Translations under genes and position numbers: made by a program
Origin: a virus
Taxonomy: Duplodnaviria > Caudoviricetes
IMG/VR virus record: IMGVR_UViG_3300020365_000010
Span: 12,167 to 76,166 of that record
DNA: 64,000 bases
Strand: one strand, 5' to 3'
Part shown: piece after piece, positions 1-64,000 of the stretch
How positions within the stretch are numbered: the stretch's first letter is position 1
Layout of the letters: each line of letters starts with the position of its first letter
The notes under the pieces: generated by a model
What the model saw: the letters and a program-made list of their open reading frames with translations, nothing else
The model's database searches: none
What the model was told of the DNA's origin: nothing

Positions 1-2
1 CC

Positions 3-206
3 AACGATGAAGGCAAATATCGTGTAAATTGCCGTCGCCAGATGACACTTGCTGATGGCGCACTATCTTACATCTACCCACGAATTGCTGGGTTTGATAC
101 TGTTGCTGAGTGCAAAGAATTCATCGTTGATTATATCAACGACCCTGTGTCTCAAGCAATCTTTAACGACCAACATCGTAAGTGCCTGGAGGTCCTATGC
201 GCCTGA
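3..206 (+). CDS. hypothetical protein, 5'-truncated by window edge (NDEGKYRVNCRRQMTLADG...CLEVLCA)
   Basis: Manually translated open frame from base 3 to TGA 204-206; overlaps the ATG of the next ORF. Confidence 0.55.
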   Translation, partial: NDEGKYRVNCRRQMTLADGALSYIYPRIAGFDTVAECKEFIVDYINDPVSQAIFNDQHRKCLEVLCA

Positions 207-358
207 TTCTTGCTGCTATTGTTATCATCATCGGCACCACAATTGGTGTCAACGCTATCAACGCTGTCTCAAACATGCAAGACGCTAAGATGACACGTTT
301 CTGCAAATCTGCTCCCATTGGTGCTGGTTACGATGAAATGTGTCGCGACTATCGTTAA
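197..358 (+). CDS. small membrane/secreted hypothetical protein, 53 aa (MRLILAAIVIIIGTTIGVNAINAVSN...)
   Basis: Manual translation; hydrophobic N-terminus; fills gap before the promoter motif. Confidence 0.6.
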   Translation: MRLILAAIVIIIGTTIGVNAINAVSNMQDAKMTRFCKSAPIGAGYDEMCRDYR

Positions 359-419
359 TGTGACAATCCACTAACCTGCACACCCTGCATCGCGATCCGT
401 CGCGGTGTGGGGTTATAAT
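359..419 (+). promoter_or_regulatory. early promoter: TGTGACAATC...TGCAC motif plus TATAAT -10 (414-419)
   Basis: Perfect -10 hexamer upstream of helicase; upstream motif recurs at 1679. Confidence 0.55.
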
Positions 420-444
420 CTTATCAACGACAAACAAACGCACT

Positions 445-1683
445 TTGATCACACTTCGCCCGCATCAGACTCGCGCCCTCGCTGCAATGAGCGCCGCTGA
501 TCATGGTCAAATTATTGTGCCAACTGGTGGTGGCAAAACTATCATCATGATCGAGCATTGTCGCCAACTGCTTAACAACGGTCCCCGCACCATTGTTGTT
601 GTTGCTCCGCGCATTCTTCTCGCTAATCAACTCAGCGAAGAATTCTTGCAGTTTATTCCAACAACGTGGACACATGTAGCGCACTGCCACAGTGGTGAAA
701 CGCATCACTTCAGCACCACTAACAGCGACAAACTTGCTCTCTTCAATGATACTGCGCGGGCAGCAAATGAGTCCTGCATTATCTTCACTACCTACCACAG
801 TCTGCGCCGTGTTGTTGATAGTGGCATCGACGTTGATGCTATCTATTTTGATGAAGCACACAATGCTTGCACTAAACATTTCTTTGTAAGTGTTGCTGCT
901 ATGAGTATGGTTGCAGTGCAAAAGTATTTCTTCACAGCAACACCTCGCGTCAGCAATAAGCATGACCGTGGTATGAATAACCGTGAGATCTTCGGTCCCG
1001 TTCTTGAGAATGTCCCTGCTCCTGAGTTGATTCAAGGCGGTCACATTCTTCCCCCTACGATTGTCCCTTTCGAGACAGATCACGTCGTAGATAAGAAGAA
1101 TCCTCACATGGTCCACAGTAACACTGTGCAGGATATTATTGATCAACTCGATGAGACTGACGCTGCAAAAGTGTTGGTTGCTGTGCCATCTTCGCGTGTG
1201 CTTGGTAACATCCTGGGTCACACAGATATTCTCTCTGAGTTGTCTGATCGTGGTTATGATGTGTTGCACGTCACCAGCAAGTTTGGTGCTTATGTAAACA
1301 AAACCAAAGTGTCGCGTGAGGTATTCTTTGACACGCTGACTGCATGGGGTAAGGATAAGCAACGCAAATTTGTATTGTTTCACTATTCCATTTTGTCTGA
1401 AGGTATCAACGTGCCTGGTCTCACTCATTGCATCATGCTCCGCAATCTTAACGTAGTTGAGATGGCACAAACGATCGGCAGAGTTATCCGTCTCGATAAG
1501 GACGACGCTGCTAAATTGCAGAGCGGTGAGATTCAACCACAGCAGTGGAGTTTGTATAACAAACCCACAGGATTTGTGACTGTCCCCGTTCATCGTAACT
1601 ATGGCAAAGCAGTTATTAAGCGTTTGCAGCGTATCACGGATGAAATCTTTGTAAAGGGCATCCCTGCCACCGCTCTCGTGTGA
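445..1683 (+). CDS. superfamily II DEAD/DEAH-like helicase (ResIII-type)
   Basis: Walker A PTGGGKT, DEAH, motif III TAT, motif V ILSEGINVP, motif VI QTIGRVIR. Confidence 0.92.
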   Translation: MITLRPHQTRALAAMSAADHGQIIVPTGGGKTIIMIEHCRQLLNNGPRTIVVVAPRILLANQLSEEFLQFIPTTWTHVAHCHSGETHHFSTTNSDKLALFNDTARAANESCIIFTTYHSLRRVVDSGIDVDAIYFDEAHNACTKHFFVSVAAMSMVAVQKYFFTATPRVSNKHDRGMNNREIFGPVLENVPAPELIQGGHILPPTIVPFETDHVVDKKNPHMVHSNTVQDIIDQLDETDAAKVLVAVPSSRVLGNILGHTDILSELSDRGYDVLHVTSKFGAYVNKTKVSREVFFDTLTAWGKDKQRKFVLFHYSILSEGINVPGLTHCIMLRNLNVVEMAQTIGRVIRLDKDDAAKLQSGEIQPQQWSLYNKPTGFVTVPVHRNYGKAVIKRLQRITDEIFVKGIPATALV

Positions 1684-1736
1684 CGATCGGCGCGGTGTCC
1701 ACTATCACCGCACAGCACCCCAAAATCGTGTATCTT
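1679..1736 (+). promoter_or_regulatory. early promoter: TGTGACGATC...TGTCCAC motif plus -10-like TATCTT (1731-1736)
   Basis: Same motif and similar spacing to the -10 as the element at 359. Confidence 0.45.
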
Positions 1737-1794
1737 AAGGACATGGAGGGGCACACAACGACCGCCCCCCACAATCACTTCACTCTCAACTCTC

Positions 1795-2145
1795 ATGCGT
1801 AAGATCGAAAAGCAAATGTGCGCCGCTGTCCAAGGTAACAAGGACTGGCAGTCTGGCAACACTTCTGTGCATTTTGACGCTGAATCTGGCGTCTCTGTTG
1901 TGCGTCTCCACGGCAACAAGATCGCTGAGATTGATGACACCTCCATGACGATTTTCGATGGTGGTTGGCAGACTGTCACCACAAAATCTCGTCTGAATGC
2001 ACTTTGCGAAGAATTCTGCATCGCTGGCGAAGGTGTTTTCCAAAAGAATTATCAGTGGTTTGTGCGTAAGTTTGTTGGTCAATCTTCCATCACTGGTAAA
2101 GTCTTCAACGTCGATGATTTCACCAACGGTTACACCTTCGCCTGA
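1795..2145 (+). CDS. phage hypothetical protein, 116 aa
   Basis: ORF track; follows promoter-like element; no recognisable motif. Confidence 0.8.
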   Translation: MRKIEKQMCAAVQGNKDWQSGNTSVHFDAESGVSVVRLHGNKIAEIDDTSMTIFDGGWQTVTTKSRLNALCEEFCIAGEGVFQKNYQWFVRKFVGQSSITGKVFNVDDFTNGYTFA

Positions 2146-2147
2146 TC

Positions 2148-2336
2148 ATGTTTGCATCACTCTCTAAGAAAAGATCCAAATCCAATCTTCTCACAATTCA
2201 CATGCGATTTCTTCTCTTAGTTGTTATCGGCGTCCTGATTTACAATAGCAACGACGCCCGCTTCTTTATCTCAGATCAACTCAACAATGCTTCTGAGATG
2301 ATCCGCCCTGATGCACAATTTAACTTCCGTTATTGA
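2148..2336 (+). CDS. hypothetical protein with one hydrophobic segment (start may be a downstream ATG)
   Basis: ORF track; LLLVVIGVLIY hydrophobic stretch; tight packing. Confidence 0.6.
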   Translation: MFASLSKKRSKSNLLTIHMRFLLLVVIGVLIYNSNDARFFISDQLNNASEMIRPDAQFNFRY

Positions 2337-2536
2337 TCATGAATCGTTACTGCATTGAAGTCGATCGAATCGAACCTAATGGCAGCATTTATCACCTTGT
2401 CCAATATAGAGAATTGAAACCCACTAAATCACTCAAAGCACACAAACTTCAACTCAACAAACTAACAACAAAGATTGAAGAAGAATTGCACTATTATCAA
2501 GTCCCATTTGAGCGATTTTCTGTGTCTATGGTATAA
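2333..2536 (+). CDS. hypothetical protein, about 65 aa
   Basis: ORF track; overlaps upstream stop. Confidence 0.6.
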   Translation: MIMNRYCIEVDRIEPNGSIYHLVQYRELKPTKSLKAHKLQLNKLTTKIEEELHYYQVPFERFSVSMV

Positions 2537-2537
2537 T
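2508..2537 (+). promoter_or_regulatory. sigma70-type promoter TTGAGC-18-(TG)nTATAAT
   Basis: -35-like at 2508, extended -10 at 2529-2537, 27 nt upstream of the oxygenase ATG. Confidence 0.6.
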
Positions 2538-2564
2538 AAGTAATAAGCACACTCATTAACAACA

Positions 2565-3194
2565 ATGTCTGATCTTTCCCCTAGTCTCACTGATAAAATT
2601 CAACATGAGACTTACGGATTATTTCCACTCCCTGTCACCAAATATACCAACCCTGATCATGACAAACACAAGGAAGATATTCTTAAGTGGATGTCACAAC
2701 AAGAGTTAAAAGAGAAGCATGGTAGAGAAGCAATCTGCCACAACATCACACAGGTAGGTGATAACAATGAATGCCTAACTGCATTGCCTTGGATTGCTGA
2801 AACTCTCATCACTGCTGTTAATCAACACAACACAAATGCACACCTGTTTAACACTAACTTCGCTATCCAAGATAGTTACTTAGAGATCGCAGATGTGCAA
2901 GCAATCTATGCACCACATGAGCACTCTAATTGTTTATTTTCTCTCACCTACTTCGTCAACTTTAACCCAGACCAACATTGTCCCATTAAGTGGAGACGAA
3001 ACGTTGCCTCTAATTTCTATCCAGTCATGCAATTTGATTCCACAGGTTTCACACCTTACAACATGACCGAAGCAACATTCAACATTAAAGAGGGAGATAT
3101 TATTATTCACCCCTCAAACATTACACATGGATTTGATGCTAACCCTACTGGCAATAGAATCACACTCACAGCACAAATCGTCCCAGTAGCATGA
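2565..3194 (+). CDS. putative 2OG-Fe(II) oxygenase (TIGR02466-like)
   Basis: PHEHSN His-x-His motif, EGDIIIHPSNITHG distal His, C-terminal NRITL Arg. Confidence 0.8.
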   Translation: MSDLSPSLTDKIQHETYGLFPLPVTKYTNPDHDKHKEDILKWMSQQELKEKHGREAICHNITQVGDNNECLTALPWIAETLITAVNQHNTNAHLFNTNFAIQDSYLEIADVQAIYAPHEHSNCLFSLTYFVNFNPDQHCPIKWRRNVASNFYPVMQFDSTGFTPYNMTEATFNIKEGDIIIHPSNITHGFDANPTGNRITLTAQIVPVA

Positions 3195-3201
3195 CACTTA
3201 C

Positions 3202-3285
3202 TTATTCCACAGTTATTAACAAGTTTTCCACAACATTGCGCGTTTCTGTGGAATAAATTAAATGTCTAATTAAATATACTTTTGT
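3202..3285. promoter_or_regulatory. cluster of three DnaA-box-like 9-mers inside an 11-bp inverted repeat, followed by an AT-rich tract (origin candidate)
   Basis: TATTCCACA 3203, TTTTCCACA 3224, TGTGGAATA 3247; TTATTCCACAG/CTGTGGAATAA perfect inverted repeat; AT-rich 3252-3285. Confidence 0.5.
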
Positions 3286-3299
3286 GCTCTAAATGCCCT

Positions 3300-3307
3300 T
3301 ATAAATA
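3300..3307 (+). promoter_or_regulatory. T4-type late promoter consensus TATAAATA
   Basis: Exact T4 late consensus in intergenic DNA. Confidence 0.45.
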
Positions 3308-3362
3308 TGCACACAAATCGTTGCCTCGGACTGTAACACATAAGGGCAAGGATTGCAAACAC

Positions 3363-3391
3363 TTGACAACACCTCCGAGATCCTCTACAAT
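3363..3391 (+). promoter_or_regulatory. strong sigma70 promoter TTGACA-17-TACAAT
   Basis: Consensus -35, 17-bp spacer, near-consensus -10, 22 nt upstream of ATG 3414. Confidence 0.85.
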
Positions 3392-3413
3392 TCACTCAAG
3401 TCAACAAATCACA

Positions 3414-3587
3414 ATGGGACGGACTTACAAACGAAACGACCTCCACAACTCTCGTAGACCGAAAAGTATCAGAGAGAAACGTCAATTTAACGGTAGCAAA
3501 AAGACTACCAATTATGACAGTTATTCTGAGGACTATTCCACCCGCTACGATAACAACAACACCAAGGAGGATTACACCCGTGAATGA
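3414..3587 (+). CDS. small hypothetical protein with basic N-terminus, 57 aa (MGRTYKRNDLHNSRRPKSIREKRQF...)
   Basis: Start reassigned to ATG 3414 downstream of the promoter; the ORF-track start 3282 would cross the promoter. Confidence 0.7.
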   Translation: MGRTYKRNDLHNSRRPKSIREKRQFNGSKKTTNYDSYSEDYSTRYDNNNTKEDYTRE

Positions 3588-3693
3588 GATCGACACCGAT
3601 TGGATTGATGACATGCTCGCTGAGGATTGCCCCGAGTATGATGACCTAACTGAAGAAACACTTAGTGACACCTACCTGGGAGAATACCAATGA
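3580..3693 (+). CDS. very acidic 37-aa protein (GTG start; MNEIDTDWIDDMLAEDCPEYDDLTEETLSDTYLGEYQ)
   Basis: Manual translation; AAGGAGG upstream; overlaps both neighbours. Confidence 0.6.
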   Translation: MNEIDTDWIDDMLAEDCPEYDDLTEETLSDTYLGEYQ

Positions 3694-3854
3694 AGACTAT
3701 TCAACTCGCCACACATCCCCCAGTAAATATCAAGATCTGGGAGAAGAGTAGGAAATACTTTTGGGCATACGATTACGATGGTTGTCCTAAGTATGGTCCA
3801 TTCAAATCACAGCAGCAAGCACACACCGACGCAGTTGCATTCTCTGAAGCATGA
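3690..3854 (+). CDS. hypothetical protein, 54 aa (MKTIQLATHPPVNIKIWEKSRKYFWAYDYDGCPKYGPF...)
   Basis: Manual translation; ATGA overlaps at both ends. Confidence 0.65.
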   Translation: MKTIQLATHPPVNIKIWEKSRKYFWAYDYDGCPKYGPFKSQQQAHTDAVAFSEA

Positions 3855-4072
3855 GTGACACTTACGGAGCAAAGATTGCCTCTATTCCTGATAGTCTAGA
3901 GGCATACCTTGACTTATACGATGAGGGACAATTACCACCCGATGAGCAAGTCAAACTAGCACAGAGTTTGATTGACTTAGACCTTGACGATTATCTCACA
4001 CAGTATCAACCACTATGTGATTATTTCATCGCTGAGGGTCTATGTTATGATGTAGAGGTAGGCGACACTTAG
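3851..4072 (+). CDS. acidic hypothetical protein, 73 aa
   Basis: ORF track; ATGA coupling. Confidence 0.75.
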   Translation: MSDTYGAKIASIPDSLEAYLDLYDEGQLPPDEQVKLAQSLIDLDLDDYLTQYQPLCDYFIAEGLCYDVEVGDT

Positions 4073-4097
4073 GACAGTGTTTTGCGTCATGTTGTTG

Positions 4098-4116
4098 ATG
4101 CCGCCGAAGGCGGTAT
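4098..4116. other. GC-rich hairpin CCGCC-GAA-GGCGG not followed by a U-tract
   Basis: Stem 4101-4105/4109-4113 extendable to 4098-4116; followed by TATATAAAAAA. Confidence 0.6.
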
Positions 4117-4197
4117 ATAAAAAAGGTATACTTCCCTAACCTACAACAGTATCCTATCGCCTTCGAGATACTATTCATATTAAAAAATTTTTCCAGG

Positions 4198-4659
4198 ATG
4201 AAAATACGCCCCACAAGATTTCCAAGATACGAGGTAAGTGACACTGGAGAAGTGTATAGAGATGGAGAGTATCTCAAAGCACATCCCAGGGGTAAACTTA
4301 CGAAGGTTAATGATTCCCGCTATATGGCGGTGAATATTCAAACATTGGATGAGGAAAGCGGTAAGAAGCGATATAGCAAAGAATATGTGCATCGCCTAGT
4401 TGCCGAAGCATTCATACCAAATCCAAATAATCTTTCTGATGTGGATCACATTGATTGTAATAAAAGCAATAACCATGTGAGTAATCTCCGATGGGTTTCA
4501 CGGGAGGAAAACATGGCAAGGAATCGAAAACCGAAAGGGACGATACGCAAACGCAAAAGTTATTATATATCTGATGGAGAGGGAAATTGGACCTTGATTC
4601 CAAAGGAAGACCACGCCAAGTATGGTATCACTAATGAAACTAAGAAAACCAGTGACTGA
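4198..4659 (+). CDS. free-standing HNH homing endonuclease (NUMOD4-like N-terminus plus HNH)
   Basis: RYEVSDTGEV; VHRLVAEAFIPNPNNLSDVDHIDCNKSNNHVSNLRWV. Confidence 0.92.
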   Translation: MKIRPTRFPRYEVSDTGEVYRDGEYLKAHPRGKLTKVNDSRYMAVNIQTLDEESGKKRYSKEYVHRLVAEAFIPNPNNLSDVDHIDCNKSNNHVSNLRWVSREENMARNRKPKGTIRKRKSYYISDGEGNWTLIPKEDHAKYGITNETKKTSD

Positions 4660-4789
4660 TTATATTGCTCCTAAGGTAACTACAACTCCTTGGGAGCAAT
4701 TTCAATATATCGCTATAACACTCTCAGAGACCCTCAGGATCGCCTGTAGCAGCGTCCTACAACGTATTAGGAGACTTAGTAAGGTATGA
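4634..4789 (+). CDS. hypothetical protein, 51 aa (MKLRKPVTDYIAPKVTTTPWEQFQY...)
   Basis: Manual translation; ATGA overlap with the NlpC gene. Confidence 0.55.
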   Translation: MKLRKPVTDYIAPKVTTTPWEQFQYIAITLSETLRIACSSVLQRIRRLSKV

Positions 4790-5298
4790 CTACTAATTCA
4801 ATGACAAGAGGCGAGAAGTATCTTGCTTTAGTAGAAGAGTATAAAGATCTTCTAGATATTCCATGGACTGGAAGGAGACTCTACGGATGCTACGAGATCA
4901 TTCGTAAGTATATGAAATGGAAGCATGATTTGGATATGATCGACTTCAATGCTCGTGGAGTAATTCGATTTACTGATGAGGCAATTGAAGAGAGCAATGG
5001 TGTGTGGGTCTTCCGTAGTGAGTGGGGAGATGAGTTAGTGCAATGGGATGACTTGCAAGTAGATGACATCCTAGTCCTCAGATTGTATACCACACCCCTG
5101 GGCGGGACGTATTCTGCAGACACAAAGAGTCGTATCCCTAACCATGGTGGTGTGTATCTGGGCGATGGATTCATGTTGCACCATCCTTACAATGATGTCT
5201 CACAGATTGCAGATCTTTACAATCCTGCGTTTGCTGTTTATCAGCAGGCATGTGTTGGCGCTCTGAGGCGTAGTGAAATAACCTCTGAGACTACATAA
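4786..5298 (+). CDS. NlpC/P60-family peptidase-like protein
   Basis: YGCYEIIRKY catalytic Cys segment and PNHGGVYLGDGFMLHH His segment. Confidence 0.8.
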   Translation: MTTNSMTRGEKYLALVEEYKDLLDIPWTGRRLYGCYEIIRKYMKWKHDLDMIDFNARGVIRFTDEAIEESNGVWVFRSEWGDELVQWDDLQVDDILVLRLYTTPLGGTYSADTKSRIPNHGGVYLGDGFMLHHPYNDVSQIADLYNPAFAVYQQACVGALRRSEITSETT

Positions 5299-5323
5299 AG
5301 TAAAACTGAATACCATAACGGTT

Positions 5324-5488
5324 ATGAGCAAGAGGTATGTGCTAGAAGTAGAAGTAGATGAGCATGGGGAATGTTTTATCACACTCCCCGATGAGATGCT
5401 TGAAGAGACTGGATGGGATGTAGGGACTGAGTTAGATTGGTCTGAGGAGATTGATGGATCTATTATCCTCAAAGAGATACTTGAGTAA
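5324..5488 (+). CDS. AbrB/MazE-like small DNA-binding protein, 54 aa
   Basis: Manual translation: VDEHGECFITLPDEMLEETGWDVGTELDWSEEIDGSIILKE matches the swapped-hairpin pattern. Confidence 0.6.
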   Translation: MSKRYVLEVEVDEHGECFITLPDEMLEETGWDVGTELDWSEEIDGSIILKEILE

Positions 5489-5518
5489 AAAAATCGTAAA
5501 AACCGCGTGGACCTTAAA

Positions 5519-5785
5519 ATGACTAATAGTAATGAAAATTCCGTCCCACAATTTGAAAGTGACGCAGAGTATTTTGCGTGGGCATTTGAGCAGATTAGTA
5601 AGAGCATCAAGAATCTTGCGGATCGTCAAGCGATCCTAGAGCAAGCAATTCAAAAGATGCCGCCACCTGGCGCGGATATGGTGAAGTATAAGATTCCAGG
5701 TAATGAAGAATACAGTAATCTCAAGGAGTTACTGGATAATATCTTTGACCGACTAAATACGATTGAAACCGTTAACGGTATATAA
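5519..5785 (+). CDS. hypothetical coiled-coil protein
   Basis: ORF track (ATG 5519 preferred over GTG 5507); heptad-like helices. Confidence 0.75.
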   Translation: MTNSNENSVPQFESDAEYFAWAFEQISKSIKNLADRQAILEQAIQKMPPPGADMVKYKIPGNEEYSNLKELLDNIFDRLNTIETVNGI

Positions 5786-8700
5786 TGGCAGCGTATGTTG
5801 AGGAGACTTCTAGGAGTTACCCCAATCCAATATCATCTCAAGAGATGGCGACTACTTTTAAGCGACCATCGTCTGGAAAGTATCGCTCTCATGAATCTGC
5901 CCCAGGGGTAGGCACAGGCACCGATTATCAAATCACCTTCCAAGGTGCGGGTCCTGGGTCATTTCCTCTGGGGAGAGATATTGTACACTATATCGGTGAT
6001 ATCGATCCTCAATGCGTAGGCAACTGTGATGGAGATCGTCAAGCGATCTATCGTTTCTGGAGAAGTAATAAAAGAGATCATAAGTATGCAATCACACCCC
6101 AACTTCAGAAGAAGGACATGGGTGTTGAGAATGAAGACTGGGAGAAGGCAGCAGGTGGTTACAGACCCGAGCCTAAGAATGGCAAACCTGTATTCTATTT
6201 GCTGCGAGAGCAACTAGACAATACTGTCCCTGTCAAACTATTCTATTCATACTGGCCTGATAATACATTGCTACACGCTGGGTCTGGTAACCCAGGTGGT
6301 ATCACAATAGGCAATGGTAAGGGCAAGTATATGGACCTGGGTATCATTGGGTATGCCTATGCCTCTCAGGAGAGCGGCACAGTGCCTCTGTATCATTACC
6401 GCTATGGTAGCTACGGTGCAAGCAAAGGTAAAGACATTGATGACTTCTATACTATCGACCCCTCTCAAGAAGTTGACCTAGGAGGCGGTCCTATACCCCC
6501 TAGGAAACCGCGAGAGGGGCGTTGGCAGTATCAGGGTATCGAATGCTATGTTTATAGTGGAGAGGATCCTAATGCTCCCAAGAGGACATACAGAGACATT
6601 GGTAAGATAGGTCCTACTGGTCAGTGTATCAATAAGCGTAGTTGGTATGCATGGCCTGCTGACGATCAACCATTTAACTGGAGAGTTTATAACAGAGGTG
6701 GATATCCTGGTGGTTATCCTAACGGTCCTGCTGGTGCGACTCCTGGTGTGTTGGGATTTGGTAATCCAGACAACGTAGAGTTGCTTAGTGAAGATGCAAA
6801 CTTTGAATGGGCATACGGACTCAACGGTGCAATCAAAGGAGCAGTGCCACGCTTCCTAGGATTTGAGGATAGTTATGACTCACAGTTTTACTATTATCTC
6901 TACGACACATCATATCCTTGGAATGGTCCGATCTTTGGTATTCAGTATGCGCTGAATGATATTCCTTGCTGTCCTAATACTACATGTAATGATGAGAATA
7001 GTGAGAGACCTAGACCCTGTTGTATTCCTAACGACCACCACTACTCTCATTTCTATGAGATCCGTGAAGATTCTTGGGAAACAACCAAGACACGCATGAG
7101 TATCAATGACATCAGCACCAATGGTGTGAAAGAGTCATTCCAATGTATTGATACTGATAGTCGTCGTATCCTCTTCCGCTATACATCTACCAGTGGTAGT
7201 TTCAAGCGAGGAGAGACTCTCAATGGTTGGATCATCGGATCCGTAGTTTACTACGGAGATGAGTTGAAGTGTGGACTGATTGAGCTCAATGCTGGCGCAG
7301 TAGGTAGCAAATTCTCATATAACCAAACAATCACTTCTGCAGATGGCGGCACTGCTGTAGTCCTTGCTGGATATGGTATCCCCAACAAAGGAGCGTTTGC
7401 GGGCGTTTATGAATTCCCTAAGCGGATCTCCTACTATGAAGTGGAGATTAACCCTAAGGCACTCATCCCTACACGCACACTTGACCTAGCAGAAGCGGAA
7501 GCAGTAGTCGATAACAACGGATCGATTACAGAAGTGATCATGATTGCGGGCGGTAAGGGTTATAAGAATCCAACTGTTGAGGCAATCAACCCCAGAGTCA
7601 TGGATTCCTACTCCGCTGGTGACTTGTCTAAGTTTATGCAAGACGGTGTTGTCAAGGGTGATGAGGCAAATATCAGTAATTCATTCCTAACTCCCGACAC
7701 TTCAAACATTATTGATAATAATGTCCGCGATACCTTTGAATCTCTTGGTGTGCAGAATGGTGAGATACCCTATGCTACAGATAAGAATGCGGAAAAAATG
7801 AAACTCAAGAAAGCAATCTTGGAGATTTCCGAGATTACTGAAGATGGGGAGATCATGTCTATCCGTGTTGTTGATGGTGGTGCGGGATATAACCAAGCAG
7901 AGCCTCCAACAGTGATGATTGTTGAGCCTGAAACGTTTGAATATAAGTCTCCTGAGATTCTGGATGACACGCCAGAGAATACTAGAGACAGAATAACTGA
8001 CTTGGGTGCAACTTTTGCTAGTAAGTTTGTGGGTGCTATGGACGCTGAAAGTCATCAGCGCCTCAGTGGATTCATGCAAGGGTCATTTGTTACTGCAACA
8101 GCGGGTCCAAAGACATCAGTCGTGGATACTTACCTCAGAGTCCCTGATAGAGAAGAGGGTGATGAGACAAAGTATTGCTTTGATATTCCACAAAAGTGTA
8201 TCAGCATTCCTGTTTACGGTCAGTTGTCTTCAGTCCCCGCTAATTGGGAGTCGTTGTTTACATATACTCAAGCAAATCCTGGTGTTGCCGAATGGTATAA
8301 CACCAACAGTGGTATTGTTTCTGACGGATTCCGCAAAGGTGATGCACTACTTGATAACCTGAGTAGTGTCTATGGTGCGTTTGGCGGATCAAACTGTATT
8401 GTTTCAGGTCAACCTAAACTCTATAACATCAGAAGATGGTTTGATATGCCCTGTGCATACCTGGCATCTGGTGGAGGAGAGCAAAAGGCATTTGGTTACT
8501 TGGTTTACAAGTATACTGCATCGGAGCAACAGGAAGCATCATTCCGTGTTTCGATGGAAGTTGAAGGAAAGGTCATAGGATCTATGGGATCCGACTTCAT
8601 GGATTACTTGGATACCTTCCCCAAACCAAGGATTACACCAGCAAGAAAAGTTTCAGGTGGTTACAAGACATGGAGTTGTAGGACTGGCGGTGTTGATGGT

Positions 8701-9528
8701 AGATGCTATCGCGATCCATCAAACCCTAGTGACATCATCTTTGTGCCTGTGGGTCTGGATGAGAATACATTTGATTACAACCGCAATGGATATTCAGAGT
8801 ATCAGCAGTTTGCACTTTGGTTAGGAGACAACCTAACTGGTGGTGGACTGACTTCTGGTAGCACATCGTGGTCATGGGTCGATGATGAGACAACTACAAC
8901 CACAAATCCTGACGGATCAACGTCATCATCTACCACAAGTTACGGTGGCACTACTTCATCTGGATATACTGCATTCACTGTGGACTGTAGTCCTGACCCT
9001 GGTAGCACTAATGTGCCTAACCATGATTGTTGGGATAAGTATGTGCGTGCCACAGGAGCGCCCTCAGACGCCCCTCTCAACGTTTACTGTGCATATGACA
9101 ATCAGGGTAACGGACTTCCTGGAGAGCGTTTCTGGGAGATCACAGGACCCGCTAACGGGACGCAACCTGATGGATATACAACACCAACTGGACCAACAAA
9201 TCCATTCTGCTCTCAATGCACAGGATCGTCTTTGTATCCTTCATGGTCCATTGTCTTTGGTGGTGGTCCTCCTGCTTGTGGTCTAGATGATGTGAATGAC
9301 GCATCTATTGCTATTGACCCTCAGCGTATTTACGATCATGGTGATGGTGTAGGTAAGGTTATGCAGATGGGATCGTATGATGGCACCATGCAAGTCAGAA
9401 ACTGGTTGACTGGTGGCACTATTGCTCTAAGTAGGACCATCAGGAATTTGGGTAATCCATATTTCGATGAGTGTGATGGCCTAAATGCTTGGAATGCAGG
9501 AAACCGTATTAACGACGATATTGTTTAA
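5785..9528 (+). CDS. large virion structural protein (baseplate-associated), 1247 aa
   Basis: Position before PAAR/gp25; G-x-G-Y modules (GGKGYKNP, GGAGYNQ); Gly/Cys-rich. Confidence 0.75.
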   Translation: MAAYVEETSRSYPNPISSQEMATTFKRPSSGKYRSHESAPGVGTGTDYQITFQGAGPGSFPLGRDIVHYIGDIDPQCVGNCDGDRQAIYRFWRSNKRDHKYAITPQLQKKDMGVENEDWEKAAGGYRPEPKNGKPVFYLLREQLDNTVPVKLFYSYWPDNTLLHAGSGNPGGITIGNGKGKYMDLGIIGYAYASQESGTVPLYHYRYGSYGASKGKDIDDFYTIDPSQEVDLGGGPIPPRKPREGRWQYQGIECYVYSGEDPNAPKRTYRDIGKIGPTGQCINKRSWYAWPADDQPFNWRVYNRGGYPGGYPNGPAGATPGVLGFGNPDNVELLSEDANFEWAYGLNGAIKGAVPRFLGFEDSYDSQFYYYLYDTSYPWNGPIFGIQYALNDIPCCPNTTCNDENSERPRPCCIPNDHHYSHFYEIREDSWETTKTRMSINDISTNGVKESFQCIDTDSRRILFRYTSTSGSFKRGETLNGWIIGSVVYYGDELKCGLIELNAGAVGSKFSYNQTITSADGGTAVVLAGYGIPNKGAFAGVYEFPKRISYYEVEINPKALIPTRTLDLAEAEAVVDNNGSITEVIMIAGGKGYKNPTVEAINPRVMDSYSAGDLSKFMQDGVVKGDEANISNSFLTPDTSNIIDNNVRDTFESLGVQNGEIPYATDKNAEKMKLKKAILEISEITEDGEIMSIRVVDGGAGYNQAEPPTVMIVEPETFEYKSPEILDDTPENTRDRITDLGATFASKFVGAMDAESHQRLSGFMQGSFVTATAGPKTSVVDTYLRVPDREEGDETKYCFDIPQKCISIPVYGQLSSVPANWESLFTYTQANPGVAEWYNTNSGIVSDGFRKGDALLDNLSSVYGAFGGSNCIVSGQPKLYNIRRWFDMPCAYLASGGGEQKAFGYLVYKYTASEQQEASFRVSMEVEGKVIGSMGSDFMDYLDTFPKPRITPARKVSGGYKTWSCRTGGVDGRCYRDPSNPSDIIFVPVGLDENTFDYNRNGYSEYQQFALWLGDNLTGGGLTSGSTSWSWVDDETTTTTNPDGSTSSSTTSYGGTTSSGYTAFTVDCSPDPGSTNVPNHDCWDKYVRATGAPSDAPLNVYCAYDNQGNGLPGERFWEITGPANGTQPDGYTTPTGPTNPFCSQCTGSSLYPSWSIVFGGGPPACGLDDVNDASIAIDPQRIYDHGDGVGKVMQMGSYDGTMQVRNWLTGGTIALSRTIRNLGNPYFDECDGLNAWNAGNRINDDIV

Positions 9529-9530
9529 CT

Positions 9531-10064
9531 ATGGCATATGGATTTCTAAAACCTGTTGCATCACTGAATGGTCTTCCATGCTCTGGACATGGACTTTGTA
9601 TACCATCCACCATTCACTCTGTACAGGCGTGTGGCACCCCTCCAATCCCCTACAGCATCGTTATTAAGAATTTTACATGCTGGTGGCCCCCTTTGCCCCT
9701 AATTCCGTTGACAGCGATCAACCCATTTAGGGCAACTGTGCTGGTAAACATGATTCCGATCATGTTGATGGGTGATGTTTTCATCAATCACCCTGCAGTT
9801 TGCTCGAATATCATCATTTACCTGTGCCCTTGTGGCAAAGCAATCTGTGCAATCCCAACTCCTATCCCATGTAGTCCCCTAACTATTGAAGATATGGGTG
9901 TTATTGGACACCCAAGAGTCGTTATGGCAACAACTTTGACAGTCTTTGCACTGAAATTGCCTGTTGCACGCATCCTAGACCCCCTCGGAGTCGGATTTCC
10001 TGGTTTCTCTTACCCCTGCTCGTCGGTTGTTGCCTTTGGACACCCCACTGTGCTTGCCTCATGA
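9531..10064 (+). CDS. PAAR-like baseplate spike-tip protein (gp5.4-like), expanded
   Basis: PCSGHG, PIMLMGD..HP, PVARILDPLG...CSSVVAFGHPTVLA; upstream of gp25. Confidence 0.7.
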   Translation: MAYGFLKPVASLNGLPCSGHGLCIPSTIHSVQACGTPPIPYSIVIKNFTCWWPPLPLIPLTAINPFRATVLVNMIPIMLMGDVFINHPAVCSNIIIYLCPCGKAICAIPTPIPCSPLTIEDMGVIGHPRVVMATTLTVFALKLPVARILDPLGVGFPGFSYPCSSVVAFGHPTVLAS

Positions 10065-10081
10065 AGCAAATCTGCTATAAT
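10054..10081 (+). promoter_or_regulatory. sigma70-type promoter TTGCCT-16-(TG)nTATAAT
   Basis: Extended -10 at 10073-10081, 23 nt before ATG 10105. Confidence 0.65.
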
Positions 10082-10104
10082 TAGTAGGTCCACAACGGAG
10101 AAAA

Positions 10105-10254
10105 ATGGCAACTCGAAGCAAAGTCGGTATCTCAGGCACCAATTTCATGCCTGGTAAACCCAAAGCAACTCGACAAGGATCATCTAAAAACACAAAGTAT
10201 GCCGCGACATCACGAAACAAGGCGAAGAAGAGATACCGTGGTCAAGGACGATAA
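10105..10254 (+). CDS. small basic protein, 49 aa (MATRSKVGISGTNFMPGKPKATRQGSSKNTKYAATSRNKAKKRYRGQGR)
   Basis: Manual translation; GGAG RBS; Lys/Arg-rich with no acidic residue. Confidence 0.75.
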   Translation: MATRSKVGISGTNFMPGKPKATRQGSSKNTKYAATSRNKAKKRYRGQGR

Positions 10255-10255
10255 G

Positions 10256-10405
10256 GTGAAGACCACGCCCGAGCTGGTAAATGAAGCAAACAACGGACTT
10301 TATCATGCAACAATGAATCTCCCACATGCAGCAAAGCACTGTGGCATGACAGAAAGGGAGATGAAAATGACATTTAGAGAATTCCTTAAATATCAGGAGC
10401 AATAA
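10256..10405 (+). CDS. small hypothetical protein, possible HTH (NLPHAAKHCGMTEREMKMTF)
   Basis: GTG 10256 in frame with ORF-track ORF 10199..10405; avoids overlap with the 10105 gene. Confidence 0.65.
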   Translation: MKTTPELVNEANNGLYHATMNLPHAAKHCGMTEREMKMTFREFLKYQEQ

Positions 10406-10408
10406 ATT

Positions 10409-10918
10409 ATGAGAGATCTCCTCTTCATCAGTCAGGATAAGGAAATGGCACTCATCCAAGAGCTGATTTACAAGCTTAGGATGGCAAAACTTGACATTCA
10501 CCCGTCCAAAACCTGTTTTCTTTGTGTCTCCCCTGACTATTCAAGCATCGTTGCTCAACATTTGAGTCATGGTTTGTCTATTGATGGGGAGATTTTTCAT
10601 ATTGAGGCAGTAAATGTCAACTTTCCAGACGAAAGTCCTAAAAAATATCAGATAGATTTCAGTCTTAACTATGCAGAGTGGGTCTTAGAATGGGACAACT
10701 TTGTGCTTATCGAAGCAGGAGTGATCCGAGGCGGCACTTACACCTGGATTACCAAGGCAATGGAAGAGTTTTCAGACAAGAATTACCATACTGTCGCACT
10801 TGCTGAGAATATCGGAAGTAAATATGCCTCTGATTTTGTTGGAATGTATTATGACGACAGTAAAGAAGACTTACATTACTGGTGGGAGCGCCCAAACAAC
10901 CACTGGGAATGGCAATAA
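10409..10918 (+). CDS. type I phosphoribosyltransferase-fold protein with degenerate PRPP loop
   Basis: FVLIEAGVIRGGTY resembles VLIVDDxxxTGGT; C-terminal DFVG...LHYWWE resembles purine PRTase ends. Confidence 0.6.
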   Translation: MRDLLFISQDKEMALIQELIYKLRMAKLDIHPSKTCFLCVSPDYSSIVAQHLSHGLSIDGEIFHIEAVNVNFPDESPKKYQIDFSLNYAEWVLEWDNFVLIEAGVIRGGTYTWITKAMEEFSDKNYHTVALAENIGSKYASDFVGMYYDDSKEDLHYWWERPNNHWEWQ

Positions 10919-10921
10919 ATA
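10915..10921 (+). promoter_or_regulatory. late promoter ATAAATA
   Basis: T4-like late core overlapping stop, upstream of 10950 gene. Confidence 0.55.
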
Positions 10922-10949
10922 ACCTTATGCACTATGCAGGAGACTAACA

Positions 10950-11138
10950 ATGGCTAACAACCCAGTACCTGACCAGGGACAAGATTTCCTGAAGTCTGGG
11001 ATGACGCTAATAACTGATCCTAGAAGTGATAAATATCTCAACATGGCGCGTAAGCGCCACTCCGATCCACCCAAAGATCGGAATTCAAAATGGTGCGGTG
11101 GTAAAAATGGGTTTGACGACTATGTAGAAAGGATGTAA
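10950..11138 (+). CDS. hypothetical protein, 62 aa
   Basis: ORF track; AGGAG RBS; TAATG coupling to gp25. Confidence 0.75.
   Translation: MANNPVPDQGQDFLKSGMTLITDPRSDKYLNMARKRHSDPPKDRNSKWCGGKNGFDDYVERM
11029..11035 (+). promoter_or_regulatory. late promoter ATAAATA inside upstream ORF, candidate gp25 promoter
   Basis: About 100 nt upstream of gp25 ATG. Confidence 0.4.
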
Positions 11139-11551
11139 TGGCATCTTACAGATTCAGATCCGAGAAATACGTCAGTAGAGGATACAAAGACTTGTCTGTT
11201 TCATTCAAGTCTAACCCCTCTACTGGCGATTTTGGCATAGTTAAGAATGAAAATGCGATTAAGCAGGCAGTAAGAAATCTTTTATTGACTGATCTTGGTG
11301 AAAGACCCTTCCAACCCAACATTGGATCACGAATTAAGGGTCTTTTGTTTGAGCCTTGGGATGTTTTCAGTGCAGATGAGATCAAAGGTGAGATTAAAAA
11401 CTGCTTGAGTCGTCTAGAACCTAGAATTCAAGTCACAAAAGTGACTCTTACTGATGAACCAGATATAAATGCTATTGCAGTTGAGCTTGATTATACCATT
11501 GTTGGTGAAACTGTTGTCCAAACTATCGAGTTTCTCTTAGAGAAGGCATAA
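11138..11551 (+). CDS. g25: baseplate wedge subunit gp25
   Basis: AIKQAVRNLLLTDLGERPFQPNIGS and LEPRIQV gp25 motifs. Confidence 0.95.
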   Translation: MASYRFRSEKYVSRGYKDLSVSFKSNPSTGDFGIVKNENAIKQAVRNLLLTDLGERPFQPNIGSRIKGLLFEPWDVFSADEIKGEIKNCLSRLEPRIQVTKVTLTDEPDINAIAVELDYTIVGETVVQTIEFLLEKA

Positions 11552-11552
11552 A

Positions 11553-13667
11553 ATGTCAGCAATTCCTTCACAACTTACGTCTCTGGACTTCTTTGAGATC
11601 AAAGAATCCATTAAATCCTACCTCAGGACTCGGAAAGAGTTTTCGGATTACGATTTTGAGGGAAGTAGCGCATCGTACCTGATCGATATCCTCGCTTATA
11701 ACACATATTATACAGCATTCAACGCTAATATGGCGCTGAATGAGTCATTTCTCGAAACTGCAACCGTCAGAGACAACATTGTCCGCATTGCAAAGCAGTT
11801 AAATTACACTCCTAGGTCAATTAAAGCGCCTAAAGCGTGTATTAAGATCGAAGCACAGACAGAGATCGCTCTAAATGGCACTACATTTCCCGAATTTGCG
11901 ACTTTGAAGAAGGGAGATGTGTTTGTTGCGGAGAATGCACTCGATTCTTTCACATTTACACTCACAAGAGACATCACAGTCCCCGTAAATTCCTCAACTG
12001 GACTGGCAACTTTCGATGATGTCGTCATTTATCAAGGAAATCTGCTCTCATACAACTATACAGTTGATTATACGAAGCAACAAGAGTTTTTGATCCCTGC
12101 AGAAAACGTAGATACGGGTCTTCTCAGTGTTGACATCTCTCCAAACGCACAATCTTCGGAAACTGACACCTACAGTCTCGTAAATAACGCGACTGCATTG
12201 ACAGAAACCTCCAGAATCTACTATTTGGAGGAAACAGATGACCTCAGATACCGTTTGATCTTCGGTGATGGCGTTTTGGGGCGCAAATTGATTGATGGTG
12301 AATACATCAGACTGGAATATGTGCAAACTGATGGTGTAGCAGCAAACGGATCGAAGTCATTTAGCTTCATCGGCAACATTATTGACTCTGATGGGCGCGT
12401 TTTGCCTACAGCAGGCATGATGCTGCATGTCAAGGAGTCAGCACAGCAAGGCGAAGATCGCGAAACAGGTCTAAGCATCAAATTTAGAGCACCTAGAGCG
12501 TATGCAACGCAAAACCGTGCTGTGACCGAGAATGATTATGAGCATATCGTTTCTGAAGTGTATCCTCAAGCAGCATCGGTGACTGCATATGGCGGAGAGA
12601 GACTTTCTCCACCAATTTACGGTAAAGTCTTTATCGCTATCCGTCCTAAGACAGGCACAAAGCTCAATGCGAGCACAAAAGCGAAAATCAAGAATGATCT
12701 GAAGAAGTTTGCGGTTGCATCAATCGAGCCTGTCATCGTTGATCCCACTTCTTACTACATTATTCCAAAATCTTACGTTTACTACGACGGAAACGCAACT
12801 TCCAATACTGGATCGCAACTTGGCACCAAAGTGTTGCAGTCAATTGACCAATTTAACAAAGCAGGTCAAACAAACCGCTTCAATAACCGTATTGATGGAT
12901 CTAAGTTTGGTGCTGTGATCGATAACAGCGATACATCCATTGCTGGTAGCGTAACTCAGATTACTTTGGGTCAAAATCTGGATCAATTCACTTGGGGTAA
13001 CGTATTTACCCAATGTTTGGACTTTGGTAACAGAATTTACGATCCTTCATCCTATGCTGGCGACGAGCCTAAGAATGGAGACGGCACAGACCCCGATGGC
13101 AACGTCGGTGGCACAAAATGTGACCCTTCATTCTCTGTGGTCAAGTCTGGCACATTCTATGCAACTGGTTATACCGAAGATTTGGTAAACCTTGCACTTG
13201 ACGAATCAACTGGCGCTCAGATCATCACTCCTGCGTTTAACTCCAACGTTGCAACTGAAGTCCTGGTCCCTGTCAACATCAGAGACGATGGTAAGGGCAA
13301 CTTGATGCTGGTTACTAAGCGTGATGAGACAGAATTGATTCTCAACCCAACCGTTGGCACGGTTGACTACGGATCTGGCAAAGTTTGCGTTGGACCTCTG
13401 GCAATTTCGGATACTCCCGACAATATCGAAAGACTTCCAATTCAGGTCGTGCCCTACAGTGGATCTATTGACATTCCACCTGGCGTTGACCCCACAATCT
13501 TTAATCCTGCGGTTAATCCAATCGACTTTACGATTAACACAATCCCTGTCCCCACCTTCGATCCCAACAACTTCTCGGGATACAACTTCGGTCCTACAGG
13601 GGGTATAAATATCATTGATTACCCAATGGATTCTTTCGAGTATCCAGTGCCAGACGGTTGTTTCTGA
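11553..13667 (+). CDS. g6: baseplate wedge subunit gp6
   Basis: LDFFEIKESIK...DYDFEGS...LIDILAYNTYY; RAPRAYATQNRAVTENDY. Confidence 0.95.
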   Translation: MSAIPSQLTSLDFFEIKESIKSYLRTRKEFSDYDFEGSSASYLIDILAYNTYYTAFNANMALNESFLETATVRDNIVRIAKQLNYTPRSIKAPKACIKIEAQTEIALNGTTFPEFATLKKGDVFVAENALDSFTFTLTRDITVPVNSSTGLATFDDVVIYQGNLLSYNYTVDYTKQQEFLIPAENVDTGLLSVDISPNAQSSETDTYSLVNNATALTETSRIYYLEETDDLRYRLIFGDGVLGRKLIDGEYIRLEYVQTDGVAANGSKSFSFIGNIIDSDGRVLPTAGMMLHVKESAQQGEDRETGLSIKFRAPRAYATQNRAVTENDYEHIVSEVYPQAASVTAYGGERLSPPIYGKVFIAIRPKTGTKLNASTKAKIKNDLKKFAVASIEPVIVDPTSYYIIPKSYVYYDGNATSNTGSQLGTKVLQSIDQFNKAGQTNRFNNRIDGSKFGAVIDNSDTSIAGSVTQITLGQNLDQFTWGNVFTQCLDFGNRIYDPSSYAGDEPKNGDGTDPDGNVGGTKCDPSFSVVKSGTFYATGYTEDLVNLALDESTGAQIITPAFNSNVATEVLVPVNIRDDGKGNLMLVTKRDETELILNPTVGTVDYGSGKVCVGPLAISDTPDNIERLPIQVVPYSGSIDIPPGVDPTIFNPAVNPIDFTINTIPVPTFDPNNFSGYNFGPTGGINIIDYPMDSFEYPVPDGCF
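13604..13611 (+). promoter_or_regulatory. late promoter TATAAATA within the g6 3' end, candidate gp7 promoter
   Basis: Exact T4 late consensus about 60 nt upstream of the gp7 ATG. Confidence 0.7.
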
Positions 13668-13672
13668 GATAG

Positions 13673-16600
13673 ATGCAAAACAAAAACATTAACGTATCTG
13701 ATCGCGTCGAAGGTCAACTACCTGAGTTTATCAGGGAAGAAGATCAGCAGTTTGTCAACTTTCTCTTCGAGTATTACAAGTCTCAGGAGAAAACAGGCAG
13801 ACCGTATGATATCCTCAATAACCTTCTCAATTATCTCGACTTAGACGAGTATAATACAGAGCAGCTTTCTAGCAGCACACAACTGCTTTCTAATGTAGGT
13901 CTTTCTGAAGACAAACTGGAAGTAGAATCGATTGATGGTTTCTTGGATCAGAATGGATCCATCATGATCGATAATGAAGTCATGTATTACGAGTCTGTGA
14001 CTCGTGGTCCTGATGCTATTATCACTCCTGGCGTATCTATCGCTCAGTTTGATAAGAAGAAACAACAACTGGAAAATCCTTTTACACTGTTCGATGGTGT
14101 AAGGACATCTTTCCCCCTGAGTTTCCTTGGCACTCCCACTTCACCCCCAAGTGCTGAGCATCTCCTTGTAATCACTTACAACTACTTCAATATCCCTGGG
14201 GTTGACTACTACCTTGAGGGAGATGAGATTCGTTTCACCAATCCACCCCGTGAAAGGACTGGTGTTGACAATTCAGACTTTACTCAGATCATTTATCTGG
14301 TTGGTTATGCAAACCAACCTATTTTGACGTTGGATGCTGTCCCCTATACCGAGTGGGAAGGTGGACATGAGTATCCAATGCGTCTCAATACTCAGGCATA
14401 CCGCCCAACGTCGGAAATTGGTCTGATTATTCATAAGAATGGCAGACTGCTGAAACCTTACGAAGATTATTCAATCTTTGAAGATACTCTTATCTTTGAT
14501 TCAGTGTTGGGTGCTGCTGATGTCATCCATATTAGATCTGTTGAATATATTGCACCTGCATATGGATCTGGTGCTGATGCTATTGTCCAGGTAGCAGAAA
14601 GTGGTGCTATCTCTCGTCTGATCCCCAAGTCAGGTGGTAGTGGTTATCGTTTGGACTTTAATCCAAAAGTTGCCGTCATCTCAAAAACGGGTGAAGGTGC
14701 AACTGCCAAGTCTCTGATTGGCGGTATCAAAGATATTCGTCTTATTGATGGTGGTCAGGGTTATTCTTCATACAACCCACCTATTCCCATCATCGCTGAG
14801 CCTGTAAATAGCAGCGGCAGTAATGCTGTTCTGTCTCTGACTGTTGATGACGTTACAGGACAAGTTGATTCTATTACCATCGAGAATTCTGGTAGTGGAT
14901 ATGACTTCATCCCTGCTATTACATTTAGAAACCCCAGTGGTGCTGAAATTGGACAACCTCAGATTGACTCCGAGGGTAGATTGGTTGCCAATAGCATTGC
15001 TGTAACTGAAATGGGTTTTGGATACTCAAATCCTCCCATTGTATACATTGATCCTGCTCCCGAAGATGGTATCAACGCTGCAGCAGTTTCTAGAATCAAC
15101 CAAGACGGTCAGGTCTACGAAATCCTGATCACAAATAGAGGTAGAGGGTATCTTACCCCTCCTAGAGTCCGTATTATCCAACCTGTGGGCGCACAGGTGC
15201 TTGACGTGACCGTTGCATCGGGATCTGTCACTAATATCGAGATGTTGACGGGTGGAAAGGGTTATACCGACGCTCCTTCAGTTTATATTGTTGATGATCG
15301 CAAAGATGCTTACGGTGAGCCTATTGGCGGCACAGGAGCAGAAGCAATTGCAACGATCTTCAATGGTGAGATCACTGACATCAACGTTGTCAACTTTGGC
15401 GAAGGATATTCGAGCGAATTCCCACCTAAGATCTACATTGCTGAGCCCAAGTCTGCTAGAGCATCTGTAGATGTTGGATATGATGAAGTCACAGGTTTTG
15501 ACATCATTGAGCGTGGTGCAGGTTACTCACCTTCGGCATTCTTGGGTGTTTCTCGTGGTGTATCTGGTCCTGTTGGATATGATCAACTCCACAACGAAAT
15601 CTATGCTGGTGAGTCTGCTCTGAGGCAGTCCACACACCCTGAGGGGTCTGTTGTAACTAATTTGGACTCTCTCTTCCTGAGAGAAGTCTTTGATAAGTTT
15701 AGAAGACAATTCCTGCCCACTATTGATGTTGACTTTGCTAAGGTCAACCCTGTCCAGGTCATTAAGACCATTAAAGACTTCTATATCTCAAAAGGCACCG
15801 AGCTCGCTACTCAGTATCTGTTTAAGATCCTGTTTGGTGAAGAAATCTCTATCTTCTATCCTAAAGATGAGATTATCAGTCCTTCCCATGCAACTTGGGT
15901 GGTTGACACTGTGTTGCGTGCTGAGTTGCTCGAAGGCGACCCAAGTAATCTGATTGACTCTCAGTTGAATCAGTATGCTGACCCTGTTGACCAGAATATC
16001 AAGGCAGCATCTGCTCTGATTGAAAATGTCATCACTATTATTGAAGGAACTGACACAATCTACGAATTGGCAATCTCAGAAGAGACTCTGAGTGGCGAAT
16101 TCAAGATTCCTTATAAAACTACCTTGGTAGAGCCTCTGACTACTGATGGTCAGATCATTACTGTTGACTCTACTATCGGATGGCCAGAAAGAAACGGCAC
16201 AATCCGTATTAACGACCAGGAAGAGGTCCAGTATAAGGAAAAATCACTCAACCAGTTTATTGAATGCACCAGAAGCAAAAATGGTGTTGTTGAGGACTGG
16301 GATCCTGGCACTGTGGTCCAATCTGACATCTTTGTGTATGTCAACAGAGGCACAGACCAAGAATGTAAGATGCGTGTCTTGGGTATTGCTGAAGCAGGCA
16401 CTACCGTCCTGGATGACACTGGATCTTACTACATTCAGGGTGACAAACTGAAAGTTGCTAACCTGGGATCGACAGCACTCGATGAGAGACTGTCTTCTTG
16501 GTTGTATAACGTCAAGAAACTCATTCAAGTTGATCGCATTGAGTCTGGTGGTGTTAATAACCAGACTGCAACTGTTTATTGTAATAATCCTCACGGTCTG

Positions 16601-19600
16601 CTGGTTTCTGATCAGGTGACGATCTATGGTGCAAACCCCGTTGTGTATAACGGCACCTTTACCGTCACATCTCGTATTGACCCCCTGACCTTCTCATATC
16701 AACTGAATACACCTACCGATATTATCCCTCAAGGTAATATCCTGTTGTCAGTTGACCTCAATAGAGGTAAGTCAGATCAAGCATCTATTGATAAAGTTGT
16801 AAGTGAGTTTACGACTAACATCCAAAACTCCTTCTTTAATGATGAGTATGTGTATGTGGCAGCATCTGGTCTGCCCAACTACAAGATCGGTCCCTTTACA
16901 GGATCGGCACTGATTCCTGGCAACCAGCGTAAACTGCTGAGATTCCCTAGAGATGTCCAGACTATTTCCGAACGTCAGAATGTTGCTGCGAATTCACCAA
17001 TTGGTGCATGGATCAATGGTGTCTCTATCTGGTCATATAAGTCTTCTGAGTATGTCCAATTTGGACCTCTGACTGGTATCGCAGTAACTAACAAAGGTGA
17101 AAACTATGATGCTGGTAACAAACCTGCCCTAGAGATTACTGGTGGCGGTGGTAGTGGTGCTGCTGGCGAAGTTGTTGTTAATGGTAGTCTGACATCATTT
17201 ACTGTTACTAACCAAGGTAGTGGTTATACCGAGTCTCCTCTGGTTTCTATCGTTGGTGGCGGTGGTAGTGGTGCAACTGCACAAGCAGTTATCACTGGCG
17301 GTCGTGTTACTAGAATTCTGGTTGAGCAGCAAGGTAGTGGTTATGATTCGCAACCTAGTGTTGCTATTACTGGTGGTGGTGGACAAGGTGCAACAGCAGT
17401 TGCTAACGTCCGTGGTCCTATCTCTGGTGTTAATATCACTAACTTTGGCACAGGATATACTTCAGATCCTGAGGTCAGAGTCAACTCTGGTGAAGGTGCT
17501 TTGGCACAACCCATTGTGATCAATGGTCGTATTGTTTCTATCGCTATTATTAACTCTGGTAGTGGATATACCACACCACCTAATGTAATCATCAATGGTG
17601 ATGGTTTTGGTGCTATTGGTCAAGCAACTATCGGCACAACTGGTGAAGATAAAGGTCGTGTGCTGTCTGTGACTATCACAAACAGAGGTGTTGGTTATAC
17701 TCAAGGTAATACTACTGTTAGATTGGAAGCTATTGGTGAAAGAGCAACTTTCACTCCCGAAGTCTTCAAGTGGAATAGAAACCTTCAGTATGATCTTGTC
17801 AATAAGTATGACTTTGCAAGAGGTTATGTCTTCACTGGTTATAACAACCAGTTTGGTGGTGAGTATGCTCACCTGAGTGATCCTAAAGAGTTGCGTTATG
17901 TGGTTGGTGACAACGTATTCCTTGATCCTGTAACCCAGCAATTCAAAGAGCTTGAAACCAACTTCAGACACTCACCTATCATCGGTTGGGCGTTTGATGG
18001 TAACCCCATTTATGGTCCTTATGGTTATATTGATCCCACTGACCAAAACAGTGGAATCAGAAGACTGCGTACTTCTTATAAACTGAAAGATAACGTAGTT
18101 TACGATGAGTCAACCAATCCAAACCCAGCTCGTGTAGATGGTCCTGCAATTGCAACTTACCCTGCTGGATCGTTTGTAGCAGACTACACCTATGACTTCC
18201 AGTCTGGTGACCTTGACAACTATAACGGACGTTTCTGTAAGACACCTGAATACCCCGATGGCACTTACGCATATTTTATCACAATTGATGCGTCAGAATC
18301 TGGTGTTGCAGAATTCCCATACATTATTGGACCTCAATTTAACTCACTGCCCGATAACTGGAATTTCGATCAAGCAGCAACACAGGAAAACATTCCTGCT
18401 GACGTTGTAAGATATAGAGATCCCTATGTTGACGTTGATATCGACATTGATCGTCAACCTAACCAAGAAGCAGATGTCCTGACGACTGAAGTTGAAGGAT
18501 ATCCCATCATCTTTGAGATCCAAGATAGCAACAATGATGGTCTGATTGATGCTCTGGAGCAGCAAGAGATCCTTGAGATGTCTGAAGAGGCAACTCTGCA
18601 GATCTATGACTACTTCCCTCAGGTTTCTGAAGAATCTAGAGTTGACATCGAAGTTGAGACAACTACTCAGTTTGAGAATGCTCAGATTGATGGTTTCGTG
18701 ATTGAAAACCCTGGTGAGTCTTATCAGGTTAATGATACTGTCTTCTTCGACAATGAAGGCACTGGTGGATTCGGTGCATCTGCAATTATCGACTCTGTTA
18801 AGGGTCAGAATATCCTTGGTTATACCAAGGAGATGATTGGTGATCGTCCTTACGGCGTTATTACTACTGATATCGAGCACGAGTTGCGTCCTCAAGACGT
18901 TATCATCGTCAACTCACGCCCCATTACTGACAATACCAATAAGTCATTCAAAGTTAAGGTTGTTGCTGGTATTGAGCGTATTCGTGTCCTGCAAGAAGGT
19001 ATTGGATACAACGCTGACATTCCTCCTACCTTTGAATTGATTACAACTCAAGGTCAGGATGGTGTGCTGCGTCTGAATCTCCAGAATACTGGTCAAGTCC
19101 AGACTGCAGACATCATTAACTCTGGTAATGGATATGATCCTGAGAATCCTCCTCAGATTCGTGTTTCGCATCCTCAGCAGTTTAAGAAGACTCGTTATTG
19201 GATTACTGACTATCTGGAAGCAGCAGGTAGAATCACCATTAACGATATGGTCCAGTCTTCTACTCGCTATACCTATGTTTGCGGTAGCATTACTGAGCCT
19301 GATGCCGATCAAGCAGCATTCCTTGCCAAGTTTGATGACCTGGGTCAGTTGATCTGGGATCGCACCCTCATTCCTCAGAATGCTAACCAGAAGCGTGCTG
19401 AATTCATGAGAATGACTCTTGATGAGTCACAAGAAAACGACCTCATTTATGTAACAGGCCAAACATACCAACCTGACGCCGATACCTTTAACCCTGACAT
19501 CTGGATGGGTCTGTATGAGTCTGGTTTCGATAATGCTGCTGCCCCCGCAGGTATTCTGAAGTGGCAGAGAGCAATTGGTGGTATCTCTGGTAGCACAAGA

Positions 19601-22600
19601 CGTGATTATGTTACTTCTATCCGTCTTGACCAAGAGAAGCAGATCTATCTTGCTGGTTATACCGATTCTAACTCACCTGATCCTTATGATATGTGGGTTA
19701 TCCAGTGTAACCCCGAAGGTGACCTCGTAGAGAAGCGTAAGATTGCTTCTGAGGATGGATCTGAGAAGATTAGTCAGATTGAGTGGATTTCTAACGATCG
19801 TTTCCTGTTTATCGGTGAAAACGAAGAAAACAACGACTGCATCTTCGGTGTATTCTTCTACGATGGTGCAAACATCGAGATTGACTACATTCGCCAGATC
19901 CCTGTGGTTGGTGGATACGTCAGAGACCCAGAAATGGCATTTGACGAGTATGGTGATGCTGTTATTGTCTGGAATGTTTACAATAACGCTGCTGCTAAGT
20001 ATGACAAGATCCAAGTCAGCAAATTCCCTTATGCAAGTGCAAATACTGGTTGGGAATGGACTAAGACTCTGACTGTCAGTGGCGATTTCCGCTCAATCAA
20101 GCACGCTGGTGTTTCTGTTGATGTATTTGGCAATTATACTGTTGTTGCCGACGTTGATGCTTCTGAAAACGAAAGATATGCTCTGATTGAGTATATGAAG
20201 TATGACGGCACCATCATTACCGAAACTAAGGTTGCTGATCCTGGAAATATCGGTTTCCAAGCGAAAAGACACGTTGTTGACAACTCTGGTGACTGCATTA
20301 TTGGTGCAGACCGTCGTCAGAGCGATCAACTTGCTGCATTCCGCTTTAATGACCCCAATAATAGTCTTGACTTCACTAAGCAAGACACTGCAACTATTGT
20401 TTACTCAGATCCTGGAAATACTTCTAACGATACCTCGATTTATCGTTTTGGTAGCGGATCTCTGAAACTTCAGGCACCTGCACCTGTTGCTTACACTGGT
20501 TTCAACCAAGAAACTCAAGAATGGAGTTTCAGAGCATGGTTTGCAATGAATAGCACTGCACATGGCACAAACCATGAGCCTGTCCTGTTTGATATCAATC
20601 CTACCGCTGGTAACCCCATCAGAGTGTCGATTGATGGTGATACAACGTCTCCTAACTATGAGCGTGTCATTCTTTATGTAAATAACGTCCAAGCAGCAAC
20701 TTCTACCACTGTTGCTAACTGGACAGCGTTTGCTGGCACCTCTTGGGTCCATGTGACTTTCCAAAAGCGTGAAGAGTCCTTGGGTCTGTATCGTTATGAA
20801 GTATTCTTGAATGGAGTCCAACAGATCTCCTATCAGTCTACAGATGACATCTATTTTGATGATCTGTCACTTGCAGGTCCTCAAACTGCTCCTGGTGCTT
20901 CAAACTGCTTCATTGGTAACATTGATGATCTGGTTATTGATGATTTTGCTCCATATGAAGGTGGATCTTATACAGTCCCAACTTCCGAGATTGCAATCAC
21001 CACTTCCTTCTCAGATGTAACTCTTGTTAAGTTTGACAGACTTCATACTAATGAAGGTAACACATATACACTGACAAACGTCAGAAATCATGGATCTATT
21101 GCATTTACTGATGCAGAGACCCTTACAGTGTGGTATACACTCAATATGCCCGCTCTGAGTGCCTGGGAGGTCGGTCCTGGCGGTTTGCAGATCCTCGACA
21201 TGTCTCAGACCTTCTCTACGCTGAATCCTGGCACTTATACCTTCAGCAGCCAAAGAGACTCTTATGCATCTAAGACATCTACAATTCCTTCACCTCTCGG
21301 CAAGAAATTCCTGATTGAAGCGGATGTTGTCAATAAATTCTACATGCGTGATGCATTGTATCAGAAGATTGACAATGTGCTTGACTTTACTTTCAATCAA
21401 GACGTAAAACTCACCAAAGGGTCGATTCTACAACAATTCAACGAGGCTGGTGTAACCCAGGCATATGGCACGATTGTAAACGTCCCCGCAGGCACTTTGG
21501 AGAATCCTGGTGTCGGCACTACTTATGAAGTCGGTAAAATCTTCGGCACCTTCAATAATACTGATAGATTCCGCACAACTGCTGGAGATGTCAATGAAAT
21601 TGCTGGTGAATACTTCGATAGCGAAGAACCTGAGTCACCTTGGCAAGCAGCAACAGCATACGTTGCACAAGACCGAGTTTACTATCAGAAGCGTATTTAT
21701 GAAGCACAGGGGTCAGGCACCTCTGGCACAATCCCTCCAACCCACGGTGCTGGTGTTGTAAGCGATGGTGTTATCAACTGGGCATTTATTGACGATGCAG
21801 GTAAGTTTGATGTTGATCTGACTCAACATCCCTATCCTCGTCCTCAATACATCGGTAATGACATGCCCGAGTGGCTGCCTCATCGTTTGTATGCTGTTGG
21901 ACAGAAAGTTTGGTATCGTCTCAACGTTTATGAGGTAGCACCTAGCGGTGGTGGTGTTACTACGACCACACCTCCTACTCATACCACTGGTGACGTTTCT
22001 GACGGCACTGTGACCTGGAGATTCGTAGAAACCAGAGAAGCGATCAGTCAATACGCTCGTTTCATGGAATATGACCTGGGCAATCACTATCAGGTCAGAA
22101 TCGAAGAAATTCACCCTGGATCTCAGTATATTGTCGGTGACGTTGTTTCTCTTAGAGAAAACAATATTGAGTTGGCAGAAGATGAAAAGAGTGTCAAGAT
22201 CGTAGGATTTGCTTCAGTTAAGAAGATTCGCGTCACTGCTCAACTTGAGAAAGACATTATTCGCACTGCATCTGCTCGCACCGAGTTTGTGTATTGCACA
22301 TCGAATTCACCTCACTTCTACAATGTGGGTGACATTATCTACACTGAAGGTTTCCAAGGCACACAATTCAACGGATCTTTCTTCATTGATCAAGTCCTTG
22401 GCACCAGAGAGTTTACATTTGCTATTCGTGACCTTGCAAGTGCTAATCCAACCTTCAATCAAAATGCTATTGCAAGTGTCAACATCTATGCTAAGCATCC
22501 CACTCTGGTATTCACTAGAGATCACCAATACATCTTTGACCTGAGTGACACTTCTAACTTCGGTTATTATCTGTCATTCTCTCAGGATAACCAGTATAAA

Positions 22601-25600
22601 CTGGAATACTCCTTTAATAACATTGTTAGAGAAGGCACTCCTGGTATCAACGCAACAGGGTCAAATGCTCCCTTTGTGAAATTCTCAGTGTTGGGTGATG
22701 TGACAAACATCTCCTACTACTTCGATCCTTCACGCACAGGTGATGATTCTCCTGTGGGCAGCAACTCCTTCATTGATGTCATCAAGACACCTTATGATGG
22801 TAGATTTACCGTCAGTGAAGTTGTTACTGACTTCCAATTCAAATTCCCCCTGCTCAAAGAGCCTGAGAAGAATTCTGCTGAGGTAATTACTGACGAGTTT
22901 GATAAACCATACTCTTTCTATTCAACGACTTCTACCAGAGCAATTGGTCCTATCAACACCATCAAACTGGTGTCTCCTGGTGGTTTCTATCAGAAACTGC
23001 CTATCATTAACGATATTGCATCTTTCCGTCAAATTGAGAAGATCATCATCAATGATGGTGGCACGGAATATGCACCTGGCATCTACTATGACGTGGCTAT
23101 CGATGGTGATGGTGAAGGTGCAAAAGCAACCGTTACTGTTGAGTTGGACGACGAAGTTGGATCTGGCACCATTAGCAACATTAGTGTTGCTGACCCTGGT
23201 AAAGGATATACCACTGCAACTATCGACATTGATGCTATTCCTGGCATCCTCGGTGCAACTCTTGCTGGATCTGGTGCATCAGCATCAGTCATCATTCCTG
23301 CAGAAGGCACTGGTGCATCAGTCTTCCTGACTGGTAGAAATATCGGTAAGATCAAGAGACTGAAGAATAATGAATTTGGTTTCGGTTACTCTCATGACTA
23401 CACTCTGAGACCTGAAATCACATTCCCAGTCAACCTGCAACTCTTCAATACTTCTATCCTGTCTGAGATCAAGATCACAGATCCTGGTAGTGGTTATACC
23501 TCAACTCCTGCTGTCGTCATCGAAGGTGGTGGTGGCACAGGTGCTGAGGCAGTAGCAGTTGTCAAAAACAACCGTCTGAGTGAAATTCAGATCAAGAATC
23601 CTGGTGCTGGTTACTCATCCGAGCCTACAGTCACCCTGAAGTCTGAGTTTAACTACGTTGTCAACCTTGACCTCAACTATCTGCAGTTTAACTTCCCTCA
23701 TGGCATCACCACTGGTGCTGCTATCCAATTCCGCTCTGACGATGTTGGTAGCACTGTGGGTGAGTTGCCTAAGCCCAGTAGCGCAGGTTTGACCACCTTG
23801 GTTGAAGGTCAGATCTACTATGCAATTGCTGGTAATGAAAGTGGTCTGGAAAATGACCAGATTAGATTTGGTCTGACACCTCAGTCTGCTGCAGCAGGTG
23901 ATTACATCACCTTCTTGACTCAGGGTAGTGGTCGTCAGGTGCTTCTGACCGAAGTCTTTGGTGGTAAAGCAGAAGCAATCGTTGAGACCTCTCGCTTCCT
24001 GGAAGGTGAGACGGTATTCCAAGGTCCTAACGTTGAGCAAGCAACTGCAACTGGCACAGTTTCAACTAACACTGGTTGGCAGATTGGTCCTAAGATTCTT
24101 AAGATCGTTGACTATGATGGCGACTGGTTGGCAGGTGAAAAAGTCACAGGCACCATCTCTAAGGCATCTGGTCTGATTGATAACCTGAGCATTGCTCGTG
24201 GTGTGCTGAATATCGGATCTTTGACCAAGACTCCTGGTAGATTTATCGATGACGTTGGTAAGCCTTCTGAGATTGTCCAGAAGATTCAAGACTCCTTCTT
24301 CTATCAAAACTTCTCTTACGTCATTAAGTCTGAGACTCCTATCTCTAACTGGAAAACTCAGGTCCTGGAGAATAACCACGCTGCTGGTTTCGCACTCTTC
24401 GGTCAACTGCAACTGACTGGTGGTAAGGACGTGTCTGGTCGTAAGATCGGCACCGAATTCACCAAGCAGGTGAATATCAACAACTACAGTAACGTCAACC
24501 AGATCACCTCTTTCGGTGCAGCACAACCTATCTACACCGACTTCAATAATACTGAGGTGCTCTTCCGTAAGAAGCGTCTTACCTCTTCTGAGGAAATTCT
24601 GACTTCTATCGTTAAGAAACTGGATAACGTTTCTGACAGATTCAACGGTATCGACAAGCAATTCCCCATCACAGTTGAGGGTGAGCAAGTTATCGTTAAC
24701 CAGAATCAGTTGATGATCACCATCAACGGTGTGATTCAGGCACCTGGCGATTCCTATCAGGTGGTTGGTGGTAACCTCGTATTCTCTGAGGCACCCAGAC
24801 CTGCATCTAAGGTCAACTACAGAATTATCGAAGTTACACCTACTCCAATTTACAGAATCAATCTGTATTCTGGTCAGGCAGGTATTCCTAACTACGGTAT
24901 CTTCCCCACCCTGGGTCAGCAGATCCAAGGCGAAAACTCTGATGCATTTGCAACTGTTATTGACTCTGGCACCAACCACTTGGATGTTATTAACATCACT
25001 GGCGGTCCTTTCGAGTTGAATGAAGAGATTGTCCGTGGCACTCTCTTCTCTGCACTGGTCCAATCCGTTGATCTGCTCAATACTGACACCATCTTCCAAT
25101 TCGGTGAGTCGATTACAAACCTGGAAGGTGACACTGCGATCATCGAAGAGACTAACCTTGTTGATGGTGTTATCAGCGATCGTCTGGTTGTTAGTAAGAC
25201 TTCTGGCACCGCCAAGTATGAAACTGGTATCTTTGACCTGAAACTGAATGAGTTTATCTATTCTGCTAAGTCTAAGATTGCTGGTCAGATTACATTCATC
25301 TCACCTTATGTTGATCCTGTAACTTCCGATATCGTTACTGAGTTGGAGATCAACCCTGGATCCACATTCTACGGTCTGCTGTTTGAGCGTCTGGTTAGCA
25401 TTACTAATCCTAACGTTATTCTGGATGATATCTCTAAGTCTTCTATCACTCCTACTGAGTTGTATAACGATGAAGAGCGTATCAATGCTGACTTCCTCGA
25501 TTTTGAAGAAGTCAGAAGCACTGAAGTTACTTACACTGATCTGACTGGTGGCACTATTGCTGAAGGCGATGTCATCAAGAATAGAAGAGTTTTCTATGGC

Positions 25601-28600
25601 AACCCAACCTCTGCATATCATGGCACTGCAGGCAATAGATTCTATGATGCTGCAACTCGTATCAGAGAGAATAAGCAGCAACTGATTGATTGGGGCGATG
25701 CTGAGATCGTCGTTGAGCATCCTGACTTCTACTATCCTGGAGACATCCAGACAAATGAGTGGAGTAGATTTGCTGATGCACATCGCTTCATCCAGAAGAA
25801 TAGACAATACATCGCTGCTAAGGCATACGATGATATGAAGGCACAATTCCCTTCATTCACCGATCCCAATCCCGCTAAGTGTAAGCGTGACATGGAGATC
25901 TTCATGGAGTCTCTGGGTGCTGACATCTATCGCGGTGGTAACGTCTACATCCGCAAATTTACCCAACAGTATTTCGATAGTACTGGTGCTCTAGTTTATG
26001 TGGATGGCGAGACACTTGAAACTCGTTTTGCATATGAGAAAGTCAAGGATTATGTCCTGCTTGCTATCACCAATAACCTGAGTGGTCAGTATACTGCTCT
26101 CCATGGTCCTGACGCTGGCACTGTATATGATGCATATCAAGATCTGACCATCACTGCTGACCAATCACCTAACGATGACTACGGCACTGCTGGTAGCAAC
26201 ACCGACAACACCGATCCTGACGGTTGCTCTGATGTCCAAGATGCTCTGACAACTCTGTGGGAGATTGTTGATGAGGCACTGACAAATGGCACTCTGTCTG
26301 AGTTGCCCGATGAGCAAGTTGGCACTTACTCTCCTGGTCAGGTCAAGTGTCGTCGTGACGCTGGTCTGTTTGTCGATGCTCTGGCAAATGACGTTGCACA
26401 AGGTGGCAACTTCAACATTGTAGAATTCACCAAGTCATACTTTGATGGTGCTGGTGTCCCTCTGACGAATGGTCTGGTTGGCGAGACTGCTGAGTCAATC
26501 ACTGTCTTCAATAAGATCCGTGACCTGGCATACAGAGCAATCAACAACCTGCTGTATGACAAGGATCTTGAGATTCTCTACGATCCTCTGACCTATGGTG
26601 GCACTGCTCCTGGTCAACTGTATGATGCAAACTATGCAAATGGTAACAACCAGGATATCAACAACTGTGCTGATGTCCGTGCTTACATTGCAACCCTGAC
26701 AGATATTGCTACTGTTGCAATTGCTGCTGGTAACCTCAATAACGTCAACGCTCTGGCATCTGTCAGCGACGGCACATATGTTGACGGTGAGACAATCCGC
26801 ACAGCGAAGATTGCATATGACGATAAGTCTTCTGGTCTGTTTGTCCTCGGTCAGCAAATCCGAGGCGTTACCTCAGGTGCAGTCTTTGAAGCCGTTGGCG
26901 TCAACTCTGGTCTGAAGTGGATCTTTGCTGGTCCTATCACAGGCACTCTGCAAGAAGGTGAGTTGCTTACCAACTCAACTCTGGCAAATCAGGGTAACGT
27001 TGTCCAAACCAAGGTCAACAAGTATTTCAGACTCGATGGGCAAAAGGCACTTTCCTTCCCACAAGCAGGTTATCTGGTTGCTGCAGATTCTTACGATTAT
27101 GCATTCGGCACTGCAGATGACTTCACTATCGAAGGTTGGTGGGCAGCTGCAGGAGTAACTGGCACACAAACTCTGGTTGACTTGCGTCGTAACGATGTAA
27201 ACGTTGGTCTGCGCCTGGTAATGGATGGCAGCACCCTCAGAGTTTACAACGGCACTACTCAGTTGATCTCTGGTGGCACTATCACTGCAACTCTCTGGCA
27301 GCATATTGCTCTGGTGAGAAACAACAATGTCCTCCAGTTGTATGTGGATGGCACTCAGGTTGGCAGCAACTATGTTGATACCAATGACTACCTGTATACC
27401 AAGGTAACTATCGGTGCTGACTTCAACGCAGCAACTGGATACACTGGTTTCCTTGATAACTTCTTTATCAACAACAAGCAAGGTCTGTATACTCAGTCCT
27501 TCATCCCTGCCACACAGGTTGATTACACTAATGACAACATTGTCTTGGGTCTTAATGGTGAGGGCGACTTCATCTGCTCCACGACTGAGACATTTGCAAC
27601 CTTCACTGGATCTCGCACCTCGTCGGCAACTGCTAAGGTCATTGACTACGAAACTAAGTCTCTGATCATCAAGGATGTTGATCTGGGTAGAGCAGAGCAA
27701 AGAAGATGTGCAGACATCATTGAATTGAATGATGCATGGATTGCTGAAGAGGCAGTCGGAATGATGAAGGCACAATTCCCCGACTTCATCATGCCTGGTG
27801 ATGATCCTGCTAACAACTCTTACGGTGGCACAAACTACTGTCTGCGTGATACCAAGGATTACATCATTGGTGCATTGATTAAGGACCTCAGAGAAGGTGG
27901 TAACTATCACACTCTGTATACCGCTCGCACATACCTGGAAGCATCAGGAAAACTGAAGCACGTTGGTAATGAGATTCTGCAGACCCTTTACACATGGGAT
28001 GTGGTTGGTGACATCATCAACACTGTAATTACAACCACAAGTCTGGATCTGACAGGAGCTTACAGTGAGAAACTGAGAATTCCTAACAACTTCTCCTCAC
28101 CTGCGTCACAATCAGTCCAAGATGAAATTCGTGCTCTGATTGATGATCTCCTGCAAGTCCTTGCACCAACCCGTAATGGATTCAAGGATTCTGGTGTCCT
28201 CATCTGGAAAAACCGCGATTACATCGCAGAAGAAGTTGTTGGTTACCTCAATGACAAGTATACCAAGGACATTGATGGCACAGAGACCAACTTCCTCATC
28301 ATGCCTGGTGCAGGTAGCTCTGGATGTATTGATGACATCAAGAATTATATTCTCCCTGGTATTATCGGTGACCTTGTTACAGGGGGCACTTACAACACCA
28401 AGGCAGTAATCGACAACTATCTTGACTCTCAGGATAATATCCTGCACGTTGAGCATGAGTTGAATCCCATGCTGGACGCCTTTGCATACGCTAAATTCCT
28501 GTGCTTGAAAGCAGCAAACAACATGCTGGTTTCTCCTAATACCACAGTTGCTGAATTGGGTGTGCCCGCTTGGGTCCAAAATGGCGATTACTACGAGCCT

Positions 28601-31600
28601 CTCTATACCACCAGATCAGCATATCGCGATGACACTATCACTATTGACACTCAAGGATGGCCTCAAACTGGAGTTGCTAACTGGAGTAACTACTATGATG
28701 CATGGAGACTGATCAAGGGTAATCAGAAGTTGATTGCTAAGGAAGCAGTGGCAATCATGAATGATCTGTCCAAGTATCAGACATTCGAGATCCCTGGTGG
28801 TGCTGTCAACTGTGAAGATGACATTGAGGACATGATTGATGCCGTCCTGCACGATTTGCTCCATAATTGCAACAAAGAAATTTGGGAAGCAGCGGAGCTC
28901 TACATCGAGCCTGAGGACAATTCACTCAAGCATATTGAAAGTGAGTGGGAAGCATCTGTAACCACTTACAAGATTGTTAGAGACCTTTGCACTCTGGCAA
29001 TGCGTAATGCACTTGGTAGAGATTACATCGAAGGAAATGGTCCTGGATCGACTTCTGTCCAATCCTACGAGCAGAATCCATTCGAGATCATGTATCGCGA
29101 TACCGCAGATGCTATCGACGCTAACATTCGTCTGATTGCTGAAAACGCTGTCTACGACGGTATGCAGCAATATCCTTCATTGAATATCAACGGTGGTATT
29201 CGTGGCGGTCAGGAATTTGATGTTGTAACTGCAACTTACGACCCTGCAAACGGCGTTTCGGTCATCAACCTTGGTGCTGGTCATGGACTGGTTACTGGAA
29301 ACAGAATCACAATCCAACCCGAGTCTATCGGTTTCACCTGCACTCTGGATCAAAACAGTGCTACCAAATACTATCCCCGTAAGGGCGATGGCAACTATAA
29401 CGCATCTATTGCAATTACTGCACATACCTCAGATACAATCACGGTAAACGTGGGTGCATCTGGTGTTGATGGTCAGTATGCTCACACCTTCGTCACCGCT
29501 AAGAAAGGTGCTGTGGTCTCCAATGGTTACATCGATTGTGTCCATGACACAACTGATATCCTGAAGTCACTGGTCTTCAACTTGAAGTATGGTGGCGAAA
29601 ACTGGATGCAGTATGCTGCTGAATTCTATGTCAACACTGCAAATACTATTCAGCACCTGAGTGGTGTTACAACAGAGTCTATCTGGATTCTGGAGAGAGC
29701 ACGCGACCTGGCGAAGCGTGCAATGAGAGATCAACTGATCACTAACAATGCTGGATGGAGTGCAGGACAGCGTTACTACGACGCTACGCCTCAACCCACC
29801 AACCAATTGAGAAATGTTGATCCTGTCAGTGGCGTTGATATTACTACGTTTAACAACATCTCTACTAGAGATTGGGCATTCCGCACAGTTAGCATCAGCA
29901 CCAACCCTGCAGTTGGTGTGACGCCTACTGAAGATGCTGTATTTGAATTTGATGCCGTCCTGCCTAGCAGCGGTCTGACAGACTTTACTTTCCTGTCATT
30001 TGGTAATAACTCTTCCCAGGGTCTGTATCTTGGATTCCGTGACAACCAAACTTATCTGAGACTGCGTGCTGGTAACTCCGACACTACTGTTGCAGGTGGT
30101 GCTTCACATAGCGATACTGGTCTGGCATTGGTTGACGTGCCTGTTGCTGACCTGATTGCTGATGGTTACTTCGATGATAATCGTCACCAGATTACTATTG
30201 AGATCCGTGTTGGTGGTAACCAGATCCTTGGCGCTGGTCGTGTGAGAATCTGGATTGATGGTAATCAAATTGGAGAAGGTCAGACCCCTGGTAATACTTC
30301 TACGGGTCTTGGTGAAGCAGCAGGTATCTGGTGTGCAGATAACAACAATGGCACTTACGGTGGTGGTTATGCTGCTGCTTCTGTGCCCGCTGGTGAGAAT
30401 AACACAACTGCACCTCTCTCACCCTATGCTCCTAGTGATCTGATCTACTACAGAAATCGTCAGGTTGATCCTGGTTTCACTGGCACTGAGACTTCAGAAA
30501 TCGAAGCAAGAATCGATACTCTGATGCAGGTTGTTACTAATGCAATCTCCAATCCTGGTAACGTTGCAAACAATTCCTACAGTCTGCCTTATATCTGGCC
30601 TATCAAGTATACGCCCGAGAAGGCATATAGAGATCTGACAGTCGGATATGACTTCGCTAATGGTGGTCAAGATCAAGATGGTTTCTGGAATCAGACATGC
30701 CCCAATGTCGCATCCGCTATTGATACACTGTTTGACATTGTTATCAATACCATCACAGAAGCTGCTGTCAATAGCAACAACTACTTGACTGGTGTGCCTA
30801 AGACTCTGCCCCCAACTAACAATACAGAATATCAAGCAGGCACTTGCCATAACGAGCAATCTGCTATCGACACTCTGTTTGATATCATGATTGATACTCT
30901 TGGTGGTGGCACTAATAATGAGAAGCATGTTGCAAATATGCTGCTCTTCAACCACCAGGCAATTGCACAAAGAGTAATTGATCAAACTACTGCAAACTAT
31001 GCATCCACAAACGTAGATATCTCCTTCGCGGATGCTGTCTTGCGTGCGGTTAGATATGACATGGTTACTGGCGGTAATGCTGGATCATTCCGTCTCGCTC
31101 AGACATGGTTTGATGGTGAAGGTAACTTCATCGCCTTCCAAGATACAACTAGATCTCACCTGATCTATGCTCTGACACGTTGTCGTGAGTATATCAAGAG
31201 TGCTCTGTATCTCCTGGATGAAGATCCAGGTTGGGCAGGATATCCCACCTTCGCAGGTGATGATGGACAACGCTTTGAGTGGTTCCAGGAAGCAGCAGAG
31301 TTTATTATTGACTCCTCCCTCAACCCTCTGGAATATGCTCTCGAATTGAGCAAATTCCCAACTGAAGCAAGCGTGACCTTCGTGGCATCTACGGATGCAC
31401 AAAACATGAAGACCTCGCACGAAATGGGTATTGATTACAATACTGATCCTGCTCTGGTCTTGCTGACACCTGTTGTGGAAGTGGGTTATGAGCGTGCTGA
31501 GTATCGCATCAGAATCAACCGTCCAAACCAATTCCGTCGTGGTGATGTCCTGCAGTATATCCCTGCATCCCAGACCTCCCTGGAAGGACTTTCTGGTCAA

Positions 31601-34210
31601 CCCTTCTTCTATTGCATCACTGCTACTGCAACATGGTTTGAGATTGGTGCTCACTACATCCATGACGGTCGCTTTAAGAAACTTGAGGTTGATCTCACCA
31701 ATTCTGGTCAACAGATCTTCGCAGTCACAAGACGTAGCGGCATCAATCGTGCAACTACTGTCTTCCCCGAAGATCCTTCAGAGACCCCAATCCAGGGTGG
31801 ATTTAATCCCGCTGACGTGCTCGTGGGATCCACCTCAGAAGCAACTTCTGAAGTTGGTAGAGTCCAGTTTAATGAAGCAAACATCTTCAAGGTGTTTGAA
31901 TACTATCCCCTCACCAACGTCTCTTCTGTCCTGGGTGTATATGACCAATTCATCAATGGAGAGCAAGTTGTTGTCCAAGGTGCTACCGCCAACAGCGGAT
32001 ATGTGCTCCAGACAACTCCCGCAAATAACGATGGTGAGTCATTTGTAAAACTTCTCAATCGCGCAGGTGTTATTAACCCTGGTGATGTAATTGAAGGTGT
32101 TGATAGTGGTGCTACTGCAACTATCGGCACTGTTGAAGATAGATTCCTGCTCGACGTGACCTTGGGTGACTTCGCTACGGGTGAATGGTTCTTCTCCAAG
32201 AATTCCTCTTACGAGGGTTACATGGATACCTACATCAACAAGGCAGGATCTCTCACGGGTAACACTGGTGGTCGTATCACGATCGATGTTGAAACCATCT
32301 CTAATGCTTGGAATGCTGGTGATGTTATCTACGGTAACGTCACAGACTACATCTTGGAAGTCAAGGGTCTCTCTGGCACCCAGATTCAACTTAACCAGTA
32401 TGTCCACGGCGTTGCAACTTATCAGATTGACCTGGGAGTTGCAATCACGGACACAGGTGTCTCAGATACCTTCCGCGTGGGTGATGAGGTATCCTTGTTA
32501 CAAGGTACCACAGAGAAGAATCCTGGTTTCCGTGCAACTGTAACTCAATACATCGATGGCACCAACGTTGATCCTAGCGATCCTACCTATGGCATCCATC
32601 GCCTGTTTATCACCAACTTGCAACCCGTGGGTATTGGTGCTGACATCACTGAGTTGACTAATCCCGCCAACAACATTGGTAAGATTGATATCGGATCCAA
32701 CTTCCCAACAATCTACGCTAACGTCGTTAACGTAACTACAACCACATATTCTGCCTACGGACGTGTTGCTTCAATCGTGCAGCAAGGTATCACGGCAACT
32801 ATCTGGTTGGAGAATGTAGTTGGCGAATTCATCGACAACATGTCTCTCCAGTCCGACTACGGATGGGGCGGTGGTGTTTCCAAGGCACGCACACTGGAAG
32901 GTCGCGTTGAGCGTTACTTCCGTGGATTCGACGGCACTCAAACTCAGTTTGATCTCACAATCTCCAATGGTGAAGCATACTTCCCCGATCCCGCAGGTCA
33001 CCTGCTTGTCTGGGTCAACGGTGTGCTGCAACCTCCTGGTGGTAACAACTCCTACGTTGCATTCTCCGATAAGATCAACTTCTCCGAGCCACCTGATATC
33101 GGATCTGAGTTTATTGGTTACTACGTTGGTAAACTCCGTCAACTGGATGATATCAGCTTTGAGTTTGACTCCTTGAGATCTTCCTTCAACCTGAAGCGTG
33201 ACGGTCTCTTCTACTCACTGACGCTGACTGAGGGTGTTTCCTCTAACGTGATTCGCCCAGAAAACAATATCATTGTTTCGCTCAACGGTATTATCCAAGA
33301 GCCTGGTGTTGCATATGAGATCGTTGGTTCTAGAATCATCTTCGCTGAAGTGCCTCGCGCAGGCGCGACATTCGTTGGATTCTCCTACATTGGTAGTGAC
33401 GCTGACGTGATTGCAGCAACTGTGGTGCCTCCCATCGAGACTGGTGACAGACTCTTCATTGAGGGTGAGGAATTCGGTCGTGAGGTCGCTCTGATTGAAT
33501 CTTCCAACTCACTGATCACGTTTGAATACACAGGATCTGTTAAGGGTCGTAACGCACAAGCACTTGCAAACATCACTTCTGGTGAAGTTACAAATGCTCT
33601 GCTCACCTCCCCTGGTGACGGTTATACCAGCATCCCCAACGTGGACGTTATCTCTTCCACTGGTTTCGACGCACGCATCAGAGCACTGATGGGTGTTGCA
33701 AGAATCGATGTGAAGGACTCTGGTGTTAACTACTCTTCTGCGGCAGTTGCAGTTGATAACGAGGTCCCTGATGACTTCACCTCACCCGAAGGCACACCCG
33801 TCAATGGCGGTTTTGATGTCCTCGCGGGCGAAGGTAGCGAATACACTGGCGGCACAACTGTCACGCCTGGTGCAATCGCAATCGCTCAGGATCCTGTCAA
33901 TGTCACGGTTAACCAGGGCACTACTGCATCCTTCACGGTTGTGGCAACGGTCTCTAATGATCAGACCCTCAACTACCAGTGGCAGAAGAAGGAGTATGGC
34001 ACTCAGACTTGGCTCAACATCATTGGTGCTAACCAAGCAACATACAACACTGCGAATACTGTCCAATCTGATGATGGTGATGAATACCGCGTTGCTATCA
34101 CGGCAGCGGGTGCAACACCTGTCTACTCATTGTCCGCAATCCTGAGCGTCCAGACTGGTGCTACTGTGATCAGTAACTTCAGTCCCGTCCAGATCTTCGA
34201 CGACAACTAA
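13673..34210 (+). CDS. g7: giant baseplate wedge initiator gp7-like protein, 6845 aa, multidomain
   Basis: Between g6 and g8; FVNFLFEYYKSQE, KDFYISKGT..ATQYLFKILFGE and QDSFFYQNFSYVIKS...HAAGFALFG gp7-type motifs; single uninterrupted frame. Confidence 0.85.
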   Translation: MQNKNINVSDRVEGQLPEFIREEDQQFVNFLFEYYKSQEKTGRPYDILNNLLNYLDLDEYNTEQLSSSTQLLSNVGLSEDKLEVESIDGFLDQNGSIMIDNEVMYYESVTRGPDAIITPGVSIAQFDKKKQQLENPFTLFDGVRTSFPLSFLGTPTSPPSAEHLLVITYNYFNIPGVDYYLEGDEIRFTNPPRERTGVDNSDFTQIIYLVGYANQPILTLDAVPYTEWEGGHEYPMRLNTQAYRPTSEIGLIIHKNGRLLKPYEDYSIFEDTLIFDSVLGAADVIHIRSVEYIAPAYGSGADAIVQVAESGAISRLIPKSGGSGYRLDFNPKVAVISKTGEGATAKSLIGGIKDIRLIDGGQGYSSYNPPIPIIAEPVNSSGSNAVLSLTVDDVTGQVDSITIENSGSGYDFIPAITFRNPSGAEIGQPQIDSEGRLVANSIAVTEMGFGYSNPPIVYIDPAPEDGINAAAVSRINQDGQVYEILITNRGRGYLTPPRVRIIQPVGAQVLDVTVASGSVTNIEMLTGGKGYTDAPSVYIVDDRKDAYGEPIGGTGAEAIATIFNGEITDINVVNFGEGYSSEFPPKIYIAEPKSARASVDVGYDEVTGFDIIERGAGYSPSAFLGVSRGVSGPVGYDQLHNEIYAGESALRQSTHPEGSVVTNLDSLFLREVFDKFRRQFLPTIDVDFAKVNPVQVIKTIKDFYISKGTELATQYLFKILFGEEISIFYPKDEIISPSHATWVVDTVLRAELLEGDPSNLIDSQLNQYADPVDQNIKAASALIENVITIIEGTDTIYELAISEETLSGEFKIPYKTTLVEPLTTDGQIITVDSTIGWPERNGTIRINDQEEVQYKEKSLNQFIECTRSKNGVVEDWDPGTVVQSDIFVYVNRGTDQECKMRVLGIAEAGTTVLDDTGSYYIQGDKLKVANLGSTALDERLSSWLYNVKKLIQVDRIESGGVNNQTATVYCNNPHGLLVSDQVTIYGANPVVYNGTFTVTSRIDPLTFSYQLNTPTDIIPQGNILLSVDLNRGKSDQASIDKVVSEFTTNIQNSFFNDEYVYVAASGLPNYKIGPFTGSALIPGNQRKLLRFPRDVQTISERQNVAANSPIGAWINGVSIWSYKSSEYVQFGPLTGIAVTNKGENYDAGNKPALEITGGGGSGAAGEVVVNGSLTSFTVTNQGSGYTESPLVSIVGGGGSGATAQAVITGGRVTRILVEQQGSGYDSQPSVAITGGGGQGATAVANVRGPISGVNITNFGTGYTSDPEVRVNSGEGALAQPIVINGRIVSIAIINSGSGYTTPPNVIINGDGFGAIGQATIGTTGEDKGRVLSVTITNRGVGYTQGNTTVRLEAIGERATFTPEVFKWNRNLQYDLVNKYDFARGYVFTGYNNQFGGEYAHLSDPKELRYVVGDNVFLDPVTQQFKELETNFRHSPIIGWAFDGNPIYGPYGYIDPTDQNSGIRRLRTSYKLKDNVVYDESTNPNPARVDGPAIATYPAGSFVADYTYDFQSGDLDNYNGRFCKTPEYPDGTYAYFITIDASESGVAEFPYIIGPQFNSLPDNWNFDQAATQENIPADVVRYRDPYVDVDIDIDRQPNQEADVLTTEVEGYPIIFEIQDSNNDGLIDALEQQEILEMSEEATLQIYDYFPQVSEESRVDIEVETTTQFENAQIDGFVIENPGESYQVNDTVFFDNEGTGGFGASAIIDSVKGQNILGYTKEMIGDRPYGVITTDIEHELRPQDVIIVNSRPITDNTNKSFKVKVVAGIERIRVLQEGIGYNADIPPTFELITTQGQDGVLRLNLQNTGQVQTADIINSGNGYDPENPPQIRVSHPQQFKKTRYWITDYLEAAGRITINDMVQSSTRYTYVCGSITEPDADQAAFLAKFDDLGQLIWDRTLIPQNANQKRAEFMRMTLDESQENDLIYVTGQTYQPDADTFNPDIWMGLYESGFDNAAAPAGILKWQRAIGGISGSTRRDYVTSIRLDQEKQIYLAGYTDSNSPDPYDMWVIQCNPEGDLVEKRKIASEDGSEKISQIEWISNDRFLFIGENEENNDCIFGVFFYDGANIEIDYIRQIPVVGGYVRDPEMAFDEYGDAVIVWNVYNNAAAKYDKIQVSKFPYASANTGWEWTKTLTVSGDFRSIKHAGVSVDVFGNYTVVADVDASENERYALIEYMKYDGTIITETKVADPGNIGFQAKRHVVDNSGDCIIGADRRQSDQLAAFRFNDPNNSLDFTKQDTATIVYSDPGNTSNDTSIYRFGSGSLKLQAPAPVAYTGFNQETQEWSFRAWFAMNSTAHGTNHEPVLFDINPTAGNPIRVSIDGDTTSPNYERVILYVNNVQAATSTTVANWTAFAGTSWVHVTFQKREESLGLYRYEVFLNGVQQISYQSTDDIYFDDLSLAGPQTAPGASNCFIGNIDDLVIDDFAPYEGGSYTVPTSEIAITTSFSDVTLVKFDRLHTNEGNTYTLTNVRNHGSIAFTDAETLTVWYTLNMPALSAWEVGPGGLQILDMSQTFSTLNPGTYTFSSQRDSYASKTSTIPSPLGKKFLIEADVVNKFYMRDALYQKIDNVLDFTFNQDVKLTKGSILQQFNEAGVTQAYGTIVNVPAGTLENPGVGTTYEVGKIFGTFNNTDRFRTTAGDVNEIAGEYFDSEEPESPWQAATAYVAQDRVYYQKRIYEAQGSGTSGTIPPTHGAGVVSDGVINWAFIDDAGKFDVDLTQHPYPRPQYIGNDMPEWLPHRLYAVGQKVWYRLNVYEVAPSGGGVTTTTPPTHTTGDVSDGTVTWRFVETREAISQYARFMEYDLGNHYQVRIEEIHPGSQYIVGDVVSLRENNIELAEDEKSVKIVGFASVKKIRVTAQLEKDIIRTASARTEFVYCTSNSPHFYNVGDIIYTEGFQGTQFNGSFFIDQVLGTREFTFAIRDLASANPTFNQNAIASVNIYAKHPTLVFTRDHQYIFDLSDTSNFGYYLSFSQDNQYKLEYSFNNIVREGTPGINATGSNAPFVKFSVLGDVTNISYYFDPSRTGDDSPVGSNSFIDVIKTPYDGRFTVSEVVTDFQFKFPLLKEPEKNSAEVITDEFDKPYSFYSTTSTRAIGPINTIKLVSPGGFYQKLPIINDIASFRQIEKIIINDGGTEYAPGIYYDVAIDGDGEGAKATVTVELDDEVGSGTISNISVADPGKGYTTATIDIDAIPGILGATLAGSGASASVIIPAEGTGASVFLTGRNIGKIKRLKNNEFGFGYSHDYTLRPEITFPVNLQLFNTSILSEIKITDPGSGYTSTPAVVIEGGGGTGAEAVAVVKNNRLSEIQIKNPGAGYSSEPTVTLKSEFNYVVNLDLNYLQFNFPHGITTGAAIQFRSDDVGSTVGELPKPSSAGLTTLVEGQIYYAIAGNESGLENDQIRFGLTPQSAAAGDYITFLTQGSGRQVLLTEVFGGKAEAIVETSRFLEGETVFQGPNVEQATATGTVSTNTGWQIGPKILKIVDYDGDWLAGEKVTGTISKASGLIDNLSIARGVLNIGSLTKTPGRFIDDVGKPSEIVQKIQDSFFYQNFSYVIKSETPISNWKTQVLENNHAAGFALFGQLQLTGGKDVSGRKIGTEFTKQVNINNYSNVNQITSFGAAQPIYTDFNNTEVLFRKKRLTSSEEILTSIVKKLDNVSDRFNGIDKQFPITVEGEQVIVNQNQLMITINGVIQAPGDSYQVVGGNLVFSEAPRPASKVNYRIIEVTPTPIYRINLYSGQAGIPNYGIFPTLGQQIQGENSDAFATVIDSGTNHLDVINITGGPFELNEEIVRGTLFSALVQSVDLLNTDTIFQFGESITNLEGDTAIIEETNLVDGVISDRLVVSKTSGTAKYETGIFDLKLNEFIYSAKSKIAGQITFISPYVDPVTSDIVTELEINPGSTFYGLLFERLVSITNPNVILDDISKSSITPTELYNDEERINADFLDFEEVRSTEVTYTDLTGGTIAEGDVIKNRRVFYGNPTSAYHGTAGNRFYDAATRIRENKQQLIDWGDAEIVVEHPDFYYPGDIQTNEWSRFADAHRFIQKNRQYIAAKAYDDMKAQFPSFTDPNPAKCKRDMEIFMESLGADIYRGGNVYIRKFTQQYFDSTGALVYVDGETLETRFAYEKVKDYVLLAITNNLSGQYTALHGPDAGTVYDAYQDLTITADQSPNDDYGTAGSNTDNTDPDGCSDVQDALTTLWEIVDEALTNGTLSELPDEQVGTYSPGQVKCRRDAGLFVDALANDVAQGGNFNIVEFTKSYFDGAGVPLTNGLVGETAESITVFNKIRDLAYRAINNLLYDKDLEILYDPLTYGGTAPGQLYDANYANGNNQDINNCADVRAYIATLTDIATVAIAAGNLNNVNALASVSDGTYVDGETIRTAKIAYDDKSSGLFVLGQQIRGVTSGAVFEAVGVNSGLKWIFAGPITGTLQEGELLTNSTLANQGNVVQTKVNKYFRLDGQKALSFPQAGYLVAADSYDYAFGTADDFTIEGWWAAAGVTGTQTLVDLRRNDVNVGLRLVMDGSTLRVYNGTTQLISGGTITATLWQHIALVRNNNVLQLYVDGTQVGSNYVDTNDYLYTKVTIGADFNAATGYTGFLDNFFINNKQGLYTQSFIPATQVDYTNDNIVLGLNGEGDFICSTTETFATFTGSRTSSATAKVIDYETKSLIIKDVDLGRAEQRRCADIIELNDAWIAEEAVGMMKAQFPDFIMPGDDPANNSYGGTNYCLRDTKDYIIGALIKDLREGGNYHTLYTARTYLEASGKLKHVGNEILQTLYTWDVVGDIINTVITTTSLDLTGAYSEKLRIPNNFSSPASQSVQDEIRALIDDLLQVLAPTRNGFKDSGVLIWKNRDYIAEEVVGYLNDKYTKDIDGTETNFLIMPGAGSSGCIDDIKNYILPGIIGDLVTGGTYNTKAVIDNYLDSQDNILHVEHELNPMLDAFAYAKFLCLKAANNMLVSPNTTVAELGVPAWVQNGDYYEPLYTTRSAYRDDTITIDTQGWPQTGVANWSNYYDAWRLIKGNQKLIAKEAVAIMNDLSKYQTFEIPGGAVNCEDDIEDMIDAVLHDLLHNCNKEIWEAAELYIEPEDNSLKHIESEWEASVTTYKIVRDLCTLAMRNALGRDYIEGNGPGSTSVQSYEQNPFEIMYRDTADAIDANIRLIAENAVYDGMQQYPSLNINGGIRGGQEFDVVTATYDPANGVSVINLGAGHGLVTGNRITIQPESIGFTCTLDQNSATKYYPRKGDGNYNASIAITAHTSDTITVNVGASGVDGQYAHTFVTAKKGAVVSNGYIDCVHDTTDILKSLVFNLKYGGENWMQYAAEFYVNTANTIQHLSGVTTESIWILERARDLAKRAMRDQLITNNAGWSAGQRYYDATPQPTNQLRNVDPVSGVDITTFNNISTRDWAFRTVSISTNPAVGVTPTEDAVFEFDAVLPSSGLTDFTFLSFGNNSSQGLYLGFRDNQTYLRLRAGNSDTTVAGGASHSDTGLALVDVPVADLIADGYFDDNRHQITIEIRVGGNQILGAGRVRIWIDGNQIGEGQTPGNTSTGLGEAAGIWCADNNNGTYGGGYAAASVPAGENNTTAPLSPYAPSDLIYYRNRQVDPGFTGTETSEIEARIDTLMQVVTNAISNPGNVANNSYSLPYIWPIKYTPEKAYRDLTVGYDFANGGQDQDGFWNQTCPNVASAIDTLFDIVINTITEAAVNSNNYLTGVPKTLPPTNNTEYQAGTCHNEQSAIDTLFDIMIDTLGGGTNNEKHVANMLLFNHQAIAQRVIDQTTANYASTNVDISFADAVLRAVRYDMVTGGNAGSFRLAQTWFDGEGNFIAFQDTTRSHLIYALTRCREYIKSALYLLDEDPGWAGYPTFAGDDGQRFEWFQEAAEFIIDSSLNPLEYALELSKFPTEASVTFVASTDAQNMKTSHEMGIDYNTDPALVLLTPVVEVGYERAEYRIRINRPNQFRRGDVLQYIPASQTSLEGLSGQPFFYCITATATWFEIGAHYIHDGRFKKLEVDLTNSGQQIFAVTRRSGINRATTVFPEDPSETPIQGGFNPADVLVGSTSEATSEVGRVQFNEANIFKVFEYYPLTNVSSVLGVYDQFINGEQVVVQGATANSGYVLQTTPANNDGESFVKLLNRAGVINPGDVIEGVDSGATATIGTVEDRFLLDVTLGDFATGEWFFSKNSSYEGYMDTYINKAGSLTGNTGGRITIDVETISNAWNAGDVIYGNVTDYILEVKGLSGTQIQLNQYVHGVATYQIDLGVAITDTGVSDTFRVGDEVSLLQGTTEKNPGFRATVTQYIDGTNVDPSDPTYGIHRLFITNLQPVGIGADITELTNPANNIGKIDIGSNFPTIYANVVNVTTTTYSAYGRVASIVQQGITATIWLENVVGEFIDNMSLQSDYGWGGGVSKARTLEGRVERYFRGFDGTQTQFDLTISNGEAYFPDPAGHLLVWVNGVLQPPGGNNSYVAFSDKINFSEPPDIGSEFIGYYVGKLRQLDDISFEFDSLRSSFNLKRDGLFYSLTLTEGVSSNVIRPENNIIVSLNGIIQEPGVAYEIVGSRIIFAEVPRAGATFVGFSYIGSDADVIAATVVPPIETGDRLFIEGEEFGREVALIESSNSLITFEYTGSVKGRNAQALANITSGEVTNALLTSPGDGYTSIPNVDVISSTGFDARIRALMGVARIDVKDSGVNYSSAAVAVDNEVPDDFTSPEGTPVNGGFDVLAGEGSEYTGGTTVTPGAIAIAQDPVNVTVNQGTTASFTVVATVSNDQTLNYQWQKKEYGTQTWLNIIGANQATYNTANTVQSDDGDEYRVAITAAGATPVYSLSAILSVQTGATVISNFSPVQIFDDN

Positions 34211-34213
34211 ATA
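34208..34213 (+). promoter_or_regulatory. late promoter TAAATA
   Basis: Overlaps gp7 stop, upstream of YHYH gene. Confidence 0.55.
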
Positions 34214-34226
34214 AAAGTAAAAAGCG

Positions 34227-35822
34227 ATGACTGCAACCGCCAGTTATGACCAAGCCACAAACATCCTCACGGTGGCGGCAGATGGACTGCCCAACCCCGT
34301 GGGGTATGGCACGTTCCCGAATGACAATAATCCCAACTCAGTAACTGAGCAGGATTTTGATCACGACTTCTTTTATCGTGGCGGCACGTTTGGTATCAGT
34401 CGCACCTTTGATAGTAATGCATGGGTCCAAGATGGATTCATCAGATCTATTTCATTGTCATTGAATGACAATAGTTTGTTTGGCACTGATAACGAGATTC
34501 GTGTTGGTGACCATCTCATGTTTACCTTCAGTGATGGTATCAAGAGAAAATTTGTTTATAAAGGCACCTCATTTACTTCAATTGAAGATGAGTGTTGGTT
34601 AGCATCTGATGATCGTCTTGACCTCATTATGAGGACTCAAGAAGCAGGCACGACTGGCACCTATGAATACTATGATCAGAGAAATGCTCGCCTAGAGACA
34701 CCTCTGGGTATGATTGGTGTTGCTGCTAATGGTGTAGCATTCTTTAATCCTAGTGCTGGTGGCGGTGGTCAACCTCCTATTGGATTTAATTGGAATGCAC
34801 ACTTTGACCCAGACATCGTAAACTTCGGTCCTGATAATTGCGGTGGTCACCCTGAGCAGTCGGGACAATATCACTATCACGATAGTCACTTTATCGATTG
34901 CTGGAAGGCAAATTCAGCAATGGCAGGTTATAACGACTATTACGGTAGCACACAGTTTAATGGTGACAACATCAGACACCCTGATGGTCACTCCAAAATG
35001 CTCGGCATTGCTTTTGATGGATTCCCTATCTACGGTCCTTTCAGTTATAACGACCCCTGGAATAATCTAAGTGGTGTCACAAATATGACCTCATCTTATG
35101 GTATTAAAGATAATGAGGCACCAGGGAGACCTGAGTATGGTAATGACTCCGACAACCCTCCTGCAGGGGCACTGATACAGGACTGGGAGTATGTAGAGGG
35201 CACGGGATCACTTGACTACCATAACGGTAGATTTTGTGTAACACCTGAGTTTCCTAATGGCACATATGCCTATTTTATTTCTACAGATGCATCTGATGCA
35301 GATGTCCCCACATTCCCATATTTGATGGGATTTACACCCAGAGAAACTCTGGATACAACCTTCACTATTGAGACTGTAATCCCCGATCCTGGCGAGGGTG
35401 GTGGCGGTGGTGGTGGCGCTCCTGTGCTTCCTACATTGCAGTTTACTCTGCAACCTCAGAATGCAACCCAGAATGTTGGAGAGACTGCAACCTTTACAGT
35501 TGCTGCTCAGATCCTTCCAGAAAACGGACCTATCTCCTATCAGTGGTATCGATCTACTGATGGTGGATTTGCGTTTGCTGCAATCACTGGTGCAACAGGC
35601 ACTAGCTATTCAGTGACCGCTTTGGCATATATGACTGGTTACAAATACCGTTGTCGTATTAGAGGACCAGTCCCACAAAATAATGCAGAAAACTCACCTC
35701 TCGATTCTAACTCTGTCACTCTGACAGTTACTGGATCTGGTGGTGGTGGAGATCTTGATAACCGCTTCGATAGCACTACTAGCACAATGGACTCCACAAT
35801 CCAAACCTTCGACGGCACCTAA
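34227..35822 (+). CDS. YHYH-domain structural protein with C-terminal Ig-like domain
   Basis: IGVAANGV, CGGHPEQSGQYHYH, GIAFDGFPIYGP, HNGRFCVTPEFPNGTYAYF; QPQNATQNVGETATFTV...YQWY...YKYRC. Confidence 0.85.
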   Translation: MTATASYDQATNILTVAADGLPNPVGYGTFPNDNNPNSVTEQDFDHDFFYRGGTFGISRTFDSNAWVQDGFIRSISLSLNDNSLFGTDNEIRVGDHLMFTFSDGIKRKFVYKGTSFTSIEDECWLASDDRLDLIMRTQEAGTTGTYEYYDQRNARLETPLGMIGVAANGVAFFNPSAGGGGQPPIGFNWNAHFDPDIVNFGPDNCGGHPEQSGQYHYHDSHFIDCWKANSAMAGYNDYYGSTQFNGDNIRHPDGHSKMLGIAFDGFPIYGPFSYNDPWNNLSGVTNMTSSYGIKDNEAPGRPEYGNDSDNPPAGALIQDWEYVEGTGSLDYHNGRFCVTPEFPNGTYAYFISTDASDADVPTFPYLMGFTPRETLDTTFTIETVIPDPGEGGGGGGGAPVLPTLQFTLQPQNATQNVGETATFTVAAQILPENGPISYQWYRSTDGGFAFAAITGATGTSYSVTALAYMTGYKYRCRIRGPVPQNNAENSPLDSNSVTLTVTGSGGGGDLDNRFDSTTSTMDSTIQTFDGT

Positions 35823-35825
35823 ATA
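35820..35825 (+). promoter_or_regulatory. late promoter TAAATA
   Basis: Overlaps stop codon, upstream of 35849 gene. Confidence 0.55.
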
Positions 35826-35848
35826 ACACTGTAAAAGAGTAACCATCC

Positions 35849-37327
35849 ATGGCCAAGCAAAACCTTAGTATTGGTAACACCGCTAATGACGGATTGGGCG
35901 ATAGTCTCCGTGATGGTGCTATCAAACTCAACAGCGTCATTGACGAAATCTATACCGCTCTTGGTAACGATACCAACCTCCAGGTAAACGTAGGGACTCC
36001 TGCAGATGGACAGGTATTGCGATGGAATGGATCCGCTTTTGCTGAAGCACACTATGATTCATTGACAGCGAATCTGAATGTCAAGACATTCCAAATCACA
36101 TCAGAATCAAATGGTGATGTCGTAATTCAACCTAACGGCACAGGTAAGATTAAGTTATGGGGTGGCGGCACTGGTGATGCTTTAACTTATATTGATGGCA
36201 CCAGTGGTAAGTTGATGTATTCAAACCATGTGGATGCCTTAACAGATCTGCCCGATGCTGCTACTCATCATGGCATGTTTATCCATGTCCATAATGAAGC
36301 ACATGGTTACTTTGCACACTCTGGTGCTTGGACACAACTCCTAGATACAGGATCATCCATCGGTGATATGGATGATGTTGACCTTACAGTTGGCGGTGGT
36401 CCTTCTGATGGTCAAGTCCTGAAGTGGAGCACAGCTAACAGCAAATGGGAGCCCGCTAATGACCTCAATGGTGGTGGCGGTGGTGGTGGCACCACACAAA
36501 ACTTGTTTGAAACTATCAATGCGGATAGTGGATCAACAACTGCTTCAGCAGCAACTGATACTCTGACTATTGCTGGCGGCACAAATATTCAGACATCGAT
36601 CACTGGAGATACAGTCACCATTAACATGAGTGGCACTCTGGGAGATCCTGATCAAAATCTTTTCTCTGTAATTGGATCTGACAGTGGAAGTAAAACTGCG
36701 AATAGCACTGCTACTACTATTAACTTCGTTGGTGGCACTGGAGTTAGCACTGCTATCAATGGCGATAACCTCACTATTACAAACGACGCCCCTAACGTAG
36801 TCCAAGAAGTTTATCGCACAATCAGTGGCGATACTGGATCTACTACAGCAGCACTGTCTACCTCAACGTTGAGCATTGTTGGTGATACTGGCGTATCCAC
36901 AACTGTCACCTCAAACACGGTAACCATTGGTGTTACAGGTCTTCTCCCCACAGCAAACTCCAACGAGGTGCTCATTTATGATTCAAATGATGGTTGGGTA
37001 ACACAAGAATCTGCTGGTGTTGGTTTTGATATTGCAGGTGGCACGGTCAGTGGTTATGTGCTTACTGGTGGTGGTTACAACAATACCAGTGGTAACCCAA
37101 CAATTTATGTCTATCGTGGATTTACATACAGATTCAATAACCTGACTGGCAGTGGACACCCATTTGCAATCCGTCAGTCTGCAGGTGGATCTGCAGTGAC
37201 AGGCATTGCTGGATCACAAAATGGAATCCAGTATTGGACAGTGCCAATGACACTGAGTGCTGGCACGACATATGTGTATCAATGCACTCTGCACTCTGGA
37301 ATGGTCGGTAACATTGTAGTGGTCTAA
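35849..37327 (+). CDS. gp9/gp10-like baseplate-fibre connector with C-terminal cupredoxin-like domain
   Basis: N-terminus MAKQNLSIGNTANDGLGDSLRDGAIKLN (T4 gp9/10 anchor pattern); C-terminus GHPF...YQCTLHSGM. Confidence 0.75.
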   Translation: MAKQNLSIGNTANDGLGDSLRDGAIKLNSVIDEIYTALGNDTNLQVNVGTPADGQVLRWNGSAFAEAHYDSLTANLNVKTFQITSESNGDVVIQPNGTGKIKLWGGGTGDALTYIDGTSGKLMYSNHVDALTDLPDAATHHGMFIHVHNEAHGYFAHSGAWTQLLDTGSSIGDMDDVDLTVGGGPSDGQVLKWSTANSKWEPANDLNGGGGGGGTTQNLFETINADSGSTTASAATDTLTIAGGTNIQTSITGDTVTINMSGTLGDPDQNLFSVIGSDSGSKTANSTATTINFVGGTGVSTAINGDNLTITNDAPNVVQEVYRTISGDTGSTTAALSTSTLSIVGDTGVSTTVTSNTVTIGVTGLLPTANSNEVLIYDSNDGWVTQESAGVGFDIAGGTVSGYVLTGGGYNNTSGNPTIYVYRGFTYRFNNLTGSGHPFAIRQSAGGSAVTGIAGSQNGIQYWTVPMTLSAGTTYVYQCTLHSGMVGNIVVV

Positions 37328-37330
37328 TAG

Positions 37331-39205
37331 ATGACAAGGACAGTCCCTGGAAGTGGCGCAGTAATTAACCCTATCTTCAATAGTATTTTTGGAGTTAGGG
37401 AAGTTTACGTTGAGAATGGAGGATCTGGGTATGACCCGAATGATCCCCCTAGACTCCGTATTACTAATAGTGGCACGCCAATTCGCGAAGCAGTCCTAAG
37501 ACCAGTTATTGAAGGAGATAATGGCGAAATTACTGCTGTAGAAATCCTCGATCCTGGTGAGGGATACGATCCTCTTCGCTTAGAAATTACTGATGAGGGA
37601 TCAGATGGTCATGCTACTGGTAACGTCTTCCTGAAAGAAGATGGATCTGGTGGCATTGACTTTATTCAGATCACTGTCCCAGGTGATGGTTATTTTGATA
37701 CCTCTGCAGAGATCAAAGGTGGTGGTGGATCTGGATCTCAGTTAGTCCCCGTTACAGGTCTCATCACAGGTCTGACTATTGAGAATCAAGGTCAGAATTA
37801 TACAGAAGAAGATGTCAACATCGTTATCTCTGGTGGCGGTGGTCAAGGTGCTACTGGTGTTGCATCAGTTAACAGATTTGGTCGTGTTACCAGTGTCCAG
37901 TTAACAAATCAAGGTGAATTCTTTGAGACACCTCCTCTGATTCAAATTATTGGTGGTGGTGGATCTGGTGCTACTGCTGAAGCATTTATTGATCTTGGTG
38001 TTATTACAAACATTGATCTGCTATCTGGTGGTGGAGGATATGTAAATGATCCTCAAGTCATCTTTACCAGAGATACTGATCTTGTTAGAGAAGCAAGAAA
38101 CAGACAATCACTCAACTCTGTCCTGTATAACCTGACAGGTCTATTGACTAATGTTTCTGCTAATGCAGAAACAATTAACGTTGAGACTACTGATGCATAT
38201 CCAGGATCTGGAAAACTGCTGATTGGTAGAGAGGTTATTCGTTATACAGGCAAAACTTCTACTTCTTTCACTGGTTGTGATAGGGGTGTCAATTTCAGAT
38301 TTGACCAAAAAGTTATCCTCGATGGACTTCAGGATGATCCCAATACAGGTCTTACTAACTATCAATTCCAGGTTACTGACAAAGTTAGACGTGTTGTAGA
38401 AAACTCTAACAACCGAGTTGCAGTTGTTTATGACTGGATTAGAGATGAAAGAGCACTGTATGTAACCTTTGAGATTGACGAGCTAGCATTTATTGATGCA
38501 GGTAGATCAGGTGAGAAAGCAAAGATTGTGGCATTCGTTGCTGGATCTGCAGCATCATCAGGGACAGGTCAAGAACCTCACACATTGATTGAGGTAGAGG
38601 GCGAGGATATTGTTGCATTTACAAGTCCACTGTCGTTGATTCTCAATCGTCGATTTGAAGACGACGATGAGTCATATACTGATGAGAATGATGTTGTCCA
38701 GTATGGCGATGGCATTCCCGACTTGATTAACACCGCCACGGAATTTGAAAATCAAATCAATCTTGACGGTGGTATTGCATCATCTAAATATGGTATTGAG
38801 GAGACTATTGGTGGTCAAAACACCACTCTCTTCCAAGTGGGTGATCAGGTATATGACGGTAGTCCTCAACAGTTGGTTGCAACTATTCAGACTGCAGGTT
38901 TGCTTGGTGACGGTGAAGCACACCAGTCAACAGGTAGTATTGTTATCGAATATATCAATAACCTGATTAGTTTCCAACCTGGAGAAACAATTCAAGGTTT
39001 GACAAGTGGTATTACAGCAACTCTAGTTGCTTCCACCACAGGACCAAAGACAGGTCAATTTACACTGTCAATTTCTGACATCGTTGATAACGATCCTACA
39101 TATAAGTGGGCAGTCGGTGAAACTCTGCAGGGTAGTCTCAGCTCTGCAACTGCAACGATTAAGACTGTTGAATATACAAAGTATGTAAGAAACGAGGACG
39201 AATAA
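37331..39205 (+). CDS. virion structural protein with G-x-G-Y repeats, 624 aa
   Basis: Several NGGSGY/PGEGY/GGGGY modules; position before g8. Confidence 0.75.
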   Translation: MTRTVPGSGAVINPIFNSIFGVREVYVENGGSGYDPNDPPRLRITNSGTPIREAVLRPVIEGDNGEITAVEILDPGEGYDPLRLEITDEGSDGHATGNVFLKEDGSGGIDFIQITVPGDGYFDTSAEIKGGGGSGSQLVPVTGLITGLTIENQGQNYTEEDVNIVISGGGGQGATGVASVNRFGRVTSVQLTNQGEFFETPPLIQIIGGGGSGATAEAFIDLGVITNIDLLSGGGGYVNDPQVIFTRDTDLVREARNRQSLNSVLYNLTGLLTNVSANAETINVETTDAYPGSGKLLIGREVIRYTGKTSTSFTGCDRGVNFRFDQKVILDGLQDDPNTGLTNYQFQVTDKVRRVVENSNNRVAVVYDWIRDERALYVTFEIDELAFIDAGRSGEKAKIVAFVAGSAASSGTGQEPHTLIEVEGEDIVAFTSPLSLILNRRFEDDDESYTDENDVVQYGDGIPDLINTATEFENQINLDGGIASSKYGIEETIGGQNTTLFQVGDQVYDGSPQQLVATIQTAGLLGDGEAHQSTGSIVIEYINNLISFQPGETIQGLTSGITATLVASTTGPKTGQFTLSISDIVDNDPTYKWAVGETLQGSLSSATATIKTVEYTKYVRNEDE

Positions 39206-39210
39206 GTCCC

Positions 39211-39217
39211 ATAAATA
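39211..39217 (+). promoter_or_regulatory. late promoter ATAAATA for g8
   Basis: Intergenic, 22 nt upstream of ATG. Confidence 0.65.
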
Positions 39218-39239
39218 AAAAGAAGGCAATTTCCTTAAA

Positions 39240-40775
39240 ATGGCGCTACTTACCGACCAGTTTAGAATCTTTACTGCCGAAAGGTTTAGAAAGTCTTTGG
39301 AGGGTCCCGACCCTACTCAGTCCGACCTTGATGCTGGTAGTGATAGAGATCGACTGTATGTTTTCATCGGTCGTCCTCAGGCATGGGACAATGAGAATGC
39401 ACCCCCAGACCCCGTGGATTCATTCCAGGAGTTTGCGGATGACTATTCCGATATGATCTCCATGAAGAGGGTGCTGGCGAATGATACTATTCAGGTTATT
39501 AGACGCACCGACTGGATTCCTCCTGAGCAAACCACTGGTGGCTTGGGTTATGTTTATGACATGTATCGTCATGACTATAGCTCAACTAAGACCGCATCTT
39601 CTGGTGCTACCAAACTTTATGATGCAGACTTTTACGTTGTTAACTCATCGTATCAGGTATATAAGTGCATTTATAACGGAACATCCCCTAGTGATCCTAA
39701 CGGTAAGCCTTCTACTGTTGAGCCTACGGGTACTTCAACTTCTATTATTACCACTGCTGACGGTTATCGTTGGAAGTATATGTATACGATCCCTGTGGGT
39801 CAGGTGCTGAAATTCTTCTCCAATGAATACATGCCTGTGCTGAGTGACACCGCTGTGGTGTCTGACGCAATCGGTGGTGAGATCGATACTGTTATTATCG
39901 CATCCTCTGGTGCTGGTTATAACAACGGCACTTATGAAAACGTGCCCATCAAAGGCGATGGCGTTGGTGGTCGTGTTTCTCTGGTTGTTGACGGTGGTCG
40001 AATTGTCTCGGCAACAGTGACTTCGGGTGGTAGCGGTTACACCTTCGGTAAGGTGGTGATCGATGAGGTCAACGGTATCGGTGCTGGCACAGGCACAGGT
40101 GGTAACGTTGAAGTGGTTGTGCCTCCTACTAAGGGTCACGGTGCAGATCCTGCTACCGAGCTTGGTGGTTTCCGAGTCATGATCAACACCAAGTTTACCT
40201 ACGCTGAAGGTAGTGGTGACTTCCCAACTGATAACGACTACCGTCGTATCGGTCTTGTCATCAACCCTAACAAGTATGGCACGCAAGAATTGACTGCTGA
40301 TCTTACGTTGTCTGCAACGAAAGCAGTTATCTTTGCACCTTCCTTTACTGGTAACTTCCAGACTGACGAAATTATCACACAGTCTCGCACAATTGGTGGT
40401 CAGCAAGTGACTGCTCGTGGTCGTGTGATTTCCTGGAATAGCACCACAAAGGTCCTTAAGTATTACCAGAATAGGATTGATGGTATCTTCCCAGAATTTA
40501 CTGGTAACTTGATTGAGTTTGAAGGTGGTAACCCTGTGGTGGGTGCTACATCAGGTGCGTCCGCTGACCCTGATATCAACTTCCCCATCGTTTCTGGTGC
40601 GTCAACTCGTATCATCAACAACACTGAATATGACCTTGGTATGGCGTTTACCAACGGTTATGCAAAACCTGAGGTCCAACCTAACAGTGGAGAAGTTATC
40701 TACATAGATAACAGAGGCGCGATTACTCGTGCTGGAGACCAAATCGAAGACATCAAAATCGTAATCGAGTTCTAA
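39240..40775 (+). CDS. g8: baseplate wedge subunit gp8
   Basis: LYVFIGRPQAW, VYKCIYN, DGYRWKYMYTI, DYRRIGL, SGEVIYIDNR...QIEDIKIVIEF. Confidence 0.93.
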   Translation: MALLTDQFRIFTAERFRKSLEGPDPTQSDLDAGSDRDRLYVFIGRPQAWDNENAPPDPVDSFQEFADDYSDMISMKRVLANDTIQVIRRTDWIPPEQTTGGLGYVYDMYRHDYSSTKTASSGATKLYDADFYVVNSSYQVYKCIYNGTSPSDPNGKPSTVEPTGTSTSIITTADGYRWKYMYTIPVGQVLKFFSNEYMPVLSDTAVVSDAIGGEIDTVIIASSGAGYNNGTYENVPIKGDGVGGRVSLVVDGGRIVSATVTSGGSGYTFGKVVIDEVNGIGAGTGTGGNVEVVVPPTKGHGADPATELGGFRVMINTKFTYAEGSGDFPTDNDYRRIGLVINPNKYGTQELTADLTLSATKAVIFAPSFTGNFQTDEIITQSRTIGGQQVTARGRVISWNSTTKVLKYYQNRIDGIFPEFTGNLIEFEGGNPVVGATSGASADPDINFPIVSGASTRIINNTEYDLGMAFTNGYAKPEVQPNSGEVIYIDNRGAITRAGDQIEDIKIVIEF

Positions 40776-40776
40776 G

Positions 40777-43700
40777 ATGCCCCAGAATACTAACCTTAAC
40801 ATCTCTCCTTATTTCGACGATTTCGATAAGGATAAGAACTTCTACCGAGTGCTATTCAGACCTGGGTATCCTATTCAGGCGCGTGAGATTACGACACTGC
40901 AGTCTATCCTGCAGAATCAGATTGAGTCGATTGGTCAGCACTTCTTCAAAGAAGGTGCAATGGTCATCCCTGGTCAGGTCGGTTATGACTTGAATGTCCA
41001 GGCGGTTATCCTGCAACAATCCTTCTTGGGTGTCGATGTCGAAACTTACAGGACTCAACTTCAGGGGCAAATCATTGAGGGTCTGACGACAGGTATTAAG
41101 GCAAAGGTCCTTTACTCCATTCCCGCTGCAGAATCTGAGCGTGGTTATGTCACTCTATACGTTAAGTATATTGAGTCTGGTGATACTGTTTCCGAAGCAT
41201 CTATCACTACCTTCCAAGCTAACGAGCAGTTGATTGCTGAGAATGAAATTACTTTCGGCACAACGCTGATTGAAGTTGGATCTCCTTTTGGTCAGTTGCT
41301 GCCTGTTGAATCAACTTCTGTTGCTTCGACTGCATACATCAATGCTGGTGTTTACTTCATTAGAGGGCACTTTGTTGATGTCCCCTCCATGTATCTGATC
41401 CTGGAGCAATATGATAACAATCCTTCCTATCGTGTTGGTCTGGAAGTTAGTGAATCTATTGTTACTCCAGAAGACGATCCATCACTGAATGATAACGCAG
41501 CAGGCACATCTAACTATGCTGCACCTGGATCTCACAGATTCAGAATCAGGACTCAACTCGTTAAGAAACCAATTAACGACGAGACTGATAAAAACTTCAT
41601 CGAATTGCTGCGTATCAACAATAGTAAGGTTGAGCAATTCGTTACTGCAACTGCATACTCCGAGCTGGAGAGATCTCTGGCACGTCGCACCTATGAAGAG
41701 TCTGGAGACTATGTTGTAGATACCTTCACCATTAAGGCAAGAGAGTGTCTGGATGATGGTTTCAACAATGGTGTGTATCGTCCTGGTGAGACCACCGCTC
41801 AAGGTAACATTGCATCAGATGAGCTGATTACATATGAGATCTCTCCTGGTAGAGCATATGTAAGAGGATACAGGACAGAATTCCTGGTGCCTCAGTATAT
41901 TGATGCACCTAAACCTCGTGACTATGAAGGCGTCCAAAACGGTATTATCTCATTCCGTTTGGGTAACTTCGTTAAAGTATACGATGTATATGGATGGCCA
42001 GATCTGACTGGTGAGGGTGTTACCTCAGCATACCAGACTCTGGAAATGTACGATGACTGGACTCTGAATTCTGCTAACACTACAACTGGCAGAATGATTG
42101 GTCGTTGTCGTGCAGTCCAAATTCAAAAGGACACAGACACTACTTATGATCTGTGGATCTTTGATGCTCAGATGTTTACTGCTATCAACTTTGCTGCAGG
42201 TAACAACTCTGTGACTGTTGGTGACGTGCTGAAAGGTCGCACCTCCAATGCTCGTGGTTTCGTTGCTGACGCTGGTAGTGGCAACTGGTGTCAACTGGAG
42301 CAAGTCTCTGGCACCTTTGTGAATGGTGAGGTTATTGAAAGAGATGGTCGTGTTATCGGCACTCTGGAAGCAGCACATACATTCAACCTGACTGATACTA
42401 GATCCTGCTATGGCAGAAATAGCACTAACCAAATTACATTTGGTGCTAACTGGTTGCTGAATGACCAGGCGGAGATTGAAGCATCTACAGTAACTATTGA
42501 TTCTGGTAATAACCAGATCGAAGGTTTCCGCACCAAGTTTGTGCAAGACCTGCGTCCTGGTGACGTTGTGACTGCAACTAACTCCACTTCAGAAGGTGAG
42601 AATTCTATCAGAATTGAGAGAGTTGATCCTCAGTATATTAAGACCATTACAGGTAATGCTTATACTGGAGCATCTAATGTCATCTTCAATGATCTAGATC
42701 AAACTGTCAGAATTGATAATAGTCTTGCCAAGGGCACTGTCCCTAACGGTGAATATGGCACTTTGGTGAGAATGCGTCCTTTCGTATTCCAGAAAGACTA
42801 CCAGAATGGTGAGCTCACGATTGATACTCCTCGTATTTCGATGAGATCGATCTCTGACGAATCATTCTTTGTCTTCCGCACCTTCAACAACAAGACTGTG
42901 GTGTCTGGTGGTGTTACTGTTTCACTGCCTGAATCCGAGCAGTTTGCATCTCTCGATGATGAAAACTATATGCTCACTATCTTGGGTGAGTCTGGATCTG
43001 CATATAGCGTGGGTCAAAACCTCAACATCGATGCTCTGAATGATGCAGGCACACTGACAGTTACCTTCGGTGCTGATCGTCAGTCTGTGACCATTGATGG
43101 TCTGACTGGTGTCAATACTGTCAAACTGACAGCACTGATCTCCAAGAATATCGTCTCGAAGAAGATTAAAACCGCCGCTAAGATGCGTGCGATGAAGGTC
43201 ATCAGGACTCGTAACAATAACGACCAACAGAAGTATGGTCTTGCTTACGGTAACCTGTATGGCACCAGAATCGAAGACGAAGAGATTTCGTTTGCATTGA
43301 ATGATGTTTACAAAATCCACGCTGTATACGAGTCTGAAAATGACAACGATGCAGAGCCCCCTTACCTCACTCTTACTGAATCTACCTTCTTCGACAACGG
43401 CTCTGTTGTTGTGGGTCGCACCTCAGGTGCTAGGGGACGTGTAATTCAGTTTATCAACAGCACACTCCGTCTCTACGTCGTCCAACTCAACGAAGTCCCA
43501 TTCCTCCCTGGTGAGACTATCGATGGTGTTGATGACGATAACACTCCTCTGACTGCTATCATCGATGACGCTGAAGGATCAGTGTTTAAGGGTAGTAAGG
43601 TTGTCACAACTCAGTATGAGTTGGAGCCTGGTCAGAAAGCACACTTCTATGATGTGTGTAAGATGCTGAGACTGCCTCAGTATACTCCTCCGATCCGCAA

Positions 43701-46700
43701 ACTGCTGGTAATCTTTGACTACTTTGTCCATGAATCATCGGGCGATTACTTTGCATCTCAGTCCTATACAGGTATTGGTTACAAAGAGATTCCCAAGTAT
43801 AAACTGGACGGATCGATTAACTTCCTGAAAGACCAGATTGACTTCCGTCCTGGTGTTGGTGAGTTGGCATCTGGTGCTGGCACCATCACTAACGAATTCT
43901 ATGTGAATTGTGCTTCACTTGACTTCGGTGCTCGTCAGTTTGATACCTCTGGTGGCTCTGGTGGATCTACCATCTTTGATATTCCTAAGGTGGCAACTGA
44001 GATCCGCATGGACTACACCTACTATCTGCCTCGTGCAGACAAGATCTTCCTGACTCATGAAAATGAGTTGAGAATCGCAAGAGGTGTATCTTCTGAGGAT
44101 CAACCACCCCCAGACAATATCCAAAACGCAATGCTCTTGGCACAGCTTGAGTGTCGTGCATATGTGTATGACGTTGAGCGTGATGTCCTGATCTATCCTG
44201 AGATCATCCGTCGCTATACCATGAAGGATATTGGCGATCTGGAGACCAGACTGTCACACGTTGAGTATTACACCTCACTGTCCCTGCTGGAGACACAGGC
44301 AGAGAATACTAAGACATACGATGACAATGGTTTCGACCGTCTGAAGAATGGTTACGTTGTAGATGACTTCACTGATCACACTATCGGTGACGTGCTCAAC
44401 GTTGATTACAAGTGCTCAATGGACTTCAAAGAGGGTCACCTCCGTCCTGCACACTATACAACTAACGTCCCTCTGCAACTGAATGCACCTTCGTCTTCTA
44501 ACGTTGTAAGGACAACTGGCAACATGGTGCTGCTGCCTTATGAAGATCTGGCAATCGTCACCCAACCATATGCTTCTAGGACAGAGAATGTAAACCCATT
44601 CAACGTGTTTACTTTCATTGGTCGTATTGACCTGACTCCTGCATCTGACGACTGGGTTGATATTAAGCGTCTGCCTGCTCGTGTTGAAAACGTTGAAGGT
44701 GACTTCTCTGCTGTTGCTAGAGACCTTCAGATTGACCAGAATGGTTTTGCTCCCATCCAGTGGGGTGGTTGGCGCACAAACTGGACTGGTGAGTCCTTGG
44801 TATCTACCACACAATTCAGAAACAGATCTGGTAGTTTCGCTGCTGGTGGTCGTCGTCTGGGTCGTCTGGGTCACGGTCAGGGTCGTCAGCCCATCTTTGT
44901 CCACGAGAGACGCACATGGCGTGTTGTTAACAACCAGGCACGTCAAGGTATCAGGACTCGTGTTACTCCCAAGATTGATCGTAAGTCACTTGGTGATAGC
45001 GTCCTGTCACAAACAGCAATCCCCTGGATTAGATCTCGTAACGTGTCCTTTAACGTGGACCGTATGAAGCCTCGCACAAGAATCTATGCATTCTTCGATG
45101 GCGTCAACGTTACTGGTTATATCACACCTAAAGTTATCGAGTTGGTCAAGTCTTCGACTGCTGATCCTCGCTCTAATGAAACTCCTTTCGTTGAGGGTGA
45201 GACTGTTGTCGGTCAAAACTCTGGTTGCCGCTTTAAGGTTGCCCCTGCAAATGATGCATATAAGACCGACCCTTACGGTGTTGGTGAAGCAACTCTTGCA
45301 GAGTCCTATGCATCTACTACACCATTCCTCAATATCGACACCCAAGTGTTGGCAGAAACTGTCAACCCCAATTTCTTTGGTAACTTCCAAACTGGTGAGG
45401 TGTTGATTGGTCAGACCTCTGGTGCTCGTGCAGTTGTGAAGGATCGTCGTCTCCTGACTGACAACATCGGTAACTTCCGTGGATCCTTCTTTATTCCTAA
45501 CCCTGGTAACGACTCCAACCCCCGTTGGGCAACTGGCACCAGGACCTTTAGATTCACTACATCACCCACTAATAGTAGAGCAAATGATGAGGTGACCTCA
45601 TCTGCAGATACTACTTACAGTGCAACTGGCACCCTGAGGACTGTCAGAGAGAATATCCTGGCAATCCGTAATGCTGAGATTGTAAGAGACACTGTTAATG
45701 ATGCTCGCACGGTTATCACGACCAGGACTGAAACACGTCAGATTGGTTGGTATGACCCCCTGGCACAATCCTTTATTGTTGACGAGGAAGGTGGTGTATT
45801 CCTGACTGGTATTGATATCTTCTTCAAGACTAAGGATGCCAACATTCCTATCTCGATGCAGATCAGGACCATGGAGAATGGTTATCCTACCAAGGACATC
45901 CTGCCCTTCTCTGATACCACTATCGATCCCGATCAGGTAGAGCTGTCTGATAACGCAGCAGTGCCTACCAGATTCACCTTCAGATCACCTGTTTATATCA
46001 AGCAGTCTACTGAATACTGCTTCGTGCTTCTGTCAGACTCCAACGAATATAACGTTTGGATCTCCAGAATGGGTGACATCGATGTCTCTGGCACAAGGAC
46101 GATCTCTGAGCAACCTTACGCTGGTGTGCTCTTCAAGTCACAAAACGCATCTACCTGGACTGCTGACCAGTATGAGGATTGTAAGTTTACAATCTATCGT
46201 GCGGAATTTACAGCAAGTCTTGGCACTGCAATCTTTAATAATGCAGACCTGGGTAAAGGTAACGGTGGTATTCACAACCTGATTGAGAATCCTATTCTCA
46301 CCATCAAACCCAAGCAAACTCTGTTGCTGCCTGCAGGTCAGAATTATAACTTCACTATCGGTGCAAGAGTGTTGCAGTCACCTTCAGGTGCAAGCGGCAC
46401 GATTACTGAGTTTGATGCAGTTTCTGATCCCGAGCGTGTCACTATTACCGATATTGACGGTCAATTCTCAGCAGGTTTCCTTGATGCTAATGGAGTGCCT
46501 TTCCAAGGTCTCGCATCATCTCAGTCTGTTGGCACATTTGTCTTGTCGGCAATTTACAACGGCACATTTGAAGTTGGAGATACTGTAACTGGATCTACTT
46601 CTGGATCAACAGGCACAGTTACTTCTTATGATTCAGGCACCAATACCCTGCTTCTTAACTATCTGTCATATGAATTTGATGCATCAGATACCCTGACAAA

Positions 46701-48093
46701 TGCTAGTGGCACATCGGCAACGATTACCTCTATCGCATATTCAGGTGACTCTTATAACGCATATCCAACTCAGGCACCTAGTTACTCAGCCGATGATCAG
46801 GAAGTTGCAGTCTTCCATAGAAACCATGGTATGCACCAACGCACTAACAATGTAGAAATTGAAGGTGTGACATCTGAAGTGCCTCCAACAACTCTGACTT
46901 CTTCTCTGTCAGCAGGCACTACTTCTATTCAGGTGCAGGATGGATCGCAATTCCATACCATCGTTGGTGGCACAAATATCGGCAACCTGAATCCTGGTTA
47001 TCTCAAGATCAATGATGAGATCATCCAATACTCCAGTATCTCCACTAATGGTCAGGTGATTACTGTTGCAACTGGTGGTAGAGGTGCTGGTGGCACTGCT
47101 GATGTAACTCATGAATCTGGATCTGTTGTCGAATGTTACAACCTTGATGGTATTCCTCTGACACAAATCAACAAAGTCCACGACAAGATTGAGTGTCCTT
47201 GGATCGACTCTTACATGATTAGCACCGACTTTGTTGCAACTAACGGTATCAGAGGTGGTGGCACAGGAGTGTTTGCTTCACAGAATGTCCAGTTTGAGTG
47301 TCTGACTCCTACCATCTCCACGATGGTGCTTCCAGAAACCGAGATTACTGCTCGTGTAAATACTACTACAGCAACGTCAGTTGGTGAAGGTGGTGGTGAA
47401 GGTGGATCTGCACCTCGCGACCAAGCATCCTTCATTAACAATGGTCAATATCTTGACGTTGTGCTCAATGAGGAGAATCATTTCACCACTCCTCAGATGG
47501 TCGCATCTAAGATCAATGAGCAAAACAAACTGGATGGTAACAAGTCACTGACAATGGCATTGCAGTTGACAACTGAGAAATCTTCTCTGTCTCCTTGTAT
47601 TGACCTTGACAGACTGTCCTTGATTACTACAACTAACAGAGTCAACTGGTGGCCAGGTGGTCCTGCTCCTTATGGTCAGCAGTCCGCTATCGACCGCACA
47701 CAGGATGTTTCCACTCTGCCTAACGGCGATCAAAACGACGCTGTGTATATCACACGTCTCGCACGTCTGGGTAGTGAAGCAAGATCTCTGAAGGTTGACT
47801 TCCAGATCACACGTCACCCTGCTACTGAAGTCCGCGTTTACTATCGTGCATTCAAGGCAGGCGACACCGCTGATCCTAATACCCTTGGTTGGGAATTGGT
47901 TGGCGAACCTCTGACAACTCAGAATCAACAGTATGACTCAACTCCTACAGATGAATATCTGTGGAAGGATTATGCATACGAGAAGAAGGGTCTTACCTTC
48001 AACGCATTCCAGTTGAAGATCGTCATGAGATCTAAGAATCAAGCGAGAGTCCCACTTATTGCTGATCTGAGAGCAATCGCTCTAGCTACTTAA
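40777..48093 (+). CDS. large virion structural protein, VrlC/DUF4815-like, 2438 aa
   Basis: PYFDDFDKDKNFYRVLFRPGYPIQAREITTLQSILQNQIE; YYTSLSLLE..FKNG-like LKNGYVVDDF; DPLAQSF; C-terminal PLIADLRAIALA. Confidence 0.85.
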   Translation: MPQNTNLNISPYFDDFDKDKNFYRVLFRPGYPIQAREITTLQSILQNQIESIGQHFFKEGAMVIPGQVGYDLNVQAVILQQSFLGVDVETYRTQLQGQIIEGLTTGIKAKVLYSIPAAESERGYVTLYVKYIESGDTVSEASITTFQANEQLIAENEITFGTTLIEVGSPFGQLLPVESTSVASTAYINAGVYFIRGHFVDVPSMYLILEQYDNNPSYRVGLEVSESIVTPEDDPSLNDNAAGTSNYAAPGSHRFRIRTQLVKKPINDETDKNFIELLRINNSKVEQFVTATAYSELERSLARRTYEESGDYVVDTFTIKARECLDDGFNNGVYRPGETTAQGNIASDELITYEISPGRAYVRGYRTEFLVPQYIDAPKPRDYEGVQNGIISFRLGNFVKVYDVYGWPDLTGEGVTSAYQTLEMYDDWTLNSANTTTGRMIGRCRAVQIQKDTDTTYDLWIFDAQMFTAINFAAGNNSVTVGDVLKGRTSNARGFVADAGSGNWCQLEQVSGTFVNGEVIERDGRVIGTLEAAHTFNLTDTRSCYGRNSTNQITFGANWLLNDQAEIEASTVTIDSGNNQIEGFRTKFVQDLRPGDVVTATNSTSEGENSIRIERVDPQYIKTITGNAYTGASNVIFNDLDQTVRIDNSLAKGTVPNGEYGTLVRMRPFVFQKDYQNGELTIDTPRISMRSISDESFFVFRTFNNKTVVSGGVTVSLPESEQFASLDDENYMLTILGESGSAYSVGQNLNIDALNDAGTLTVTFGADRQSVTIDGLTGVNTVKLTALISKNIVSKKIKTAAKMRAMKVIRTRNNNDQQKYGLAYGNLYGTRIEDEEISFALNDVYKIHAVYESENDNDAEPPYLTLTESTFFDNGSVVVGRTSGARGRVIQFINSTLRLYVVQLNEVPFLPGETIDGVDDDNTPLTAIIDDAEGSVFKGSKVVTTQYELEPGQKAHFYDVCKMLRLPQYTPPIRKLLVIFDYFVHESSGDYFASQSYTGIGYKEIPKYKLDGSINFLKDQIDFRPGVGELASGAGTITNEFYVNCASLDFGARQFDTSGGSGGSTIFDIPKVATEIRMDYTYYLPRADKIFLTHENELRIARGVSSEDQPPPDNIQNAMLLAQLECRAYVYDVERDVLIYPEIIRRYTMKDIGDLETRLSHVEYYTSLSLLETQAENTKTYDDNGFDRLKNGYVVDDFTDHTIGDVLNVDYKCSMDFKEGHLRPAHYTTNVPLQLNAPSSSNVVRTTGNMVLLPYEDLAIVTQPYASRTENVNPFNVFTFIGRIDLTPASDDWVDIKRLPARVENVEGDFSAVARDLQIDQNGFAPIQWGGWRTNWTGESLVSTTQFRNRSGSFAAGGRRLGRLGHGQGRQPIFVHERRTWRVVNNQARQGIRTRVTPKIDRKSLGDSVLSQTAIPWIRSRNVSFNVDRMKPRTRIYAFFDGVNVTGYITPKVIELVKSSTADPRSNETPFVEGETVVGQNSGCRFKVAPANDAYKTDPYGVGEATLAESYASTTPFLNIDTQVLAETVNPNFFGNFQTGEVLIGQTSGARAVVKDRRLLTDNIGNFRGSFFIPNPGNDSNPRWATGTRTFRFTTSPTNSRANDEVTSSADTTYSATGTLRTVRENILAIRNAEIVRDTVNDARTVITTRTETRQIGWYDPLAQSFIVDEEGGVFLTGIDIFFKTKDANIPISMQIRTMENGYPTKDILPFSDTTIDPDQVELSDNAAVPTRFTFRSPVYIKQSTEYCFVLLSDSNEYNVWISRMGDIDVSGTRTISEQPYAGVLFKSQNASTWTADQYEDCKFTIYRAEFTASLGTAIFNNADLGKGNGGIHNLIENPILTIKPKQTLLLPAGQNYNFTIGARVLQSPSGASGTITEFDAVSDPERVTITDIDGQFSAGFLDANGVPFQGLASSQSVGTFVLSAIYNGTFEVGDTVTGSTSGSTGTVTSYDSGTNTLLLNYLSYEFDASDTLTNASGTSATITSIAYSGDSYNAYPTQAPSYSADDQEVAVFHRNHGMHQRTNNVEIEGVTSEVPPTTLTSSLSAGTTSIQVQDGSQFHTIVGGTNIGNLNPGYLKINDEIIQYSSISTNGQVITVATGGRGAGGTADVTHESGSVVECYNLDGIPLTQINKVHDKIECPWIDSYMISTDFVATNGIRGGGTGVFASQNVQFECLTPTISTMVLPETEITARVNTTTATSVGEGGGEGGSAPRDQASFINNGQYLDVVLNEENHFTTPQMVASKINEQNKLDGNKSLTMALQLTTEKSSLSPCIDLDRLSLITTTNRVNWWPGGPAPYGQQSAIDRTQDVSTLPNGDQNDAVYITRLARLGSEARSLKVDFQITRHPATEVRVYYRAFKAGDTADPNTLGWELVGEPLTTQNQQYDSTPTDEYLWKDYAYEKKGLTFNAFQLKIVMRSKNQARVPLIADLRAIALAT

Positions 48094-48145
48094 AGCTAGT
48101 TTGTTTCAACCCTTACATGGTTGATTATAATTATTATTAGTTACT

Positions 48146-48415
48146 ATGTCAAGTCCAAATAAGAAGACTGATCACATCGAAACTTACCGCCCAGACCTTA
48201 TCCCTGTTGAGGGTAAGGACGGGTGGTTTAGGGATCCTGATTCAAATGCAATTGTCAACTGTAATAAAACGCAGTATGATGATTACATGGCTGCATATCG
48301 CAAACGCCAGAGGAAGGATGAGAAGTTTGAGGCTTTACAAAGCGATGTGGATGGTCTAAAATCTGACTTGTCAGAAATCAAATCGTTACTGAAATCATTA
48401 GTTAAAGGAGACTGA
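48146..48415 (+). CDS. hypothetical coiled-coil protein, 89 aa
   Basis: ORF track; GWFRDPDSNAIVN then heptad repeats. Confidence 0.8.
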   Translation: MSSPNKKTDHIETYRPDLIPVEGKDGWFRDPDSNAIVNCNKTQYDDYMAAYRKRQRKDEKFEALQSDVDGLKSDLSEIKSLLKSLVKGD

Positions 48416-48417
48416 AA

Positions 48418-48633
48418 ATGCCTGCTGACGTGACCGAGACTGCTTCCCAAGAGGAGCTGCTTGAGCAATTCCAAACCCGTTATCAAAACCTGCTTCGTGA
48501 AAACCAAGATCTTTCTAAGAAGATCAAGGACAACGAAGCGACTGCCCTGAAACTTCTTGGTGCTATTGAAACCCTTGAGTATCTTGCACCCAAAGATGAA
48601 GAGGCGGAAGAAGAAACTCCTGCTGCGGAGTAA
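48418..48633 (+). CDS. hypothetical coiled-coil protein, 71 aa
   Basis: ORF track; GGAG RBS; followed by terminator. Confidence 0.8.
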   Translation: MPADVTETASQEELLEQFQTRYQNLLRENQDLSKKIKDNEATALKLLGAIETLEYLAPKDEEAEEETPAAE

Positions 48634-48642
48634 AGATGCAGC

Positions 48643-48663
48643 ACCCCCGCAAGGGGGTTTTTT
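48643..48663 (+). terminator. rho-independent terminator ACCCCC-GCAA-GGGGGT plus T-tract
   Basis: 6-bp stem, GNRA loop, six T. Confidence 0.9.
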
Positions 48664-48669
48664 AATGGC

Positions 48670-48676
48670 ATAAATA
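48670..48676 (+). promoter_or_regulatory. late promoter ATAAATA for the fibre gene
   Basis: Immediately after the terminator, 42 nt before ATG. Confidence 0.7.
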
Positions 48677-48718
48677 AACAAGAAAGACCTTTGTCTGTTG
48701 CTAGGATCCTTATAAACA

Positions 48719-51700
48719 ATGGCAAATAGAATCCAACTTAGACGTGACGGTGCTCAGCAGTGGGCAAACGTCAACCCTATCCTTGCTCAAGGCGAGCTTG
48801 GTATCGAAATTGATACCTCGCGTCTTAAGATCGGGGATGGTGTTACAGCGTGGAACTCTCTCAAGTATGAGAGACCGCTTGAAACAGAATCAAATACCGC
48901 TAACACCCTGGTTAAACGGGATGCTGACGGTAACTTTGAAGCAGGTGCCATTACTGCTTCACTGATTGGTAACGCTGCAACTGCTACCCGTCTGGCAAAC
49001 GCTCGCCAGATCCAACTGGGTGGTGACATGTCTGGTAGCGGCACGTTTGATGGATCCTCAAACCTGACCATTACTGCAGAATTGAATTATGTGGTGGCAC
49101 TGCCCCACTACGATCCTACTGACCTAGACGCAACAGGCACCTATACTCGTATTACGGTTGACTCCCGTGGTCGTATTGTTGACGCTGACTCTCCTTCATC
49201 CCTGTCAGCGTATGGCATTTCAGACGCACAACCTCTGGATAGTGATCTGACCTCCCTGGCAAGTATGACAGGTTTCGGTCTGATTTCTCGTCAGGCTGAA
49301 GGCACTCTGGTTAACCGCACCGTCACTGGTGGTAGTGGTCGTATCATCGTCCAGAATGGTAACGGTCAGTCTTCTAACCCATTTATTGACCTGGCAGATA
49401 CCACGGTTGTGGTGGGTAAGTATAACCCCATTACAGCACAAGACCCTCTGGTCGATCCTCTGGTCAGTGCTACAACTGGTGAAGAGACCGTCAATACAGT
49501 CAACCTTCAAGTTGACAGATATGGTCGTCTGGTCTACGCTAATACCTCACCTATCGCTACAGCAAGGGAGGGCGCGAAAGCTGGCACATCTTTCACCACT
49601 TACGATAACGCTACTGCGTATCCTAGATTCAGCAAGATTATTGCATCTAATGGCAGAGTATATCAGGCTGCTATTCGGGGGATCCCAGCAGGACTCGGCG
49701 AACCTTCACACAACACCCAGCAAGGCGATACAGACGATCAGGGTGGATGGAGAGACCTGGGTACTGATGGAGTCGAGCAAAAGGGTGTTGCGAGTTTCGA
49801 CCAGGAAGACTTTGACGTAGACGCAAACGGTCACGTCACAATTAGTGAGAATGCAATTGAGAATTCTCAGATGCAATCTCATGGTCTGTTGATGTTTACT
49901 GACCAAAATGCAACAGAAACATTTGAGCTCGACCGCGAGCGCACGACTGATAATGCTTATCATGGCATTACCACCATTAACCACGTTAATGTTAATAACA
50001 GGACAGGGAGTAGCGTATTCCGTGTCACTGGTTACGATACTGCTGAGTATCCTTTCCAGCCTGGCATTCTGGACCAGGGCAATCCCTATCCTTCTGTTAA
50101 TGCTGACGACCCTAATGGTAACGGTGATGCAAACTGGGGATCGATTTACACTGGTCTTATTGACATTAACCTCGATACTACCATTGCTGGTAACATTACT
50201 CTTGATGTTACAAAAACCAACCAGTTTATTAAGCGAACGTCGGGTAATGTAGATTTCCACCTCGAAGTAAACGAGGCGGCAGATCGCAACATGAATATCA
50301 CCGCCAACAATGCTGATGCTGGCGGCACTGCAAATATCAATATCACTGCTGACAATGAGATCACGATCTCCAGCACTGACGCTGCATACTTTGTTAACGT
50401 AGAGGACTATAGATTCCAATACAACGTTCTGAGCACCCGTGACGCTACGATGGTGCTCGATCCAGGGGACGATGATGCAGCGACGGGTCTTGTGAGAGTC
50501 CGTGGTGACCTGCAGGTAGATGGCACCACAACCACTGTAAACTCAGTGGTCATGACTGTCCAAGACCCGATCATCACCCTGGGTGGTGAGGATACTCTTA
50601 CAGTTGATGACAATAAGGATCGCGGTATTGAGTTTAGATATTATGATACCCAAGAGAGATTCGGATTCTATGGTTGGGACGAAGATTACGCGGACGCTAA
50701 CATTTGGTCTGGCACTGGCGGGTATCGCTTCCTCTACAACGCGACTAACTCAAGCGAAGTTTATTCTGGCACTGACGCTGCTGTCATTGCTGGTAACCTC
50801 CGACTGACCACCAATACAGATTCCACTTGGAAGACACCCACAACAGGCACCCTGGTGGTGACTGGTGGTGCAGGTATCTCTGCCAACCTCAACGTTGGTG
50901 GCACTACCTACATCCAAGGTAATACTGAGATTGACGGCACTGTTGACATCGATGCCAACTTCGCAGTCAGGACTGCTGGTCATGTAGACAAAGTTACCAT
51001 CGAAAGTGCTACAGGTAACACTGTTATCGAAGGCACCCTGGATGTCCAACTTGAGACAGAAATTACTGACAACCTGATTGTCCGTGCTGACAATAAAGAA
51101 TTCCTGATCAAGAATGATGCAGGTGTAACTAAGTTTGTTGTTGACACTGACAATGGTAACAGCGTCATCAGTGGCACTGTTAATATCATTGGTGCAACTG
51201 ACATCGACGATACCCTCAATGTAGATGGTAACGTCACTCTGAATGCTGACTTCGACCTGGATGGCACAGCAACCTTCCACGACACTATCCACATGGATAC
51301 TGGTGCGAAGGAGTTTAAGATCTCTAACGGCGGTGCTCAGAAATTCCAAGTTTCGTCTACCAACGGTAACACTGACATCGAAGGTAGTTTGAATGTTGGT
51401 GGTTTCAATACCTTCGAGCGCACCAACAACATCGCAGTTGATGCGACCACCTCAGAATCTGACATTACCTTGGCAACCGATGGTGCTATCACCGTTGCTG
51501 GTGGTGTCAACATCGAGAAGGATGTAAGGATCGGTGGTGACCTCTACATGGACGACCGCATTGTCGTCAAGGATGCTGGCACTGCCCGCACCCGTCCTTC
51601 CCTGATGAATAACCTCGATGTCCTGTATCGTCAGGTCATCGGTGGCACTGCAGCACATAACGCAACCTTCGCTACTGATACAGGTGCAAACCTGAGAGTG

Positions 51701-54700
51701 ACTGGTGGTGTTGGTATTGCACAAGATCTGCACGTTGGTGACGACTTCTACATCGGTAAACTCAACACTAACGATACGGTTGAATTCAGTGTCCTGGGTG
51801 AGTCTGGTTTCACAACCATCGGTCGTGTGGGTCAGGGTAACGCTACTGACGGTGCTTTGGTTGTCCACGGTGATGCAACATTCAACCGTGAGTTGAATAT
51901 CACTGGTGCTCTGACGACTATTGGTGATTCCAATTCGGATGTATTTACAGTCAATGCTGTCTCCACCTTTACCGACAACGTAACTGTCGAAGGTAATCTG
52001 GAAGTTGATCAGAATGTGATCATCAACCAGAATCTCACAGTCCACGGCACAACCACTACCGTCAATTCTACGGTGGTTACTCTGGACGATCCTATCGTTA
52101 CTCTGGGTGGCGATACTGCTCCTGCATCTGACGATGGTAAGGACCGTGGTGTTGAATTCAGATATTACGATTCGACTGCTCGTGTTGGTTTCTTCGGTTG
52201 GGATAACTCAGCATCACGCTATGCTCTCTATCACAACGCTACCAATAGCAGTGAAGTATTCAACGGCACCAGATCTGGTCTGGATGCAGGTAGTGCTAAA
52301 TTCTTCGATACCACAAACTCCACCTCTGCTGCAACTGGCACACTGATTGTTGGTGGCGGTGCAGGATTCGGATTAACTGTTAACATAGGTCAGGACCTTT
52401 TCGTAACTAGAAATGTTGGTATCACTGGCAATACTGATATCACTGGCACTCTTGACGTTGCTGATGACTTCGCTGTATCTACGACCTTCACAGTCGATGC
52501 ACAGACTGGTAATACTTTCGCTAACGGTACATTCACTGTTAACGGCAACAGCACTATCGGTAATGCTGGCAGCGATGCTCATACGGTAAACGGCACAGTC
52601 CAGTTTAATCATGCAGTCACTGCTGCTGAGAGATTCAACATCAGAGACCTCAAGATTGGCACAGATGGATCTCGCGAGATCGGCACTCTGACTGGCAACC
52701 TCATCCTTGACTCCGCTGGCGGCACTGTCAATATCACAGATAATGCTGACGTAGACGGTAACCTCAATGTTGATGGCAATACACAGATTGATGGCACGCT
52801 CACGGTTGATGGCAACACAACTATCGGTAATGCTGCTGGGGATGCTCACAGCGTCACGGGTACTGTCACATTCAACCAAGCGATTACTTCCACCGACATC
52901 ACGGCGGACGCCATCAAGATCGGCGTTGACGGTGTATCAGAAATCTCAACCTCCGAAGGACCACTAATCCTTGATTCTGCAGCAGGATATGTAAGTATCA
53001 CAGACAGTGCTGAGATTGATCTCAACCTTACTGTGGATGGTAACACAACTCTTGGTAACGCTTCTGGCGATACTCTGACAGTTAATGCTACATCTACATT
53101 CAATGCTCCAATCACCTCTACTGACATCACTGCTGACTCTGTGCAGATCGGTGTCTCTGGTGCATCTGAGATTGATACCTCTGCTGGTAACCTGACACTG
53201 GATTCTACTGGTGGCACAGTCATCGTTGATGACAACCTCAACGTCTCTGGCAGCAGCATCTTCACGGGTCAGGTGACTGTCAACGACAGCATCATCATTG
53301 ACTCCACTAACGAAGCATTTATCATCAGATCATCTCTGGTTGATAAGTTTACTGTTGACTCTGACAACGGCAACACCTTCATCGCTGGCACAACTCAGAT
53401 CGAAGGTGCAACCACAATCAACGACAATGTTGATATCAATGGTAACTCTGATGTGTCTGGCACTCAGACCATCGGTGGTGTAACATCTATCACTGATAAC
53501 ACCAACGCATCAACTGGTAACAACTTCTCTTCCTCTGGTGCTCTGCGAGTTACTGGTGGTGCTTCGATTGCTAGAGATTTGGCAGTCGGTGGCGACATGC
53601 AAATCTATGGTGACTTTGAGGTAGACGGTAACGTCGTCCAGAAAGGTAACCAGGAATTCCGTGGTATCGTTGAATTCTCTAAGAATGAGACACCTTCCCG
53701 TCTGGTTGATAATGCAGCAATTGAAGTTACCAACGGTGGTATCACTGTTTATGAGGATTCTTTCTTCGGTGAAAACATCTACATCGGTCCTGACCAAAAC
53801 ACTAAGATCACTCTCTTCGGTGCTAATGGTAACGCTGTGTTTGATGGCACGGTTGAGGTTTCTACCCTCAGTGCTACCACAGGTAATATCGCTACGATCA
53901 ACACGACTTCTAACGTCAACGTTGGTGGATCGATTATCGTCAATACTAACAAGTTTATCGTCGCAGGTGCTTCTGGTAACACAGACATCGCTGGCACACT
54001 TGACGTTGCAGGTGCAACTGTAATTGATGACACCTTCAACGTAACTGGTGCAACCGATCTTGACAGCACTCTGAATGTTGATGGTGCTACTACATTCAAC
54101 GCTACTATTACTCAAAACAGCACGTCTCTCTTCAGAGACAATGTTGTAATCCGTGGTGCTTCTAAGGTCCTGCAACTGCAGAATGGTGCTAACATCACCA
54201 AGATTGAATTGCAGTCCACCACTGGTAACATCACTGCTGCTGGTCTGACTACAACAGGATCTCTGGATGTAACCAATAACACGACCATCGGTGGCACTCT
54301 GGGTGTTACAGGTCAGATTACTGGTAACGTCACTGGTGACCTGACAGGCACCGCAGATAAGTCGAATCTGGTTGATGTCACTGAGACAGCAACTTCTAAC
54401 CTGACTTACTATCCCACCTTTGTTTCTGCTAACAGCGGTTATACTGAGATTCGCACAGACTCTCAAAACCTGTCATACAACCCCAGCACCAACACGCTGA
54501 CGGTTGATAACTTCAAATCGGTTACTGACTTTGAGATTCAGGGTAACTTGAATGTTACTGGTGCGTTGACCTTCTTCCAGTCACAGGTTGGTAGTATTGC
54601 TAACCACGACACCGATGCTCTGTCAGAAGGCGTCACTAACCTCTACTTCACTAACGAGAGAGTCGATGATCGTGTTGCTGCACTGATCGATGGCGGCACA

Positions 54701-55687
54701 GGTATTTCGGCAACGTATAATGATGCTGGCAACCTGCTGTCCCTGGCAGTTGACTTTGGTGAGATTAACACCGATAACCTGACTGAGGGATCTAGCAACA
54801 GATTCTTCACCCAGGCAAGAGCAAGAAATGCCTTCACCTATGGCAATGGTATTGAGCATGATGGATCTGGTGGTCTGCAAGTTACTCAGGCAGATATCAA
54901 TACCGACAACATCACTGAAGGATCTACCAACCTCTTCATCACAGACGCTCGTGTCCGTAGTGCTCTGAGTGCTGGTGGTGATCTCAACTACAACGCTTCC
55001 ACGGGTGAATTCAGCATCAGTCAGTCCGATCTGAATGTTGATGACCTGATCTCCCTGACAGGTCGTGCTAACGGTGCTAGCCACCTGGCAGCATTCGGTG
55101 GCAGCACTATCTCTGACAACAACACCATCAAGGGTGCTCTGGGTGAGTTGGAGACCGCTGTTGAGGCAAGGGCACTTACCTCTTCTCTCTCCACGGTTGC
55201 CACCAGTGGTGCTTACACTGACCTGTCTGGTTTGCCCACACTGGGCACTGCTGCAGCAACTGCCGCTGCCGACTATGCAACTGCTGCACAGGGTGCTTTG
55301 GCAGATTCTGCCATCCAATCCTCTGACCTTGCTACTGTTGCTACCACTGGAGCGTATGCAGACCTGAGTGGCACACCTAGTCTTGGTGCTGTTGCTACCA
55401 GCAATGATTATAATGATCTTACTAATCTGCCTACACTCTTCTCGGGTGCATATGGAGATCTGACTGGACTGCCTACTCTCTTCTCTGGAGCATATGCAGA
55501 TCTGACTGGTAAACCCACCCTTGGCACTGCTGCAGCAACAGCAGCAACTGATTATGCAACTGCTGCACAAGGTGCCCTTGCAGACACCGCTCTACAGTCT
55601 GAGACAATTGATTTGGCAACTCTCAAAGCAGAGGTTGCTGCATCTGCTAACTTTGCTGACTTTAAGTCCCGTATCGCTGCTCTCTGA
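48719..55687 (+). CDS. long tail fibre protein, 2322 aa
   Basis: Mtd_N-like start RIQLRRDG..W...NPILAQGELGIEIDT..KIGDG; long GTLDVAG/LTVDGNTTIG repeat shaft; C-terminal repeats. Confidence 0.88.
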   Translation: MANRIQLRRDGAQQWANVNPILAQGELGIEIDTSRLKIGDGVTAWNSLKYERPLETESNTANTLVKRDADGNFEAGAITASLIGNAATATRLANARQIQLGGDMSGSGTFDGSSNLTITAELNYVVALPHYDPTDLDATGTYTRITVDSRGRIVDADSPSSLSAYGISDAQPLDSDLTSLASMTGFGLISRQAEGTLVNRTVTGGSGRIIVQNGNGQSSNPFIDLADTTVVVGKYNPITAQDPLVDPLVSATTGEETVNTVNLQVDRYGRLVYANTSPIATAREGAKAGTSFTTYDNATAYPRFSKIIASNGRVYQAAIRGIPAGLGEPSHNTQQGDTDDQGGWRDLGTDGVEQKGVASFDQEDFDVDANGHVTISENAIENSQMQSHGLLMFTDQNATETFELDRERTTDNAYHGITTINHVNVNNRTGSSVFRVTGYDTAEYPFQPGILDQGNPYPSVNADDPNGNGDANWGSIYTGLIDINLDTTIAGNITLDVTKTNQFIKRTSGNVDFHLEVNEAADRNMNITANNADAGGTANINITADNEITISSTDAAYFVNVEDYRFQYNVLSTRDATMVLDPGDDDAATGLVRVRGDLQVDGTTTTVNSVVMTVQDPIITLGGEDTLTVDDNKDRGIEFRYYDTQERFGFYGWDEDYADANIWSGTGGYRFLYNATNSSEVYSGTDAAVIAGNLRLTTNTDSTWKTPTTGTLVVTGGAGISANLNVGGTTYIQGNTEIDGTVDIDANFAVRTAGHVDKVTIESATGNTVIEGTLDVQLETEITDNLIVRADNKEFLIKNDAGVTKFVVDTDNGNSVISGTVNIIGATDIDDTLNVDGNVTLNADFDLDGTATFHDTIHMDTGAKEFKISNGGAQKFQVSSTNGNTDIEGSLNVGGFNTFERTNNIAVDATTSESDITLATDGAITVAGGVNIEKDVRIGGDLYMDDRIVVKDAGTARTRPSLMNNLDVLYRQVIGGTAAHNATFATDTGANLRVTGGVGIAQDLHVGDDFYIGKLNTNDTVEFSVLGESGFTTIGRVGQGNATDGALVVHGDATFNRELNITGALTTIGDSNSDVFTVNAVSTFTDNVTVEGNLEVDQNVIINQNLTVHGTTTTVNSTVVTLDDPIVTLGGDTAPASDDGKDRGVEFRYYDSTARVGFFGWDNSASRYALYHNATNSSEVFNGTRSGLDAGSAKFFDTTNSTSAATGTLIVGGGAGFGLTVNIGQDLFVTRNVGITGNTDITGTLDVADDFAVSTTFTVDAQTGNTFANGTFTVNGNSTIGNAGSDAHTVNGTVQFNHAVTAAERFNIRDLKIGTDGSREIGTLTGNLILDSAGGTVNITDNADVDGNLNVDGNTQIDGTLTVDGNTTIGNAAGDAHSVTGTVTFNQAITSTDITADAIKIGVDGVSEISTSEGPLILDSAAGYVSITDSAEIDLNLTVDGNTTLGNASGDTLTVNATSTFNAPITSTDITADSVQIGVSGASEIDTSAGNLTLDSTGGTVIVDDNLNVSGSSIFTGQVTVNDSIIIDSTNEAFIIRSSLVDKFTVDSDNGNTFIAGTTQIEGATTINDNVDINGNSDVSGTQTIGGVTSITDNTNASTGNNFSSSGALRVTGGASIARDLAVGGDMQIYGDFEVDGNVVQKGNQEFRGIVEFSKNETPSRLVDNAAIEVTNGGITVYEDSFFGENIYIGPDQNTKITLFGANGNAVFDGTVEVSTLSATTGNIATINTTSNVNVGGSIIVNTNKFIVAGASGNTDIAGTLDVAGATVIDDTFNVTGATDLDSTLNVDGATTFNATITQNSTSLFRDNVVIRGASKVLQLQNGANITKIELQSTTGNITAAGLTTTGSLDVTNNTTIGGTLGVTGQITGNVTGDLTGTADKSNLVDVTETATSNLTYYPTFVSANSGYTEIRTDSQNLSYNPSTNTLTVDNFKSVTDFEIQGNLNVTGALTFFQSQVGSIANHDTDALSEGVTNLYFTNERVDDRVAALIDGGTGISATYNDAGNLLSLAVDFGEINTDNLTEGSSNRFFTQARARNAFTYGNGIEHDGSGGLQVTQADINTDNITEGSTNLFITDARVRSALSAGGDLNYNASTGEFSISQSDLNVDDLISLTGRANGASHLAAFGGSTISDNNTIKGALGELETAVEARALTSSLSTVATSGAYTDLSGLPTLGTAAATAAADYATAAQGALADSAIQSSDLATVATTGAYADLSGTPSLGAVATSNDYNDLTNLPTLFSGAYGDLTGLPTLFSGAYADLTGKPTLGTAAATAATDYATAAQGALADTALQSETIDLATLKAEVAASANFADFKSRIAAL
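55190..55600 (+). repeat. coding tandem repeats at fibre C-terminus (VATSGAYxDLxGxPTL; LGTAAATAAxDYATAAQGALAD twice)
   Basis: Visible at protein and DNA level (about 55243 vs 55520). Confidence 0.85.
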
Positions 55688-55693
55688 TAACTA

Positions 55694-56494
55694 ATGGCAA
55701 CTCTAACCTCCCAAGCTGAATTGGCGGCGTATTGCAAGCGCCGCCTGGGTGATCCTGTCGTCGAAGTAAACGTCTCCGACGATCAAGTTAATGATGCTAT
55801 CGAATACACTCTGCAAAAATTCCAACAGTTTCACTACGATGGATGTGAGCGTGTATACCTGAAGCACCTGATCACTCAGGACGTTGTTGATCGTGCCAAG
55901 TTATCTACCCAGACGACTGCTAAGGCAGGCACTGACCTCTGGAAAGAAGGTAATGGGTATATTGAAGTCCCTGATCATATTCTTGCTATTGAAGGACTCT
56001 TCTCATACACAGATAAAGGATCGTCAAACATCTTTGACATTCGTTATCAGATGAGACTGAATGACTTGTATGACTTCACGTCTACACAGTTTTATCATTA
56101 TTACATGATCAAGCAGCACCTGGAGACTATTGATTTCCTCCTGGAAGGCATGAGACCTATTCGTTATCATGCTGTGCAAGATCGTCTCTACATTGATTGG
56201 GATTGGCCAGCAGATGCTCTGGTAGGTCAGTATGTTGTGATCAAGGCATACCGTGCTCTCGATCCTACAACCTGGAATGAGATTTATAATCAGTTGTGGG
56301 TCAAGGACTATGCAACTGCAAAGATCAAAAAGCAATGGGGCACAAACCTCACCAAGTTTAACGGTGTCCAGATGCCTGGTGGTATCACACTGAATGGTGA
56401 GATGATTTACAACGATGCTGTCAACGAGCTCAAGGAGCTTGACGAGCAACTCCGCACCCAATGGGAGCTTCCACCTCTGGACATGATTGGCTGA
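55694..56494 (+). CDS. g13: neck protein gp13
   Basis: YCKRRLGDPVVEVNV, WVKDYATAKIKKQWGTNLTKFNGVQMPGGITLNG. Confidence 0.95.
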   Translation: MATLTSQAELAAYCKRRLGDPVVEVNVSDDQVNDAIEYTLQKFQQFHYDGCERVYLKHLITQDVVDRAKLSTQTTAKAGTDLWKEGNGYIEVPDHILAIEGLFSYTDKGSSNIFDIRYQMRLNDLYDFTSTQFYHYYMIKQHLETIDFLLEGMRPIRYHAVQDRLYIDWDWPADALVGQYVVIKAYRALDPTTWNEIYNQLWVKDYATAKIKKQWGTNLTKFNGVQMPGGITLNGEMIYNDAVNELKELDEQLRTQWELPPLDMIG

Positions 56495-56495
56495 T

Positions 56496-57608
56496 ATGGC
56501 ACTCAATCCTTTCTTCACTCAAGGCACTACAGGTGAGCAGAATCTGCAAGAGAGTCTGGTCATCGAGCAGATCAAGATGTTTGGGAAAAACGTATACTAC
56601 GTCCCACGCACCTTGGTCAAGGAGGACACTGTATTTACAGAAGATACTCTGTCAGAATTTAATGATGCATTTGAGATCGAAGCATACATCGAAGATGCTT
56701 CAGGTTTCCGTGGTGACGGAGATATGTTTAGTAAGTTTGGGGTGAGGATCTCTGATCAATGCACCTTTGTCATTTCTAGAAAAAGATTTACTGAGGCAGT
56801 GGATGATAACACCACGCTCATCGTAGAAGGTAGACCTAACGAGGGTGATTTGATTCACTTCCCTCTGGCAAACAAGACCTTCGAGATTCAGTATGTGGAG
56901 CATGAAGTCCCTTTCTTCCAGTTGGGTAAGATTCATACTTGGGGTCTTCGCTGTGAGCTGTTTGAATACAGCGACGAGGACATCGATACTGGTATTGCAG
57001 AGATCGATGCTATCCAAACAAACTTTGCTGCATCTATTAAACTCATCATGGATCCTGGTGGCACAGGAGACTTCCAAGTTGGCGAAGAGATTGTTGGTGA
57101 CTTGTATCGTGCCACGGCAACAGCAACTATTGACGGTGGAGCAGTTAATGCAATCACTGTCACTGACGGCGGTAACCACTACACCAGTGCTCTGCCACCC
57201 ACAGTGACTATCACTGGAGGAGGCGGGACAGGTGCTACAGCGACTGCTACGGTTGACTCTCTTGGTCTTGTCACTGCTATATCTATCACAAGTGGCGGCA
57301 GTGGGTATACTTCTGCACCAACTGTCGTCATTGACTACTCCCCCAAAGATAACAGAGCAGAAGTCAAGTCCTGGAATAGTGCAACCCGTGCCCTAGAGGT
57401 CATCAATCGCTCTGGCACATTCAATACTGGTGAGACTGTCAAGGGTCTGACCTCAGGTGCTCTCTGGAGTCCTGAGACTTACAATACACTAAATAATACT
57501 AACCTCAGTGATACCGTCGATCAAAACTTCAACATCGAGTCTGAAGCAGATGATATCCTTGACTTTACTGAGACAAATCCCTTTGGCGAATTTGGTGACG
57601 CAGACTGA
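56496..57608 (+). CDS. g14: neck protein gp14 with inserted G-x-G-Y module
   Basis: EQIKMFGKNVYYVPR, RPNEGDLIHFP, FEIQYVEHEVPFFQLGK; DFTETNPFG. Confidence 0.95.
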   Translation: MALNPFFTQGTTGEQNLQESLVIEQIKMFGKNVYYVPRTLVKEDTVFTEDTLSEFNDAFEIEAYIEDASGFRGDGDMFSKFGVRISDQCTFVISRKRFTEAVDDNTTLIVEGRPNEGDLIHFPLANKTFEIQYVEHEVPFFQLGKIHTWGLRCELFEYSDEDIDTGIAEIDAIQTNFAASIKLIMDPGGTGDFQVGEEIVGDLYRATATATIDGGAVNAITVTDGGNHYTSALPPTVTITGGGGTGATATATVDSLGLVTAISITSGGSGYTSAPTVVIDYSPKDNRAEVKSWNSATRALEVINRSGTFNTGETVKGLTSGALWSPETYNTLNNTNLSDTVDQNFNIESEADDILDFTETNPFGEFGDAD

Positions 57609-58420
57609 TGTTAGGCACTTACTCATACCACGAAATCATTAAGAAGACAGTTGTCGGATTCGGCACACTGTTTAACAACATTGAGCTTCGTCGCACAGAC
57701 AATGCTGGTAATGTTGAAGAGGTCATGAAGGTGCCTCTGGCATACGGTCCTAAGCAGAAGTTTCTTGCAAGACTTCGCCAAGTTGGTGATCTGACTACCA
57801 AGGATCAAGTGCAGATCACTCTGCCTAGAATCTCGTTTGAGATCAATGGCATTTCCTATGATCCCACTCGGAAAGTATCTCCCACTCAATACATCAGAAA
57901 CACAGCTGATAACGGGAAGCAGGTCAAGATGTTTGCACCTATTCCCTACAACATCAACTTTGAGTTGGCGATCCTCGCTAAAAACCAGGATGATTCGTTG
58001 CAGATCCTGGAGCAAATTCTTCCATATTTCCAACCCAGTTTCAATATCACAATGACACTGGTGCCTGAGTTGGGTGACAAAAAAGATTATCCAGTCACAC
58101 TCACGTCGGTAGATTACCAGGATGAGTATGAGGGTGATTATGACACACGTCGCACGCTGATTTATACCTTACAGTTTGTTGCCAAGACCTATCTCTACGG
58201 TCCTGTCAATGACTCTACCAATGAGGTTATCAAGAAAGCGATTGTGGATTACTCCACCTCAATGGATGTCCAGAATGCTCCTCGTGAGGTGCGTTACACA
58301 GTCCAACCCGATCCTATTACAGCGGATGCTGGTGACGACTTTGGTTTCAATGAAATGACGAGTTACTTTACCGATGCAAAACAATACAACCCCGTCACAG
58401 GACAAGACGAAGACGTTTGA
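57608..58420 (+). CDS. g15: tail sheath stabiliser/terminator gp15
   Basis: GTLFNNIE, KVPLAYGPKQKFL, LPRISFE, QILPYFQP. Confidence 0.95.
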   Translation: MLGTYSYHEIIKKTVVGFGTLFNNIELRRTDNAGNVEEVMKVPLAYGPKQKFLARLRQVGDLTTKDQVQITLPRISFEINGISYDPTRKVSPTQYIRNTADNGKQVKMFAPIPYNINFELAILAKNQDDSLQILEQILPYFQPSFNITMTLVPELGDKKDYPVTLTSVDYQDEYEGDYDTRRTLIYTLQFVAKTYLYGPVNDSTNEVIKKAIVDYSTSMDVQNAPREVRYTVQPDPITADAGDDFGFNEMTSYFTDAKQYNPVTGQDEDV

Positions 58421-58823
58421 TGGCATTGAGGATGCTATGGATGTAGAGACGGAAGTCGTCCCTGCAGAGCCAGCACCTCTTGCTAAAGCGGAAGAGATTG
58501 TTACTTCTACGAAGGAGCAACTCAAGAAAGACTATGAATACACTCGTGGCAACCTCTACTCACTGATCGAGAAGGGTCAGGAAGCAGTAGATGGTATCCT
58601 TGAGTTGGCACAGGAATCCGATCAACCTCGTGCTTTTGAAGTTGCTGGACAGTTGATCAAGCACGTCGGTGACGTAGCAGACAAACTGGTGGACCTTCAG
58701 AAGAAGGTTGCCGAAATCGAAAACCCCAAGAAAACAAAAGAGGTCAACACTACAAACAATACTATGTTTGTTGGTAGCACTGCGGATCTCGCTAAGTTTC
58801 TAAAGTCCCAACAAGATAAATAA
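58374..58823 (+). CDS. g16: terminase small subunit gp16 (start uncertain: 58374, 58407 or 58437)
   Basis: DYEYTRGNLYSLIEKGQEA, PRAFEVAGQLIK, NNTMFVGSTADL; follows g15. Confidence 0.92.
   Translation: MQNNTTPSQDKTKTFDGIEDAMDVETEVVPAEPAPLAKAEEIVTSTKEQLKKDYEYTRGNLYSLIEKGQEAVDGILELAQESDQPRAFEVAGQLIKHVGDVADKLVDLQKKVAEIENPKKTKEVNTTNNTMFVGSTADLAKFLKSQQDK
58816..58822 (+). promoter_or_regulatory. late promoter ATAAATA
   Basis: Overlaps g16 stop; upstream of 58847 gene with AGGAG RBS. Confidence 0.6.
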
Positions 58824-58846
58824 CATAGTAGGAGTAAGTATTACCC

Positions 58847-59125
58847 ATGTCACGAAGAATTATTGTACAAGCGACGGAGGTGACCCTCACAGGCACTGGC
58901 GATAACTTGAGTAGTGCTCGTCAAGTCCGAGTGTTGAATGACACTGCAGCATCTATTGTGCTGACTATTGACGATGCTGCACAGGCTGCTGCTCGCACTG
59001 ATTACAACACCCTGGGATCTCGCTCTATCACTATCGCTGCTGGCGAAGAGATCTTCCTTGAGAAGGAGCCTCTTGAGGTAGTTAGCGGTGCTGGTCTCAA
59101 GGCGACTCCAGTAGCACGTCAGTGA
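58847..59125 (+). CDS. hypothetical protein, 92 aa
   Basis: ORF track; good RBS; beta-rich. Confidence 0.8.
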   Translation: MSRRIIVQATEVTLTGTGDNLSSARQVRVLNDTAASIVLTIDDAAQAAARTDYNTLGSRSITIAAGEEIFLEKEPLEVVSGAGLKATPVARQ

Positions 59126-59126
59126 T

Positions 59127-60938
59127 ATGCCTGCCGTCTCGAAAAAACAGCAGCGTTTCTTCGGGATGGTCCGAGCTGCTCAAAAAGGTGAGGGAGCGTC
59201 ATCGCCTGAGGTTGCCAAAGTTGCTGCCAGCATAAAGAAAAAAGACGCTAAAGATTTTGCATCCACCAAACATAAAGGTTTACCTGAGAAGAAAATGAAG
59301 TCATTCAAAGAAGCAACTTACCCCCAGGATTTCAAGGGTGGTCCTGTCGCTAAGAAAAAGACAGGCAAGCCTAATGCTCAGGGTGACTATGGTAAGAAGG
59401 ACATCAATGAAGAGGATGCAGATCGTCTGAAAGATCGCCGTATGGAGCGTGGTGGTGTTGGTGGTAACCAACGCTATGATCGTGCCCCTAAAGCACCTAA
59501 TACCAAGAAGTTTGGCACTGGGAAGACTGCTCTGCAGAAAGACATGGAGAAAAAGCATGGCAAGGGTAAGTCTGCCATGGACATCGTAAGAGCAGAGATC
59601 GAAGCAAAGCACGGCAAGGGTGCTCTCATGAAAACTAAAAAAGAGGAGACTGAAATGCAAGAAGGTAAGAAAGGTCTCTGGGACAACATTCATGCCAAGC
59701 GTAAGCGTGGTGAGAAACCTGCTAAGCCTGGTGACAAGGACTATCCTAAGACCCTGAATGTTGAGGGCACTGCTCCTGGCGACGTGGATCAAAAGATCAA
59801 GACTGACCGTGACGGTTATCGTGTCCCTGAGCGTGACGCTGCTGCTGCACGTCAGAGACTGCTTGCTAAGGCAAAGGCAAAGCGTGCTGAGAGAATGAAA
59901 GAGTCAATGTGGAATGGCGTTGACATCTTTGAAGAGTTGTCCGACTGGGAGATTGAATTGATCTCCGAAGAAATGATTGAGGACATCATCCTCGATGTAT
60001 TCACCGAAGAGTTGACTGAAGGTAGAGAGATCGATGAGATCACAGATATGCTCTGTGAGTCTGTTGACTACTCCCTGAGTTTCCTGACTGAAGCATCAGA
60101 CTCCTACTATGATTCTGCAGTCAAGGCATCTAAGGAAGCATCTAAGAAACCCGAAGTCAAGGCAGCAAACCGCAGAGCAAAACTTGAGAAGATCAAGTCA
60201 ACTGCTAAGAAAGTCGGTGGTGCTCTGAAGTCTGGTCTCAAGAAAGCAGGTAGCATGGCACGCAAGGGTGCTGTGAAGGGTGCTGAGGTTGCTGGTAAGG
60301 CAGCAGGGCACGCTAAGAATCTTGCTAAGGATATGGGTAGTGCTGCTAAGAAGGGTTATGACTCCACTCAGAAGTCATCCTCTTCCTCCTCTAGTGACTC
60401 TTCCTCATCCTCCTCATCGTCTTCATCCTCGTCTTCGGATTCTTCCTCTTCTAGCAGCAGTGATTCAGGTCCTAAGAAGCCTGGTCTGCTCAGCAGAATC
60501 GGTAGCAAACTGAAGCGTGGTATTAAGAAGGCAGTTGGTGCTGGTGCAAGATCACTCTCCCGTGGTGCTCGTAACGTGGCACGCAAACTGGGTGAAGAGA
60601 CCCTGACTGAGCGTGGTGACTTCTGGCATCCCGATCCTGAGAAGGATAAGAAGTTGGGTGGTCCTGGTGCTAACCAGCGTGCTCGTGAAGATCGTGCTGC
60701 TGCATCCAAACCCAAGGAAGATCCTAAGAAACTGAAGAAGGGTGAGTCCTACATGGATTACTCCAAGCGTCAGAAGGCATCGAAGAAACCTAGATATTCT
60801 CCCGAGATTCAGAAGCGTTTGGATGCTGCTAAAGCAGCTAAAGCGAAGAAGAAAGAAGGTCTTGGTGCTAAGATCAAGCGTAAGTTGGGTCTTGGTGAAG
60901 AAACCACCATGTCATTCAAGCAGTTTATCGGAGAGTGA
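59127..60938 (+). CDS. basic low-complexity modular protein, candidate internal head protein, 603 aa
   Basis: Lys/Arg-rich modules separated by xxE(E) sites; Ser tract; MKSFKEA and MSFKQFIGE motifs. Confidence 0.65.
   Translation: MPAVSKKQQRFFGMVRAAQKGEGASSPEVAKVAASIKKKDAKDFASTKHKGLPEKKMKSFKEATYPQDFKGGPVAKKKTGKPNAQGDYGKKDINEEDADRLKDRRMERGGVGGNQRYDRAPKAPNTKKFGTGKTALQKDMEKKHGKGKSAMDIVRAEIEAKHGKGALMKTKKEETEMQEGKKGLWDNIHAKRKRGEKPAKPGDKDYPKTLNVEGTAPGDVDQKIKTDRDGYRVPERDAAAARQRLLAKAKAKRAERMKESMWNGVDIFEELSDWEIELISEEMIEDIILDVFTEELTEGREIDEITDMLCESVDYSLSFLTEASDSYYDSAVKASKEASKKPEVKAANRRAKLEKIKSTAKKVGGALKSGLKKAGSMARKGAVKGAEVAGKAAGHAKNLAKDMGSAAKKGYDSTQKSSSSSSSDSSSSSSSSSSSSSDSSSSSSSDSGPKKPGLLSRIGSKLKRGIKKAVGAGARSLSRGARNVARKLGEETLTERGDFWHPDPEKDKKLGGPGANQRAREDRAAASKPKEDPKKLKKGESYMDYSKRQKASKKPRYSPEIQKRLDAAKAAKAKKKEGLGAKIKRKLGLGEETTMSFKQFIGE
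60374..60467 (+). repeat. coding poly-Ser/Asp low-complexity tract
   Basis: SSSSSSSDSSSSSSSSSSSSSDSSSSSSSDS encoded by mixed TCN/AGY codons. Confidence 0.9.
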
Positions 60939-60939
60939 A

Positions 60940-61056
60940 ATGACTATTAAAACTTGTAAGTATTGTGGACTGACTTCTCCTAAGGGGCATCAACGCCCCG
61001 CTGCTTACATGGAGAAGCATGAAAAGAATTGCCCTAAGAATCCTGATAACCAATGA
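60940..61056 (+). CDS. 38-aa zinc-finger-like protein (CKYC...HEKNC)
   Basis: ATG 60940 within ORF-track ORF 60742..61056; C2HC ligand spacing. Confidence 0.65.
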   Translation: MTIKTCKYCGLTSPKGHQRPAAYMEKHEKNCPKNPDNQ

Positions 61057-61364
61057 AAACATATAAGGAATTCTTAGAAGGTTGTGGTTGCGACCACAAG
61101 AAGAAGAAAGAGAAAGTCAAGGAAGACTGGCAGAAGAAATCTGGCAAGAATCCTGAAGGCGGTCTTAACGAGAAGGGTCGTAAATCTTACGAGAGAGAAA
61201 ACCCTGGTAGCGATCTGAAAGCACCTAGTAAGAAAGTAGGTAATCCACGCCGTGCTTCCTTCTGTGCTCGTATGTCAGGAATGAAAAAGAAATTGACTAG
61301 CAAGAAAACTGCTAACGATCCTGACTCACGCATCAATAAGTCACTCAGAGCCTGGAATTGTTAA
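61053..61364 (+). CDS. basic hypothetical protein with T4 capsid-targeting-like N-terminus
   Basis: MKTYKEFLE start; GGLNEKGRKSY...RRASFCARM...RINKSLRAWNC. Confidence 0.8.
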   Translation: MKTYKEFLEGCGCDHKKKKEKVKEDWQKKSGKNPEGGLNEKGRKSYERENPGSDLKAPSKKVGNPRRASFCARMSGMKKKLTSKKTANDPDSRINKSLRAWNC

Positions 61365-61417
61365 TTTAATAATTCCTTCTAATGTCTTAGATGAGTCTTA
61401 AGAATGTTTCATTTTGG

Positions 61418-61423
61418 TAAATA
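61418..61423 (+). promoter_or_regulatory. late promoter TAAATA
   Basis: AT-rich intergenic, upstream of 61446 gene with AGGAG RBS. Confidence 0.45.
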
Positions 61424-61445
61424 GTGGTATACTAGGAGTATCCGC

Positions 61446-61670
61446 ATGATACCAATGCTTGCATTCTATCTATGTGTCCTATTGTTACTCGCCTGCATAT
61501 GGTATGGCGGTTATGATGGGACCATGCGCCTTGTGGCATATGCAGATTTGCAACTGCGATACGCCTGGGTCCAAATGAGAATGTTTTTCATGCGTCAGCG
61601 TCTTAAAAGAGACCTGAAGAAAGCAGGGCTAGAGTATGAAAAACTATTCACGGAGTTAAAAGATGACTGA
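61446..61670 (+). CDS. hypothetical membrane protein, 74 aa
   Basis: Hydrophobic N-terminus; RBS. Confidence 0.75.
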   Translation: MIPMLAFYLCVLLLLACIWYGGYDGTMRLVAYADLQLRYAWVQMRMFFMRQRLKRDLKKAGLEYEKLFTELKDD

Positions 61671-61962
61671 CCGACCCGAGTCAAATGGACCATCTGAAGA
61701 GAGTAGAGAATTTTCAGATCTGTCTATGACTAGAGTTGAGTGTCCTAAATGTGGTGCTACCTGGATCAATGGTCAGCACTATTGGTCAGGCACAGGTAAG
61801 GCAGGTAATGAATTAGACCTAGCAGGTCTGGTATGCAATACCCTGGGAGACTTCCAATGCATCAATCCCATGAAAGGAAAGGAGGGTGGTGACACCTGGG
61901 CGAAGCGTTTGGAAGACCTTGACAAGATGGACGAAGAGTCATCAAACGCTGATAATACTTAG
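61663..61962 (+). CDS. hypothetical protein with CxxC motif, 99 aa
   Basis: ECPKCGATW...VCN...QCINP. Confidence 0.75.
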   Translation: MTDRPESNGPSEESREFSDLSMTRVECPKCGATWINGQHYWSGTGKAGNELDLAGLVCNTLGDFQCINPMKGKEGGDTWAKRLEDLDKMDEESSNADNT

Positions 61963-61983
61963 TAACATTGTAACCCCAGTAAC

Positions 61984-61989
61984 TAAATA
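61984..61989 (+). promoter_or_regulatory. late-type promoter TAAATA upstream of petE
   Basis: 22 nt before petE ATG. Confidence 0.5.
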
Positions 61990-62011
61990 AGCCAATAGCA
62001 GATAAACTTTT

Positions 62012-62335
62012 ATGAAGTTTTTATTCGCGTTTCTGGCTACATTGTTTCTGGCAGCGCCCGCTTGGGCAGTCGATGTTATGATGGGTGCCGATGGTAACCT
62101 AGTCTTTGATCCTGCAGAAATCACAATCTCCGCAGGAGATTCGGTCCACTTTATTAACAACATGCTCCCACCTCACAATGTGATCGTGGAAGATCATCCA
62201 GAATTAGGTCATGAAGCTCTGGCAATGTTGCCAGGTGAAGACTTTGAAGTTGCATTCCCTGAAGCAGGTGACTACACTTACTGGTGTGGTCCTCACAAGG
62301 GGGCTGGAATGATCGGCACTGTGCATGTAGAATAA
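62012..62335 (+). CDS. petE: plastocyanin with signal peptide
   Basis: AWA signal cleavage; PPHN and YWCGPHKGAGM type-1 Cu ligands. Confidence 0.96.
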   Translation: MKFLFAFLATLFLAAPAWAVDVMMGADGNLVFDPAEITISAGDSVHFINNMLPPHNVIVEDHPELGHEALAMLPGEDFEVAFPEAGDYTYWCGPHKGAGMIGTVHVE

Positions 62336-62838
62336 TGAAAAAATTCAATGAGGTTACACTGAATATCACTGTAGCAATCATTGACTTCCTTTATTTTGGA
62401 AGAGACTTTCAACGTTTCTGGGTGCTTGAGGAAATAGCTCGGGCACCCTATTTTGCGTTTTTGAGCGTCTTACATTTCAGGGAGTCTTTAGGATTGCGAG
62501 GTCCAGAGCATCTATACTTGATGAAGGAACACTTTGCTCAGAGTCTCAATGAAACAGAACATCTTGAGTATATGGAAAGTAGGGGCGGTAGTGCTTATTG
62601 GTTGGATCGCGCTTTCGCCAGATTCCTCGTACTTGTCTATTATTGGGTCAATGTGGTTTATTACTGGTTGGCTCCTGTGTCTGCATACCATCTGTCATAC
62701 GAAGTAGAGATACATGCAGCAGAAACATATGCCAAATACTTGGCACTCAACGGTCCCGATGCTAAAATCCTTGAGATCTTGAATGACGAATTAGAGCACA
62801 GTCGGGAATTACAAAAAGCAATGGAGATGATTAAATGA
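62335..62838 (+). CDS. ptox: plastoquinol terminal oxidase (PTOX)
   Basis: Di-iron motifs LEEIARAPY, NETEHL, EVEIHAAETY, DELEHS; start set at ATG 62335 (TAATG). Confidence 0.94.
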   Translation: MKKFNEVTLNITVAIIDFLYFGRDFQRFWVLEEIARAPYFAFLSVLHFRESLGLRGPEHLYLMKEHFAQSLNETEHLEYMESRGGSAYWLDRAFARFLVLVYYWVNVVYYWLAPVSAYHLSYEVEIHAAETYAKYLALNGPDAKILEILNDELEHSRELQKAMEMIK

Positions 62839-63908
62839 AAGTTGGAATGATCGGACTCGGACGGATGGGCGAGGGAATGTCTCGTCGCATGATGCGTAAT
62901 GGGCATGAAGTCTGGGGATATCGTCGCAACCTTAAGAAAGCAGAAGAAGCATACGAGAAAGGATATGTCAGTGGCATCACTTATGGCATTGAGCAACTCG
63001 TAGAGGTATGCCATAGAGGTCAAAGCATCTATGGTGAAAAATCTGGAGAGACTGTCTATACTGAGCAACCAGGCGTCTTCATGATGGTGGTGCCAGCAGA
63101 AACCGTGGAGGATACACTCAATGAGCTACTACGACATTGTAGTGAAGGAGATATTATTATTGATCATGGCAATAGCAATTTTAAGGACAGTCGGAAAAGA
63201 GCCGAGCGTTGTGCAAAACTGGGCATCGCGTATCTTGACTGTGGTACTAGTGGTGGTGTGTATGGTTTGGAGCGTGGATTCTGCCTCATGGTTGGTGGCG
63301 GAAGCACGGCAGTCGATGTATGCCGCCCTCTCTTCGATGCACTCGCGCCAGGAATTGGTGCTGCCCCCAGGACAGGTAACACCGACACAAACTTCACATG
63401 GTATCCAGAAGAGTATGGATGGATGCACTGTGGAGATGCAGGAGCTGGTCACTTCGTGAAGATGGTCCACAACGGCATTGAGTATGGAATCATGCAAGCA
63501 TATGCCGAAGGATTCAACATTCTGAATGAGGCGAATGCAGGAGCACAGTATGTCAAGGAAGGAGACGCAGAGGTCGCCCCAATGGACAACCCTGCCGATT
63601 ATCAATACGATATTGACGTTGCTAAGGTGGCTGAGCTTTGGCGTCGTGGTAGCGTGGTTGGTAGTTGGTTGCTCGATCTTACCGCTACTGTATTACGCAG
63701 CGATAGAGAGCTTAGCAAATTCGATGGGGGAGTATCAGACTCTGGTGAGGGTCGTTGGACTGTCCACGCTGGTGTGGATCTTGGCGTACCCACTCCTGTC
63801 ATCTCTAGTGCTCTGTGGGCACGTTTTGAGTCGCGCCGTCTTGGTGCTTTCACGGCCAAGGTTTTGAATGGAATGCGTGCTATGTTTGGTGGTCATGACG
63901 TTCGCTGA
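62835..63908 (+). CDS. gnd: 6-phosphogluconate dehydrogenase (short type)
   Basis: GMIGLGRMG, IIDHGNS, DCGTSGG, AGHFVKMVHNGIEY, DSGEGRW. Confidence 0.96.
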   Translation: MKVGMIGLGRMGEGMSRRMMRNGHEVWGYRRNLKKAEEAYEKGYVSGITYGIEQLVEVCHRGQSIYGEKSGETVYTEQPGVFMMVVPAETVEDTLNELLRHCSEGDIIIDHGNSNFKDSRKRAERCAKLGIAYLDCGTSGGVYGLERGFCLMVGGGSTAVDVCRPLFDALAPGIGAAPRTGNTDTNFTWYPEEYGWMHCGDAGAGHFVKMVHNGIEYGIMQAYAEGFNILNEANAGAQYVKEGDAEVAPMDNPADYQYDIDVAKVAELWRRGSVVGSWLLDLTATVLRSDRELSKFDGGVSDSGEGRWTVHAGVDLGVPTPVISSALWARFESRRLGAFTAKVLNGMRAMFGGHDVR

Positions 63909-64000
63909 TGTCCTGGTTTGGGGAGCAATACCCTTTGTATTATCCACGATATATTTCGGGTTACGAAAAGGTGAAAATAACTACTACGAATCAGACGACT
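63895..64000 (+). CDS. small membrane protein, 3'-truncated (MTFADVLVWGAIPFVLSTIYFGLRKGENNYYESDD)
   Basis: Manual translation; overlaps gnd end; hydrophobic N-terminus. Confidence 0.6.
   Translation, partial: MTFADVLVWGAIPFVLSTIYFGLRKGENNYYESDD

Follow-up and report, generated by a model that had tools for sequence, protein, structure and literature searches.

Phycobiliproteins are known as the antenna subunits of cyanobacteria and algae. What, then, would domains of this type be doing in a virus particle? The question is raised by a stretch of 64,000 nucleotides (the window; positions 12,167 to 76,166 of the IMG/VR record IMGVR_UViG_3300020365_000010, Caudoviricetes), in which a giant baseplate ORF contains helical repeats that a preliminary description had likened to bilin-binding globin domains.

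The ORF lies in a baseplate module of the T4-like cyanomyovirus type. Immediately upstream, at 11553-13667, is a gp6-like gene (phrog_219), and the 6845-residue protein itself matches phrog_701, a virion structural protein; the S-SZBM1 homologue, 48% identical, is annotated as baseplate wedge initiator. Outside the repeats Pfam matches only YHYH and Laminin_G_3 on the giant protein, and none of its N-terminal, middle and C-terminal parts matched a gp7 family in Pfam. The name gp7, under which the protein had been introduced, is thus upheld by its place after gp6 and by the annotation of homologues, not by a Pfam family match.

Within this ORF an iterated HMM finds seven copies of a helical domain of about 118 positions, from 25766 to 31222 (E 1e-37 to 6e-25), which bears out the earlier count of about seven, and no copy elsewhere in the window outside the giant ORF. 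The repeat pieces also match one another pairwise in phmmer, with E-values down to 1e-14. The ORF and the features of its repeat region are:

13673..34210, + strand: giant virion/baseplate protein in the gp7 position, ORF of 6845 aa directly 3' of the gp6 homologue
25637..25759, + strand: probable N-terminal partial copy before R1, first long helix only, placed by position
25766..26116, + strand: R1, CKRD with Cys codon at 25880, GG at +18, HMM E 1.2e-36
26225..26590, + strand: R2, CRRD with Cys codon at 26348, HMM E 7e-25
27110..27469, + strand: Laminin_G_3 / concanavalin-A-like lectin domain between R2 and R3, PF13385 E 2e-12 (residues 489-608 of P0001)
27695..28105, + strand: R3, CLRD with Cys codon at 27839, HMM E 8e-35
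28178..28573, + strand: R4, CIDD with Cys codon at 28325, HMM E 9e-32
28688..29050, + strand: R5, CEDD with Cys codon at 28811, HMM E 4e-37
29090..29773, + strand: R6, CVHD with Cys codon at 29537, HMM halves at 29090-29233 and 29432-29773 (E 1e-8 and 8e-26)
30920..31222, + strand: R7, degenerate copy, no Cys, GGN kept, HMM E 2e-24

The six C-x-x-D motifs that had been reported were verified at the six Cys codons given above, and the residue equivalent to Asp87 of phycobiliproteins is found at +3 in all six. The counterpart of Arg86 is a different matter: Arg stands at +2 in R1 to R3, which alone have the full C-x-R-D, whereas R4 and R5 read C-x-D-D and R6 reads C-x-H-D. Five of the six copies with a Cys have a GG at +18/+19, again as described before, and in the alignment with phycocyanin alpha Cys84 and Gly102/103 lie equally far apart. 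The exception is R5, with N-C-N where G-G-N is expected. The seventh copy indeed has no Cys, and carries Phe at the Asp87 position; its GG is kept.

Several copies have peculiarities of their own. The first helix of R2 is replaced by a C-x-D-V...L helix motif, and R3 has a long B-E loop like that of phycobiliproteins. In R6 the B-E loop is interrupted immediately ahead of the Cys, where a beta-rich insertion (~29200-29525, some 108 aa) that matches phrog_1276 splits the copy; this element has separate occurrences in S-SSM7 gp7 and P-SSM5, and R6 is unbroken in the close relatives L003 and L004. A further C-x-x-D, CTLD at 29339, falls inside the insertion and off the Cys column of the domain. 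The partial copy in front of R1 has no significant HMM score in the window itself; its equivalents score E 6e-4 in L003 and 4e-4 in L005 (HMM positions 1-36). Partial domain copies of 37 aa are common in relatives.

Are these repeats truly related to phycobiliproteins? The Pfam profile PF00502, proposed earlier as the first check, matches the repeat region with 28.9 bits (E 1.3e-6, cut-off 22.2), the match being partial (profile positions 33-84 of 155). Single repeats reach about 15 bits (R1 15.2, on the same positions 33-84; R3 15.7), under Pfam's cut-off, and phmmer with R1 alone found no phycobiliprotein; in the sequences compared, the likeness is visible at profile level only. In the reverse direction, a profile of 26 phage copies matches 125 PDB sequences (best E 5.9e-6), and all 60 of these 125 that were listed are phycobiliprotein-family chains, engineered fluorescent derivatives included. 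The strongest matches are phycocyanin and phycoerythrin alpha chains and ApcF, and the alignment places the phage Cys on Cys84, R-D on Arg86/Asp87 and GG on Gly102/103. A precomputed PF00502 match is present in 47 of 71 listed homologues. As far as sequence comparison goes, the resemblance is beyond chance.

The predicted structures lead to the same family. The AF2 model of R1 (pLDDT 88.7) has helices at 5-34, 43-63, 67-74 and 90-108, and R3 was modeled with a pLDDT of 83.5. In Foldseek all listed matches are phycobiliproteins, at ranks 1-49 for R1 and 1-48 for R3, with weak E-values of 0.035-1. A VIA comparison of R1 against 48,161 chains returned bilin-binding globins as its top nine, eight of them from the phycobiliprotein family: PE beta, far-red APC, the ApcE bilin domain and other phycobilisome chains, together with a photocobilin. 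The best match, to PE beta residues 26-164, has Z 11.6 and an rmsd of 3.1 A over 125 residues, where a Z of ~11 is reachable by helical proteins through arrangement alone; haem globin sensors come next, at Z ~8. The models align to phycobiliproteins from residue ~26-33 onward and the profile alignment starts at residue 39, while the X-Y hairpin was found in neither the R1 nor the R3 model. In the predicted structures, the repeat is a trimmed phycobiliprotein core lacking this hairpin, with a globin-type helical core whose helices B, E, F' and G form the Cys84 chromophore pocket.

One could still read all this as convergence or a search artefact that brings up an unrelated helical bundle. Such a reading would be at ease with single copies below the Pfam domain cut-off, with the empty R1 phmmer search, with Foldseek E-values of 0.035 or higher, and with a language-model search that yielded weak globin-like (RsbR) leads only. 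It does not sit well with forward and reverse profile searches that are both significant and specific and agree in register and motif spacing, with two separate models whose listed top matches are phycobiliproteins only, or with a host range limited to cyanophages, and we consider it extremely improbable. Pfam, the reciprocal profile search and the two predicted structures agree, and by homology and fold the repeats are almost certainly phycobiliprotein-type globin domains.

The domain is far from a peculiarity of one phage. It is carried by 1,494 representative proteins, a single protein having as many as 35 matched stretches, and a domain-only tblastn matched 328 of 50,697 phage records, all of them cyanophages. 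Among 1,520 copies from 149 proteins, a set thinned to 50% identity or less, Cys is present in 96%, Arg (+2) in 94% and Asp (+3) in 98.5%. Of the 118 columns, the five with the strongest conservation include all three of the C-x-R-D triad (1,062 full copies, 149 divergent proteins), so that the equivalents of Cys84 and Asp87 are among the most conserved positions of the family. The two further near-invariant columns, Asp54 and Tyr70, have no identified phycobiliprotein counterpart. Proteins with 32-33 copies have the Cys in every one, at an overall Cys content of 0.68% of residues in the set. The copy-specific states of this phage are themselves kept across orthologues: C, R and D are 100% retained in 59 unique orthologous copies of R2, the C-x-D-D of R5 is invariant across the aligned orthologues, the C-x-H-D of R6 recurs, and R7 lacks the Cys and has Phe/Tyr in 63 of 63 unique copies. 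At +2 of R4 this phage has Asp where most orthologues have Arg.

Such a pattern of conservation argues for a ligand site that the phage domain has retained, to judge from the triad. Since six of the seven domains keep the pigment-attachment Cys, the virion may be pigmented and light-responsive. On balance we lean towards host-derived, trimmed bilin-binding globin modules with a light-sensing role as the best overall explanation, and that a tetrapyrrole is actually bound is slightly more probable than not. The motif itself is a recognised one: CXRD is known as a chromophore motif, and BBAG globins that contain it attach bilins by themselves (PMC10151467). That this phage has the full C-x-R-D in three copies only was counted against the bilin-binding explanation.

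A possible, if not likely, alternative is that no pigment is involved. An ancestral cyanomyovirus would have captured a host phycobiliprotein core and reused it as a rigid spacer, a bead within long baseplate and fibre proteins; there C-x-R-D would be retained because it aids folding or contacts between domains, or because it forms a disulfide or binds a metal in an oxidising sea. The domain does behave like a fibre building block, given its numbers per protein and its spread, and it is located between lectin-like and other structural domains. The 108-aa insertion tolerated in the B-E loop, the conservation of the Cys-less R7 and the near-invariant Asp54 and Tyr70 fit an apo module as well, and our literature search found no pigmented cyanophage virion. 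What a spacer leaves unexplained is why three chromophore-contact residues rank among the top five columns at 20-30% identity, and why a lone Cys is found in every copy of 30-copy arrays in otherwise Cys-poor proteins.

The pocket might also serve something other than light sensing, either by holding biliverdin or a haem-derived tetrapyrrole as stabiliser or antioxidant, or as a receptor-binding surface for a component of the host envelope. Biliverdin is the ligand of bilin-binding globins that occur outside phycobilisomes; these are photoinert and have no known function (PMC10151467). In structure, the repeats come close to photocobilin and globin-sensor domains. Moreover, the variation at +2 among copies (R, D, H) suggests non-uniform pockets. 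Against this, the full C-x-R-D dominates family-wide (93-98%), as in phycobiliproteins and BBAG-1/3, and the family is confined to phages of bilin-rich or bilin-making hosts; we regard such a use as improbable.

For bilin-binding modules, the most likely course of events would be as follows. A phycobiliprotein-type domain would have been taken from the host, cut to the chromophore-pocket core of helices A/B, E, F' and G, and multiplied as a module in baseplate and fibre proteins of T4-like cyanophages. The helix-E attachment Cys and the Asp holding the pyrrole nitrogens are retained in six of seven copies here, and the Arg too in three. Made late in infection, the giant protein would meet free bilins in the cytoplasm, supplied by the host or by phage Ho1/PebS/PcyA, and we infer that a bilin becomes thioether-linked to the Cys in each competent domain. 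A phage CpeT-like lyase or a Cys84-type lyase of the host could make the attachment, or it could be autocatalytic, as reported for ApcE and BBAG globins. The baseplate periphery would then bear tens of chromophores beside lectin-like receptor-binding domains. Their favoured role would be light sensing that gates adsorption or baseplate triggering; as a fallback, the pigment might merely stabilise the fold. The idea of a phycobilisome mimic, also put forward in the preliminary description, did not find support. Phycobiliproteins use the X-Y helix hairpin for alpha-beta pairing. The phage domains lack this hairpin and are covalently part of a virion protein outside the cell, so that they appear unlikely to build (alpha-beta)3 discs and phycobilisome rods.

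Do the genomes of these phages point to a pigment? CpeT is encoded in 17 of 20 domain-positive and 0 of 5 domain-negative genomes, the three positives with no CpeT at E<=1e-3 being B3, S-ShM2 and P-SSM7. In S-PM2, Syn1, S-RSM4 and S-CAM4 a fibre gene with the domain is preceded on its own strand by cpeT, at a distance of 0.3-1.5 kb. These four phages form one clade in a portal tree, which also groups the three domain-negative T4-like phages with B3 in one clade; on it about two changes suffice for the domain and three for cpeT, leaving two independent contrasts only. After phylogeny the co-occurrence is weak, amounting to about two events. No S-type lyase was found in any of the 25 genomes, and the usual target of T-type lyases is beta-Cys153/155 rather than Cys84 (PMC10452541). 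The contig of this phage has no cpeT, which is uninformative at 43% completeness. All six domain-positive phages isolated on Prochlorococcus have their own bilin reductase; P-SSM2 and S-SSM7 have bilin reductases and lack the domain.

The adsorption of S-PM2 has long been known as light-dependent. Adsorption in the dark is absent in P-HM1 and P-HM2 and present in P-SSM2 and P-SSP7, and the mechanism by which some cyanophages adsorb only in the light has been called unresolved (PMC6628666). The domain is present in P-HM1 and P-HM2 and was not found in P-SSM2 and P-SSP7 even at E<=1, a match that rests on three to four phages which differ in clade too. Light-gated adsorption through these domains is doubtful in our view, and we think it unlikely that cyanomyovirus virions bear a bilin-carrying baseplate or fibre photoreceptor which permits adsorption or triggering in the light only.

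If true, photoreceptor domains would explain why adsorption depends on light in phages such as S-PM2 and P-HM2, and phage cpeT, pebS, pcyA and ho1 would gain a target in the virus particle itself. The role of the bilin synthesis and lyase genes of cyanophages has been called a mystery and unresolved (PMC3037559). A chromophorylated particle would be the first phage virion to bear pigment and possibly to sense light, and it would become testable why some cyanophages adsorb only in light and why they carry such genes even when infecting the phycobilisome-less Prochlorococcus. Either way, a trimmed phycobiliprotein with a strongly conserved chromophore triad has become a mass-produced module of the virus particle. 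Even an apo domain would show clearly that a photosynthesis protein of the host has been made into a structural part of the virion, and would be a source of compact single-Cys putative bilin-binding scaffolds. Our literature search found no paper describing phycobiliprotein-like domains in a cyanophage baseplate protein; automatic PF00502 matches are already present in databases.

How does the module compare with what is known? With the phycobiliprotein subunits (PF00502: CpcA/B, CpeA/B, ApcA/B and the ApcE bilin domain) it shares the A/B-E-F'-G helical core, an F/Y-P motif that closes helix B in the same register, the C-x-R-D at the start of helix E and the GG 18 residues on, and its closest folds are PE beta, far-red APC and ApcE. 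It differs in the missing X-Y hairpin, in a short beta hairpin or extra helix in place of helix H, in a core of ~118 instead of ~160-175 residues, and in the near-invariant Asp54 and Tyr70, which belong to the phage domain. Whereas phycobiliproteins are bilin-bearing free subunits in (alpha-beta)3 discs, the phage domain is a putative chromophore binder, found in tandem or nested copies (seven here, up to ~35 elsewhere) in virion proteins of 1,000-8,000 aa.

T4 gp7, of 1032 aa, has the same gene position after gp6 in the baseplate module; the phage protein is 6.6 times longer and is instead packed with lectin-like, YHYH and phycobiliprotein-like modules. The pigment auxiliary genes cpeT, pebS, pcyA and ho1 occur in the same phage lineage as the domain. 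Unlike the virion domains, their products are enzymes presumed to work on the antenna proteins of the host, and a virion-directed role for them would be a hypothesis only. BBAGs and photoglobins/photocobilins are globin-fold bilin binders outside phycobilisomes as well, some BBAGs having CXRD and attaching their bilin without a lyase (Rockwell et al. 2023, PMC10151467). A photocobilin domain is a structural neighbour of the phage domain at Z 10.4; unlike the phage repeats, these globins are single-domain cellular proteins clustered with bilin-synthesis genes.

The giant open reading frame (ORF) discussed here sits in the structural module of a T4-like cyanomyovirus. Its source contig is a 76 kb sequence of an uncultured virus (IMG/VR), which is estimated to be 43% complete.

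Features of the structural module, in positions along the window
gp5-like protein with PAAR, within the module
9531–10064, PAAR protein
11553–13667, gp6-like wedge protein
13673–34210, + strand, 6845-residue ORF with the repeats within residues 3992–5891
After the 6845-residue ORF, further wedge and fibre proteins, then neck and sheath-stabiliser genes
62284–62838, PTOX, an auxiliary metabolic gene at the end of the module
62835–63908, gnd (6-phosphogluconate dehydrogenase), an auxiliary metabolic gene at the end of the module

PTOX and gnd share 4 bases, and the window also encodes a 2OG-Fe(II) oxygenase (2565–3194) and an HNH endonuclease (4198–4659). Among phage sequences in GenBank, megablast returned no match to the repeat region.

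The preliminary description counted about seven helical repeats in this ORF, and a repeat HMM built by iteration over 71 giant homologues indeed recovers seven copies (R1 to R7) with E-values between 1e-37 and 6e-25; the same HMM detects none in the window's remaining ORFs. Pieces of the repeats also match one another by phmmer, with E-values as low as 1e-14. All six C-x-x-D motifs that had been reported are present at the codons assigned to them (25880, 26348, 27839, 28325, 28811 and 29537), and R7 carries no Cys, as had been described. A Laminin_G_3 lectin-like domain (Pfam) separates R2 from R3, and R6 is interrupted at 29200–29525 by a beta-rich insertion of ~108 residues (phrog_1276), which lies in the B–E loop directly before the Cys. 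Two related cyanophage loci (L001 and L002) share this insertion, and R6 is uninterrupted in the close relatives L003 and L004 (77–83% identical). The phrog_1276 module stands alone in S-SSM7 gp7 and in P-SSM5, where the globin domain is absent or not demonstrated.

The globin repeats are accompanied by another short helix motif, C-x-[DN]-[VE]-x3-[IL]-x-T-L-x-[DE]-I, which occurs at least four times, with Cys codons at 26225, 26666, 30698 and 30845: in place of the first helix of R2, after R2, and twice ahead of R7. Versions of it lacking the Cys lie near 28120 and 30590, and in the R3 model such a Cys-less motif forms an additional helix, predicted with confidence, behind the core. A further element are tandem runs of two to four partial copies of ~37 residues, comprising the first helix only (HMM positions 1–38), that precede full copies in S-PM2, S-RSM4, Syn1, S-CAM4 and B3; the window holds one weak instance upstream of R1, at about 25637–25759.

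How does this domain relate to phycobiliproteins? Searching the repeat region against the Pfam Phycobilisome family (PF00502), as had been suggested, gave 28.9 bits (E 1.3e-6, cut-off 22.2), a score that is the sum of two partial matches of ~15 bits each, from R1 and R3, over profile positions 33–84. A precomputed PF00502 match is already present in 47 of the 71 homologues listed. Such automatic matches exist in databases; a description of phycobiliprotein-like domains in phage structural proteins was not found in the literature. In the reverse direction, a profile built from 26 copies (from the window and six cyanophage genomes) was compared with all PDB sequences and yielded 125 matches with a best E-value of 5.9e-6, the best 60 of which are phycobiliprotein-family chains throughout, engineered fluorescent derivatives included. 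In this alignment Cys84 is matched by the domain Cys, Arg86-Asp87 by R-D and Gly102-103 by G-G. Searches with a single sequence miss the similarity: phmmer with R1 alone against the PDB returned spurious MORN and Arf matches only. The ESM Atlas offers weak scores only (0.85–0.86); of the named clusters, that of RsbR N-terminal globin-like domains is nearest.

The constraint on the C-x-R-D site is the strongest new evidence in this analysis. It had been proposed to follow the C-x-R/D-D signature across cyanophage gp7 proteins, and the triad proves to be strongly kept, both among orthologues and family-wide. In orthologues of the giant protein, C and D of R2–R4 are retained in essentially all aligned copies, with Arg(+2) in 100% (R2), 97% (R3) and 89% (R4); R5 always reads C-x-D-D and R6 mostly C-x-H-D, while R7 never has the Cys and Phe or Tyr occupies its Asp site. 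Searched with a profile, 1.84 billion representative proteins yielded 1,494 carriers, in some of which as many as 35 stretches match. The best 149 of these carriers (≤50% mutual identity) hold 1,520 copies: the Cys is present in 96% of them, Arg follows at +2 in 94%, and 98.5% have Asp at +3. The overall Cys content of the same proteins is only 0.68%. Conservation per column, taken over 1,062 full copies, is highest at Asp(+3), Tyr70, Asp54, Cys and Arg(+2), the top five of 118 columns.

CXRD is the recognised phycobiliprotein chromophore motif, and bilin biosynthesis-associated globins with CXRD bind bilins covalently without a lyase (PMC10151467). A bound tetrapyrrole is the best single explanation for the conservation of the triad, and on this ground we lean slightly towards the domains binding one. 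The main rival, that the domain is an apo structural module, appears rather unlikely to us. Three metagenomic representatives (P0074–P0076) of 4,800–6,400 residues contain 29–33 full copies with a Cys in each copy; if chromophorylated, these proteins would form very pigment-dense fibres.

A query with the domain alone matched 328 of 50,697 GenBank phage records, all from Synechococcus or Prochlorococcus phages. Annotated names of the carrier proteins are baseplate wedge protein, short tail fibre protein, tail fibre protein and virion structural protein. The domain occurs in 20 of 25 complete cyanophage genomes, the negative ones being P-SSM2, S-SM2, S-SSM7, S-CRM01 and S-TIM5; S-RSM4, with 16 matches, and S-PM2, with 13, are rich in it. 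According to Liu et al. 2019, P-HM1 and P-HM2 need light to adsorb, and P-SSM2 and the podovirus P-SSP7 also adsorb in darkness (PMC6628666). Six matches to the domain were counted in each of P-HM1 and P-HM2, and not one in P-SSM2 or P-SSP7 even at E ≤ 1. This parallel between the domain and light-dependent adsorption is suggestive and concerns very few phages, which also differ in lineage. That the domains gate adsorption by light is an attractive hypothesis of fairly low probability.

Genes for pigment metabolism offer a second view. The T-type lyase CpeT (PF06206) is encoded in 17 of the 25 genomes, each domain-positive, and in none of the five domain-negative ones; a significant match was not found in the domain-positive B3, S-ShM2 and P-SSM7. 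A Fisher test on this co-occurrence (~0.001) ignores kinship and was discarded: in a portal-protein tree S-SM2, P-SSM2 and S-SSM7 group with B3 in a single clade, and a history of about two domain changes and three cpeT changes suffices for the distribution. Since this leaves just two independent contrasts, significance cannot be claimed. In S-PM2, Syn1, S-RSM4 and S-CAM4, which constitute one clade in the same tree, the giant 'short tail fiber' gene that carries the domain has cpeT 0.3–1.5 kb upstream and in the same orientation. In S-PM2 and Syn1 these two genes flank a 2OG-Fe(II) oxygenase gene (T4-GC 104). Only this clade has full-length CpeT (~180 residues, E 1e-35 to 1e-43); other clades have a shorter divergent form (open frames of ~135–225 residues, two-piece matches, E 1e-5 to 1e-11) that never adjoins the domain-bearing gene. 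In work by Gasper et al. from 2017, the phage CpeT–PEB complex reportedly did not pass PEB to the host beta subunit. An S-type lyase, considered as an alternative attachment enzyme, is absent from all 25 phage genomes. The usual site of T-type lyases is beta-Cys153/155, not Cys84 (PMC10452541). Bilin reductases were rejected as a marker of the domain, since they follow Prochlorococcus hosts instead: each of the six domain-positive phages obtained on Prochlorococcus encodes one, and so do P-SSM2 and S-SSM7, which lack the domain. In the S-PM2 record (NC_006820.1, 165928–177267), RefSeq places 16 tRNA features within the coordinates of the 'short tail fiber protein' CDS and gives each of them its locus tag, which looks like an annotation or coordinate error.

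Structure prediction and comparison had also been proposed. AlphaFold2 models of R1 and R3, built with a 66-row alignment, are both confident (pLDDT 88.7 and pTM 0.80 for R1, 83.5 and 0.72 for R3). Foldseek retrieves phycobiliproteins throughout among the PDB matches listed for both (ranks to 48–49), with weak E-values of 0.035–1. An exhaustive comparison by VIA with 48,161 chains puts bilin-binding globins at ranks 1–9, led by PE beta (Z 11.6, rmsd 3.1 Å, 125 residues) and including far-red allophycocyanin, the ApcE bilin domain, other phycobilisome chains and a photocobilin. Next, at Z about 8, come haem globin sensors. The domain is almost certainly homologous to the phycobiliprotein-type bilin-binding globins. 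Compared with phycobiliprotein subunits, the models correspond to residues about 26 to 164, with the X–Y hairpin predicted to be missing and helix H to be replaced. The phage domain would therefore represent a trimmed pocket core rather than a full subunit.
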